Of a stretch of 64,000 nt of DNA, positions 1 through 64,000 are shown in pieces (the first letter of the stretch is position 1; every line of letters starts with the position of its first letter). Both the position numbers and the translations under genes were made by a program. The stretch is from Nemertoderma westbladi (lineage: Eukaryota > Animalia > Xenacoelomorpha), in assembly GCA_032718475.1 (NCBI GenBank), contig JAUCBJ010007712.1:41721-105720 (forward strand). The letters are read 5' to 3'. Under the pieces are notes generated by a model. The model was given only the letters and a program-made list of their open reading frames with translations. It did not search any database and was not told the origin of the DNA.

Positions 1-3000
1 GTTTCCCATCTGCACTAACTAACAACCTTGGTTTCCCATCTGCACTAACTAACAACATTGGTTTCCCATCTGCATTAACAATCTTGGTTTCCCATCTGCA
101 CTAACTAACAACCTTGGTTTCCCATCTGCACTAACTAACAACCTTGGTTTCCCATCTGCACTAACTAACAACCTTGGTTTCCCATCTGCACTAACTAACA
201 ACCTTGGTTTCCCATCTGCACTAACTAACAACATTGGTTTCCCATCTGCACTAACTAACAACCTTGGTTTCCCATCTACACTAACAACCTTGGTTTCCCA
301 TCTGCATTAACAACCTTGGTTTCCCATCTGCACTAACTAACAACCTTGGTTTCCCATCTGCACTAACTAACAACCATGGTTTCCCATCTGCACTAACTAA
401 CAACCTTGGTTTCCCATCTGCACTAACAACCTTGGTTTCCCATCTGCACTAACTAACAACCTTGGTTTCCCATCTGCACTAACAAACAACATTGGTTTCC
501 CATCTGCACTAACAACCTTGGTTTCCCATCTGCACTAACTAACAACCTTGGTTTCCCATCTGCACTAACTAACAACCTTGGTTTCCCATCTGCACTAACT
601 AACAACCTTGTTTCCCATCTGCATTAACAACCTTGGTTTCCCATCTGCATTAACAACATTGATTTCCCATCTACACTAACTAACAACCTTGGTTTCCCAT
701 CTACACTAACTAACAACCTTGGTTTCCCATCTACACTAACTAACAACCTTGGTTTCCCATCTACACTAACTAACAACATTGGTTTCCCATCTGCACTAAC
801 AACCTTGGTTTCCCATCTGCACTAACAACCTTGGTTTCCCATCTGCACTAACTAACAACATTAGTTTCCCATCTGCACTAACTAACAACCTTGGTTTCCC
901 ATCTGCACTAACTAACAACATTGGTTTCCCATCTGCACTAACTAACAACCTTGGTTTCCCATCTGCACTAACTAACAACATTGGTTTCCCATCTGAACTA
1001 ACTAACAACATTGGTCTCCCATCAACACTAACTAACAACCTTGATTTCCTATTTGCACTAACTTGCACTAACTGACTACCTTGGTTTCCCATCTGAACTA
1101 ACTAACAACCATGGTTTCCCCATCTGCACTAACTAACAACCTTGGTTTCCCATCTGCACTAACAACCTTGGTTTCCCATCTGCACTAACTAACAACCTTG
1201 GTTTCCCATCTGCACTAACTAACAACATTGGTTTCCCATCTGCACTAACAACCTTGGTTTCCCATCTGCACTAACTAACAACCTTGGTTTCCCATCTGCA
1301 CTAACTAACAACCTTGGTTTCCCATCTGCACTAACTAACAACATTAGTTTCCCATCTGCACTAACTAACAACCTTGGTTTCCCATCTGCACTAACTAACA
1401 ACCTTGGTTTCCCATCTGCACTAACTAACAACCTTGGTTTCCCATCTGCACTAACCAACAACCTTGGTTTCCCATCTGCACTAACTAACAACATTGGTTT
1501 CCCATCTGCACTAACTAACAACATTGGTTTCCCATCTGCACTAACAACCTTGGTTTCCCATCTGCACTAACTAACAACCTTGGTTTTCCATCTGCACTAA
1601 CTAACAACTTTGGTTTCCCATCTGCACTAACTAACAACCTTGGTTTCCCATCTGCACTAACTAACAACCTTGGTTTCCCATCTACACTAACAACATTGGT
1701 TTCCCATCTACACTAACAACCTTGGTTTCCCATCTGCATTAACAACATTGATTTCCCATCTACACTAAGTAACAACCTTGGTTACCCATCTACACTAACA
1801 ACCTTGGTTTCCCATCTGCATTAACGACATTGATTTCCCATCTACACTAAGTAACAACCTTGGTTTCCCATCTACACTAACTAACAACCTTGGTTTCCCA
1901 TCTGCACTAACTAACAACCTTGGTTTCCCATCTGCACTTACTAACAACCTTGGTTTCCCATCTGCACTAACTAACAACCTTGGTTTCCCATCTGCACTAA
2001 CTAACAACCTTGGTTTCCCATCTGCACTAACTAACAATCTTGGTTTCCCATCTGCACTAACAACCTGGGTTTCCTATCTGCACTAACTAACAACATTGGT
2101 TTCCCATCTGAACTAACTAACAACATTGGTTTCCCATCTGCCTAACTAACAATCTTGGTTTCCCTTCTGCACTAACAACCTTGGTTTCCCATCTGCACTA
2201 ACTAACAATCTTGGTTTCCCATCTGCACTAACAACCTTGGTTTCCCATCTGCACTAACTAACAACATTGATTTCCCATCTGAACTAACTAACAACATTGG
2301 TTTCCCATCTGCGCTAACAACCTTGGTTTCCCATCTACACTAACTAACAACCTTGGTTTCCCATCTGCTCTAACTAACAACATTGGTCTCCCATCTACAC
2401 TAACTAACAACCTTGGTTTCCCATCTGCTCTAACTAACAACATTGGTCTCCCATCTACACTAACTAACAACCTTGGTTTCCCATCTGCACTAACTAACAA
2501 CATTGGTTTCCCATCTGAACTAACTAACAACATTGGTTTCCCATCTGCACTAACTAACAACATTGGTTTCCCATCAGAACTAACTAACAACATTGGTTTC
2601 CCATCTGCACTAACTAACAACATTGGTTTCCCATCTGCGCTAACAACCTTGGTTTCCCATCTGCACTAACTAACAACCTTGGTCTCCCATCTGCTCTAAC
2701 TAACAACATTGGTCTCCCATCTACACTAACTAACAACCTTGGTTTCCCATCTGCACTAACTAACAACCTTGGTTTCCCATCTGCACTAACAACCTTGGTT
2801 TCCCATCTGCTCTAACTAACAACATTGGTCTCCCATCTACACTAACTAACAACCTTGGTTTCCCATCTGCACTAACTAACAACCTTGGTTTCCCATCTGC
2901 ACTAACAACCTTGGTTTCCCATCTGCACTAACTAACAACCTTGGTCTCCCATCTGCTCTAACTAATAACATTGGTCTCCCATCTACACTAACTAACAACC

Positions 3001-6000
3001 TTGGTTTCCCATCTGCACTAACTAACAACCTTGGTTTCCCATCTGCACTAACAACCTTGGTTTCCCATCTGCACTAACTAACAACATTGGTTTCCCATCT
3101 GCACTAACTAACAACATTGGTTTCCCATCTGCGCTAACAACCTTGGTTTCCCATCTGCACTAACTAACAACCTTGGTTTCCCATCTGCTCTAACTAACAA
3201 CCTTGGTTTCCCATCTGCACTAACTAACAACATTGGTTTCCCATCTGCACTAACTAACAACCTTGGTTTCCCATCTGCACTAACTAATAACATTGGTTTC
3301 CCATCTGCACTAACAACCTTGGTTTCCCATCTGCATTAACAACATTGATTTCCCATCTACACTAAGTAACAACCTTGGTTTCCCATCTACACTAACTAAC
3401 AACCTTGGTTTCCCATCTGCACTAACTAACAACCTTGGTTTCCCATCTGCACTTACTAACAACCTTGGTTTCCCATCTGCACTAACTAACAACCTTGGTT
3501 TCCCATCTGCACTAACTAACAACCTTGGTTTCCCATCTGCACTAACTAACAACCTTGGTTTCCCATCTGCACTAACTTACAACCTTGGTTTCCCATCTGC
3601 ACTAACTAACAATCTTGGTTTCCCATCTGCACTAACAACCTGGGTTTCCTATCTGCACTAACTAACAACATTGGTTTCCCATCTACACTAACAACCTTGG
3701 TTTCCCATCTGCATTAACGACATTGATTTCCCATCTACACTAAGTAACAACCTTGGTTTCCCATCTACACTAACTAACAACCTTGGTTTCCCATCTGCAC
3801 TAACTAACAACCTTGGTTTCCCATCTGCACTTACTAACAACCTTGGTTTCCCATCTGCACTAACTAACAACCTTGGTTTCCCATCTGCACTAACTTACAA
3901 CCTTGGTTTCCCATCTGCACTAACTAACAATCTTGGTTTCCCATCTGCACTAACAACCTGGGTTTCCTATCTGCACTAACTAACAACATTGGTTTCCCAT
4001 CTGAACTAACTAACAACATTGGTTTCCCATCTGCCTAACTAACAATCTTGGTTTCCCTTCTGCACTAACAACCTTGGTTTCCCATCTGCACTAACTAACA
4101 ATCTTGGTTTCCCATCTGCACTAACAACCTTGGTTTCCCATCTGCACTAACTAACAACATTGATTTCCCATCTGAACTAACTAACAACATTGGTTTCCCA
4201 TCTGCACTAACTAACAACATTGGTTTCCCATCTGCGCTAACAACCTTGGTTTCCCATCTACACTAACTAACAACCTTGGTTTCCCATCTGCTCTAACTAA
4301 CAACATTGGTCTCCCATCTACACTAACTAACAACCTTGGTTTCCCATCTGCTCTAACTAACAACATTGGTCTCCCATCTACACTAACTAACAACCTTGGT
4401 TTCCCATCTGCACTAACTAACAACATTGGTTTCCCATCTGAACTAACTAACAACATTGGTTTCCCATCTGCACTAACTAACAACATTGGTTTCCCATCTG
4501 AACTAACTAACAACATTGGTTTCCCATCTGCACTAACTAACAACATTGGTTTCCCATCTGCGCTAACAACCTTGGTTTCCCATCTGCACTAACTAACAAC
4601 CTTGGTCTCCCATCTGCTCTAACTAACAACATTGGTCTCCCATCTACACTAACTAACAACCTTGGTTTCCCATCTGCACTAACTAACAACCTTGGTTTCC
4701 CATCTGCACTAACAACCTTGGTTTCCCATCTGCACTAACTAACAACATTGGTTTCCCATCTGCACTAACTAACAACATTGGTTTCCCATCTGCGCTAACA
4801 ACCTTGGTTTCCCATCTGCACTAACTAACAACCTTGGTTTCCCATCTGCTCTAACTAACAACCTTGGTTTCCCATCTGCACTAACTAACAACATTGGTTT
4901 CCCATCTGCACTAACTAACAACCTTGGTTTCCCATCTGCACTAACTAATAACATTGGTTTCCCATCTGCACTAACAACCTTGGTTTCCCATCTGCACTAA
5001 CTAACAACATTGGTTTCCCATCTGCACTAACAACCTTGGTTTCCCATCTGCACTAACTAACAACCTTGGTTTCCCATCTGCACTAACTAACAACATTGGT
5101 TTCCCATCTGCACTAACAACCTTGGTTTCCCATCTGCACTAACTAACAACCTTGGTTTTCTATCTGCACTTACTAACAACATTGGTTTCCCATCTGCACT
5201 AACTAACAACCTTGGTTTCCCATCTGCACTAACTAACAACATTGGTTTCCCATCTGCACTAACAACCTTGGTTTCCCATCTGCACTAACTAACAACATTG
5301 GTTTCCCATCTGCACTAACAACCTTGGTTACCCATCTGCACTAACTAACAACCTTGGTTTCCCATCTGCACTAACTAACAACTTTGGTTTCCCATCTGCA
5401 CTAACTAACAACATTGGTTTCCCATCTGCACTAACTAACAACCTTGGTTTCCCATCTGCACTAACTAACAACATTGGTTTCCCATCTGCACTAACAACCT
5501 TGGTTTCCCATCTGCACTAACTAACAACATTGGTTTCCCATCTGCACTAACAACCTTGGTTTCCCATCTGCACTAACAACCTTGGTTTCCCATCTGCACT
5601 AACTAACAACCTTGGTTTCCCATCTGAACTAACTAACAACATTGGATTCCCATCTGCACTAACTAACAACCTTGGTTTCCCATCTGCACTAACTAACAAC
5701 ATTGGTTTCCCATCTGCACTAACAACCTTGGTTTCCCATCTGCACTAACTAACAACATTGGTTTCCCATCTGCACTAACAACCTTGGTTTCCCATCTGCA
5801 CTAACTAACAACCTTGGTTTCCCATCTGCACTAACTAACAACATTGGTTTCCCATCTGCACTAACTAACAACCTTGGTTTCCCATCTGCACTAACTAACA
5901 ACATTGGTTTCCCATCTGCACTAACAACCTTGGTTTCCCATCTGCACTAACTAACAACATTGGTTTCCCATCTGCACTAACTAACAACATTGGTTTCCCA

Positions 6001-9000
6001 TCTGCACTAACTAACAACCTTGGTTTCCCATCTGCACTAACTAACAACATTGGTTTCCCATCTGCACTAACTAACAACCTTGGTTTCCCATCTGCACTAA
6101 CTAACAACATTGGTTTCCCATCTGCACTAACAACCTTGGTTTCCCATCTGCACTAACTAACAACCTTGGTTTCCCATCTGCACTAACTAACAACATTGGT
6201 TTCCCATCTGCACTAACTAACAACCTTGGTTTCCCATCTGCACTAACTAACAACATTGGTTTCCCATCTGCACTAACAACCTTGGTTTCCCATCTGCACT
6301 AACTAACAACATTGGTTTCCCATCTGCACTAACAACCTTGGTTTCCCATCTGCACTAACTAACAACCTTGGTTTCCCATCTGCACTAACTAACAACATTG
6401 GTTTCCCATCTGCACTAACAACCTTGGTTTCCCATCTGCACTAACTAACAACCTTGGTTTTCCATCTGCACTTACTAACAACATTGGTTTCCCATCTGCA
6501 CTAACTAACAACCTTGGTTTCCCATCTGCACTAACTAACAACATTGGTTTCCCATCTGCACTAACAACCTTGGTTTCCCATCTGCACTAACTAACAACAT
6601 TGGTTTCCCATCTGCACTAACAACCTTGGTTTCCCATCTGCACTAACTAACAACCTTGGTTTCCCATCTGCACTAACTAACAACTTTGGTTTCCAATCTG
6701 CACTAACTAACAACATTGGTTTCCCATCTGCACTAACTAACAACCTTGGTTTCCCATCTGCACTAACTAACAACATTGGTTTCCCATCTGCACTAACAAC
6801 CTTGGTTTCCCATCTGCACTAACTAACAACATTGGTTTCCCATCTGCACTAACAACCTTGGTTTCCCATCTGCACTAACAACCTTGGTTTCCCATCTGCA
6901 CTAACTAACAACCTTGGTTTCCCATCTGCACTAACAACCTTGGTTTCCCATCTGCACTAACTAACAACCTTGGTTTCCCATCTGCACTATCTAACAACCT
7001 TGGTTTCCCATCTGCCCTATCTAACAACCTTGGTTTCCCATCTGAACTAACTAACAACATTGGATTTCCATCTGCACTAACTAACAACCTTGGTTTCCCA
7101 TCTGCACTAACTAACAACATTGGTTTCCCATCTGCACTAACAACCTTGGTTTCCCATCTGCACTAACTAACAACATTGGTTTCCCATCTGCACTAACAAC
7201 CTTGGTTTCCCATCTGCACTAACTAACAACCATGGTTTCCCATCTGCACTAACAACCTTGGTTTCCCATCTGCACTAACTAACAACCATGGTTTCCCATC
7301 TGCACTAACTAACAACATTGGTTTCCCATCTGCACTAACTAACAACCTTGGTTTCCCATCTGCACTAACTAACAACATTGGTTTCCCATCTGCACTAACA
7401 ACCTTGGTTTCCCATCTGCACTAACTAACAACATTGGTTTCCCATCTGCACTAACAACCTTGGTTTCCCATCTGCACTAACTAACAACCTTGGTTTCCCA
7501 TCTGCACTAACTAACAACTTTGGTTTCCAATCTGCACTAACTAACAACATTGGTTTCCCATCTGCACTAACTAACAACCTTGGTTTCCCATCTGCACTAA
7601 CTAACAACATTGGTTTCCCATCTGCATTAACAACCTTGGTTTCCCATCTGCACTAACAAACAACATTGGTTTCCCATCTGCACTAACAACCTTGGTTTCC
7701 CATCTGCACTAACTAACAACCTTGGTTTCCCATCTGCACTAACTAACAACATTGGTTTCCCATCTGCACTAACAACCTTGGTTTCCCATCTGCACTAACT
7801 AACAACATTGGTTTCCCATCTGCACTAACAACCTTGGTTTCCCATCTGCACTAGCTAACAACCTTGATTTCCCATCTGCACTAACTAACAACCTTGGTTT
7901 CCCATCTGCACTAACTAACAACATTGGTTTCCCATCTGCACTAACTAACAACCTTGGTTTCCCATCTTCACTAACTAACAACCTTGGTTTCCCATCTGCA
8001 CTGCACTAACTAACAACCTTGGTTTCCCATCTGCACTAACTAACAACATTGGTTCCCCATCTGCACTAACAACCTTGGTTTCCCATCTGCACTAACTAAC
8101 AACATTGGTTTCCCATCTGCACTAACAACCTTGGTTTCCATTCTGCACTAACTAACAACCTTGGTTTTCCATCTGCACTTACTAACAACATTGGTTTCCC
8201 ATCTGCACTAACTAACAACCTTGGTTTCCCATCTGCACTAACTAACAACATTGGTTTCCCATCTGCACTAACAACCTTGTTTTCCCATCTGCACTAACTA
8301 ACAACATTGGTTTCCCATCTGCACTAACAACCTTGGTTTCCCATCTGCACTAACTAACATCCTTGGTTTCCCATCTGCACTAACTAACAACTTTGGTTTC
8401 CCATCTGCACTAACTAACAACATTGGTTTCCCATCTGCACTAACTAACAACCTTGGTTTCCCATCTGCACTAACTAACAACATTGGTTTCCCATCTGCAC
8501 TAACAACCTTGGTTTCCCATCTGCACTAACTAACAACATTGGTTTCCCATCTGCACTAACAACCTTGGTTTCCCATCTGCACTAACAACCTTGGTTTCCC
8601 ATCTGCACTAACTAACAACCTTGGTTTCCCATCTGAACTAACTAACAACATTGGATTCCCATCTGCACTAACTAACAACCTTGGTTTCCCATCTGCACTA
8701 ACTAACAACATTGGTTTCCCATCTGCACTAACAACCTTGGTTTCCCATCTGCACTAACTAACAACCTTGGTTTCCCATCTGCACTAACAACCTTGGTTTC
8801 CCATCTGCACTAACTAACAACCTTGGTTTCCCATCTGCACTATCTAACAACCTTGGTTTCCCATCTGCACTATCTAACAACCTTGGTTTCCCATCTGCAC
8901 TAACTAACAACCTTGGTTTCCCATCTGCACTAACAACCTTGGTTTCCCATCTGCACTAACTAACAACATTGATTTCCCGTCTGAACTAACTAACAACATT

Positions 9001-12000
9001 GGTTTCCCATCTGCACTAACTAACAACATTGGTTTCCCATCTGCGCTAACAACCTTGGTTTCCCATCTACACTAACTAACAACCTTGGTTTCCCATCTGC
9101 TCTAACTAACAACATTGGTCTCCCATCAACTGCACTAACAACCTTGGTTTCCCATCTGCACTAACTAACAACCTTGGTTTCCCATCTGCACTAACTAACA
9201 ACATTGGTTTCCCATCTGCACTAACAACCTTGGTTTCCCATCTGCACTAACTAACAACCTTGGTTTCCCATCTGCACTAACTAACAACCTTGGTTTCCCA
9301 TCCATCTGCACTAACTAACAACATTGGTTTCCCATCTGCACTAACTAACAACCTTGGTTTCCCATCTTCACTAACTAACAACCTTGGTTTCCCATCTGCA
9401 CTGCACTAACTAACAACCTTGGTTTCTCATCTGCACTAACTAACAACATTGGTTTCCCATCTGCATTAACAACCTTGGTTTCCCATCTGCACTAACTAAC
9501 AACATTGGTTTCCCATCTGCACTAACAACCTTGGTTTCCCATCTGCACTAACTAACAACCTTGGTTTCCCATCTGCACTAACTAACAACATTGGTTTCCC
9601 ATCTGCACTAACAACCTTGGTTTCCCATCTGCACTAACTAACAACATTGGTTTCCCATCTGCACTAACAACCTTGGTTTCCCATCTGCACTAGCTAACAA
9701 CCTTGGTTTCCCATCTGCACTAACTAACAACCTTGGTTTCCCATCTGCACTAACTAACAACATTGGTTTCCCATCTGCACTAACTAACAACCTTGGTTTC
9801 CCATCTTCACTAACTAACAACCTTGGTTTCCCATCTGCACTGCACTAACTAACAACCTTGGTTTCCCATCTGCACTAACTAACAACATTGGTTTCCCATC
9901 TGCACTAACAACCTTGGTTTCCCATCTGCACTAACTAACAACATTGGTTTCCCATCTGCACTAACAACCTTGGTTTCCCATCTGCACTAACTAACAACCT
10001 TGGTTTCCCATCTGCACTAACTAACAACTTTGGTTTCCCATCTGCACTAACTAACAACATTGGTTTCCCATCTGCACTAACTAACAACCTTGGTTTCCCA
10101 TCTGCACTAACTAACAACCTTGGTTTCCCATCTGCACTAACTAACAACCTTGGTTTCCCATCTGCACTAACTAACAACCTTGGTTTCCCATCTGCACTAA
10201 CAACCTTGGTTTCCCATCTGCACTAACTAACAACATTGGTTTCCCATCTGCACTAACAACCTTGGTTTCCCATCTGCACTAACAACCTTGGTTTCCCATC
10301 TGCACTAACTAACAACATTGGTTTCCCATCTGCACTAACAACCTTGGTTTCCCATCTGCACTAACAACCTTGGTTTCCCATCTGCACTAACTAACAACCT
10401 TGGTTTCCCATCTGAACTAACTAACAACATTGGATTCCCATCTGCACTAACTAACAACCTTGGTTTCCCATCTGCACTAACTAACAACATTGGTTTCCCA
10501 TCTGCACTAACAACCTTGGTTTCCCATCTGCACTAACTAACAACATTGGTTTCCCATCTGCACTAACAACCTTGGTTTCCCATCTGCACTAACTAACAAC
10601 CTTGGTTTCCCATCTGCACTAACTAACAACATTGGTTTCCCATCTGCACTAACTAACAACCTTGGTTTCCCATCTGCACTAACTAACAACATTGGTTTCC
10701 CATCTGCACTAACAACCTTGGTTTCCCATCTGCACTAACTAACAACATTGGTTTCCCATCTGCACTAACAACCTTGGTTTCCCATCTGCACTAACAACCT
10801 TGGTTTCCCATCTGCACTAACTAACAACCTTGGTTTCCCATCTGCACTAACAACCTTGGTTTCCCATCTGCACTAACTAACAACCTTGGTTTCCCATCTG
10901 CACTAACTAACAACATTGGTTTCCCATCTGCACTAACAACCTTGGTTTCCCATCTGCACTAACTAACAACATTGGTTTCCCATCTGCACTAACAACCTTG
11001 GTTTCCCATCTGCACTACTAACAACCTTGGTTTCCCATCTGCACTAACTAACAACCTTGGTTTCCCATCTGCACTAACTAACAACATTGGTTTCCCATCT
11101 GCACTAACTAACAACCTTGGTTTCCCATCTGCACTAACTAACAACCTTGGTTTCCCATCTGCACTAACTAACAACCTTGGTTTCCCATCTGCACTAACTA
11201 ACAACATTGGTTTCCCATCTGCACTAACAACCTTGGTTTCCCATCTGCACTAACTAACAACATTGGTTTCCCATCTGCACTAACAACCTTGGTTTCCCAT
11301 CTGCACTAACTAACAACCTTGGTTTCCCATCTGCACTAACTAACAACTTGGTTTCCCATCTGCACTAACTAACAACATTGGTTTCCCATCTGCACTAACT
11401 AACAACCTTGGTTTCCCATCTGCACTAACTAACAACCTTGGTTTCCCATCTGCACTAACTAACAACCTTGGTTTCCCATCTGCACTAACTAACAACCTTG
11501 GTTTCCCATCTGCACTAACAACCTTGGTTTCCCATCTGCACTAACTAACAACATTGGTTTCCCATCTGCACTAACAACCTTGGTTTCCCATCTGCACTAA
11601 CAACCTTGGTTTCCCATCTGCACTAACTAACAACATTGGTTTCCCATCTGCACTAACAACCTTGGTTTCCCATCTGCACTAACACCTTGGTTTCCCATCT
11701 GCACTAACTAACAACTTGGTTTCCCATCTGAACTAACTAACAACATTGGTTTCCCATCTGCACTAACTAACAACCTTGGTTTCCCATCTGCACTAACAAC
11801 CTTGGTTTCCCATCTGCACTAACTAACAACATTGGTTTCCCATCTGCACTAACAAACTTGGTTTCCCATCTGCACTAACTAACAACCTTGGTTTCCCATC
11901 TGCACTAACTAACAACATTGGTTTCCCATCTGCACTAACTAACAACCTTGGTTTCCCATCTGCACTAACTAACAACATTGGTTTCCCATCTGCACTAACA

Positions 12001-15000
12001 ACCTTGGTTTCCCATCTGCACTAACTAACAACATTGGTTTCCCATCTGCACTAACAACCTTGGTTTCCCATCTGCACTAACAACCTTGGTTTCCCATCTG
12101 CACTAACTAACAACCTTGGTTTCCCATCTGCACTAACAACCTTGGTTTCCCATCTGCACTAACTAACAACCTTGGTTTCCCATCTGCACTAACTAACAAC
12201 ATTGGTTTCCCATCTGCACTAACAACCTTGGTTTCCCATCTGCACTAACTAACAACATTGGTTTCCCATCTGCACTAACAACCTTGGTTTCCCATCTGCA
12301 CTAACAACCTTGGTTTCCCATCTGCACTAACTAACAACCTTGGTTTCCCATCTGAACTAACTAACAACATTGGATTCCCATCTGCACTAACTAACAACCT
12401 TGGTTTCCCATCTGCACTAACTAACAACATTGGTTTCCCATCTGCACTAACAACCTTGGTTTCCCATCTGCACTAACTAACAACATTGGTTTCCCATCTG
12501 CACTAACAACCTTGGTTTCCCATCTGCACTAACTAACAACCTTGGTTTCCCATCTGCACTAACTAACAACATTGGTTTCCCATCTGCACTAACTAACAAC
12601 CTTGGTTTCCCATCTGCACTAACTAACAACCTTGGTTTCCCATCTGCACTAACTAACAACCTTGGTTTCCCATCTGCACTAACTAACAACATTGGTTTCC
12701 CATCTGCACTAACAACCTTGGTTTCCCATCTGCACTAACTAACAACATTGGTTTCCCATCTGCACTAACAACCTTGGTTTCCCATCTGCACTAACAACCT
12801 TGGTTTCCCATCTGCACTAACTAACAACCTTGGTTTCCCATCTGAACTAACTAACAACATTGGATTCCCATCTGCACTAACTAACAACCTTGGTTTCCCA
12901 TCTGCACTAACTAACAACATTGGTTTCCCATCTGCACTAACAACCTTGGTTTCCCATCTGCACTAACTAACAACATTGGTTTCCCATCTGCACTAACAAC
13001 CTTGGTTTCCCATCTGCACTAACTAACAACCTTGGTTTCCCATCTGCACTAACTAACAACATTGGTTTCCCATCTGCACTAACTAACAACCTTGGTTTCC
13101 CATCTGCACTAACTAACAACATTGGTTTCCCATCTGCACTAACAACCTTGGTTTCCCATCTGCACTAACTAACAACATTGGTTTCCCATCTGCACTAACT
13201 AACAACCTTGGTTTCCCATCTGCACTAACTAACAACATTGGTTTCCCATCTGCACTAACAACATTGGTTTCCCATCTGCACTAACTAACAACCTTGGTTT
13301 CCCATCTGCACTAACTAACAACATTGGTTTCCCATCTGCACTAACAACCTTGGTTTCCCATCTGCACTAACTAACAACATTGGTTTCCCATCTGCACTAA
13401 CTAACAACCTTGGTTTCCCATCTGCACTAACTAACAACATTGGTTTCCCATCTGCACTAACAACCTGGGTTTCCTATCTGCACTAACTAACAACATTGGT
13501 TTCCCATCTGAACTAACTAACAACATTGGTTTCCCATCTGCACTAACTAACAATCTTGGTTTCCCATCTGCACTAACAACCTTGGTTTCCCATCTGCACT
13601 AACTAACAATCTTGGTTTCCCATCTGCACTAACAACCTTGGTTTCCCATCTGCACTAACTAACAACATTGATTTCCCGTCTGAACTAACTATCAACATTG
13701 GTTTCCCATCTGCACTAACTAACAACATTGGTTTCCCATCTGCGCTAACAACCTTGGTTTCCCATCTACACTAACTAACAACCTTGGTTTCCCATCTGCT
13801 CTAACTAACAACATTGGTCTCCCATCAACTGCACTAACAACCTTGGTTTCCCATCTGCACTAACTAACAACCTTGGTTTCCCATCTGCACTAACTAACAA
13901 CATTGGTTTCCCATCTGCACTAACTAACAACCTTGGTTTCCCATCTGCACTAACTAACAACCTTGGTTTCCCATCTGCACTTACTAACAACATTAGTTTC
14001 CCATCTGCACTAACTAACAACCTTGGTTTCCCATCTGCACTAACTAACAACATTGGTTTCCCATCTGAACTAACTAACAACATTGGTCTCCCATCAACAC
14101 TAACTAACAACCTTGGTTTCCTATTTGCACTAACTTGCACTAACTAACAACCTTGGTTTCCCATCTGAACTAACTAACAACATTGGATTCCCATCTGCAC
14201 TAACTAACAACCTTGGTTTCCCATCTGCACTAACTAACAACATTGGTTTCCCATCTGCACTAACAACCTTGGTTTCCCATCTGCACTAACTAACAACATT
14301 GGTTTCCCATCTGCACTAACAACCTTGGTTTCCCATCTGCACTAACTAACAACCTTGGTTTCCCATCTGCACTAACTAACAACATTGGTTTCCCATCTGC
14401 ACTAACTAACAACCTTGGTTTCCCATCTGCACTAACTAACAACATTGGTTTCCCATCTGCACTAACTAACAACCTTGGTTTCCCATCTGCACTAACTAAC
14501 AACATTGGTTTCCCATCTGCACTAACAACCTTGGTTTCCCATCTGCACTAACTAACAACATTGGTTTCCCATCTGCACTAACAACCTTGGTTTCCCATCT
14601 GCACTAACTAACAACCTTGGTTTCCCATCTGAACTAACTAACAACATTGGATTCCCATCTGCACTAACTAACAACCTTGGTTTCCCATCTGCACTAACTA
14701 ACAACATTGGTTTCCCATCTGCACTAACAACCTTGGTTTCCCATCTGCACTAACTAACAACATTGGTTTCCCATCTGCACTAACAACCTTGGTTTCCCAT
14801 CTGCACTAACTAACAACCTTGGTTTCCCATCTGCACTAACTAACAACATTGGTTTCCCATCTGCACTAACTAACAACCTTGGTTTCCCATCTGCACTAAC
14901 TAACAACATTGGTTTCCCATCTGCACTAACAACCTTGGTTTCCCATCTGCACTAACTAACAACATTGGTTTCCCATCTGCACTAACTAACAACCTTGGTT

Positions 15001-15957
15001 TCCCATCTGCACTAACTAACAACGTTGGTTTCCCATCTGCACTAACAACATTGGTTTCCCATCTGCACTAACTAACAACCTTGGTTTCCCATCTGCACTA
15101 ACTAACAACATTGGTTTCCCATCTGCATTAACAACCTTGGTTTCCCATCTGCACTAACTAACAACATTGGTTTCCCATCTGCACTAACTAACAACCTTGG
15201 TTTCCCATCTGCACTAACTAACAACATTGGTTTCCCATCTGCACTAACAACCTGGGTTTCCTATCTGCACTAACTAACAACATTGGTTTCCCATCTGAAC
15301 TAACTAACAACATTGGTTTCTCATCTGCACTAACTAACAATCTTGGTTTCCCATCTGCACTAACAACCTTGGTTTCCCATCTGCACTAACTAACAATCTT
15401 GGTTTCCCATCTGCACTAACAACCTTGGTTTCCCATCTGCACTAACTAACAACATTGATTTCCCGTCTGAACTAACTATCAACATTGGTTTCCCATCTGC
15501 ACTAACTAACAACATTGGTTTCCCATCTGCGCTAACAACCTTGGTTTCCCATCTACACTAACTAACAACCTTGGTTTCCCATCTGCTCTAACTAACAACA
15601 TTGGTCTCCCATCAACTGCACTAACAACCTTGGTTTCCCATCTGCACTAACTAATAACCTTGGTTTCCCATCTGCACTAACTAACAACATTGGTTTCCCA
15701 TCTGCACTAACTAACAACCTTGGTTTCCCATCTGCACTAACTAACAACCTTGGTTTCCCATCTGCACTTACTAACAACATTAGTTTCCCATCTGCACTAA
15801 CTAACAACATTGGTTTCCCATCTGCACTAACTAACAACATTGGTTTCCCATCTGAACTAACTAACAACATTGGTCTCCCATCAACACTAACTAACAACCT
15901 TGGTTTCCTATTTGCACTAACTTGCACTAACTGACTACCTTGGTTTCCCATCTGAAC
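1..15957. repeat. Satellite array, monomer GGTTTCCCATCTGCACTAAC(TAAC)AAC(C/A)TT, 30 bp or 26 bp, roughly 550 copies; continues off the left edge
   Basis: Directly visible tandem repeat. The main variants are presence or absence of one TAAC and CCTT versus CATT. Copy number is estimated from array length divided by unit size. Confidence 0.99.
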
Positions 15958-16090
15958 TACCTATCAACCTTAAATTCGCACCTGCACGAACTACAGTATC
16001 TAACAACATTGGTTTCCAAAGAGAACCCACAAATATGAACTAACAAATAGAACTGACAAATCGAACTGACAAATCGAACTGACAAATATC
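15958..16090. repeat. Degenerate satellite border with a 14-bp GAACTGACAAAT(C/A) triplet
   Basis: Decayed monomer pieces (CTAACAACATTGGTTTCC at about 16000-16017) are followed by gaactgacaaatc x3. Confidence 0.7.
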
Positions 16091-16141
16091 TTACAACATG
16101 GCCGGCAACTCTCAATACAGTACAGAGTTCGTTTAACTTAC

Positions 16142-16232
16142 CATCCTTCAACTTCTCGCGATCTTGGACCCGCCACGTCGGCAGCTTTACATTCACATGC
16201 ATCCGCTATTTCGGTTCGATCTAATTCATCTC
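16142..16232 (-). CDS. Possible isolated internal exon (DELDRTEIADACECKAADVAGPRSREVEG)
   Basis: TGCAG| acceptor with a weak pyrimidine tract, a perfect G|GTAAGT donor, and an open frame in a GC-richer patch. Confidence 0.3.
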
Positions 16233-16989
16233 CTGCATTTATTGATGACTCACGATGAAGATTGTAGGCCTCCCTCAGAGCGCTATAAATTTAAATGAAG
16301 TGAACAGGGGTCATAATTGGACGAATTAATGCGATGAGTTATAATTTCCTTATATTAATTCAAATACTCTTTCCTCTTTTCAAACCATAGAAAACAACCA
16401 AATAGAATAATACTTCTTTAGTACATATGTGGTCCTTAAACCAGTAAAATAATACAACATTAAAATGTCAAATTTAAGTCAACAAATTTATTGTTAACTA
16501 TAACCAATTCTGGGATTCAACAATAAGATAATAATATAATATGTACAGCGTACGGCATAGTATACTTCGTCATGTACACATGTATACATACGTTACAATA
16601 TCTTACCAAGTAACCTTTCCTTGAGTAACCTAAAATTGTTATGAATTTTGAATGAATTGAAAAAATAATGAATTGAATTTTGAAACGCTGGATGGCGCAA
16701 GTCTTATTACATACAGAGTTTGAGTAAAGCGAAAACAGATTATAAACAGCGGAAGTTACAACCTACGCTTTTACAGATTTTCATTATAGCTCGTCATATA
16801 GTTAGTCTGCAAATCTTTTTTCATCCAAAAACTCTTCGAAACATAGCTGCTTCCCCCGCCATTCTTAGTTACTTAGTTGGTATTCGTCTATGATAATAGT
16901 TGTTATTAGATAGAACTTTTAGCTGACATCATAATCAAGTTCTAGAGTGTTACGTTCTTATATATATATATATATTACATACATATATA

Positions 16990-18790
16990 TTAAGAATGCT
17001 GTGCCGGCTTGTCGACAAAATTTCGCCACCTCAACTCCCTATCCCCCATGACATTTGCTAGATCATCCACATCTTCAAGGCCAGTGCCCTTTAGGATGCG
17101 TCTCAAGAAAGTCATGGGCTGTCCACCATGCTTATGCGCTCCATGAGGGCGCCAAAGCATAAGGTTATACTCTATCTGGTCCTCACGGCGAAAGCGGAGG
17201 CGGTTCCGTTCAAGTGTCAAGCTAGGGGAGATTAATTGAACACCTCCAATATTGTATAAAGTCTGGTTGGATATATGTTCAGTGTACTTGACACAGTGAA
17301 CCCAGCGCAGCATTCTTGTGAAAGTGCCATCCAGTGATTTATTATTATTGATAGTAACAATGTGTTGGCAAGCTGTATTTTTCGAGGTGTTTGTTATTAT
17401 ACATTAATTTTATTATAGGAAGGGATCTTGGGGTCGAAAAAAAAAAAAAAAAAAAAAAAGAAAAAAAAATTACGCGATTCCTAAATTTGTACACTACCCG
17501 GTTAAAAAGTACGCATGTGATGGGATTAGTCCTACAATTGCGCCAATAAAAGATAAGTTATTTTCGGTAAAATAAACTTATCATTCGAGGCTAAGACCCC
17601 AAGATCCCTTCCTATAATAAATCCAGTGATTTGGTATCCTCCGCAGTTAGAGCCCAGCATGGGCTCCCATATAAAAGTACTGGTACTACTTCTGCCATAA
17701 ATTATCGAACCTTTGGTCCCGTTTTATTCTATGAGACTTCCAAATCCAGGACAGACTATTTAATGCTGCCCATGCCTTCCCCTTACGTTAGTTTGCTGAA
17801 CATACGTGGTCGGGTGACTGAGTCGAAGGCTTTAAAGAAGTCAACAAAGATAATCGCCAGTTGTCTGTCTTTCTTTATTGATAACTCTTTGATTATCCTT
17901 CTGAATGCCGGAATATGCTCCATGGTCCCACGACCTTTACGGAACACATTTTGGTTCCCAGGTGTACGTATCAGTCTCTCAACAGGATCCCTGATGCGAT
18001 TTAATATAATTATGTTGTATAGCTTTTCAGCAATCGAGATTAATGAGATTCCACGAAAAGATCCACGGGTTGTTAGGTTGACCTTCTCTGGGGTTCGGAC
18101 CAACTTATTTGTTTTCAGTTTTTGTGGGACTCTCTTTGTCCTATACATGTCCACAATAATGAGCTCCAAGCTCCAATTGGCCACGCCATCTACTCCACTG
18201 GCACGATTGGTTTTGATGCTCCTAGCTGCAATCTTGATTTCAGCAAAGGAGATGTCCCCAATGAGGATATCTGTGAGCACAGACTCTGATATACATGATG
18301 TACCTCAAAGTTATCAGACAATACCCTGTCATTGTTTAGAAGCTTCTCGAAGTCTCCCTTACAACCATTGAGGCGTTCAGCTGGAGATTCAGCCTTAACC
18401 TTGGTAGTTGGTTGCCTTTTCCTCCCAGTGTGCAGGTTTATTGATTGCCATTCCTCGGCTGATTGCCTGCTATCATCGGCATTGTTAATGGCATCAACCT
18501 GCTTATTGGTAAGCTCCTTCAAATTATCAGAGTACAGCCTGTTTAGGGACCTAGATGCAGCCTTAACTGCATCATTGGCTGTCCTCGTGTGCCCGAGTCG
18601 GCGGGACTCATTCTGCGCCTTAGTGAGGCCATTTCGGCACTTCCGAATTCTGTGATCAGTCCAGGGGGCCTTTTCCTGTTTCGAGGGTATTCGAGCGTAT
18701 CGTGATCTGTTGCCTCAGAGGCGAGAACCTCGTACCTGTTGCTCAGTTTTAGTGTGAAGTCTCTTCCCGCTGGGCTCATGTTCCAACTAG
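16990..18790 (-). mobile_element. Decayed RTE-clade LINE (pre-RT, RT N-terminus, internal deletion, C-terminus)
   Basis: FRGISLISIAEKLYN, IFVDFFKAFDSV, VLLYGSPCWAL and SLDGTFTRMLR. The RT core is missing around 17785. There is a (TA)n stretch at the 3' end. Confidence 0.9.
17341..17620. mobile_element. Insertion into the LINE containing a 27-bp inverted repeat (MITE-like)
   Basis: TTTATTATAGGAAGGGATCTTGGGGTC (about 17409-17435) has a perfect reverse complement at 17595-17621. The insert is flanked by duplicated ATCCAGTGATTT (17329-17340 and 17621-17632); removing it restores DTKSLDGTFTR. Confidence 0.8.
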
Positions 18791-18952
18791 GCCAAACAAC
18801 CCCCTGCTAAACATCATGAAGCATGATAGTTTCACCTCTCTCTACTGAGTGAGTTTTTTCCAACCATCCTTTGGAAATACCTGAGATAAGGCGTTCTAAT
18901 GTTGCTTCACTTTGTATCAAGGTGTACTAAATAACAGGTCACTATAACAGGC

Positions 18953-19480
18953 CGATCTTTTCCCTATTTATGGCACTTGTTTCAAAATATTTCCTTAGAA
19001 ACTTCTTTTATGCTACTTTTCTTACGTGGATATGATGAATAGGGTTCATAGAAATGTAATAAAATATGCAATTATTAGAAAAAAAGAACAGGCCCCAGGC
19101 ACGTCAGTTGCAAATGATATAAATAGTAAATAGTAGCCCAATTTCTAGGTGGCGGTCATAATGTGAAATTATCGTTACACCCATCGCTATGGAAACGGGT
19201 TTGAAAAAAAAAATACCTTTCAAATATTCTGATAGACTTTTACTACTTTACTCACCTGCCAAATCTCAAAAACAGAATCCCTCATGGTCTGAAATTACAG
19301 ACGCGCAAAGTTTGAACTTAGCACCCGGTTACCTTGACAACAACAATAAAAAAATTCCAGAAAGACATTTCATCACATTTCTATGAACCCTAGTCATCAT
19401 ATCCACCTCACAAAAGTAGCATGAAAGAAGTTTCTAAGGAAATATTATTAAAATAGAGCCATAAATAGGGAAAAAATCGC
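18953..19480. mobile_element. MITE with imperfect terminal inverted repeats of about 100 bp
   Basis: TTTCCCTATTTATGGC...GGGTTCATAGAAATGT (18958-19057) is mirrored by ACATTTCTATGAACCC...GCCATAAATAGGGAAA (19375-19473). Confidence 0.85.
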
Positions 19481-19924
19481 CCCACGCTAATTTCAGCAAT
19501 CCGCTCGCTGCTCGACCTGTATCTTGTTTGTATCCACAGGAAGCCATTAATTTGATTTAATTAATACCCAATATTCTGGAACATTTTATTTTATCTCATA
19601 AGTAGCAGAATTAGGGTAACGATATAATCCATATTATTTTACTATTACTATTGCGTAGCTATTCTTACAAATACAACATGTTTTAGTATTTATTATATAG
19701 AATAAATAGCCAGGAGAGTATGATGAAAGCGCATGCGACTTTTAAACGTCCAATTCTCAGCTATTTCGTAACAATTCAGATTTCATTACATACCGGTATT
19801 AGGTATACAATTTCATTAAGATTTCTTGAAAACTTGGGGGGTGGGAGGAGGGGGGAGTTCCATATCAATGAATTACTGTACATTGACGAAATCCCAAAAA
19901 CCCCCATCACCCATGAAATTTCCT

Positions 19925-20330
19925 GGATCATCCGCATCTTCAGGGTCAGTTTAAGAAGCGTCTCACAAAAGTCATGGGCTGTCCACCATGCTTATTTTCT
20001 CCATGAGGCCGCCAAAGCACAATATTGTGCACTGGCTGGTCCTCATGGCCCCATATAATATATATAATAAAATATATTATTGAATGATGTGTTGGTCATC
20101 GCCCACCAACCGAGGTATAAAAACCAGTCGAGATTCATTCAACAACTATATATATAGGGCCTAAAGACATATAATACTGTAATAATATTATATATCTATG
20201 GGACTGCCAAATCCCGGGCAGACTCGTCAATGCTGCCCATGCCTTCCTTATAAGTATCCGAAGATCTCTACGTGATCCTGAATGGGGCCTGCTCTTCTTT
20301 AATACAGTGTCACATGGACTATGTGTGCTC
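19925..20330 (-). mobile_element. Small fragments of the same RTE family
   Basis: AAGTCATGGGCTGTCCACCATGCTTAT matches about 17109-17135, and AATGCTGCCCATGCCTTCC matches 17762-17780. Confidence 0.75.
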
Positions 20331-21146
20331 TTTGTGGTATGAAGGCTTAACTAACCAGCTTAAATGTAAATTACAAGTAACTCAGAATAAAGTTATAATA
20401 CGATTTATTAAAGACTAACAAACCTAGGCACCATACCTCCTACAGTAACTCCATATGACTTTTCTTAATCTGAACTACTTGGACAGTAGGTTTAAGTATC
20501 TACGCCTTAAGGGGGTAGGGGTAGCACCCTCAAATGGAACCTCATATTTTGGTGTCTCTGGACCCTAAAATTGGGTAAAAAATATTTTTTGTGAACAATT
20601 AATGTTTTAAAAAAATACATGTTTTTATAAAAAATACATGTTTTTATATAAAATACATGTTTTTATAAAAAATCTTTTTTTTGTTTAAATTTTTAAAAAC
20701 ATACGGTAGCTGTTTAAGAATAGCCAAACTTGGACCATTTTAAAAAGGACCCAAAAAGGGCTACTTTTAGTACCTTTTGATCCAAAATGGCTCCTGAGGA
20801 TTTTCAGCGAAAATTTATTGGCAATGGTATCCCGAACGAGTGTACCAAATTTTAACTAATTTTAGTAAAAAATTCTGGAAAAATAGCGTTTGGAATATTG
20901 TTTTTACATAATGTATAAATAAATTTATCTCTATCTAAACTGCGACAACTATGGAGAAACGGAAAGCTCGCAAGGACCTCCTTTCCACTGCACTCTCTGA
21001 GCTCGCTTCACTCGACCTTGTAGTAGTACTGTAGTAGAAAATTGCGAATTAGTTCTGGGTTACTGTGTTACCCCCTATTTCACCCTAGATTGTGGAGTTT
21101 ACCTTTAACTACTTGAGATATATTTTGATTGATTTATAGTTCTCAC

Positions 21147-21349
21147 CTTGTAGTATTACTTTTCTTTGTGTTTGTGGTCTGGGACAGTTTTCCACTTGTT
21201 ATTAGATCTGCGCAACCTTTGAATGTGAGCTCCTCGCTGAATGGGTTGTTGTATAATGTAATATTCTTAATGAATTCGGTATCATCGGGTTGGACGTTAT
21301 TTGCAATGCATATTTGGTGTAGCAGCGATAGTGTCACGTATTCCTCCAT
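21147..21349 (-). CDS. Internal exon of an unrecognised spliced gene (phase 0 to 2)
   Basis: Acceptor TTTTTACTTTACCCAG| and donor AAG|GTGAGA. Only one frame is open (MEEYVTLSLLHQICIANNVQPDD...), and its phase matches the 26299 donor. Confidence 0.65.
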
Positions 21350-22029
21350 CTGGGTAAAGTAAAAACTCGTCCGGTTTGTCTAATCCAAGATTCCATAATG
21401 GTCCTTTGATGATCTTGGTATGTATGGAAGTCAGATAAGGAGGGGGTGGGGGAGGGGGGTTAATTGTAAACAGATAGGTGAGGACAGGGGGGATCCTGGA
21501 CGCAATCAAAAAGCACTCCTCCCCAGTGGAAAATCGACGCGACACGAATATATTCCATGCCCCGGAGACACCCACCCCCCCCCCCCCCCCCTATCCCCAA
21601 TTTTTTTCTACAAATCTTAATGAGATTGCAAGTAATTTGAAACAAAGATTGTTTCACCTCCCTCATCCTTCATGGATGAGCCAGAATTTGAATTCCGGTT
21701 TCAATCTGTAGCAATTTAGTTTTAAAAAAATGAATCCGCTCATATTTCACCAGTTACACTGCAGTAATTCTTCAAACTTATAGTTATTTGTTGGTACCAA
21801 TGAAAAGCTGGCCGTGCACGGATTACAAATTATAAATTTTTCAGAAATAGCTGAGCCATTTGTATTCGAAAGTTGCATGTATTTATTACTCCCGGTACAG
21901 GCCCTTTTTTATATTTAATAAATTCGCCATATTCTGGAACATTTTGCTTTATCTCATAAGTAGCTGAGGAACAAGGCTATGTCTATATAATAATACTAGC
22001 ACATAGTTATTCTGTGCTCTTTTATGTCC

Positions 22030-23960
22030 CTCTAGTGATTCTGAGAGTACTCCTAAGTCATCAGCAAAGTCTAGATCAGTTAGGCAATTTGCAGGATTTC
22101 CTCGTCTTCTGGAGCCAGTAGGTGGAGTTACCATCACCCCATCATCATTATGATGATCTAAGGACATGCGTAGAACATAGTCAACCCCAATTATGAACAA
22201 GAATGGCTCAAGTCTCCCTGGAGGACTACCCCATAACACTTCAAATGGTTCTGTGTCAACAGTAGACACAAATGTTGTTGAACCATCGTATACTGATCTG
22301 ATTGCTGCATCCCAGGAATCCCATATAATGAAAGTATGCTGAACATACGTGAGCGAGAGACTGAATCAAAGGAATCCCATATAATGAAAGTATGCTGAAC
22401 ATACGTGAGCGAGAGACTGAATCAAAGGCCTTGAAGAAGTCATCAAGGATAACAGCCTGTCTTTCTTTTTGGATAACTCTCCAATTATCCTTCTAAGTGC
22501 CAAAATGGGCTCCATGGTCCCACGACCTTTACGGAACCCATTCTGATTTCCACGGAGCAGTCTCTCAATGGGATCCCTGATGCAATTTAATATAATTCTA
22601 TTGTATAGCTTTGCAGCAATCGAGATCAATGAGATTCCCCGAAAAGAACAATAGAGTGTTAGGTTGCCCTTCTTGGGAACTGGCACCAACTTATTTGTTT
22701 TCATTTTTTGTGGGACTCTTGTTGTTCGGTACATGTCTACTATGATGGGATAGATGAGCTTCAAACACTCAGGCATTTTAAAGATCTCAGGGGGTGCACA
22801 ATCTACTCCACTGGCACGATTGGTCTTAATACTCTTTGCAGCAGCCTTTACTTCTGCAAAGGAGATATCGCCAATGGGAATATCGGGAGTACAGACTCAG
22901 ACACTTTTACTTCTATAAAGTTATCAGTCAATACCCTGTCATTATTCAGGAGCTTTTCAAAGTGGGCCTTCCTACTATTGAGGCGTTCGGCTGGTAATTC
23001 TGCCTTAACCTTGGTGGTTGGTTGGCTTTTCCGCCAAGTAAGAGAGTTGATCGATTTCCATGCCAGGGATGATTGCCTGCTGTCCTCGGCATCATTGATG
23101 GCATCAACCTGTTGGTTTATTAGCCCCTGTAGAATAACAGAGTACTGCCTGTTCAGGGACCTAGATGCAGTTAACTAACCTAACCTAACTAAACTGCATT
23201 CTTGGCCGCAATAGTGATAATTCATTGAGTTAATGATGGTTGATTCATAGTATAAATATAATTAAGTTTATTGCGAGATAGTCCGCAATAGTCTGTTTAA
23301 GTCGGGACTCTTTCTGGGCCTTATAGAGGTCATTTCGGCAATTCTGAATTTTATGGTCAGTCCATGGGGCCATTTTCCTGTTTCGAGGGTATACAGGAAC
23401 TGTTTCTGCAGCTCCTTCTGTGAAGGCAGTATAGCCATCGCAGTGATCTGCCGCCTCAGAGTCAAGGACCTCATACCTGTTGCTCAGCTTTAGTGTGAAG
23501 CTGGGTCACAGTATATCACAGTGGTCTGTTGCAACAGAGAGGACCAGTCATGCCGCGGCAAGGCAGATTTCGTTGTTCTGGTAGCACGCAGACTAAGTCT
23601 TCTTGGCCACAATAAGGCGGTGATCACTGGAGAAGGGTCGTAGTGTAAATACATTACAGTCTTGTATAGAGCTCCTGTATTTCCTACGAAACAGAACATT
23701 GTCTATCTGGGACTTGTGACCACTGGGTCCACTATGAGTCCATAGCTTTCCAGTTCGCTTCTTGAACTGGGTTCCAGCCGAAAACAATCCATTTCCAGAG
23801 ATAAAATCCTGAAGATGGATGGAATTTCGGTTAACACTATCGCTATAAACCCGGGGCGATGTAGGTGATTGATGCAGACTTGCATTAAAGGTTCCCAGGA
23901 ATGTTAAGAATGCATGCTGATCCACTCCATCAGTAGCTGCTTGTAGATTGTGGTAGAAAC
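22030..23960 (-). mobile_element. Decayed RTE-clade LINE with APE endonuclease and RT
   Basis: EN end (LWTHSGPSGHKSQIDNVLF...SSDHRLIVAK) and RT motifs (VPVPKKGNL, NQNGFRKGRG, FLFIIGVDYVLR, LDFADDL). It carries frameshifts, a 56-bp tandem duplication at about 22315-22427 and an AT-rich insert at about 23170-23275. Confidence 0.92.
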
Positions 23961-24249
23961 AATTAAACTCTTGTAGCTAAATAATAAAAGCGAAATTTGA
24001 GTGGCAATTTGTAACTTTGTACCGGCACTACTCAATTGTGGAAAGTATAAAACAATAAGGCTACTAATCAAATTCTATAAATAGACCCAATTATGGATTT
24101 ACTTTAATTGCAATGAATTAGTAACAATGATATTTATACTCTTTGAGTCCGTAGGCCCCTATTGGGTACATCGCTGTTTTCCATGAAAATGTTGGAATTC
24201 TAATTTTTTTTTTCTTGAATCAACTATTGGGACACTAAATGATAATATT

Positions 24250-25275
24250 GGGAACAGTTCCGTATGCAGTCCCATTATTATAACATTAATCATTGCGTTA
24301 CCATGGCAACATTGGAGAGTTCTAAAACAAAATATAATTATTATACACTATTCTAGAACATAAACAAAATAAAAAATATAATGTTCTAGAAAATATAGCT
24401 AGTCATTTTTCAAATTTAAAATGGCTAGAAGTAATTAAAAAAACTACATTTTTTAAAACATAAATAATTGTTACCATGCACAAAATGTAAACTGCTATAA
24501 TATCCTCAATATTTTTTGTCATTAACATATTCTGCAACAGTTTAAACATGAAATATCAATGTTTTCATATTTTTTTATAATTACAAAAATTACTAGCTAG
24601 TAAAAAAAACACTAGCTACCATAAAAACATATCTACTAATGTTCTAGTACACAAAAAAATGCAGTATTATTTTAGAAATTTCAAAAAAAAGGGAACAGTT
24701 CCGTATGCAGTCGCATTTTCTATAAAACTTTTACGAAATATATAGGCATATATTATGACTAATCTAGCTCTTTTAACAGCTAGTCTACTAGCTTGTATAA
24801 AAATTGTGTTCTAGAACAAAAATATTTTTCAAAATTGATAGCCAAGACGTGTTCTATAATATTTATAAAAAATTAACAAAAACTAGGCCTAGCTGGTATA
24901 AAATGTTAATATTTAATAAATCATGTTTGTAAAGATTACTAGCTAGTCGATTAGCTAATGTTCTAGAACACAATATTGTTTTTGAAAAATATTGCAATGA
25001 AGTCAGTGGTGATATTACTATGCAGAAAGTACATAATTTAATTAATTAATATCAAAATATCAAATGCGACTGAATACGGAACTCTAGCCAAAAAATGTTA
25101 ATATATAATAAATCATGTTTTGAAAAACTACTATCTAGTCTATTAGCTAATGTTCTAGAACACAATATTTTTTTTTAATGTTGCAATGAAGTCAGTGGTG
25201 ATATTACTATGCAAAATGTTCATCATTTCATTAGGCTAATTAATATCAAAATATCAACTGCGACTGCATACAGAG
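24250..25275. mobile_element. Foldback-like AT-rich element with internal duplications
   Basis: GGGAACAGTTCCGTATGCAGTC at 24250 and 24691, with inverted GCGACTG(A/C)ATAC copies at about 25066 and 25260. There is a tandem duplication of about 190 bp (24900-25270) and many TTCTAGAA palindromes. Confidence 0.55.
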
Positions 25276-25336
25276 CGACCACATATCTAGCCATAATATT
25301 TTACCTCTCTCGGAAAAACTCTCTGATCTAACAGCC

Positions 25337-25592
25337 TAATCTTTCCCAAGGCACTACCACGGCCTAACGCACCATAACACCGTACAGCACTTTAACTTAG
25401 ATTTATTGGTTTATTTTTTTGGTTAGGGTTAGTTGGTCAGGCCCAAACCCTAATTAATTAGTTAATTAAACTAATTAATTAACCTTAATCTTTCCCAAGA
25501 CACTACCACGGCCTAACGCACCATAACACCGTACAGCACTTTAACTTAGATTTATTGGTTTATTTTTTTGGTTAGGGTTAGAAACCCTAATT
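25337..25592. repeat. Direct duplication of about 95 bp ending in GGTTAGGGTTAG / AAACCCTAATT
   Basis: TAATCTTTCCCAAG...GGTTAGGGTTAG occurs at about 25337 and about 25486. Confidence 0.8.
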
Positions 25593-26298
25593 AAAACTGT
25601 CATGTAACTCTAACCCTAAGTCATGAGGTTATAATCTAAGAAAGTTTGTGGAATTTTCGATCCCATTAATATGGTAAATTTCTTAATTATTATGTTTTTT
25701 GTTTAATTTGTAATTGTAATAGACCTAGTGAATTTCTTACAGTACTTATCTTTTGTATTAATTGTTCATTTGAATTTTGGATTATAATAGATAATTTCGT
25801 ATTAAGTGTTGTATATAAATTTCAAAGTGTTTCTCACAGAGATGGGTGTATTTGAGTTTTTGTTAACAGTAATACAGTAATAAGAAAGAGTCTGACAGTC
25901 AAGTATAGCAGTTTTGATAGTCCAAAAAATATAGGGCACAAACTACGTATTTAGGCCTATATAGCGCATAAAAGAATTAGAAAAAAAATATGGCATTTGA
26001 GTAAAAAATATAGGGCAAAAAAAATAAAAACTGTATGGCTATACTGTAGGGCAAAAAAATAACTGCCATTTCAAATGAACTATGTCAGTCAGCAGTAAGT
26101 CAGTCATCAATTGTCTGAACTGTAAGGCGTGAGGTTAGCTGACTTTGTGGCTCATCCCACATAACTGCATAATAAAAAATGAAACTTTGCTACCACTAAC
26201 AAATTTTGTGTGTTTGAGATTGATAACGTATGCTAATGCTAAGTTCGCTTACTTTCGTGGCCCGCCCCACATATACAGTATGTTACTATACTTCGTAC

Positions 26299-26471
26299 CT
26301 GCATCTTCATTTTTGTGTTTTTACGATCTATATGCTTTTGTAAGTCATCTTGTTGTTGTTTTCGCTGTCGAGCTGCCATTTGTCGAATTCGAATATCAGC
26401 TTGATGTATTCGATAGAGTTTATCATACGTTGCGAATCGTCTTTTAAGGTTTAATCGCGACATCGTAATAT
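26299..26471 (-). CDS. Internal exon of an unrecognised spliced gene (phase 1 to 0), basic and coiled-coil-like
   Basis: Acceptor CCCATTTTCTAG| and donor CAG|GTACG. The 173 nt are open as (D)ITMSRLNLKRRFATYDKLYRIHQADIRIRQ...KMKMQ. Confidence 0.6.
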
Positions 26472-26894
26472 CTAGAAAATGGGTCAATTCCACCCGCGGC
26501 TACATTTATTTTGGGTACTTTCATATTAGCTAGTTCGTTTTTAAAATTTCCTTTAAAATTTTTTAGGAACATGTTCGCTAATGATTAAAATAAAAACAGA
26601 TGTTCTGAAACAAATATTTTTTGTTCTAGAACAATTTTCAGACCAATTTTGCAATTTTTTAAATGTTTTGAAACATGTTAGTATATATTTAAATAAAAAT
26701 TAATTTTCTGGAATGAATATATTTATTGTTCTAGAACATTTTTTTAATTATAACAACACAATAAAAAGTAGTCAGGGGTTGAACTATAATAACAACATGT
26801 AGCCACTGGCGGAACTATAAAAACAAAATGTAGCCGCGGGCCGAACTATAAGAACAAAATGTAGTCACGTGCGGTAACCATACAGTATACAGAT

Positions 26895-27126
26895 AGGGGG
26901 GGAAACTGGACGCAATAAAAATGCATCCCTCTCCAGGGGAAATTCGACGCAAATAACATCTGATTACTCTCAAACATAAAACTGTAACCTGTTCTATTGT
27001 GTTCAGTTTATTGTTTTGGTTAAAATAACATGCCACTGTAACCTGCTACTTTCCCTAAATTGAGAAATTAACATTGAGACGGGATTTTAATTCGCCAAGG
27101 CGGGTTTTGCGTCCAGTTCCCCCCCT
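26895..27126. mobile_element. MITE with G7-AAACTGGACGCAA terminal inverted repeats
   Basis: GGGGGGGAAACTGGACGCAA ... TTGCGTCCAGTTCCCCCCC. Related pieces occur at about 21487-21540, 39865-39945 and 58110-58225. Confidence 0.75.
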
Positions 27127-27451
27127 GTTTCACAGTATAAAATGATACATTTTATTGTAAAGAATTACACGTTAAAAAATTACATTAACGACCTGTAAAA
27201 ATTGTAATTAATTAAATTTATTATTGTACTTTAATTGAGCAATATTAAACTTGCTACTCATATCTATATTCGTTACTATTTGGTTATATGCTATTGGTAC
27301 CGCATTTGGTATGAAAGTGTAAAAATTAAGATTAATTAATAATGATCTAGTGTAGAACAGGTCCGGGAATAAACTGTGGTGCAATAAAGTCCCCCCCCCC
27401 CCCCCCCCTCCGGCCGCCTGTACTGTATATAATACTGCCATTATTTGTTAC

Positions 27452-27696
27452 CTGTAAAATCATCAAGGAATGGTATCCATACAGGTGTAGGTGTTGGAAT
27501 ATCGCTGTGGCGAAAGTTATAGTAATGTATTTCTCTGCCACTGTTTAAGTATAGGTTTGGTGTGCAGATTCCAATTAAGCATTTCATGTTCCTAATATCA
27601 TCAATTCTTTCAACTCGATGATCGACATCATTACTGGATTTTTTTGAATTTTTGGCGGAAGTTGAACAACATTGCACTGACGGCATGATCATTGGC
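27452..27696 (-). CDS. Exon of the same unrecognised gene (ends in phase 1; may carry the start ATG at 27692)
   Basis: Acceptor TTTTATTGATATAG| (alternative AACAG| at 27541) and donor CAG|GTAAC. The open frame reads ...HYYNFRHSDIPTPTPVWIPFLDDFT and joins 26471 in phase. Confidence 0.5.
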
Positions 27697-28021
27697 CTAT
27701 ATCAATAAAATTATGAAATTGAAATTTGTACTTGATTAGTTCATGTTTTAATTTCTGAAAATTAATGAACGTATAATTAGGGAACTTATTGTTGTTGTAT
27801 TATTGCTATTCGAGAATGTAGATATTATATTGACATGGAAACCTTACAAGTGGAAGGAAGCACAAGTACAACCTTACAACGTTCCTTAAAATTGGAATTT
27901 GTATTGTAAGCCTAATTAATTAGAATGAGCGAATTTACACCATGTCCCTGAAGCGGGGCCGAATGTATTAGTGTCTTATTTGGCACCACCACTGCCCAAT
28001 CAGTGAGCAGCTTCGACTCAC

Positions 28022-28105
28022 CTTCACTCCGCTCGCGGTCACCGCTGAAGGAGTCTGGTGGAAGGAAGCCTCCCACTTCCTGCACCACCTCGCGACACAC
28101 CTCCC
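28022..28105 (-). CDS. Candidate 84-nt exon in a GC-rich island
   Basis: Acceptor CCTTCCACTCCTCCTTACAG| and donor AAG|GTGAGT. It is open in phase 1-1 (EVCREVVQEVGGFLPPDSF...), but its phase does not match 27696, so it may be alternative or UTR. Confidence 0.4.
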
Positions 28106-29542
28106 CTGTAAGGAGGAGTGGAAGGAGAGGCCCACTGGGTCGGTACTGGGGTGGGTTAGGGCTAGGCTTTCCATCGCCTTGGTCCGGGCAGTAGTGGGTC
28201 TGTGTCTGATGGGCGGCCAATAGGGCTGGACGCGACGGCACGACGGCGCAGGGATGGCGGTGGTTTAAAACCCATTTTTATCCATAAACCAATACGGATT
28301 CCGAAAAAAACATAATTGTAATTGGTTATGAAATTGTCATATAAAAGTACAGTAGTTGTGGTGGTTGTTTGACTCCGACTGGTATGGTTTATTATTGCAA
28401 GTGGTATTGTATTTGTAATGTCAGGAATAATGTTGTAACCACCTATATTATAATAAATATTCAACGAACCGATTAGTGTCTTAATTCAGGAGATAAATGC
28501 TCTCCCCATTAAATTTTATATGTTCCCAATTAAATTCATTATTATTAATAGTAACAATAAGTATAATAATAAGGTTGAGACCCCTGGATCCCTTCCTATA
28601 TAATATATTAAATTCATGGCTTTTTGATAAAAAAAACCGCTATATCTTAGGGACTCTTCTTCATTTACAATTAATTCTTTATTAACAAGATCCCACACAT
28701 AAAGGTGGATATATGGATATGCAGTACGGTTTATATGTTGCGCAACTTTTAGTACCTTCTTGCTTTTTCACCCGCTTTTACAACAGCAAATGTTATTATA
28801 TTTTTGCGGCATTTTTAACTGTTAATAGTATTTCTGCAATTTGTGAACCTTCCTTAACTTTAACTGTGTACTTAAAATAATATTCTAAACTATTATTGAT
28901 ATAATACAGTATAATATACTGTGATCTGTAGTTCCTGGAATTCACTTGTTTGTTTTATTTTTCTACCTACTGTATATACACAAGTCCAAATCCACTCCAA
29001 GTCTTCACGATAATCCCTGTCACTTTGCCACACCCGACGGACCGCGTGCACCTCTCAGCGACGGTCCTCACAATTATACTGGGGCTGGAAACTTTCCAAT
29101 CTCATTAATTTGTTTTATATCCAGGTGTTACAGAGAAAGAATTATGTATTGGTAATACTGATAATTTGCCTTATAAAGTTCAGTTCCCTATATTAATTTG
29201 CCTTCTTGCACAGTATTGCGAATAATTATTTTGTTCAATAACAGTTCGCAGTTCGGGGTTATTGGCAACACGGAGCAGCAGTATAACAATGCTATACTGT
29301 ATTTGCCGTTGTTTTCCCCAGCAAAGGCCTCGTATAATAGAGTAATTGTACTGCCAAAATCAGTAGTTAGTGTATTATTAATCATACTAGGTTCATGGTT
29401 AATATACACTACCCTTTCATTGTAGCGAGTGGTTAAAGACGGCCAAAGTACAGTAGGATTGAGTGACAGTTGGGTGGCCATGAGGACGTAAATTGCGGAC
29501 ATACATGGTATACGGTAGTATTTCCAGGTTTACCTTTACCCG

Positions 29543-29720
29543 AGCCGCTAGCGAAATGGTTAGAGCGGTAGACTTCCAACCTGGAGGTCACCAGTTCGAT
29601 CCCACCTAGACATTCGTGCCGACTTTGCTAAGCTGTGCACAACGTAAAGTTATAATATCGATTATGGGCGTGGTGCTACGAGCTAGCTTGTGGCGCTGAT
29701 TGGGTAATTTCACTTCAGGT
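29543..29720 (+). mobile_element. tRNA-derived SINE or degenerate tRNA-like head
   Basis: A box TAGCGAAATGG, a CTTCCAA loop and B box GTTCGATCC, with poor stems. Confidence 0.6.
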
Positions 29721-31061
29721 TTTGTACATTAGGCCCTATAATAGAATACAGTACATTACCTACATACACCAATGCCTCACTCATCTATTTATAAAACTGA
29801 AAGGGATGATGCCTTTAGCTTGCTATTGTTCGACTCCTTGTGCCTTGACCGAATACATTAGCAACAACACTGATAGTCTTCTTGAATTCTTAAACAGGAA
29901 GCTAAACTCTGCTTCCAACACAGGCTCTATACTGCGGTTCCAGTTCCACGCATCTATGCTGAAAGTGTGGCTCGGGCCCGAGGGAAAACCGTGTGCGTGC
30001 AATGCAATCCATATCCCGTGTAATCCCCAATGCCTGCTGCACATAGCTTTTACCTGTCCTAATATTAATAGAGGTAGATAAGCCCCTGGTCCTTCCTTGC
30101 TTAGTTCCTGGGTTATGTTCAATCAGGAGTACAACTTTGTTTTGCCGGCATCCTATTAGTCCATTTCTTCTCGGCTGGCTCCACCCTGCTGCGCGATTTC
30201 AAAGGCGGGCTGGAGCTTTCTAACAATATTCCCAGTCATGTTGTGCATTATAACTGTATTCACTATCATATAAATTCTCCATTTTATATTTGTAATTTTA
30301 TTACCGCTCTGCCAGTCTGCAGGCAGGTGGGGTGTGAAGAGGGTATGATGAGTGAATCCACCTGCCACAAGTACAAGTACAACAACTGAAAGTCTAATCA
30401 GCTAATACCCACTCAATTACTTATACCTACTCATGTAGGCCTAGGCTCTAAAAATTTTAATCGCAATCAGGCGATCGCAAAATGAAACACAGCCTACCCT
30501 ACAGTACTGCAGTAGGCTGGTAGGCCTATATATATATATATATGTATATAACATATGATATAAGACTACTAAAGTCTGAAAGTTACTCGGGGCCTACAGT
30601 CAGACAGTACAGTACTGCAGTAGGCCCAGGCCCAGCTGCCCAGAGGCCTAGCTGCCTAGTGCAGTTATATTTGTGCTACATAGTTAGACCTAGCCTACAG
30701 ATACAGACCTACTATTAATAAATAATTAATAAATAATAATTGTGTTACCGGTGATAAATTATTTTATAATTTTGTTACATAAATAATATGTAATAGGCCT
30801 ACTTCAGTACTTTAATACAGTAGGGCCTAATACAGTGTAATACACCATGTCCTCATGTCCAAGATTATAGTGTCGTACGTAATACTGTCTGACTGTAATA
30901 CAGTGATACGCCCCCCCCCCCCCCCCTAATTTTTCTACAAATCTTAATGAGATTGCATGAAATTTGAAACAGAGATAGTTTCACATCCCGACCACTAACT
31001 GCAGGACTGGGTGAGCCAGAATTTTTATTTTTGCTTCCGGCCTATAGGGTAAGGGTATAAC

Positions 31062-31371
31062 AATTTTATAATTTATTATAAATAATTTTATAATTTTTTA
31101 TAAATAATTTTATAATTTATTATAAATAATTTTATAATTTATTATAAATAATTTTATAATTTATTATAAATAATTTTATAATTTATTATAAATAATTTTA
31201 TAATTTATTATAAATAATTTTATAATTTATTATAAATAATTTTATAATTTATTATAGGCCTAAATAATTTTATAATTTATTATAAATAATTTTATAATTT
31301 ATTATAAATAATGTTATAATTTATTATAAATAATTTTATAATTTATTATAAATAATTTTATAATTTATTAT
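31062..31371. repeat. Nearly pure-AT minisatellite, 22-bp unit AATTTTATAATTTATTATAAAT, about 14 copies
   Basis: Directly visible; it lies just upstream of a splice acceptor TTTTTTATTCCTTTAG (ending 31421). Confidence 0.95.
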
Positions 31372-31616
31372 CTTGTATATTCTGCCAAATCTGCAAATTT
31401 AATGTTTTTTTATTCCTTTAGGTTTAAAAAAACCTTACGGAATACGGTAATTATTAATTACTTTCGTAGCTTACCGCGGTAGCGAATTTAGCACAATCAA
31501 GGACAACCAAATCAATAGGCCCTACGGTAGTTCTGTGGTTATTGCTTGCCTGTAACAGTGTAAAGGTGAAGGCACAGTGCAGCAGTGCGAGTGCCTAGCT
31601 GCCTAGATACTAAAAA

Positions 31617-32620
31617 ATGGACCCTTCTTTGAAAAAGTATACCAATAGCCCATCTAATCCCGCGTGTCAGTCGATTATGGACAAAGTGAAGAACGAACGA
31701 ACTCGCCGAATAAGTTTCGATTCCATCATCGATTCCAATAAGATTAATTACTCGAACGACAACCCCAATCCTCGTAAATCCCGCCGACGCGTCAGCACAG
31801 GGAGTTCGGCATACCAACCGCGATCCTCTTCCAACGAGAAACGGGTTTACCGTTTATCTTCCACGCCCGGGAACGGGAATGGCCCGGGCGACTCGGTAAA
31901 TCTCGAGTACCGAAACGTGGAGGAGTGGTTGGACTCGCATTCGGACTTCGTTGTCGACTACTTCCAGAGGAAAGCATCGCGCGCCATGGTAGACAGTTGG
32001 TTGCTCCGTCAGGCCTTCTCGTCTCCCCGCGACGCCGACTCGCTTCCGGGGTCAGTCGGTTCCGGATCACCGCGTCCGGATTCCGGTACCAACACTCCGA
32101 ATCGTCTGATATTCGCGGGAACCTCGGAACTCCAACTCCTCATACCGGACTCCCGGATAATGTCGACCGATGTCGACGGCAACCCGAGTTTCATTAACAC
32201 AGACGACGTCGCCAGAAAGTCTCCCCGCATTATGAAGTCTAGTAGAAGTCTCTTTAAACTCAGCCAACTGGACGACCGTCAATTGATGTTGGAATTGATT
32301 AAAGACATACAGAACGACTTGGACCTCACCAACTTGTGCCACAAAATACTTCAGAACGTGATCTTCCTAACGGCTGCGGATCGCAGCTCCTTGTTCCTCG
32401 TCACGGACGACGGTAATCGGCGATCTCTCGTCTCCAAGGTCTTCGACGTTAGCTCAGAGTCTACCGCTAACGATATGTCTAGCGACCCCATAGTGATACC
32501 TTGGGGTGCGGGAATCGTAGGCTACGTTGCCCAAACCGGCGAGGTGGTTAATATAGCCGACGCCTACCAGGATGATCGTTTTAACAAAACAATCGACTAC
32601 AAAACGGGATATTGTACGAG
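31617..32620 (+). CDS. Dual-GAF cyclic-nucleotide phosphodiesterase (PDE5/6/11 type), coding exon 1: N-terminus and GAF-A
   Basis: VEEWLDSHSDF, ADRSSLFLV, GIVGYVAQTGEVVNIADAYQDDRFN. Donor AG|GTGAGT at 32621, phase 2. Confidence 0.95.
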
Positions 32621-32752
32621 GTGAGTTATAGTGTTTCTGTCCAATCAGTAAATCAGGGTAGGTAGAGTCTGGTTGACTTAAGGTTGTTTATCTAGTACAG
32701 TAGTAGGCCCATCTGCAGATCTGGTTGAATTGACGTGGTTTTTACTTTTTAG

Positions 32753-34553
32753 ATCTCTGCTTTGCATCCCGGTGAAGAATCACAATGGTGACGTCATTGG
32801 TGTAGCTCAGGTTATCAACAAGAACGGTCGCGGTTCCCCAGAAGCCTTCACCGAGGTCGACCTCAACATCTTCCAGAACTACCTCGTCTTCTGCGGCATC
32901 GGTATAAACAACGCGATCCTGTACGAACAGTCGATACACCAGAACAAGCGGAGTCAGCTGCTACTCGAGTTGGCTAAGGACGTCTTCGACGAACAAAGTA
33001 CTTTACCTCGCCTTGTCACTCGTATATCGATACATCTACTGTCGCTACTCAGCTGCCAACGCTGCTCCGTGTACATCGTCGAGAATCCCACCGTAGGCGA
33101 CGGAATATTCTCCCAGGTTTTCGATTTGGATGCGGACGAACTCAGTAAGTACTCGTCGGATATTCCGGATAGCATCATCGACTCCAAGTTCCCAGTGTGT
33201 AAAGGGATAACCACGCACGTGGCTCTCACCGGGGAGACGCTGAACATACCGGACGCCTACGCCCATCCGCGCTTCGACCAAGCGGCGGATTCTGCGTCCG
33301 GATTCCGGACCAAAGCGCTGCTCTACATGCCGATACGGAATCAACACGGAGAGATTGTGGGAGTCACGCAACTCGTCAACAAACTCGACGGCTCCTGTTT
33401 CAACAAGAACGACGAGCATTTCTTTGAGGCATTCGCGATCTTCTGTGGGTTGGGCATCAACAACACTCGCCGTTACGAGAGCTCGTGTCGCGCGGTCGCT
33501 AAGCAGAGCGTTGCGCTCGACGTGTTGCGTTACCACGCGGTCGCAGCCGAAGAGGAAGCCCGTAGGTTCAGTGAGGGTCCCGTACCCAGCGGCCGGATCC
33601 TCAACCTTCACGACCTCCGATGCAACGATATCGACCTCAAAGATACCGAGACTCTCCAAGCCTGTCTCCGTATGTTCGTCGACCTCGACTTCGTGGAGAC
33701 ATTCAGTATCGACTATCGCACGCTCTGTCGCTGGCTGCTCAGCGTGCGAAAGAACTACCGCAAGATGACGTACCACAATTGGCGACACGCTTTCAGCGTC
33801 TCACAATTCATGTACGCCGCACTCAGGGCCACCGGCCTCCACAAAGAGATCGGGCAACTCGAGACCATGGTGCTGATCGTGGCTTGTCTCTGTCACGACC
33901 TCGACCACCGCGGCACCAACAATAGCTTCCAGAAGATCAGCGAGTCGCCTTTAGCTAAACTCTACTCTACGTCTCCGCTGGAACGCCACCACTTCGATCA
34001 CGCCTTAATCATATTGAACAGTAAAGGTTGCTCAATCTGGGAGAACCTCGATCAAGATACCCACTCGCGGGCCGTTAAGATACTCGAACACGCTATCCTC
34101 GCCACGGATTTGTCCTACTATTTCAAGAATCGGGAGACGTTTTTCTCTGCGGTCAACGCGGGATTGTTTAACATTAACAGCACCGTCCATCGCGGTATGC
34201 TGCGGAGTATGCTGATGACCGCGAGCGACCTCTGCCACTCCGTAAAGCCGTGGGATCTACATTTTACCGTCTCTAACTTGGTGGCCAGCGAGTTCTTCGA
34301 TCAGGGCGACATCGAGAAAAAGATGAATTTCACTCCAGTGGAGACAATGGACCGCGATAAGAAGGGCGAGATGCCCCGCCTGCAGGTCGATTTTATCGAA
34401 GTTATCTGTTTGCCTTTGTACGAATCGTTAGTTAAACTCTGGCCCTCCCTTCATCCCATCCTGTCGGGATGTCGGTTGAACCACGAGCGCTGGGTGGAGA
34501 TGCAGTCCTCCGTCCCGCCGCTGGGGGGCTTCCAGGAGACTGGGGTCTCCTGA
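32753..34553 (+). CDS. PDE coding exon 2: rest of GAF-A, GAF-B and class I catalytic domain (spliced protein 934 aa)
   Basis: Acceptor TTTTTACTTTTTAG|A restores TGYCTR-SLLCIP. Motifs YHNWRHAF, CHDLDHRGTNN, LERHH, ILATDL, TASDL, EFFDQGD and the invariant Gln in PRLQVDF. Confidence 0.96.
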
Positions 34554-37500
34554 CTAGGCGTAGGTGGGGCCTGGTCTCGTTGTCTGCGCGCCATGTTCAG
34601 TTGTGCGTGTTCGCAGTCTGGTAACATTCACTGAATGCATTAGGTAGACCACGGCAGGGAGAAGCAGAGATATACTATTTGACTTAATTCTACGTAAGAT
34701 AAAAATTTGAATTCATATTTAATTTTGGAATAATTTATAGTTATAATACAAGATGGCAAATAAATGGCCCAAACTCACAACAAGTGTACCAAATGGCATT
34801 GAAATTTTTTTTATCAAATCAAAAAGTTATAAAATTATACATCGTTCGAAAATTACTGTACAGTATTGGTGAGGTAAACATTAATCTGAAAAAATTGTTA
34901 ATCATCAACTGCGTTTTATAGAAATTCGAATACAAATAAATTGTGTCCATCTGCAAAATTCATTAAAAAAGATTTGAGCTTTAAAATATATTATGAATTT
35001 GTCATTCAAATATCTTTAAAATCCATCCAAATACCAGAAATTACAAATTTTTTGGAAGTAATCTCTTTGATAATATCTTTCTGACAAGCTTACATTTCCA
35101 TGACTACCGTGAACAGAAACACCTTGTTTGCCCACTTTTTTTGAGTTTGTCCCTTATGTGTGACATCTTGCTTTACGTAAATTTTATATCGATTATTTAT
35201 ATTATATTATAAATTACATTTATATAATTTAATAAACCTCAGAGAGATATATTATTGCGTGAGATGCACTCACTCTACTGACTATATACATTGTTTGGAT
35301 ACCCGGTGTGTCCACAGTGCGCAACCATGTTATGTAATTAGTCGAATTATCGTGTCCTTTCATTCAGGAGCCATTAGTATTTGTTTCGTATCTGTAAGTT
35401 TTTAGTAGAAATATTATTGATATTGTTCTTTTAATTTTTTAACCTTTAATTATTTGTGCTAGTAAATTAATTTTAATTGTGCCAACTAATTGTTCCGTTG
35501 GTGTTAGTTTTAGTATCAATTAATTGTTATCGTTGCTTTGACGTTCCTTATCGTGTCATTAATTTAAAAATAATTGAATGCCGTAATATAGTAGAGTTAA
35601 GATTGTAAGAGACCCTTTTTATACACAACAAAACTATCAAACCGGGATATTAAATCCGGAAATATACTAAATAAATTACATAATATAAAATAAAAGGTTT
35701 ACTACGGAATAATATTGATAGATTTAGTGATGTTCTAGAATTGAATTAATTGTAAAAGAAGATGTGTGATTCAATGGGTAGGTAAACATAAACAGCTGTC
35801 CCGCGGACATTAAGTGATTCCTTGGCAATCAGAATCCTCATGAATCATGGGCGTAAAATGTTCGGAATTTTGCCAATAACTTTGTAAACGTGAAGGTTAT
35901 GTAACTACAGTAGCTTCAGTTCAGCGGAACCTGGAATATGCTGGGGGTGTGAGCAAGATGGATGGATAGTGTGAGAGTTCCCCACCTTGGGAGGTGGCGC
36001 ACAACCCAGCCTGGCAGTTGACATGACAGCCTATAGAGAGGGAATTTCAAATTTAATTTGCTTTACTAGTATAGCAGAACCTGCTGGAGCTTATTGCAAA
36101 TTTTCAGTTAGGGCACTGCAGTAGGCCTACCGATGAAGTAAATATAACAGTCATAATTGTCAATTATGGTTTTTACGAATTATTCACTGCATATATACAA
36201 ATTATGTTATAAATAATGACAAAATGTGAAATTATTTTGAGTTTTAAAGAAAAATATAACTATTTTACCACATTATACAGGTTTGCAATGCGTTATTCGG
36301 TAGATCTTACCAAAAAAATTCATATCTGTGATGGTGATGGATATCAAATAAGAATTTGAACGCAACACCTAAGTACAAAAAAACAAGGTATAGCGACTGT
36401 GTCTCGTACTTAATCTTCTACAAATATATGTGAGAAAAAGTTAGACCCATTCGAGACTCCTCAGTCTGTACTGGGTGTGCTTGCCTATGCGAGAACTAGT
36501 ATCAGTTAAGTTGCAACCACACCCTTCTACATAATCGAATAACTGTGATTAAATGTCGCCATCCGAAACACATTACATTGAATTGGATTGATTTGAGGGT
36601 TAATGATTACGAATCAACCTTCCGAGGGTGATCATTAACCCTGCAGATTGTATTGGATTAGTTAATGTGACAGCTGACAACCATTTGCGATACCCACTCA
36701 ACAGTCGACACAATACATTTGGAATATTAATTATTTCTTTTTTCTCGAGCGTCACTGGAGCGGAAATTGTTCTGCGACTGCCACACACCTGGGATTAACA
36801 CACTGGAATATTGATTAGCAAGTCCTAGCCCATTCAGAATGTTAATTACTACTCATTTATTCCTTCCTACTTTCCCTTTCCCATTAGTAGTTTTCCCCTT
36901 TGTCCGGTTTGGCAAGATAACGACTTTGGCGGTTAAGTGATAGTAACTGCCCCCGGACTTTTTCGGAACTTTATAAATAATATATCTACTATGATAATCA
37001 CATGGATCAATAATATTACGGGTACATCATAATGAATGGTGCCGAACTAGCAGGGTTTCAGCCTTTAATTGAGTTTTTTTTTGTTTATGGAATATTTCAA
37101 ACTCACTCACAGATCTCTCGAACTGTAGTTATCGGGTTAGATTATGCTTATATATATATTCTTCAAAAAGAACCGATATAAACGCTATAACGGACAGACA
37201 TTGTTAATGTTAATTAATTATAAATTGAGGGAAAGGACCAGGTTATAGTAGAAGGCTATTTGAAACAAAGCAATAAACGAGAGTCAACAGCACATGTTGC
37301 AGTTTAATATGTTGTAGTTTGCCGTGGTTTCGGTTATCTGTGTAGCATTACACTACAGACTTCATGTACACCCTAACTGACCTGAGATTAACATCATGGC
37401 TTAAACTGATTAATTGAAAAAAAAAAAATTGAAACCTGATTTGACTGTGTTGATTAATTGAAACCAATTATATTTATTCCATTAAATCAATTTTCTCAAT

Positions 37501-38499
37501 TTTTAATGGCATTGGGAAGTTCACTGGGGGCTTCCATTCACAGCGGCATACATTCCATTAATATCAATTCCATTAATATCTTGCTGAGCAGACAATATTA
37601 ATTTATTATCTTGACCGCAATTATGACACGATTGCATGAAGACGTATAGGGCTTACTTCTTGACGTATGCAGATGTATTCCACTTGAGTAATATAGACGA
37701 TAAGGTTCGTTTAGTTACTGGAATAATTCATTGTTCACGTCGTCACTGAGCTATGCGCGACTCCGCAGCGTGTCGTCGGGCCTATCTATGCTCGGTAAAG
37801 AAAGCGGAAGGTGTAAGAAAATGATGAATTTTCAACATTATCGTTGTAGTTACATAAAACAGAATCGATCTAATGTTTTCTAAACATAAAATAAGAATTG
37901 TTTCACTTTAGTTTCACGTTTTACTGGTCTTTGGTTAAATTTCTTAAATCTTAATATTGATATAAAATCTCCGGAAAAAAATAAAAGAATAAAATTCAGA
38001 ATAAAATCTTAATATTAATATTGAACGATTCTACTGTATCACAAACTCGGTGTTTGTGATTCAGTAGAATCGCTCAATATTAATCTGTATCTCATAACAA
38101 CGCCTCGTGCTGCGCGAAGGCCCTGTATTCGCTGTTTAATGAGCATCAAAAAACATATTTTCAATTTTGCATACAATGGATGAATCTGATGAAAGTAATT
38201 GGAAGTAATTGCGATTCCTGACAGGGGGGGACCTGTCTGCATAAAGCCTTATTGTATAAGTGACTGCGAGAAGCACGCATGCCGCAGGCTTTCGCTGTTA
38301 CTGTACGTCCATTAAAAAGGATACGGAAATGATTAATGCATGTGAGCAGATGATTATTTACACTGGACTTGATTAAAACTAGTCACTAATTGGTTCTTTG
38401 TACGGCTTCATTCCCCCAACACAGAACCCAATTTGTCCGTCATAGGGCCAAAGGCTATTTCTCCACCAATATTTGTGTAAATTTGTCGTAATTGGGAAT

Positions 38500-39150
38500 A
38501 TAAGTTCAGACATATAAGTTCAATACTTGTTATGAGATAAAGTGATGCCGGGGATATCTTCATATTGAAAAGTTATAGTCCGGTTTCAATTGAAAGTAGA
38601 GGTAACTTACTTAGGGATCCAATTATTGAGAAAGCGGAAGATTTCTTTTGTTGGATATGTTCGGAGAAACATAGGGAAGGCTGTAGAGTTAAACCTAAAT
38701 ATTCGTAACGATTTGTTATAATGAGGGGGGTTGCATTGTATGTAAAATTATCATTTTTAGTGAGGCGGCTGGCTTTACGAAATTTCATTATTTTTGTTTT
38801 CTTGATGTTTACAGTAATATCGTTTAGGATACACCAGTCGTGTAGAACATCAGGACACATTGGAGTTCGGCTCCATCAGTTGAGTATAAAACCAGGTCAT
38901 CCACGTAGAAAATGAGCTTTATTAGATTACAGACATTTAGAATTGTGTGGGCGAGGTCGGTAATGAATATAAGGAAGCAGGTTGCTGAGAGACAGTCTCC
39001 ATGGAGGATTCCGCGGAGCTGCTTAATAGCGTTGGTTAAACGGAGGCCGTCGTAGATTCTGATGGAGTTGTCTAGTAGTTATTTAATAATGTCGTAGGTT
39101 TTCCCACGGATGCCGAGTTGGTATATCTTGTAAAGGAGGACCGCCATACT
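38500..39150 (-). mobile_element. Decayed LINE RT fragment, related to the 60709-63537 element
   Basis: KTKIMKFRKASR...YEYLGLTLQPSL parallels KTKIVKFRKGGR...YEYLGITLQPSL. Confidence 0.85.
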
Positions 39151-39650
39151 GACGACGTCGAAGGCCTTACGGAAGTCGACGAATGCGGCCTACAGAACGC
39201 GCTTGCCGTTTCGGTTTGGTTATAAATAGCATTAAATTTATTAACTAAAAATTTCAAAACGCTGTCTGACACTTTTATGCAGGGTTGCTATGTAAACAAC
39301 CACAGAAATTTTCAGGCAAGTTGCTCAAAAATTGTAGAAGTAGTAGGGTTTTGAAGTTGACAATTTCTCAAACAAAATATTGTGAAATAATAGACCTTTC
39401 ATTATACATAGTAATAGTAATTTCAATAGGTCTCCCTAAATGGCAATTGTTATAACTTATGAAAACTTAAAGAGCGGTTTTCAAATTTGGAAACACCATT
39501 TAATCGTGCATTATAATAGATCATAAAAATAATTTCGACATATTTTGGACCAAAATGGTGTACCCCCCTCCCCCATAATATTAGTTTAGGTGACGTAGGT
39601 GTTGACCCTTTGTCCTAGTTGACCATTGCACAGTAACGCTATCTTGACCA

Positions 39651-40050
39651 CCGGTGTACAAGGCTGAGATAACTAACTCCCTCTTGAAATGACTCCCCAT
39701 TCATCTCAGCCTAGTCTGAGAACACTCATCAGTCGTCTCAGCCTAGTCTGAGAATACTCCCCAGTTATCTCAGCCTAGACTGATAACACTCCCCTTAGGC
39801 TGAGATGACTCACCTAATTGAGTTATAATTCATATCCGTACCTGTGTTATTTTCGTATATTGCATAAATAAAACTGTAACCTATGTTATTGAGTTATCGT
39901 TTATTGTTTTGGTTAGAAAAGCCCGCCACTGTAACCTGCTCCTTTCCGTTAATTAATAAATCTAGGGAGAAATGGGAAATGTTCTCAGCCTAGGCTGAGA
40001 AGTCCGGGGAGTCAAATTTGGTGGGGAGTTATCTCAGCCTGTTATACCGG
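39651..40050. mobile_element. MITE with 24-bp TIRs and internal tandem TCTCAGCCTAG repeats
   Basis: CCGGTGTACAAGGCTGAGATAACT ... AGTTATCTCAGCCTGTTATACCGG, with three units of about 33 bp at 39700-39795. Confidence 0.7.
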
Positions 40051-40141
40051 CACTGTGTTTACTAACAATGAACAGCTGACTTCAACTCTGGTTGAAATTC
40101 AAATAAAGAAAGTAAAACAGTTTAATTCGCCGTTAGGATTA

Positions 40142-41373
40142 TGTAAAAGCTTCTGTGGGATATAACTGGCCCCTTTTGCTTCGCAATCCAGTTTCCCCCA
40201 GGCGCTGGAATACTCTAAAAAGGTTCTCTAACTGTATATATATTCCCCTCGCCCGCAAGGTACCGTTACAGGTGTTTTAACGGACATAAAAGTCATTCTG
40301 CTATATACGTGTTTTGGCGGACATGGTAAGGCAAAAAACCTGTAATGCACCAACTACCTTTCACAGCTTAGCCGTGATGATTCATATTACGACATCTAAC
40401 AGCTGGTTGCTGATGACATGGAAACAGCCATTGGATGCATGGTTCTTTGTTTGGCTTGAGCCAATCAGAGCGATTTTTCCTGTCGACGTGTAGCTTTTCG
40501 GTCGATCATAAGGAGAGTGTTCAGTCTTACTGCTTTTACTTGATACTTTGTTGTTATTGCTGTCTAAGCCAGAAACACCGGCTCTAAGAACTCTAGTAAA
40601 ACTGCTTAGATTATAGAAAGTATAACTGTTACCGGCGGTGTTACCTCACTTAATTTAACTGCACTAATCATATTGTTTGTACTGCTATTTACCGTCAGTT
40701 ATTAATTGTATCTATTTGTTGATGGAAATATTGCTCTTTGGAGAATACGGATAAATCACCCAAAATTCCCAATTTTCTTGATACACTACAGGTTAGAGAG
40801 GCGGGCTATATATAACAATTGCGATTTATATCAATGTGGTGTGTATTGAATCTAATGTTATTTAGTAGACACTACCTGAGTCAATTGCTGTTCTCTTTAT
40901 GTGTGATCAAATATACTGACGGTCGGCAGAATAGTGTGCATGATTGTGAGTGTGATGTGACTGGTAACAAAGCATTTCCTAAAGAATGCGACTTATACTT
41001 TAATCATAAGCCTTATCGTTGCGTTTAGTATAAGTCCTAGCTCTGTTTAAATAGATAGAGCGCCACGTCCTAAAGGAACTGTTAATATTTCCCGAAAGTT
41101 AATAATATCTGTCAGAAATTACATATTAGTGATCTATCGAATAATACAATAGGTTTACACTGCAACCTTACACTGCAATAATAAAATCTAAGCATCCGAA
41201 TTCAGCCTCCCGGGTGTAGATCCATCGGGTGAATGATCGCGCATGGGCTGGCTTCGGCTAATGTTTTGTTTATTAGCATAAAATATTGTCGTATGCTAAA
41301 GGTGTGTTAATTAACTAAAAGACATATAAATTTTGGCAGGTTAAACTGCTAAAGGTCTTCAAAAGCGCGAACA
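40142..41373 (+). repeat. 5' LTR (1232 bp)
   Basis: Matches 51087-52315; the only difference I found is a 3-bp TGA indel near 40412. CCAAT at about 40461, Inr-like TCAGT at about 40521, AATAAA at 41180-41185. Confidence 0.97.
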
Positions 41374-43625
41374 GTAACAGTTACTTTGTATTGCAGTGTA
41401 AGCATTAAATACAGTTTAATACTGTTCTGTCGAACAGTAACAGTTATAATCTTATTGCAGTAGGCAATAAGGTTGCAAAATACCGTAGTGACCAGTAAAA
41501 CTGAACCGGTACTTTGTAGGTCAGTAGGCCTAACTGTCATCACCGGTACCGGTACTGCTGTACAAGTACATTTAGTATTATTTCGATTGTGATCTATTGT
41601 ATATTGTAGGCTGCCAGGGGAATAGGGATTGATCACCCCTCATTCTTTTGTATAGTTTACTTATTTCTGTCGGTTTTATTTACTAGTAGGCTAATATTGA
41701 GCAGAAGGCGTGTGACCCTGCTCAGATTGTTCAGATAATTGTAGGCTGAGCTGCTGTCTGACTGTTGTTGAGTTTGGAGAGATTACGGCGTGTGTAGAGT
41801 TTGTCTGATAAAGTGCCGTTAGTAAGTTGGGGCAGCCATATGCTGAAGGTCAATCCCCTCTTAAAGAATAAGTCGTACTACCGTGTTAGAACGCATACTA
41901 ACTAACAGTTTCAGAGTCTGCATATACTGTAGTTTATTTAGGCTTGATCGTAGTCTGCCAGTGTTTTAGTCTGTGTTTGTTTGTGTGGTCTGTTCAGGTA
42001 CCGTAATAGTTATTACTCAAATATTTTGTAGGCTGGATTGTTGTCTGGCTATTTTTGGGTCTGAAGGGATTGCTGCGTGTGTAGAGTTGGTCTGATCAAG
42101 TGCCGTTAGTAAGTTGGGGCAGCCATAAGCGGTAAGGTCAATCCCCTCTTAAAGAGTAAGTCGTACTACCGTGTTAGAACGCATACTAACTAACAGTTTC
42201 AGAATCTGCACATACAGTAGTTTATTTAGGCTTGGTGGTAGTCTGCCAGCGTTTGGTTTGTATTTTGTTTGAGTATTCTGTACGGGTAGCGTAATATTTA
42301 TTATTCAGAGTTTATGCGATTATTCGCAACATTCATGTCCCCAAGTTTATTCCTACAGTAATTGTGTTTGTTACACATACCGTTATAGTTAAACTAACCC
42401 CGGTACTACATCAGGGCTGCTCGGCGTAGGTAAAGACTGGAGATTTTGTGCTTCGGTCACTCCAGCAGATGCCGTGGTTCTTTTAACTGTTCAAGTATAT
42501 TTAACTACTGATTATTTGTTATACCGGTACTTGTACCTAATTTAGGGTTTAGTGTACAGTGCTTTCCGAAGTAATTAGTGTAGGCAGTATATTTGTGTTG
42601 TAAAGTGGTTGATAGGCACATTCGTTAGCTCTATTAGCTTCTGGGTAGGAACAATCCGTGATACATAACGTAGTACCTATAGCGATACGGTTATAGGTCG
42701 TCAGGCGGTGGTATTTTCCTATCTGGACAGTACAATATATTTACTACTACTTATTATTTAAATACCGTAGTACCCTGTCCGTTGTAATACAGTAATAACC
42801 AGAATTCTAACCCTTTGTTAGGCTGGTTTGTAGACTTCCTGTAAAATTACCCTAAAAATTTCGTACGTAATATTTTGTTGTGTTTAATTAGAGAATTAAT
42901 CTCACCCATATCGTAAGTAATTTGTAGTATTAAGTAACTTAGGTAAATTAGAATTATCAGTTTTAGTGTCAAATAAATAGCACTTCACTGAGAGGCGTTC
43001 AGCTTCTGTGTAGTGACTCCCCCAGAAATAATAACATTTATTTCAAATATTGACAAAACCCTTTTAAACGGGTATATAAATATTATAAATCAACTCAAAC
43101 GATTTATAAATAGTAGGCCTGCCATACAACAACTAGGTCTCAATATCAGTTGGACTACTGCTTAAATAACGGTAACAAAGTAAGTTAAAGTAACCAAGTA
43201 ACCCTAAAATATTCAGAAATTCAATTATTCTAAAATAATTGACATACCGGTATTTACCATAGGCTTATTATATTTATTTCTATAAATTTGTGCTGAAATC
43301 ATACCGGTACTCTGTAATTAATTATAGTCCAGAATTATACTTATATACTATAAGTGTAGGCTGTATACCGGTATTCACGATAGGCCTATTATATATTTAT
43401 ATATATTTGTGCTAAAATTATATACCGGTACTCTGTGACAAATCTAGTCTGTAATAATACTTATATATATATTATAAGCATACCGGTATTCTAATATATT
43501 ATATATATATCACGCTACACTGAGTAGCAGTATCGGTAATTAATTACTAGGCTAACAGTGATACTGAATTACTAGACTTGCTTTAACTGTAATATAACAG
43601 TAGGCATTCAACTGTACAATCAAAC

Positions 43626-46600
43626 ATGGCTGACACAAGGCAAACTCTGTCAGATAGTCTCCTAGAAACAACAGCTTGTTTCTCAGATCAAAGTGTAGAG
43701 AATCCCAGACCGAGGTCTGAAACCCCTCATACTGTAAGAAGGGCAACCCCTGCAGTGGTTGTGTCAGAACCTAGGTTGGTAGAAAAGATTTCGCAATTTG
43801 CGAAGTTAGTGAAGCGCCGTTGGTCTGCCATAGGCACTCGGGCCCAAGTCAAGCGGGATCAAGAAGAAGCTATAAAACAGCAGCAACCTCCTAGCCAAGA
43901 ACCGGGTCCTCAGCAGTCCGATAGCTCCAGTAGTTCGGATACTGTTGAGCGGACGCCAGAACGCGGAGCGAAGATGGCGGATACGGTTTATGATGGGCGG
44001 CCAGCCTGTGGGGAATCAACCAACGCCACTTCTTCTCAAGTGGAAAGTGAGGTGGAAAGCGAAGTGGAAAGTGAGGTGGAAAGCGAAGTGGAAAGCGAGG
44101 TGGAAAGCGAAGTGGAAAGCGAATTAACATCAGCAGAGAAGCCGCGAACTAGAGACGCTATCGACATTTATTTGTCCGACTATCAGCGATTCCTAGGAGA
44201 CGAAGAGTTGAGGAGACGGCTGTCTGGACTTTCCCCTAATAGTGAAGGAACCAAGCTTGTGTTGGACGCAATCGATGCCGAAATGTTAGCTGCAAACCAA
44301 GCTGAATGTGATGAAAAACTCCGCCTCATTAGAGTCCGAGAAGAACAAGTAAAGAAAGAACTGATAGAGAAAAGGAAGGTAGCAGCAGCAGCGGCGGCGG
44401 AAGCAGAAGCAGAAAGAAAAGAAGCAGAAGCCGAAAGAAAAGCAACAGTGGCAGAAGCAGAAGCCGAAAGAAAGTCGGCAGAAGCAGAAAGAAAAGCAGC
44501 AGTGGCAGAAGCAGAACGGAGAGCTTCTGAGGAGACTATCCAACTAGAGTTGGAAAATCTGCAAGAGACACAAGACAGTATAAATAAACAGTTTACTGCT
44601 AATCAAATGCAGATGATGAGAAAATCTACTCCCAAGCGCCAAGGATACACATCATCGGAGGAAGGCGAGACCACCGATCCTGAAGGCGGAGGAAATAGAT
44701 CTCGTCTAAGCAGGCGTAGAAAAACATCTCACCGTCATAAACTGCCTGATTTGCCCCCCGCTGTTAAAAGACAGCTAACTAGCACAGATTTAGGTAGTGC
44801 AGAACCCATAGAACAATTTATCCAGGTCAAAAGACTCCCTACTATAGTCGATGAACCTGAAATAATTAGGCCTGTAGTTCCCAAAGTCACTTCTGTGCTA
44901 GAGACCCCTGTACTTCCAGAGCTTAACTCTAAATTCCCTTTACATAGTACTACACTGCCTGTACCCGGTGGAACAGTCCATGCAAACACCCCTGTCCTGA
45001 GCATTGAGAGAGGAATCAAAGATTTGTCTCCCGTCGTCCCGCGTCAGCCCGCTACAATGTTGGCGACTCCCGCTTCGGCGGTTGAGTGGGTGGAAGAGGG
45101 ACGGCGGGGGATGAATCTCCTGCTAGGACAGATGCAGGAGACTGTCCACCAACTTAAGGGAACAGTGAGGGAAGGTAGAGCAGAGTTGCAAGAAGTGCAG
45201 CAAAGTATCGCGCTAGAACGCGACAAATTAGTCAATATACAAAAGGGCATACCAATACCCCCTGTAACATTGTGTCAACCTGTTAGGTCTGAAGTACTAC
45301 ATGCGCAAGGTGTGGAGCCTACACGCATCTATACTGCTAGTGAAGTTGAAACTCCTATAGCAAACCCTATTAAGGGTGATTATAGACCTGTTATTAATGA
45401 TATTCCCTATAGACCTGATAATGATCCGAGAAATTTATATACCGATAATTCGATATTAAATAACACGATGGTCCAAGAAAGCTTTACGCGTCAGATGGCT
45501 AGAACAGAAGCCCGCCAAGCGGTCAAAGTGGGAGAGATCGTCAAATTCAATGGAGATGAGATGAAATGGTTACCTTTCAACGAATATTACAAAGATAGCA
45601 TACAGAACTCTGTACTATCTAACGGAGAGAAACTTAGATTCCTCATCAAGTGCTTGGAAGGACCTCCCAAGTTAATGGCGTTAAAGTTTATTGGACATCC
45701 AGATGGATTAAGACAAGTTTGGGATACATTAAACATCAGGTATGGTAACAAGGATAACATAGCTAAGTATTTGTATGCAAAATTAGTAGCCCCCCGACAC
45801 TTCCTTAGTAGCGGGATTATAGAGTTTTCCGATGAAATTCAAGAGATCTGTAGACAACTGGACTGGTTAGGTAAGTCGCATGAATATCAGAGTTCCATGG
45901 TCATTGGAGCCGTAGTCTCTACTTTACCAAAGGGTGGAGTATGTACGCGCTGGGACAAGAAAGTGTTGTACATGAATGAACAACAACGCCGAAGCCCTAC
46001 CATGGCTGATCTCATGTCCTTCTTAGATAGTGAAGTAAAATTACAACTCATAAGGCAGTCCAGAGAGAAAACATCGGAAAATAAGGTAAGTGAGAAACCC
46101 GTTTCTAGGAGAAGGATAATACCAGTGTGTTATACTGATGACGGCGAAAGCCAAGCTTCTCAAGAAGAGGACAGCGGGAAAGACACAGAACGATCTTACT
46201 ATGACAACAAGACCTATAAAGACGTAAGTAAATACAAGTCTCGAACCAGTGACAGGAGAGAACAGGTAACAACAACTCCTCCTACGTCTCCTAAGAGAAT
46301 TCACGGAAGAAAGCCCGAAGAAAGAACGAGAGTGCATAACGTTAACCAAGTTAAGGTGAGTAACATCAAACCAAAATGTGCGCTGTGCGACGGGCCTCAC
46401 TGTTTGAGTGCGTGTGCTGAATTTCTAAAGAAATCCCCTGTAGACAGACGTACAGTCCTGTGGAATAAGCGGTTATGCTATAATTGCCTCAGATCAGGAC
46501 ACCAACGGCGAACCTGTTACTCCAACGCAAAGTGTGCAAAGTGTGGCGCGAAACATCACATTTTGTTACACAGTGAGTTCGAACGAGACAACCCGAGTCA

Positions 46601-47804
46601 GGTAAGTGAGCCCGAACTACATGTCCAATTCAGTGATGTGAATGACACTGACCAAGGTTCTGAGTGGGAAGGATTCTATACAGACGAATTCTCCGATGCC
46701 AACGAATCCTGTTATCTAATAAATACCACAGTGTATCGAGCACTTACGGATGAAAAGGACACTGACGAGTTTACTCCAACTCCTTTTGACAAACAACCAT
46801 CTTGGAAAGTTCCAACTTCCAACATAGGAATAAGAGAATTTCCTGTAGTGCAAGTTCGAGTTCATGGTCCCAACAAGAGTTACATAGTGAACGCCCTACT
46901 TGACTCCGGCAGCACAGGAACATTCATCGATCAAGAACTAGCCGAAGATATCTTTGCTGGACAACCCAAGTTCCGGACTAAATTGAATATGTCAGGAATT
47001 ATGCAGGTTTGGAAATCTACCCTAACGGCAGATTACTATGTAGGTGTGTTGTCCACCCCCCAGGATAAGTTAGGAACACAAGGTATAAGGTCAGTAAAAA
47101 TGGTGGCTATAAAGAACTTTGCTACTACTCAAGCAGAACCTTATAACTGGGACGAGGACGAGTGCATCCAACATCTTGAGATACCTCGATTCCAAACCGA
47201 TTATCCTGGAGTGCAAATACTCATCGGCCAAAACGCGCATGAGGCGCTCGAGCCATTAGAGAAACGGCCTGCTCAACCACAGCCACTACAAACCTATGCG
47301 GTAAGAACAAGAGTAGGTTGGTACTTCACTGGCCCTTCCCGTAGAACTCTCAAAGAGAGATTACCTCAACAACAGGTATACCAAGTAAAGGGGGAAGTGG
47401 AGAGCAGTGATGTGGACGACCCAACTGAGGGAACACCATACTCCTCAGATAATGACGATATTAACTCCAATGTAGATCAATGGAGACATTGCCTTGGGAC
47501 GATTAATCCAGCCGACATCGCTTCCAGAGGAGCAACTCCTCAAGAACTGATAGATACTCCAGGCTGGTTAGGTGGATCCGACTTCTTAAGTAAAGAAGAA
47601 GAAGAATGGCCTCCTCATCTTACCACGGCGGAGAGTAGACAGGCCAAGGGAGCGGAGAAACTAACACAACCACTCAATCGCCCAGCTAGTCGTTTATGTT
47701 TACTGGAAAGAGACCGAAAACTGTCCGGAAACTATGGAAGGCAAGATACTCTTCCTACGACTACTTCCCTAATCCGGCAAATATCTAGGGACTCCATAAC
47801 GTGA
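43626..47804 (+). CDS. BEL/Pao Gag-protease polyprotein fused to relics of RNase H and the integrase C-terminus (1392 aa)
   Basis: DUF1759-like segment (KFNGDEMKW...EKLRFLIKCLEG); knuckles CALCDGPHCLSAC, CYNCLRSGHQRRTC and CAKCGAKHHILLH; protease ALLDSGS; then QWRHCLGTINPADIASRG and NRPASRLCLLE. No RT YVDD motif and no DDE core. Confidence 0.95.
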   Translation: MADTRQTLSDSLLETTACFSDQSVENPRPRSETPHTVRRATPAVVVSEPRLVEKISQFAKLVKRRWSAIGTRAQVKRDQEEAIKQQQPPSQEPGPQQSDSSSSSDTVERTPERGAKMADTVYDGRPACGESTNATSSQVESEVESEVESEVESEVESEVESEVESELTSAEKPRTRDAIDIYLSDYQRFLGDEELRRRLSGLSPNSEGTKLVLDAIDAEMLAANQAECDEKLRLIRVREEQVKKELIEKRKVAAAAAAEAEAERKEAEAERKATVAEAEAERKSAEAERKAAVAEAERRASEETIQLELENLQETQDSINKQFTANQMQMMRKSTPKRQGYTSSEEGETTDPEGGGNRSRLSRRRKTSHRHKLPDLPPAVKRQLTSTDLGSAEPIEQFIQVKRLPTIVDEPEIIRPVVPKVTSVLETPVLPELNSKFPLHSTTLPVPGGTVHANTPVLSIERGIKDLSPVVPRQPATMLATPASAVEWVEEGRRGMNLLLGQMQETVHQLKGTVREGRAELQEVQQSIALERDKLVNIQKGIPIPPVTLCQPVRSEVLHAQGVEPTRIYTASEVETPIANPIKGDYRPVINDIPYRPDNDPRNLYTDNSILNNTMVQESFTRQMARTEARQAVKVGEIVKFNGDEMKWLPFNEYYKDSIQNSVLSNGEKLRFLIKCLEGPPKLMALKFIGHPDGLRQVWDTLNIRYGNKDNIAKYLYAKLVAPRHFLSSGIIEFSDEIQEICRQLDWLGKSHEYQSSMVIGAVVSTLPKGGVCTRWDKKVLYMNEQQRRSPTMADLMSFLDSEVKLQLIRQSREKTSENKVSEKPVSRRRIIPVCYTDDGESQASQEEDSGKDTERSYYDNKTYKDVSKYKSRTSDRREQVTTTPPTSPKRIHGRKPEERTRVHNVNQVKVSNIKPKCALCDGPHCLSACAEFLKKSPVDRRTVLWNKRLCYNCLRSGHQRRTCYSNAKCAKCGAKHHILLHSEFERDNPSQVSEPELHVQFSDVNDTDQGSEWEGFYTDEFSDANESCYLINTTVYRALTDEKDTDEFTPTPFDKQPSWKVPTSNIGIREFPVVQVRVHGPNKSYIVNALLDSGSTGTFIDQELAEDIFAGQPKFRTKLNMSGIMQVWKSTLTADYYVGVLSTPQDKLGTQGIRSVKMVAIKNFATTQAEPYNWDEDECIQHLEIPRFQTDYPGVQILIGQNAHEALEPLEKRPAQPQPLQTYAVRTRVGWYFTGPSRRTLKERLPQQQVYQVKGEVESSDVDDPTEGTPYSSDNDDINSNVDQWRHCLGTINPADIASRGATPQELIDTPGWLGGSDFLSKEEEEWPPHLTTAESRQAKGAEKLTQPLNRPASRLCLLERDRKLSGNYGRQDTLPTTTSLIRQISRDSIT

Positions 47805-49189
47805 TAGCATGTGGAGTGGGCGTGTGACTATATCATTTTATATTTGTTTTTATTTTATATTTATGTATGTATTATTATGTAATTTTATTATAATCGTTTT
47901 CTTTAATTTTATTTAGTAGAATGTTATTTTAGAGATTATTTAGTAGATTAGTGCAATATATTAGTGCTTATTACGTATGTAATTACTTATAATATATATT
48001 TAGTGCGACGGCGAGAAATAATTATTTTTCTCTTTCCTTACTGTCCGTATTATATTATAAATGCGAGACTATAGTAAGATGACATGTCAGTACTTCTTAA
48101 AGTACAATAAAGCCACTACTATATTTAAGTATTATTGGTAGGCAGAGTATTAGGAATGCAAAGTTCAGATCCTCGAGTCTCGGCTAAACCAAGCTCTGGG
48201 TAGACCTTGGAAACGACTTGCCTCTTCACACTGACATTGCTTCGTGCGATATTGCTCTTCTACCTTATAACAAATAATACATATAGTAGCGTGATGTCCC
48301 TCTAACAGTAGCGTAAATCGCAAATAAATCTGTTAAACTTTTGACCATCTGTAATTCTAGTCGATTAAGGTATCGTGGCACCCACCGATATACTTGAAAG
48401 ACAAATTCTAGAATCAGTGGTTAACGTCCCCAGACAAGTTCTGGAATAAATCGGTGCCCATCCTAAATATTAATTTAATATTTATTAAAATTTGTAAAAT
48501 CCTGATCCTTCAAAATTTCTAGTCACTTAAGATATCGCAGTATTTACCGATATTCTTAGAAGGACTATTTTATAGAATTAAGGATCCTAAGTCCCCAGAT
48601 ATGCTCTGGAATAAAATTTGTGTCAATTTAACATCAAATAATAAAATTCACGGGAATAAATTTAAATTCATATTCAAATGAATTTCATAAATTGTCATTT
48701 TGTACAATTTATAACATTCCCAAAATTCCAGTAATTAATAGATCATGGGAGCGGAGATTCATATTGAGTGTACTAGAGTGTGAGAATCTCCAACATATAG
48801 TCAATAGCCGATAAAATTTATAAAATCATGCATAAAGAGGATATTGACAATTAAAGAATTACTATTAAATAACATCCCAGATCTGTATGCATGAGAATTG
48901 CCCTAATTCTACCGCTAGTTTTCCATAATGTCACCATGACAACACCCACGCTAGAATTAGAAGCAAGTTAAAGGAACAATAAAAAGCTTGCCCCATTGCG
49001 TAGCATAAGAGTATACATAGCGCACTATTAGTATCCAAGGATACATAGTAATAACGTGACATTCTGGAAGACACTGACTAACGGACAAATGGCATGCATG
49101 TGTGCAATAAGTAATGATTGCATGGAATTTGTGCGTTTATAGGTGAATGATACTACTAAAGTGTGTTTACAGTAGCTAATCGCAATTGT

Positions 49190-49591
49190 CTCTCTCTGGA
49201 TGGCACATTCACAAGAATGCTACGCCGGGTACATTGTGTCAAGTACAATGCACACATCTCCAACCAGACACTATATAACATTGGAGGTGTCTCATTGGTT
49301 CCCCCAAGCTTGACACTAGAACAAAATCGCCTCCGCTTTGCAGGACATTGCTTTCGCCGTGAGGACCAGCCAGTGCATAATCTTGTACTTTGGCAGCCTC
49401 ATGGAGTGAATAAGCATGGTGGACAGCCCATGACTTTCTTGAGACGCATCTTAAAGGACACTGGCCTTAAAGATGCGGATGATCTAGCAAATGTCATGGG
49501 TGATAGGGAGTTGTGGCGGTGCAATTTTGTTGACAAGCCGGCATAGCATTCTTAAAAATGCAGCTGCAATGCAGCATGCCGATCCTAGTAG
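49190..49591 (+). mobile_element. 5'-truncated RTE LINE nested in the BEL element
   Basis: Homologous to 16990-17340; TAGTAG tail; 13-bp TSD TAATCGCAATTGT (49177-49189 and 49592-49604). Confidence 0.9.
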
Positions 49592-49841
49592 TAATCGCAA
49601 TTGTAAAGTAGCCTAACTCTACCGAGATAACCTCAAGTGGATTCAAGCCTTTGGGACGGACAGTGGTGGGACTTGTGTCGATTATCGTTGTCGTGTTGTT
49701 GCTACATGTTGGCGCAAACACCGCGACAACGGTACATCGGCGCTGAGAAACCCACTGTCCGGGGTCAAAGACTAGTAGGCAGCGACGCCCGCTTGCCTAA
49801 ATATTGACTCATACTAATATTAATAAACTCAGATAGCAGAT

Positions 49842-51000
49842 ATGACGGAATTAATAGAAGATGACCTTGGTATTAGAGAGCGATATACTCTACCTTTACA
49901 AGCGTTTATGGATAGCTTGATACGCGGTGAAGCCGATCCGACTATTACGGAGGATGATGGTCGTTATATCGAACCGCCGATGTCCCAAGAGCAACTTACG
50001 CGTGAATTGGACTATCGAAAATTAACCGCTCGCTATACGCATCGTAATGGTACGTGTATGGACTTCTTAACTACCGGCCATCCTATCGATTTACATGATA
50101 CGGACGATGTAGACACCCTAAAGGGAAATGGTTCTATTTAAATATCATACCCAGCGGAGTCGTAACGATAAACCGAGAATAGATCACGAAAATTCTATTC
50201 GTAACAGACTGGGAAGCCGAACACGAACCACTATGCCTAGAATCTGAGGAGATTCAGCCTATCGCGCTCGGAACAGCGACAACGATTACATCCTAGAATG
50301 GTATCAAGGTCCAAGGTATCATGGAAATTTATTGAGCGTATTGCAGATTTAATAATTTGCATATTTTTGCGGTTTGCCCTCAATTTATGACTCAATGTCA
50401 CCACTGTCCACTAAAGGGACACGCCAGTTTCGATTGCCCTTTTAATCGCGATTTGGAAAGCGTAGATGAAATGATCACACTACGTTACATTAGAGCTTGG
50501 GAAGCGAACGCTGATTTACATCGTGATTCGCGCCATCGCTATTATCCTGGACGCGCTTACGAAGGAATTTATGCGTTCCATCCTTATCTATTCGCTTCTG
50601 TCGAACAGAAATCACGCATATCGAGTTACAGGAAGTATATCGACGGCCTTACGAGTACCGAGCCCGCGAACGCGAGTTGGAAAGAACCATTAAACCAAGG
50701 AAGTTTCTAACTGCCTATGGTCCACCCACGGCCCTCATTCAGACCACTCGTAAAGGACCCGTAAGAGCGGCTGTCTTGAAACGAGCTCTCAAAGCCGTTA
50801 GACCCTCTCCCCCGACGTTGATGTCAATCAACTCGGCACTTCGACTGGCGGATACACCGACCATAATCCTATACCCTCTGATGCAATCATGTTGCACCCT
50901 TCACCCAGGAGTTATAGCCCTCCTTGTAAAGTGGCTCGCCCCAAAGAGAAAAAGACTCTGGCTAGCTTTAAAAAACTGCGTAAACGCCGTCCGCGCATGA
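49842..51000 (+). pseudogene. Interrupted accessory coding region with a CCHC zinc knuckle in the 3' part of the BEL element
   Basis: Consecutive sense ORFs (49842-50141, 50357-50710, 50677-51000); CHHCPLKGHASFDC fits CX2CX4HX4C. Confidence 0.5.
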
Positions 51001-51086
51001 AAGACTAACTGTTTAGAGTATTTTTATATTTTAGAAACTGTGATTTTGTATATTTTATAGACTTAAATCCCATTTTCTGGGAGCGG

Positions 51087-52315
51087 TGTAAAAGCTTCTG
51101 TGGGATATAACTGGCCCCTTTTGCTTCGCAATCCAGTTTCCCCCAGGCGCTGGAATACTCTAAAAAGGTTCTCTAACTGTATATATATTCCCCTCGCCCG
51201 CAAGGTACCGTTACAGGTGTTTTAACGGACATAAAAGTCATTCTGCTATATACGTGTTTTGGCGGACATGGTAAGGCAAAAAACCTGTAATGCACCAACT
51301 ACCTTTCACAGCTTAGCCGTGATGATTCATATTACGACATCTAACAGCTGGTTGCTGACATGGAAACAGCCATTGGATGCATGGTTCTTTGTTTGGCTTG
51401 AGCCAATCAGAGCGATTTTTCCTGTCGACGTGTAGCTTTTCGGTCGATCATAAGGAGAGTGTTCAGTCTTACTGCTTTTACTTGATACTTTGTTGTTATT
51501 GCTGTCTAAGCCAGAAACACCGGCTCTAAGAACTCTAGTAAAACTGCTTAGATTATAGAAAGTATAACTGTTACCGGCGGTGTTACCTCACTTAATTTAA
51601 CTGCACTAATCATATTGTTTGTACTGCTATTTACCGTCAGTTATTAATTGTATCTATTTGTTGATGGAAATATTGCTCTTTGGAGAATACGGATAAATCA
51701 CCCAAAATTCCCAATTTTCTTGATACACTACAGGTTAGAGAGGCGGGCTATATATAACAATTGCGATTTATATCAATGTGGTGTGTATTGAATCTAATGT
51801 TATTTAGTAGACACTACCTGAGTCAATTGCTGTTCTCTTTATGTGTGATCAAATATACTGACGGTCGGCAGAATAGTGTGCATGATTGTGAGTGTGATGT
51901 GACTGGTAACAAAGCATTTCCTAAAGAATGCGACTTATACTTTAATCATAAGCCTTATCGTTGCGTTTAGTATAAGTCCTAGCTCTGTTTAAATAGATAG
52001 AGCGCCACGTCCTAAAGGAACTGTTAATATTTCCCGAAAGTTAATAATATCTGTCAGAAATTACATATTAGTGATCTATCGAATAATACAATAGGTTTAC
52101 ACTGCAACCTTACACTGCAATAATAAAATCTAAGCATCCGAATTCAGCCTCCCGGGTGTAGATCCATCGGGTGAATGATCGCGCATGGGCTGGCTTCGGC
52201 TAATGTTTTGTTTATTAGCATAAAATATTGTCGTATGCTAAAGGTGTGTTAATTAACTAAAAGACATATAAATTTTGGCAGGTTAAACTGCTAAAGGTCT
52301 TCAAAAGCGCGAACA
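51087..52315 (+). repeat. 3' LTR (1229 bp)
   Basis: Near-identical to 40142-41373, preceded by a PPT-like tract and followed by TSD GATTA. Confidence 0.97.
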
Positions 52316-52554
52316 GATTACTCACAAAGTCTGCCGAATTATTTCCAGTGCGGTTCCCCCCAGTAGGCCCACTCTATACGCCCCAAAGGGATACTCCAGT
52401 ATGACCTACTCATTTAGCTACCGGTACCATTTAAGGATGTAAGGCAGAGATGCGCCTAGTTAAGAAACGAAAATTGCCCAGGCCCCATGCGGGAATCTAA
52501 CCCACGACCTCCTGATACATGTGAATTCAGGTGGGACCTCAGGTTAATTCAAGA

Positions 52555-52792
52555 GCAAAAAAAAAGCAAACAGTCGGCCGAAGCCGGGGGCGACGCGAAG
52601 GCTCCTCTTTCGATAGCTGCTACCCAAAGGTAGGGGTGGGCGCTACACCTATCCCAAGATTTGCTCCCAGTTTTTTAACTGGTACTTATTTTATCGACCC
52701 CAGTGGATGAAAGGCTGAGTGGACCCTGGCGGGGCTGAACCTACAACCAATATATTGGAGGCCCGGCGCTCAACCAACTGAGCTACCCCGCC
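52555..52792 (-). mobile_element. tRNA-derived SINE
   Basis: Minus strand: GGCGGGGTAGCTCAGTTGGTTGAGCG (A box), degenerate B box GGTTCAGCCC, body TCCACTCAGCCTTTCATCC...GTCGATAAAATAAGTACC, and a T-rich end. Confidence 0.8.
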
Positions 52793-53873
52793 TTTAGTTC
52801 AAGAAATAGCTATTTAAATGAAGGCTTAGGCCTACTGTTTAATCTGGCACTAATTAATAAGATTACAGAGCGAGGGGTATTGGAATCCGAGAGTTGGCGA
52901 GGATTTTAACGCATTTAAAAAACAATTCTTTAAAATTTAAAGGCAATGCATTTGTACGACTGTACGTTTCGGAGTCGCGCAATACCACCATATCTTGCAT
53001 ATTTTCGATATTTTGTAGAGGCCTATTTTCCATCAGACGTCAGACAGTGTTATTTAAATTGTTAATTTAAATTTATAACTACATTTTTGTTGTGCAAAGT
53101 AGGACATTGTCACACGCCGGTCCCGAATGCGAATATTTCACGAACGAGCGAAGCGAAATAAATATTACATCGAGTAACCGAATGAGGTGTTACACAGTAG
53201 TAAAATTGTATAAATAAAAAAAAAATCTGGTGTCACGGCACAATATAGCCTACTTGATGGCATATATTTTTTAGCTGTTTGATACACTACAGTACTGTAG
53301 TTCCAAATTTAATAATTTTTACATTCCTATTTACTTTGTTGAACGTTTGAACGAAAATTAAACGGACGTTTCAGTGTTATACTCTGAATTAGGCTGAACA
53401 TATTTTTTTATATTTTTATTGGTAAAAATATATTGTCTAAAATAAAATCTACCTAGCGATGCGACTTCCCTTATATCTTATGAGACTTTGTAACGGTTAC
53501 CTGTAAGATAGCCAATGGAAAATAGAACCGCGAAGAAAATAATCGTTTTCCAGGGAATTTTTATAATAATTAATAATAATATATATGGCCTTGAGCATAA
53601 TAATATACACCGAGCGACATAATTTATTGTTAAATGGGAAATCGAAATGGTGGTCCACCGTATCGCAGTAAAATCAGAAACAACATTCTCCTATAACGCA
53701 AACAAAACAAAATCTTATTTTATGACGTCATCAATTTCGAATTCCAGGATTTCATTCCATTCCAGGGTATCATTCAAGGATTTATCCCTGAAGAATTTCT
53801 CAAATTTTAATTGAATTTGCAATTTGATCTTGGTTTGGTTGTCTCTGTTTAAGCAATCACCGCGATTAGATAG

Positions 53874-56800
53874 TTAACAATCTATGTTGAGTCTCTCACA
53901 GAGCCACTCACTAATACCGTTCTCATATGTTTTTATCCACAAAATGTGGACAAGAACAGAATCTCGCAGATTAGCCACTAACTTGATAACAACCTTGCCA
54001 AGTACCTGTTCCATGAAGCGATTAAAGTGATCCAAATCATAATCTGATGTAAACCGACTGACCAAATTTTGCATAACACCTTCCATAAGCTCGCCTTCCC
54101 TCCCCAATGTATCACCGACAAGATACTTCGAGAATCGTTTCACTTTTTGAGGATGTCGTTGCATGTAGTTCCAAGTAAGCATATGGCCGAAGTGTTTGGA
54201 GAGGAGAGACTTCAGCACGGTGAGGCGCGTTGTATCATCAACTAAAGACCACTTGTTAAAGACCACACCTATAAGCCTTGAAATTTGCCAAGGTTTCTCA
54301 GTACAGGCCAATCCAACAACCACATTTTCCATGTCACTTTTCAAGTACTTCTTTAAATAATCATCCCAGATTTCGTCGTCCGAAAATTTAAATCCGACGC
54401 AGAATGTCATGTAGGATGTCGGCATTTCAATTGGATTGCTTTCATTGCTCTTCACCCAATCGGTGAAGAGTTGCAAATGATGATTAATACATTTTCTGTT
54501 TCCATGACTGCAGGCAATGGAGACAATCAGCTGTTCGGTGGCAGGATTTATTCTTTTAGAAAGATCATCTTTATTTGCGATTATCTTGTATATGGGTCCG
54601 ATAATGTATCGAGATATATACCTACGAGTGAGACTGTAAACGTCGGTGTTACTGAAGGCTTGATCCAAGAACTCTATAACCATATTGCCAATGTACCATG
54701 GCTCGTAGCTACTCTCCTTGGATAAAAACTGGAGCATCTTCACGCAGACAAGCCCGTTAACAATTCCGGATTTTGAGAGATGGAATGAGCTCAGGAGAAT
54801 ATCTGCCCGACTGATTACGGGCACTGCATTTATGTCATCTTCATAAAGTTGCCTCAGTAGTTTGTTCCAGTTGTCGGTTTTATGGTTGTACGTAGTCATA
54901 AGGTAACTGGTGTGGTCCACATTGCAGAGTACCCAATCGTGTTGTTCCAATTTATAATTGGTTCGGACTTGAAACGTTTTGGATGTAAACATATATATCT
55001 CGGAAGTACCCTCCAAACTTGTCAAACACTTTAAAGCTATTATCCAGGTGTGGTCTTCCTTTGATGGAATGAAAGGCGACTGGCTAAACTCCAACACTGT
55101 GAGATTTTTGCTGCTATCCAGCCAATAATTAACTTCAACCACTGGATAACCAATTTGCTCCAAATAACTATTCATAAATGATTCCACTCCAATTTGTTGG
55201 AAACTCGATGATTCGTTTCCCATTACTTTCCATAATTGCCGGCTTTCTGTAGATTTGAAAGCATTAATTCGCATGTATCTCTGAAGAGCAAATCGAAAAT
55301 TATCTCCCAAAAGTAGTGCAAGCATTCGTACGATAGATGCCCCTTTAGAGTATGAGATGTGATCAAACATATCGAGTATATCAACTGGTTCGGGGACTTG
55401 CACAACAGCGTGGTTGCCATCAAAGTGTGAATCTTGTTGAGTTAGAATAGGGACCATATGCGAAGTGTAAACTAAATCTACCTTGTGATCTCCTGCGTTT
55501 AGGATATTTTGAACACCTACAACCTCGAAGTAGGCCGCGAAACCCTCGTTCAACCACAATTCCGACCACCAAGAAGGTGTGACTAAGTTCCCGAACCACT
55601 GATGCGAAACCTCGTGGCTAACAAATAACCCTACTATTTCTTTTTGATCTTGAGAAGCCGTTTTCTCGTCAACAAGAAACCCAGCGCATTCGTAAGTTAT
55701 TATTCCCCAGTTTTCCATTGCGCCAGCAAAATGTCTGGGCACCGTGAGAGCATCAAGCTTAGGCAGGGGATATTTCATATTAAAGTATTCTTCAAAAAAT
55801 ACGACTGATTTTACGGTCATATCTAGTCCATGGTCAAGTAATCCTCTGTCCACATCTTTTCTGGGACCCCATGCCTTTACTACAACACCACTCTCCTCTA
55901 TCACACGCTGAACCGAAGAGTACCCAAGTTTGTCAACAAGTGCCAAAGTTATTAAATAGGTTGACATCGGTTTGGTATTTTGGAAGGTAGTCTTTACCCA
56001 GCCTGGTGTTACAACATCGGTTCTATTAGCCGGCATGTTACTAAGAGCGGTGTAAAGATCCTCATGCGTTACTGACACTATAAACACGGCTTTAAAGGAC
56101 GGCTCATCCCAGCACGGTAGAGCAGTCCTCGCGTATTCCGGCTGCATTTGCGTGGAAATATGTTTAGTAAATTCGCCGGATGCGTTTAAAGACCGATCGT
56201 AGTGCCACCAGTGTATCCCCGTTAACTTATCATCCGGACGATTGGCGGGGCTGATCATCTCTCCGTTGAACTTTATATGCAGCGTGTAATCTTCTCCGGA
56301 TGATAAATTAGAGTTCATCACTATAATGTAGTATGGCTGATCAATGACATTTCGCTGACAATGGATTTTAGGAGATCGCCCACCATGCTTAAGTGGTTCG
56401 AGGGATGTATCACCTTTATTTATAAATAAATCTTTAACATGAAGAAGTATTACCGGGGTGGCTTCTACACATTTAACAGCGATATCCACGTGACCTGAGA
56501 ACCGGCTGATATTTGGATTTACGATCCATTCCACGTGGTAATGGTATGGTCTAATATTCAATGGCAATCGTCTAGGAAATCGCTCTTTTCGCGAACTTTT
56601 AGGAAGAAATTTCATGTAAAAGCCCTCCGAACAAAGATCGGGGGGTTCTTCTACTTCTGGAGTAGTGTTTACGCCACTATTAGTGGAATGTACATTCGGT
56701 TCTTGATCAATGTTAGTGTGCTTTACATTTTTTTCCGGCTTTTGAGTAATTGTGCAACTTTCTTTAATTACTCGACGAATTACTATACCAGCAATTAAAG

Positions 56801-57233
56801 CAGCAGTAAGGATGAGTATAATGGCCGCCAATCCGCCTAGTATAAGACGCAATTTTGATAAGCGAATGACATCGCTGTTGTAAGGGCGATCTTGGGGGTC
56901 GTTCAATCGCTTGTCTTTAAATTGAATCACAATCCCATTGTTGATCGATGACTCAGACGGTGCAACTTCTGACATTGGCGATGCGTCGCCCAGTTTGTGA
57001 ATATCGCCCTCTTGCGATGGTATACCAAGGAAACGGGGTTGAGAGAGGCCGAGTCTGTGGATAGGAAGTGCTGGGGACCTGTTTCCCAAACCTTGAACAC
57101 CGGGTGCCGAGGCGATCGGGGGTACAGATTGTTTGGCATGGTAACGGGAATCCGGCAACGGGGAGGGTGGATCGTAGGCGGCTTTGATTGGAGTCGGAGT
57201 CGGAGTACACCGGACTACAGCATCAGCTGACAT
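53874..57233 (-). CDS. Type II membrane M1 zinc aminopeptidase (aminopeptidase N/A/TRH-DE/IRAP family), intronless, about 1119 aa
   Basis: TM helix LILGGLAAIILILTAALIAGIVI; ARTALPCWDEP; GAMENWG; HEVSHQWFGNLVT...WLNEGFA; SYSKGAS. The first ATG is at 57233; the frame is open up to an acceptor-like TTTCTTAG| at 57324. Confidence 0.96.
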   Translation of the reverse strand: MSADAVVRCTPTPTPIKAAYDPPSPLPDSRYHAKQSVPPIASAPGVQGLGNRSPALPIHRLGLSQPRFLGIPSQEGDIHKLGDASPMSEVAPSESSINNGIVIQFKDKRLNDPQDRPYNSDVIRLSKLRLILGGLAAIILILTAALIAGIVIRRVIKESCTITQKPEKNVKHTNIDQEPNVHSTNSGVNTTPEVEEPPDLCSEGFYMKFLPKSSRKERFPRRLPLNIRPYHYHVEWIVNPNISRFSGHVDIAVKCVEATPVILLHVKDLFINKGDTSLEPLKHGGRSPKIHCQRNVIDQPYYIIVMNSNLSSGEDYTLHIKFNGEMISPANRPDDKLTGIHWWHYDRSLNASGEFTKHISTQMQPEYARTALPCWDEPSFKAVFIVSVTHEDLYTALSNMPANRTDVVTPGWVKTTFQNTKPMSTYLITLALVDKLGYSSVQRVIEESGVVVKAWGPRKDVDRGLLDHGLDMTVKSVVFFEEYFNMKYPLPKLDALTVPRHFAGAMENWGIITYECAGFLVDEKTASQDQKEIVGLFVSHEVSHQWFGNLVTPSWWSELWLNEGFAAYFEVVGVQNILNAGDHKVDLVYTSHMVPILTQQDSHFDGNHAVVQVPEPVDILDMFDHISYSKGASIVRMLALLLGDNFRFALQRYMRINAFKSTESRQLWKVMGNESSSFQQIGVESFMNSYLEQIGYPVVEVNYWLDSSKNLTVLEFSQSPFIPSKEDHTWIIALKCLTSLEGTSEIYMFTSKTFQVRTNYKLEQHDWVLCNVDHTSYLMTTYNHKTDNWNKLLRQLYEDDINAVPVISRADILLSSFHLSKSGIVNGLVCVKMLQFLSKESSYEPWYIGNMVIEFLDQAFSNTDVYSLTRRYISRYIIGPIYKIIANKDDLSKRINPATEQLIVSIACSHGNRKCINHHLQLFTDWVKSNESNPIEMPTSYMTFCVGFKFSDDEIWDDYLKKYLKSDMENVVVGLACTEKPWQISRLIGVVFNKWSLVDDTTRLTVLKSLLSKHFGHMLTWNYMQRHPQKVKRFSKYLVGDTLGREGELMEGVMQNLVSRFTSDYDLDHFNRFMEQVLGKVVIKLVANLRDSVLVHILWIKTYENGISEWLCERLNIDC

Positions 57234-58388
57234 AGTCTCTGTTCTTAAGTGGTCTCCATAGCCACAGTTTGTGGTCTTGAGACTCAACACCGTTACTTTG
57301 GTATAAAGGTCGTTACATTTCAACTAAGAAACATGTAGCGCATATATTATATCTAACTGGGTCTTTATAATAGTAAAAAATATGAACTCAAGTACAAAGA
57401 TTTTCGTCAACAATTATCAAAAGTAAAAAAAAATTTTTATAAAAACTAGTTCAAATATTCAAATATGTTATATCCAATTAAAACAATGTTTTAAGTTAAA
57501 ATATTTAATAATAACAATAACTAACTACAGTAATAATTATTAACATTACGCCGTGCTGTTCAATTCGATATTGGGGGTGCTAGTGCAATTGACCTTATAA
57601 CAATGACAAATTTATTATCGGTTAAATAATAAAATTAATTTAGGAATCTTATATTATTCTTTCTTTACTGTACAGTAGCTATAAAATAAACTAAAAATCC
57701 ACATCGGTGTCTGTGATTATAATCGTTACGAAAAACGTATGGATATATATTAGGAAGAATTGACCAGTTGCGTCAGCTAACCTTGTCACAGATTCACGCT
57801 TTAGTACCATCGAATTTAAGTTATTATTCAAATTAACTGAGAATTAATCCCCTTGTATTCACTGCAATGGTGGTTTTATAATTGGGTTTGCGGTTTCACA
57901 AGTTAATTTATTCATTAATGAATATAAAGGAGGATCCCAATGATCAGCCAGGGATCCTCCCATCAGCACAGCCGGCCGCGGAATTTGCTTTACAAAGGCA
58001 ATTGAGACAATTTTGGTTTACCCTATTACGAATACGACCATCGCTTTGACAGATTAGGGGGGGGGGGGGGGGGGGGGGTAGGGGAATCAAAATTCATCCA
58101 TCTACTGTAACATCTCCATGGGAAAATCGACGCAAATAACAGCTGATTACAGTCCGTCTGATCTGTTGATTTTCGTTTATTGTTTTGGATATAATAATGT
58201 GCCAATGTAACCTGCTCTTTTCCCTTTGATACTTTAACAATGAAAGGGATCTTTTAGGCTCATTAAGCAAGGAATGCGGCTTGTTCGGTTCACCATAATG
58301 GATGATCTTCCACAGTAAACCCTTCCAAAGGGTTTCCCAAGTTACCTTTAATTCCCATTTATCGACCATTCAAGGATTAAAGGTAAAG

Positions 58389-59540
58389 CACTATGGCCAA
58401 ACAGTGCTGCTCCATTCCGACACTGTGGCCAAACAGTGCTGGCCCATCCCGACACTGAGGCCAAACTGTTCTGCTCCATTCCGACACTGTGGCCAAACAG
58501 TGCTGCTCCACTCCGACACTGTGGCCAAACAGTGCTGCCCCATTCCGACATTGTGGCCAAAGTGTGCTGCCCCATGCCGACATTGGCGTGGCTAAACAGT
58601 GCTGCCCCATTCCGACACTGTGGCCAAACAGCGCTGCTCCATTCCGACACTGTGGCCAAAGAGTGCTGCCCCATTCCGACACTGCGGCCAAACAGTGCTG
58701 CTCCATTCCGACACTGTGGCCAAACAGTGCTGCCCTATTCCGACACTGCGGCCAAACAGTGCTGCCCCATTCCGACACTGCGGCCAAACAGTGCTGCTCC
58801 ATTCCGACACTGTGGCCAAAGAGTGCTGCCCCATTCCGACACTGCGACCAAACAGTGCTGCTCCATTCCGACACTGTGGCCAAACAGTGCTGCTCCATTC
58901 CGACACTGTGGCCAAGCAGTGCTGCCCCATTCCGACACTGTGGCCAAACAGTGCTGCCCCATTCCGACATTGTGGCCAAAGTGTGCTGCCCCATGCCGAC
59001 ATTGGCGTGGCTAAACAGTGCTGCCCCACTCCGACACTGTGGCCAAAAAGTGCTACCCCATGCCGACATTGTGGCCAAAGAGTGCTGCCCCATTCCGACA
59101 CTATGGGGCCAAACAGTGCTGCCCCATTCCGACACTGTGGCCAAACAGTGTTGGCCCATTCCGACACTGTGGCCAAACAGTGCTACCCCATGCCGACATT
59201 GTGGCCAAAGAGTGCTGCCCCATTCCGACACTGCGGCCAAACAGTGCTGCCTCATTCCGACACTGTGGCCAAACAGTGCTGCCTCATTCCGACACTGTGG
59301 CCAAACAGTGCTGCCCCATTCCGACACTACGGCGAAACAGTGCTGCCCCATTCCGACACTGTGGCAAAACAGTGCTGCCCCATTCTGACACTGCGGCCAA
59401 ACAGTGCTGCCCCATTTCGACTCTGTGGTCAAACAGTGCTGCCCCAATCAGACAATGTGGCCAAAGTGTGCTGCCCCATGCCGACATTGGCATGGCTAAA
59501 CAGTGCTGCTCCATTCCGACACTGCGCGGCTAAACAGTAC
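58389..59540. repeat. 32-bp tandem repeat CACTGTGGCCAAACAGTGCTGC(C/T)CCATTCCGA, about 36 copies
   Basis: Directly visible. Each unit has a CACTGT/ACAGTG inverted pair, and a variant cassette (AAGTGTGCTGCCCCATGCCGACATTGGC) recurs at about 58560, 58980 and 59463. Confidence 0.97.
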
Positions 59541-60708
59541 GCTTACCCATGCCGATTGCTTGTTCATTAACATATGAGACAAAGTATTAATTTGCTGAAA
59601 TGGGATTTGCGTCCAATAAATACATTTGCATACATTAGCTAACCATGGCAACGTGCAACAGTTCTTGAATTTGGTTAGCAGTGCAGTGTACTTCTAAAAT
59701 AATCGACAATAACTATATATAACAATAACAATAACAATAACAATAACAAGAGCTATAAAGCTCTCCTCCATCTGTAAAAAGTGTATAGGGCCTACTGAAT
59801 AATAAAGTATATTTGAATAAACCTCGCTTTCGATGTAATAGGCTATCATAATTAAAGGACAATTATACAGTTACGCTGCAGTTGGTGGTGTTTTATAACG
59901 TTGCCAACTAGTTCTTGTAAGACAAGTTGACCAAAAGGCTCTACTGTTCATTATGTAGGGCTACTGTATTACGGTATTAAACTTCATGAGAAAACATAAG
60001 GAATAATGGGTTGACTGGTCACAACCAGAGGCCCCAACTGTCCCTAAGACAAAAGACAATGTGAAATCTTAAATATCTGATAAACAATGTTAAAAATATA
60101 TGTAAAAATTCAACAACATTGTAAGAATATCAGGCGTTTAAAAGCAATGTTAAAAATCTATGTCAAAATTCAACTACATGTAGGCCTACAGTTGTAGTGG
60201 TTGTTGCATTGAATTGACATCACTCGTAGCTCATGGGTTCAATCCGGCATTTTTCGTTTCGGCACGAATGCGCATTTCTGCCTTGCATCTTTAAGTGGTA
60301 AGCTAAATGAATGCTGGAGTTTCTTCTGGGAGTTTAGTTCTGGGGGACCACACTGGAAATAAGTCGTCAGACTTTGTGCGTAATCCCTGTCCTACGATCG
60401 AAGAAAATTTAATGTACTTTACTTTTTTTACTTTTTTCAACATTAAGGTAACCTGAAAGCTAGCCATTTAAGCGAATCCGAATATGTAGCTGAGATATGA
60501 GCGTTCAAATGTTACAAAGTTTTGCACCTATACGAGGATATTTTATTCTATTAAATAAAAACACCATATTCTAGAACATTTTGTTTATTTATGAATAGCT
60601 ACTGTAATAAGTAATAGTATGATTAAAGAGGTATTGCATTGTTGCCCAGCTACGTATGGCCTAAATAAAATGTTCCAGAATATGGTATATTTATTATATA
60701 GAATAAAT

Positions 60709-63537
60709 CCCCCCGGTCCTCAGCAACCCAGCAAATCGTCCCCGCCCCCCGGTTCCCAGCAACGCAATGTGGCCCCCATATTAACATCGGATTTCCAACC
60801 TTCTTCCAACCTTCAACCCGACACTCGTAACCAATCGCAGCCCCCCCAGTAGGTACGAACTTGTGCCTCAACATTTCTATTTGGAATGTTGAAGGCCTAC
60901 AGTTTCTTCGCGACAATTTGGATGATAATGAACTATGTGGCGACGCTGACGTATTACTCTCCACTGAAACCTTCTACGTAAAGCCTACTATTAACTTTCT
61001 GAATTATTACCCTTTTGTCCAACCGGCAGTAAAGGGCGACCGGGGTCGTCCATCGCAGGGTTTACTTGCACTATGTAAACCGAGTTTGAGTCCATCGTTT
61101 GTTGTATCAGACCGAAATTATTTAGTGTTTAAATCTCATGTCGGCTTCTTTGCAGTGTTTTACTTCACTCCTGATACGCCCCTAGAAGTAGAAGATATAA
61201 CTTTTCAAATAAACCAAGCTACTGTATTTCGTTTACAGATAATAGTTTACCTATTGTAATTTTCTGGGGAGTTCAATTGTAGACTGGATAGCGGTAATCG
61301 TGGCAGGGACCTTGTAAGATCACTTAAATAATCTATCCTTTCTTTGTTTAAACGATCCTGTTTCAACCTATATTTCTCCTCAAGGTGAAAGCGTAATAGA
61401 TCTGATGTTCATCCTGTCATCCGTTATACCCACATGCATTTCCGAACTGTTTGCCAAAATTGAAAGTCCACTTAAACCCTTTACGTAACATGTGTCTCCG
61501 TGTCTGTAACAATCGCTGTTGATTCAAACTCTATAACTGAACACTGCAGGCCGAACCGTTATAGTAGAAAACTAGATCCAGAAAGAATGTCTAGGCATAT
61601 GAAAATTTATAACTTTTAAATCGGATATCCCGCTTGGAAATTACCCTTTGGTCCATCTTCAAACACGGATTCAAGCCGTCAGTAGCTCCTATAGATGCTG
61701 CTGTGCTTGAGGATCACTTTACGTCGCTCCTTGGAACCCCCAACGACCCTGCCGATGCTCCGCCCCCACCTCAAATAACGGAGTCGGAGCTGAACTCCGA
61801 TGAATGGTTCAATCACAAATGATGAAATATACGAGACTATCTCCAACCTTCCGAACAATAAAGCTTGTGGACAGGATGGTATTTTCTACGACCATATAAA
61901 ACAAGCAGCCCCGTTTATTTTATCGATAATAACTCTTCTTTATAACGTTAGCCTTGAATCTGGTAATCTTCCATCTATCTGGAAGCAAAGTGTAATTAAT
62001 ATACTCTACAAGGGTAAAGGTACAATTACAAATCCGGACAATTACCGCGGGATTGCTCTCCTTTGCGTTCTACTTAAAATCCTGACGTCAACGATAAACA
62101 AAAGAATTCGCTGTGCTTTGTCTGGTTTCATTCCGATAGAACAGTTTGGTTTTACTGCGGGAAGATCCACTAAACAAGCAATATCTCAGCTTCTTCGCGA
62201 TATTTCGGCGGCTTTTTCTTCAACGACGAGAGAAAATAGAACAACATACGCATTATTTGTAGATTTTAGAAAGGCCTTCGACCTCCTTAGCAGAAAGGTT
62301 TTACTTAATAAGTTGTATAATTCTGGTGTTCGTGGGAAAACATACAATCTTATCAAGGACTTATTGTGCAATTATTTCCGTGTCAACGACGGCTTACGAT
62401 TCTCGAATTTTATTAGACAGCTCGCATGCGTTTTACAGGGAGACTGTCTCAGTCCCACCTGCTTCATTATATTTATCGCAGATCTCGCAGTTGCTCTTAG
62501 GGATGTGGCTTCTCTGCTAAAGTTCATATTCTATGCCAATGATTTGGTTATTTATTCTAGAAACAAAAAGGATATCCAATCAGCTCTCGATGTCATATTT
62601 GCTTGGTGCAACTCAAATGGAATGGAAGTGAATCTACTGAAAACTAAGATCGTGAAATTCCGTAAAGGTGGACGCTTTAGTATGGACGACACTTTTATAT
62701 ATGGAAATAATAATGTTAAATTGGTGAACAACTATGAATATCTTGGAATAACACTTCAGCCTTCCTTATCTTTCTCAACACACATAAAGCTAAAGAAAAT
62801 GAAAGCGTTCGGAGTTATTGGCTCACTTCAACACCTGCGATTATTATCTACACAAACTGCGATTGAAATATTTAATATGAAAATATACCCTCTAGTAACA
62901 TATTCCTTTACAGAAATCGGCCCATTTTTCACATTCAACCATCTGAAAGAAATTGATAAAATTAAATCCGCTTTCGTCAAATCAATGCTCGCACTTAATA
63001 AATCTGCTTCATCCACAATGGCTCTCAAACTTATCGCACAGAAAACTTTCATCGAATCAATTCTAGAACATAATCCCAACACATTCAATCGCGATATTAT
63101 ATCAACATACAGGATACACCGGGCTGACCGAGAATCAAATTTCATCAATGAAGGATATTCAAACGGACCAGCTTTTAAATCAGATATATGGAAACGCCCC
63201 CATCAGACTAACAGACACGTAATTACTCGAGCTACTTCCCACGGATTCCATTTTAAAATATGTCTGAACCCAACACCATTTCATCCTCTTTCAAGCGAAT
63301 GTCTATGTCGATTCTGTGACCTACGCTGCTCTGACCGATATCACTGCCTTGTCTGTCCCCAATGCCCTCGGTTGTCTATTCTTGCGTCTAACTCTAAATA
63401 ATTATTTACATAATATTAGTACTGTACCTACCTATTTTACGGTTTCGAATGTTGTGCTATAATAATTATAACTTAAATATATTGAAATAATTAAACTGAC
63501 TCTTACCCCGCCTGGGGTATAATGATTAAAAAAAAAA
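60709..63537 (+). mobile_element. 5'-truncated, inactivated LINE (APE-RT-C-terminal Cys motif; RTE-X or CR1/L2-like, clade uncertain)
   Basis: EN ISIWNVEGL/LLSTETF; RT NYRGIALL, QFGFTAGRST, VDFRKAFD, QGDCLSP and YANDL (catalytic Asp lost); CRFCDLRCSDRYHCLVC. It ends in poly(A) and has TSD ATTATATAGAATAAAT (60693-60708 and 63538-63553). Confidence 0.93.
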
Positions 63538-64000
63538 ATTATATAGAATAAATGGCCTGCAAGGGAAGCGAATACATGCAACATTATAATGCCCATATCT
63601 TAGCTACAGGTATTTCCCAAACAAATTCAAATAGTTTTACTTATTTGGAATCAATGTACTCGGCCAGCTTTCCAACGACCATCAGTACCAACAAATCTCA
63701 AGGTTAAGTTTAACTGCGGTGTAACTGGTGCAATATCGACGGAGACGGGAGACACCCTTTTCAAACGCTTGTACCTGTAGCTAAAGAATGAATTCATAGA
63801 AAGAATGAATGAATTCTGGCCCACCCAGTATGTAGGTGGAAGGAGGTGAAACTCTATCTCGGTATCTCTGTTTCAAATTTTATTAAGATTTGTAGAAAAC
63901 AATTTTTGGGGGGATAAGTCACTGAATATTACGACAATATAATTTTCAGGACATGGACACCTTGCCGCCTGAGTGTAAACGGGTGGTATACGGGTGGATA

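Follow-up and report, generated by a model that had tools for sequence, protein, structure and literature searches.

Identity and boundaries of the element

The window, by which we mean the whole 64,000-nucleotide stretch of Nemertoderma westbladi DNA analysed here, contains on its forward strand a 5′ LTR of 1232 nt (40142..41373) and a 3′ LTR of 1229 nt (51087..52315), both running from TG to CA and differing from each other by a single 3-nt indel. The pair is flanked by the 5-bp target site duplication GATTA (40137..40141 on the left, 52316..52320 on the right); a copy of the host repeat that has no insertion, at 60246-60440 on the reverse strand, contains GATTA only once. The LTR pair, the duplication and this empty-site copy all place the 5′ LTR's end at 41373, where the initial annotation had put it. 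A polypurine-tract position (51075..51086), ending in GGGAGCGG, abuts the 3′ LTR.

Between the LTRs, an open reading frame (43626..47804) codes for Gag (DUF1759), zinc knuckles and a protease, and after that jumps to the RNase H tail. Pfam PF03564 matched the Gag with an E-value of 8e-12; among 23 homologues, the same domain was found in 22 and PF05380 in 21. The RNase H tail also matches BEL-type homologues. The reading frame skips from residue ~795 to residue ~1355 of P0004, RT, most of RNase H and integrase being absent, and no further hit was found in 47601-51090, so Pol is incomplete in this copy. The loss of RT and integrase had previously gone unremarked. The LTR pair, the short target duplication, the polypurine tract, the BEL-type Gag, the protease and the RNase H homology are hallmarks of BEL/Pao elements, to which the element had already been assigned, and the domains are BEL-type rather than those expected from a Ty3/gypsy chromovirus ancestry. 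Judged by these features, we are dealing with an LTR retrotransposon of the BEL/Pao type that inserted recently and is non-autonomous, a deletion derivative. A pattern scan of metagenomes returned 10 loci, none of them similar beyond the 19-nt pattern, and two scans of viral contigs returned no relative of the element.

The sequence following the 5′ LTR is complementary to the LTR

Directly 3′ of the terminal CA lies GTAACAGTTACTTT (PBS1, 41374..41387), which should be the priming position of the window copy because the 3′ LTR ends at the equivalent base, as the replication of LTRs implies. As previously noted, PBS1 does not begin with TGG. This trinucleotide is absent for 400 nt past the LTR end and first occurs at 41775, so there is no tRNA 3′-end PBS. 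ARAGORN detected no tRNA gene within the window. A single sub-threshold U12 match returned by Rfam on 40000-43700 was taken as chance.

PBS1 pairs with the LTR exactly as the initial annotation had described: 40623-40632 forms 10 perfect Watson-Crick bp with 41374-41383, and 40617-40632 forms 14 bp with 41374-41387 if a 2-nt bulge is allowed (−12.0 kcal/mol). The second copy reported there was also recovered, as PBS2 (41437..41448), which reads GTAACAGTTATA and forms 12 perfect Watson-Crick bp with 40621-40632. The LTR site is a candidate self-primer (40617..40632) with its core at 40621-40632 and a predicted 3′ end at 40632; the 3′ LTR carries a second copy of it at 51563-51574.

When the LTR was shuffled with its dinucleotide composition preserved, PBS1 found at least 10 bp in 10 of 5000 shuffles and PBS2 at least 12 bp in 3 of 5000; allowing offsets of 0-3 in the test of LTR-PBS pairing gave 39 of 5000. 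The PBS site is also an interrupted palindrome with the half-site CNGTTA/TAACNG. This half-site is enriched in the LTR (10 against 2.8 expected, 0/500 shuffles) and in the leader (16 against 7.0 expected, 2/500 shuffles), with no enrichment in the ORF and flanks; both the palindrome and the enrichment had been missed. Shuffles into which half-sites were planted reached the observed pairing in 77 of 5000 cases for PBS1 and 2 of 5000 for PBS2. The complementarity between LTR and PBS is beyond chance, the motif-planted null included. That the pairing stops at the LTR boundary, a point stressed earlier, is real but has little weight alone, being expected by chance about 3 times in 4.

Stems flanking the PBS

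Just 3′ of PBS1, the leader strand 41389..41402 pairs over 14 bp with 41167-41180, within the LTR strand 41155..41181, to form an outer stem of the U5-leader type that none of 2000 shuffles matched. Fold prediction also suggested an inner stem between 41234..41242 and the LTR end (41365-41373). With the PBS blocked, its predicted probability was ~0.5-0.7, but 58 of 500 shuffles did as well, which is not beyond chance, and it was predicted in one of four relatives folded. A second leader strand (41452..41477) may either pair with 41161-41181 in two stems of 10 bp or fold into a local hairpin (35/2000 shuffles). In folds starting from 40617 or 40621, the helix between the primer site and PBS2 had a pair probability of 0.96. 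Long stems within the LTR (six of at least 9 bp) were about as numerous as estimated by chance and were not used.

PBSs of distant relatives match predicted splice junctions in their own LTRs

Of 28 BEL stretches collected (8 + 20), 19 were dropped before counting, 18 because they lacked an LTR pair or a readable LTR end and L057 because of a truncated repeat; the nine with a readable PBS region come from five assemblies. In seven of these nine, the PBS pairs over 10-12 nt with a predicted splice junction inside the element's own LTR. The match is perfect over 11-12 nt and involves a GTRAG...YAG junction in six (L013, L015, L017, L055, L056 and L072), and was reached in 0/1000 shuffles each for L013, L015 and L017, and in 1/500, 2/500 and 0/500 for L055, L056 and L072, respectively. 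For L013 and L015 the LTR ends had to be inferred, and the match of L017 begins 8 nt past its paired repeat. The seventh, L014, pairs at 10 of 11 positions (5/1000 shuffles), a match that is not significant without the assumed LTR end (9/300). L065 has a TGG-type PBS and no self-complement, while L011 was counted among the nine and assigned to neither type. A contiguous primer site like that of the window was found in none of the nine, the best reaching 8-9 nt. Conversely, the window's own LTR gave no match to a GTRAG...YAG junction, and its best loose GT...AG matches, of 9 and 11 nt, fall short of the 10 and 12 reached contiguously.

The Gag-protease regions of these relatives share 20-27% identity with that of the window. 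In a 27-row Gag-protease tree, which included neither RT nor references from named lineages such as Sinbad, Suzu or Tas, a 98/95 branch separates the window's Gag-protease, together with L013 and L015, from the insect elements, and the branch leading to the window's sequence is long.

Variation within the element's family

PBS1 and the stem strand after it constitute a 63-nt module (41374..41436) that closes by repeating the final 6 nt of the LTR, an arrangement of which PBS2 is part. Copies without the module exist, their joints skipping 62-67 nt, with the LTR end joined at 41431. An extra T after 41443, in PBS2, was found in family contigs of all four runs (22, 6, 2 and 4 contigs). An extra A at 40624/40625, in the LTR site, was detected from loose ends in two of the four runs (4 + 1 contigs in X1, one in X5), by a reading that listed no substitutions and so does not speak to base-by-base conservation; among 16 of the 22 rows, those listed for X3, it was not seen. 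Combined, the two insertions would form a perfect 13-bp duplex in which the palindrome is broken. In X4, the PBS insertion accounts for 21.7 of 21.7 depth, and the sole contig across the LTR site is of the window type (depth 5.2).

Compensatory changes, for which the initial annotation had proposed to search, were encountered in part. The sister families L055 and L056 differ at two of three exon-end bases, and on the same contig their PBSs carry the corresponding changes. For the matching indels of the window's own family, no linkage on a single molecule was seen. In one X3 contig, unrelated sequence terminates, precisely within the primer, in a possible acceptor. The contigs of X4, which may be RNA, have no GT-AG joint, an observation that says nothing about expression. 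The family may still include intron-bearing copies.

Promoter signals and transcript start

Motif scans with consensus sequences located two TATA-like boxes upstream of the primer site, a candidate promoter at 40235..40241 and another at 40302, together with a splice-donor-like GTAAG at 40326. A CCAAT box (40461) and an initiator-like TCAGTC (40521-40526), likewise judged by consensus, constitute a second upstream candidate promoter (40461..40526). A further TATA-like box, at 40807..40813, lies downstream of the primer site; transcripts from it would lack the primer, and its position counts against self-priming. The only AATAAA of the LTR (41180..41185) is the likely polyadenylation signal. 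No TATA box was found 30 nt upstream of the primer site, leaving the start at 40617-40623 envisaged by analogy with Tf1 unsupported; it would also be unlike the relatives, in which the primer lies ~20 to 200 nt downstream of the TATA-predicted start. A start from the 40807 box would not by itself overturn self-priming, because Tf2 uses alternative starts (PMC5341516).

A model for self-priming

Taken from sequence, the evidence makes it likely that reverse transcription of this element is primed by its own RNA, the primer probably lying within a longer 5′ fragment instead of at the cap. The absence of a CCA-type PBS, the flanking stem, the matching indel and the self-complementary PBSs of the relatives all favour the self-priming proposed at the outset, but not the Tf1-like start that went with it. 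The transcript would start upstream of 40621. Its segment 40621-40632 would anneal to the PBS at 41374, held in a loop by the 14-bp LTR-leader stem, the pairing being read from the sequence and the folding predicted. By analogy with Tf1, a complete member of the family would provide RT/RNase H in trans; this enzyme would cut after 40632 and extend the new 3′-OH into the LTR end. The primer would probably be the 3′ end of a longer capped fragment, unlike the first 11 nt used in Tf1. Functional R would begin at the cut, whatever lies upstream of it being regained from the RNA's 3′ LTR copy, and plus-strand copying of the primer would keep primer and PBS matched.

In the distant relatives, the 11-12-nt primer, contiguous in the window copy, would be split by an LTR intron and joined by splicing. 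A branch of BEL/Pao might make the primer out of its own RNA, in most cases through removal of an LTR intron by splicing, such that the exon junction is the primer and host splicing gates transposition, with the window's family as an intron-less form; we hold this broader reading tentatively, at somewhat less than even chances. Reverse transcription of a spliced 3′ LTR could give rise to the intron-less form.

Alternative explanations

The pairing might be a real RNA structure and yet not a primer, one that hides or exposes the PBS or lets the RNA dimerise via the palindrome, with priming from another 3′ end. PBS1 can indeed self-pair over 10 bp with a central A-A mismatch (−8.2 kcal/mol), PBS1 and PBS2, being nearly identical, could also pair with each other, and covariation demonstrates pairing, not priming. 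Such a role has been suggested for GalEa elements of fungi, at their conserved hairpin site, and an A/A mismatch is reported for that hairpin too (PMC5445492). Against a purely structural role, the duplex begins at the first or second base past the LTR end, where a primer 3′ end is needed, in the window, L013, L014, L015, L055, L056 and L072, and has the 11-12 nt length seen in Tf1; in the relatives it is a junction that matches the PBS, the variant with the extra T disrupts the palindrome of the window copy, and no other primer is in sight. We consider this explanation unlikely.

Both sites could alternatively be copies of a palindromic DNA-binding motif, which we take to be Ovo- or Myb-like, the complement being a by-product and the primer something other than this site. 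The confinement of the half-site enrichment to LTR and leader, and the higher chance rate of PBS1 once motifs are planted, speak for such an origin. It is nevertheless very improbable: the 12 bp of PBS2 remain rare under that null, the matching indels each remove a half-site while the complement is kept, and the relatives have the same geometry with unrelated letters. Slightly less credible still, and the least probable of the three, is priming at 41374 by a fragment of a host tRNA other than its CCA end, like the half-tRNAs of some Copia lineages. The anticodon arm of tRNA-Asn could presumably give ~8 pairs, wobbles included, with the invariant PBS core, but the element's own site offers 12-13 perfect pairs. 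A single tRNA fragment cannot account for the PBSs of the relatives, which vary in sequence and in each case match a junction of the element's own LTR. Half-molecule tRNA primers are reported for Copia lineages and, among plant elements, only for these (PMC6317226).

Comparison with known systems

Self-primed reverse transcription, through a "pretzel" RNA, is known in Tf1, Tf2, Tj1 and the Tf1/sushi group of Ty3/gypsy chromoviruses. Like these, the window element lacks a tRNA PBS and has a PBS directly after the terminal CA with an 11-12-nt complement in the LTR. Its leader just 3′ of the PBS also pairs with the LTR downstream of the primer, and the outer 14-bp stem matches one flanking duplex of the Tf1 pretzel (10.1101/2022.12.06.519325). 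Unlike them, it has a BEL/Pao Gag and RNase H tail and no chromovirus features, its R-U5 would be ~740 nt with no sign of a primer at the cap, its inner duplex is not significant, its relatives have an intron-split primer, and it is known from sequence alone.

Belpaoviridae carry an 18-nt PBS for tRNA-Arg or tRNA-Gly according to ICTV (PMC8742986), and Achilles one for tRNA-Tyr (PMC4580426). As described in these two accounts, they share with the window element TG...CA LTRs, a 5-bp duplication, a DUF1759 Gag, a protease, an RNase H tail and a polypurine tract beside the 3′ LTR; the window element differs in having no tRNA PBS and in the deletion of RT and integrase. For the plant lineages Tcn1 (gypsy) and TAR (copia), self-priming has likewise been predicted from PBS-LTR complementarity, outside the yeast model (PMC6317226); these belong to other superfamilies, and BEL/Pao is outside what that work covers. 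The Conserved Hairpin Site of GalEa resembles the site in the window element in its palindrome at the PBS position, its lack of a tRNA match and its A/A mismatch with a downstream copy, but no LTR complement was found there (PMC5445492). Variants of the window's family break the palindrome and single-module copies exist, in contrast to GalEa, and the conserved GalEa partner lies 12-41 nt downstream, whereas the second copy in the window element lies at a distance of 52 nt and is missing from some family copies.

Significance

Self-priming has so far been described for retrotransposon groups other than BEL/Pao. Our searches found no paper on self-priming in BEL/Pao, phrase searches for "BEL Pao" being blind to the form with a slash, and in the ICTV profile Belpaoviridae are tRNA-primed and little is understood of how they replicate (PMC8742986). 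The element's family is abundant and young, and its primer RNA and start sites are therefore directly searchable. If the model is true, self-priming reaches a third LTR superfamily, in an animal-restricted group, which would bear on whether self-priming is ancestral or arose repeatedly, a question raised in PMC3601003. Annotation that relies on finding a tRNA PBS would overlook such elements, which would presumably escape control by tRNA fragments targeting the PBS, and if splicing makes the primer, transposition would be coupled to the RNA processing of the host.

Structure of the element

The BEL/Pao element is delimited by two LTRs (40142-41373 and 51087-52315) whose sole difference, in a self-comparison of the window, is one 3-nt indel. 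Both LTRs start with TG and end with CA, and GATTA is found on each flank. Since an uninterrupted copy of the host repeat carrying the insertion (60246-60440, minus strand) contains a single GATTA, the boundary at 41373 is firm. The inter-LTR difference, at 40411-40413, matches a common polymorphism of the family (depth 263315/470347 in sequencing run X1), and conversion, slippage or assembly mixing are alternative explanations for it. A single ORF (ATG at 43626, stop at 47804) specifies Gag (DUF1759), zinc knuckles and a protease. Twenty-three database proteins are homologous to it, all of them polyproteins of BEL/Pao type, at 19-43% local identity. Past the protease, homology resumes only in the RNase H tail, a jump from about residue 795 to about residue 1355 of the homologous polyprotein P0004, and no further BEL match was detected beyond this tail. 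The window copy is thus young but, lacking reverse transcriptase (RT) and integrase, non-autonomous, and is classed as a BEL/Pao deletion derivative. In Logan contigs from four runs, all 30 bins of the element were covered, and for organism A the summed depth was very high. Depth does not equal copy number, but the abundance of the family is clear.

The 3.3 kb separating the ORF from the 3′ LTR (47805-51086) are devoid of BEL homology and include a repeat (49193-49555) with further copies at 16990-17337 and 19894-20049. The 2.25-kb leader contains tandem duplications of 288 nt and 121 nt (41739-42307 and 43244-43510), several acceptor-like TTGTAG sites and a weak Rfam U12 match (43147-43266, minus strand; 25 bits versus a cut-off of 53) that is probably due to chance. 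Elsewhere, the window contains a long tandem satellite (1-16000, units of roughly 30 nt, about 91% identity), a GAF-GAF-phosphodiesterase in two long same-phase open frames of 336 and 623 aa with hardly any room for introns (31614-34553, plus strand), and a probable LINE, seen as an open frame of 535 aa that includes an RVT_1 domain (61794-63401, plus strand). An M1 aminopeptidase with an ERAP1-like C-terminus, encoded by a single 1149-aa open frame (53874-57323, minus strand), adjoins a 32-nt tandem array and repeats common to 26930-27088 and 39868-39961; it may be mobile-element cargo or an intron-poor host gene.

The primer-binding site is complementary to the LTR

Re-reading the window confirmed the letters and coordinates reported in the initial annotation for the primer-binding site (PBS1, 41374-41387), its second copy (PBS2, 41437-41448) and the LTR site (40617-40632), as well as the lack of a PBS for a tRNA CCA end after the 5′ LTR, the first TGG occurring only at 41775. 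During LTR replication, minus-strand strong-stop DNA is the template from which both LTRs acquire their U5 end. Priming of the window copy therefore took place at 41374 or no more than a few bases away and, without TGG there, a CCA-ended tRNA cannot pair. The 10 bp between PBS1 and the LTR were matched in 10 of 5000 LTR shuffles and the 12 bp of PBS2 in 3 of 5000; with offsets of 0-3 allowed, the count was 39 of 5000. This self-complementarity is a real feature of the element.

The LTR site is an interrupted palindrome, so that its complement is also a near-direct repeat, and the pairing could be the by-product of a DNA motif. In favor of this explanation, the half-site CNGTTA/TAACNG is enriched across 40142-43600, both in the LTR (10 versus 2.8 expected) and in the leader (16 versus 7.0 expected), with no enrichment in the ORF or flanks. 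We take this half-site to be Ovo- or Myb-like, and its occurrences in the LTR and leader are possibly germline transcription-factor sites. With eight motifs planted per shuffle, PBS1 was matched in 77 of 5000 shuffles but PBS2 in only 2 of 5000. Half-site enrichment thus makes PBS1 less surprising and leaves PBS2 unaccounted for.

Variation within the family also speaks against a motif by-product. An extra T after 41443 was present in all four runs, at depths of 79244/189182 in X1 (22 contigs), 27577/55926 in X3 (6 contigs), 21.7/21.7 in X4 (2 contigs) and 260/692 in X5 (4 contigs). An extra A at 40624/40625 appeared at contig loose ends in two runs: in X1, 4 contigs carried it from one side and 1 from the opposite side, and X5 had it in 1 contig at depth 90.7, alongside a window-type contig at 335.4. 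Together, the two insertions would form a perfect 13-bp duplex while losing a palindrome half-site at both places. These matching indels, read from contigs too short to link the two sites, are better explained by base pairing than by a DNA motif common to both, and we consider the by-product explanation improbable. Within the family, the candidate compensatory changes are the matching A/T indels, not linked on one molecule; X4 has a single contig spanning the LTR site, of window type, and X3 displayed no extra-A loose end among the 16 of 22 rows listed. The loose-end readout at the LTR site lists no substitutions and is not a measure of per-base conservation. Sequence 3′ of 40633 diverges strongly between copies.

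Additional stems and transcription start

Tf1 requires three duplexes, namely primer-PBS and two joining PBS-adjacent sequence to the LTR downstream of the primer (available text of 10.1101/2022.12.06.519325). In the window element, 41389-41402 forms a 14-bp stem with 41167-41180 (equalled in 0 of 2000 shuffles), and the leader past PBS2 forms two 10-bp stems with the same LTR region (35 of 2000). Folding with the PBS blocked predicted that 41234-41242 may also pair with the end of the LTR, a possible inner stem that is equalled in 58 of 500 shuffles and so does not exceed chance, and whole folds from 40617 or 40621 gave a site-PBS2 pairing probability of 0.96. PBS1 lies within a 63-nt module whose end repeats the last 6 LTR bases. 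Contigs joining the LTR end directly to the second module, and joints skipping 62-67 nt, show that single-module copies exist.

Scans with general consensus motifs detected three TATA-like boxes (40235, 40302, 40807), one CCAAT box (40461), one initiator-like hexamer (40521) and GTAAG resembling a splice donor (40326). They revealed no promoter mark at 40617-40623, where a start would mirror Tf1. Transcripts from the 40807 box would lack the primer. Since Tf2 makes short primer-less transcripts alongside competent long ones (available text of PMC5341516), the presence of this box does not settle self-priming.

Distant relatives whose PBS pairs with a predicted splice junction

Distant relatives were drawn from animal BEL/Pao contigs present as contaminants in prokaryotic assemblies (G001-G008, loci L011-L074; 41 matches in assembly G002 alone). 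The PBS region was readable in 9 of the 28 BEL stretches examined. Six of these nine displayed perfect 11-12 nt pairing of the PBS with a predicted GTRAG...YAG intron junction in their own LTR. This match was found in 0 of 1000 shuffles each for L013, L015 and L017 (4, 0 and 0 of 300 without the assumed LTR end) and in 1, 2 and 0 of 500 for L055, L056 and L072, in which paired repeats fix the LTR ends. L014 pairs at 10 of 11 positions (5 of 1000 shuffles at the fixed end, not significant without that end), and L011 fits no PBS type clearly. In L065, the PBS starts with TGG (4044-4060) and has no self-complement; we presume it to be tRNA-Lys-like. As L065 and L014 come from the same assembly, tRNA-type and junction-type priming may coexist in one host.

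The compensatory changes between LTR and PBS sought in related BEL elements were observed in cis in L055 and L056, whose LTRs are 85-89% alike: the exon ends with CAC in L055 versus TAA in L056, and the facing PBS positions are GTG versus TTA, amounting to two changes. Judging by TATA boxes in L013, L014, L055 and L056, transcription likely begins some 20 to 200 nt upstream of the primer, which therefore need not be at the cap. A contiguous LTR site of 10 nt was found in none of the nine relatives, and the window LTR contains no canonical junction match to the PBS. In one contig of X3, at depth 152, 40628 is preceded by 70 bases of unrelated sequence whose last letters could be a YAG acceptor located within the primer; as a single contig that could reflect any insertion, it only hints at intron-bearing copies. 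Identity between the window element and these relatives is 20-27% over Gag-protease, L055, L013 and L056 being the best matches among the loci. A tree built without L014, L017 and 20 of the BEL stretches groups the window element with L013 and L015, separated from the rest by a 98/95 branch; the window element's own branch is long and its place unsure.

Probable priming by the element's own RNA

Self-priming by the element's own RNA is the most likely reading of this computational evidence, and we regard it as probable. In a transcript started upstream, the LTR-leader stem would hold the PBS in its loop, where 40621-40632 would anneal to it; a complete member of the family would supply the RT/RNase H that cuts after 40632 and extends into the LTR end. 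Of these steps, the sequence itself shows that the two sites can pair and how this pairing varies, the fold is a prediction, and Tf1 serves as the model for the start, the cut and the extension. The element would work like Tf1, yet is no Tf1/sushi member. A real RNA structure serving another purpose than priming would account for the same pairing and seems unlikely. A tRNA fragment acting as primer we consider the least probable, slightly below a motif by-product.

The ICTV profile gives Belpaoviridae a PBS for tRNA-Arg or tRNA-Gly (PMC8742986), and the available text on Achilles a PBS for tRNA-Tyr (PMC4580426). As far as the accessible portions of the sources go, self-priming is described in Tf1/sushi and Tj1 (PMC4600332) and predicted in plant Tcn1 and TAR (PMC6317226), the hairpin site of GalEa differs from what the window element shows (PMC5445492), and no BEL/Pao self-priming is reported in PMC3601003, PMC13524379, PMC8220671, PMC6934838 or PMC5443660. 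The main text of PMC3118150 nowhere mentions PBS, primer or tRNA, nor does PMC554778 mention PBS, primer binding, priming or tRNA. Our literature search, with subscription journals, Repbase Reports and supplements outside its scope, found neither BEL/Pao self-priming nor a splice-built primer in the accessible text. It is possible, if a little short of probable, that the relatives and the window family belong to a lineage with a splice-built primer, of which the window family would be the intron-less form.
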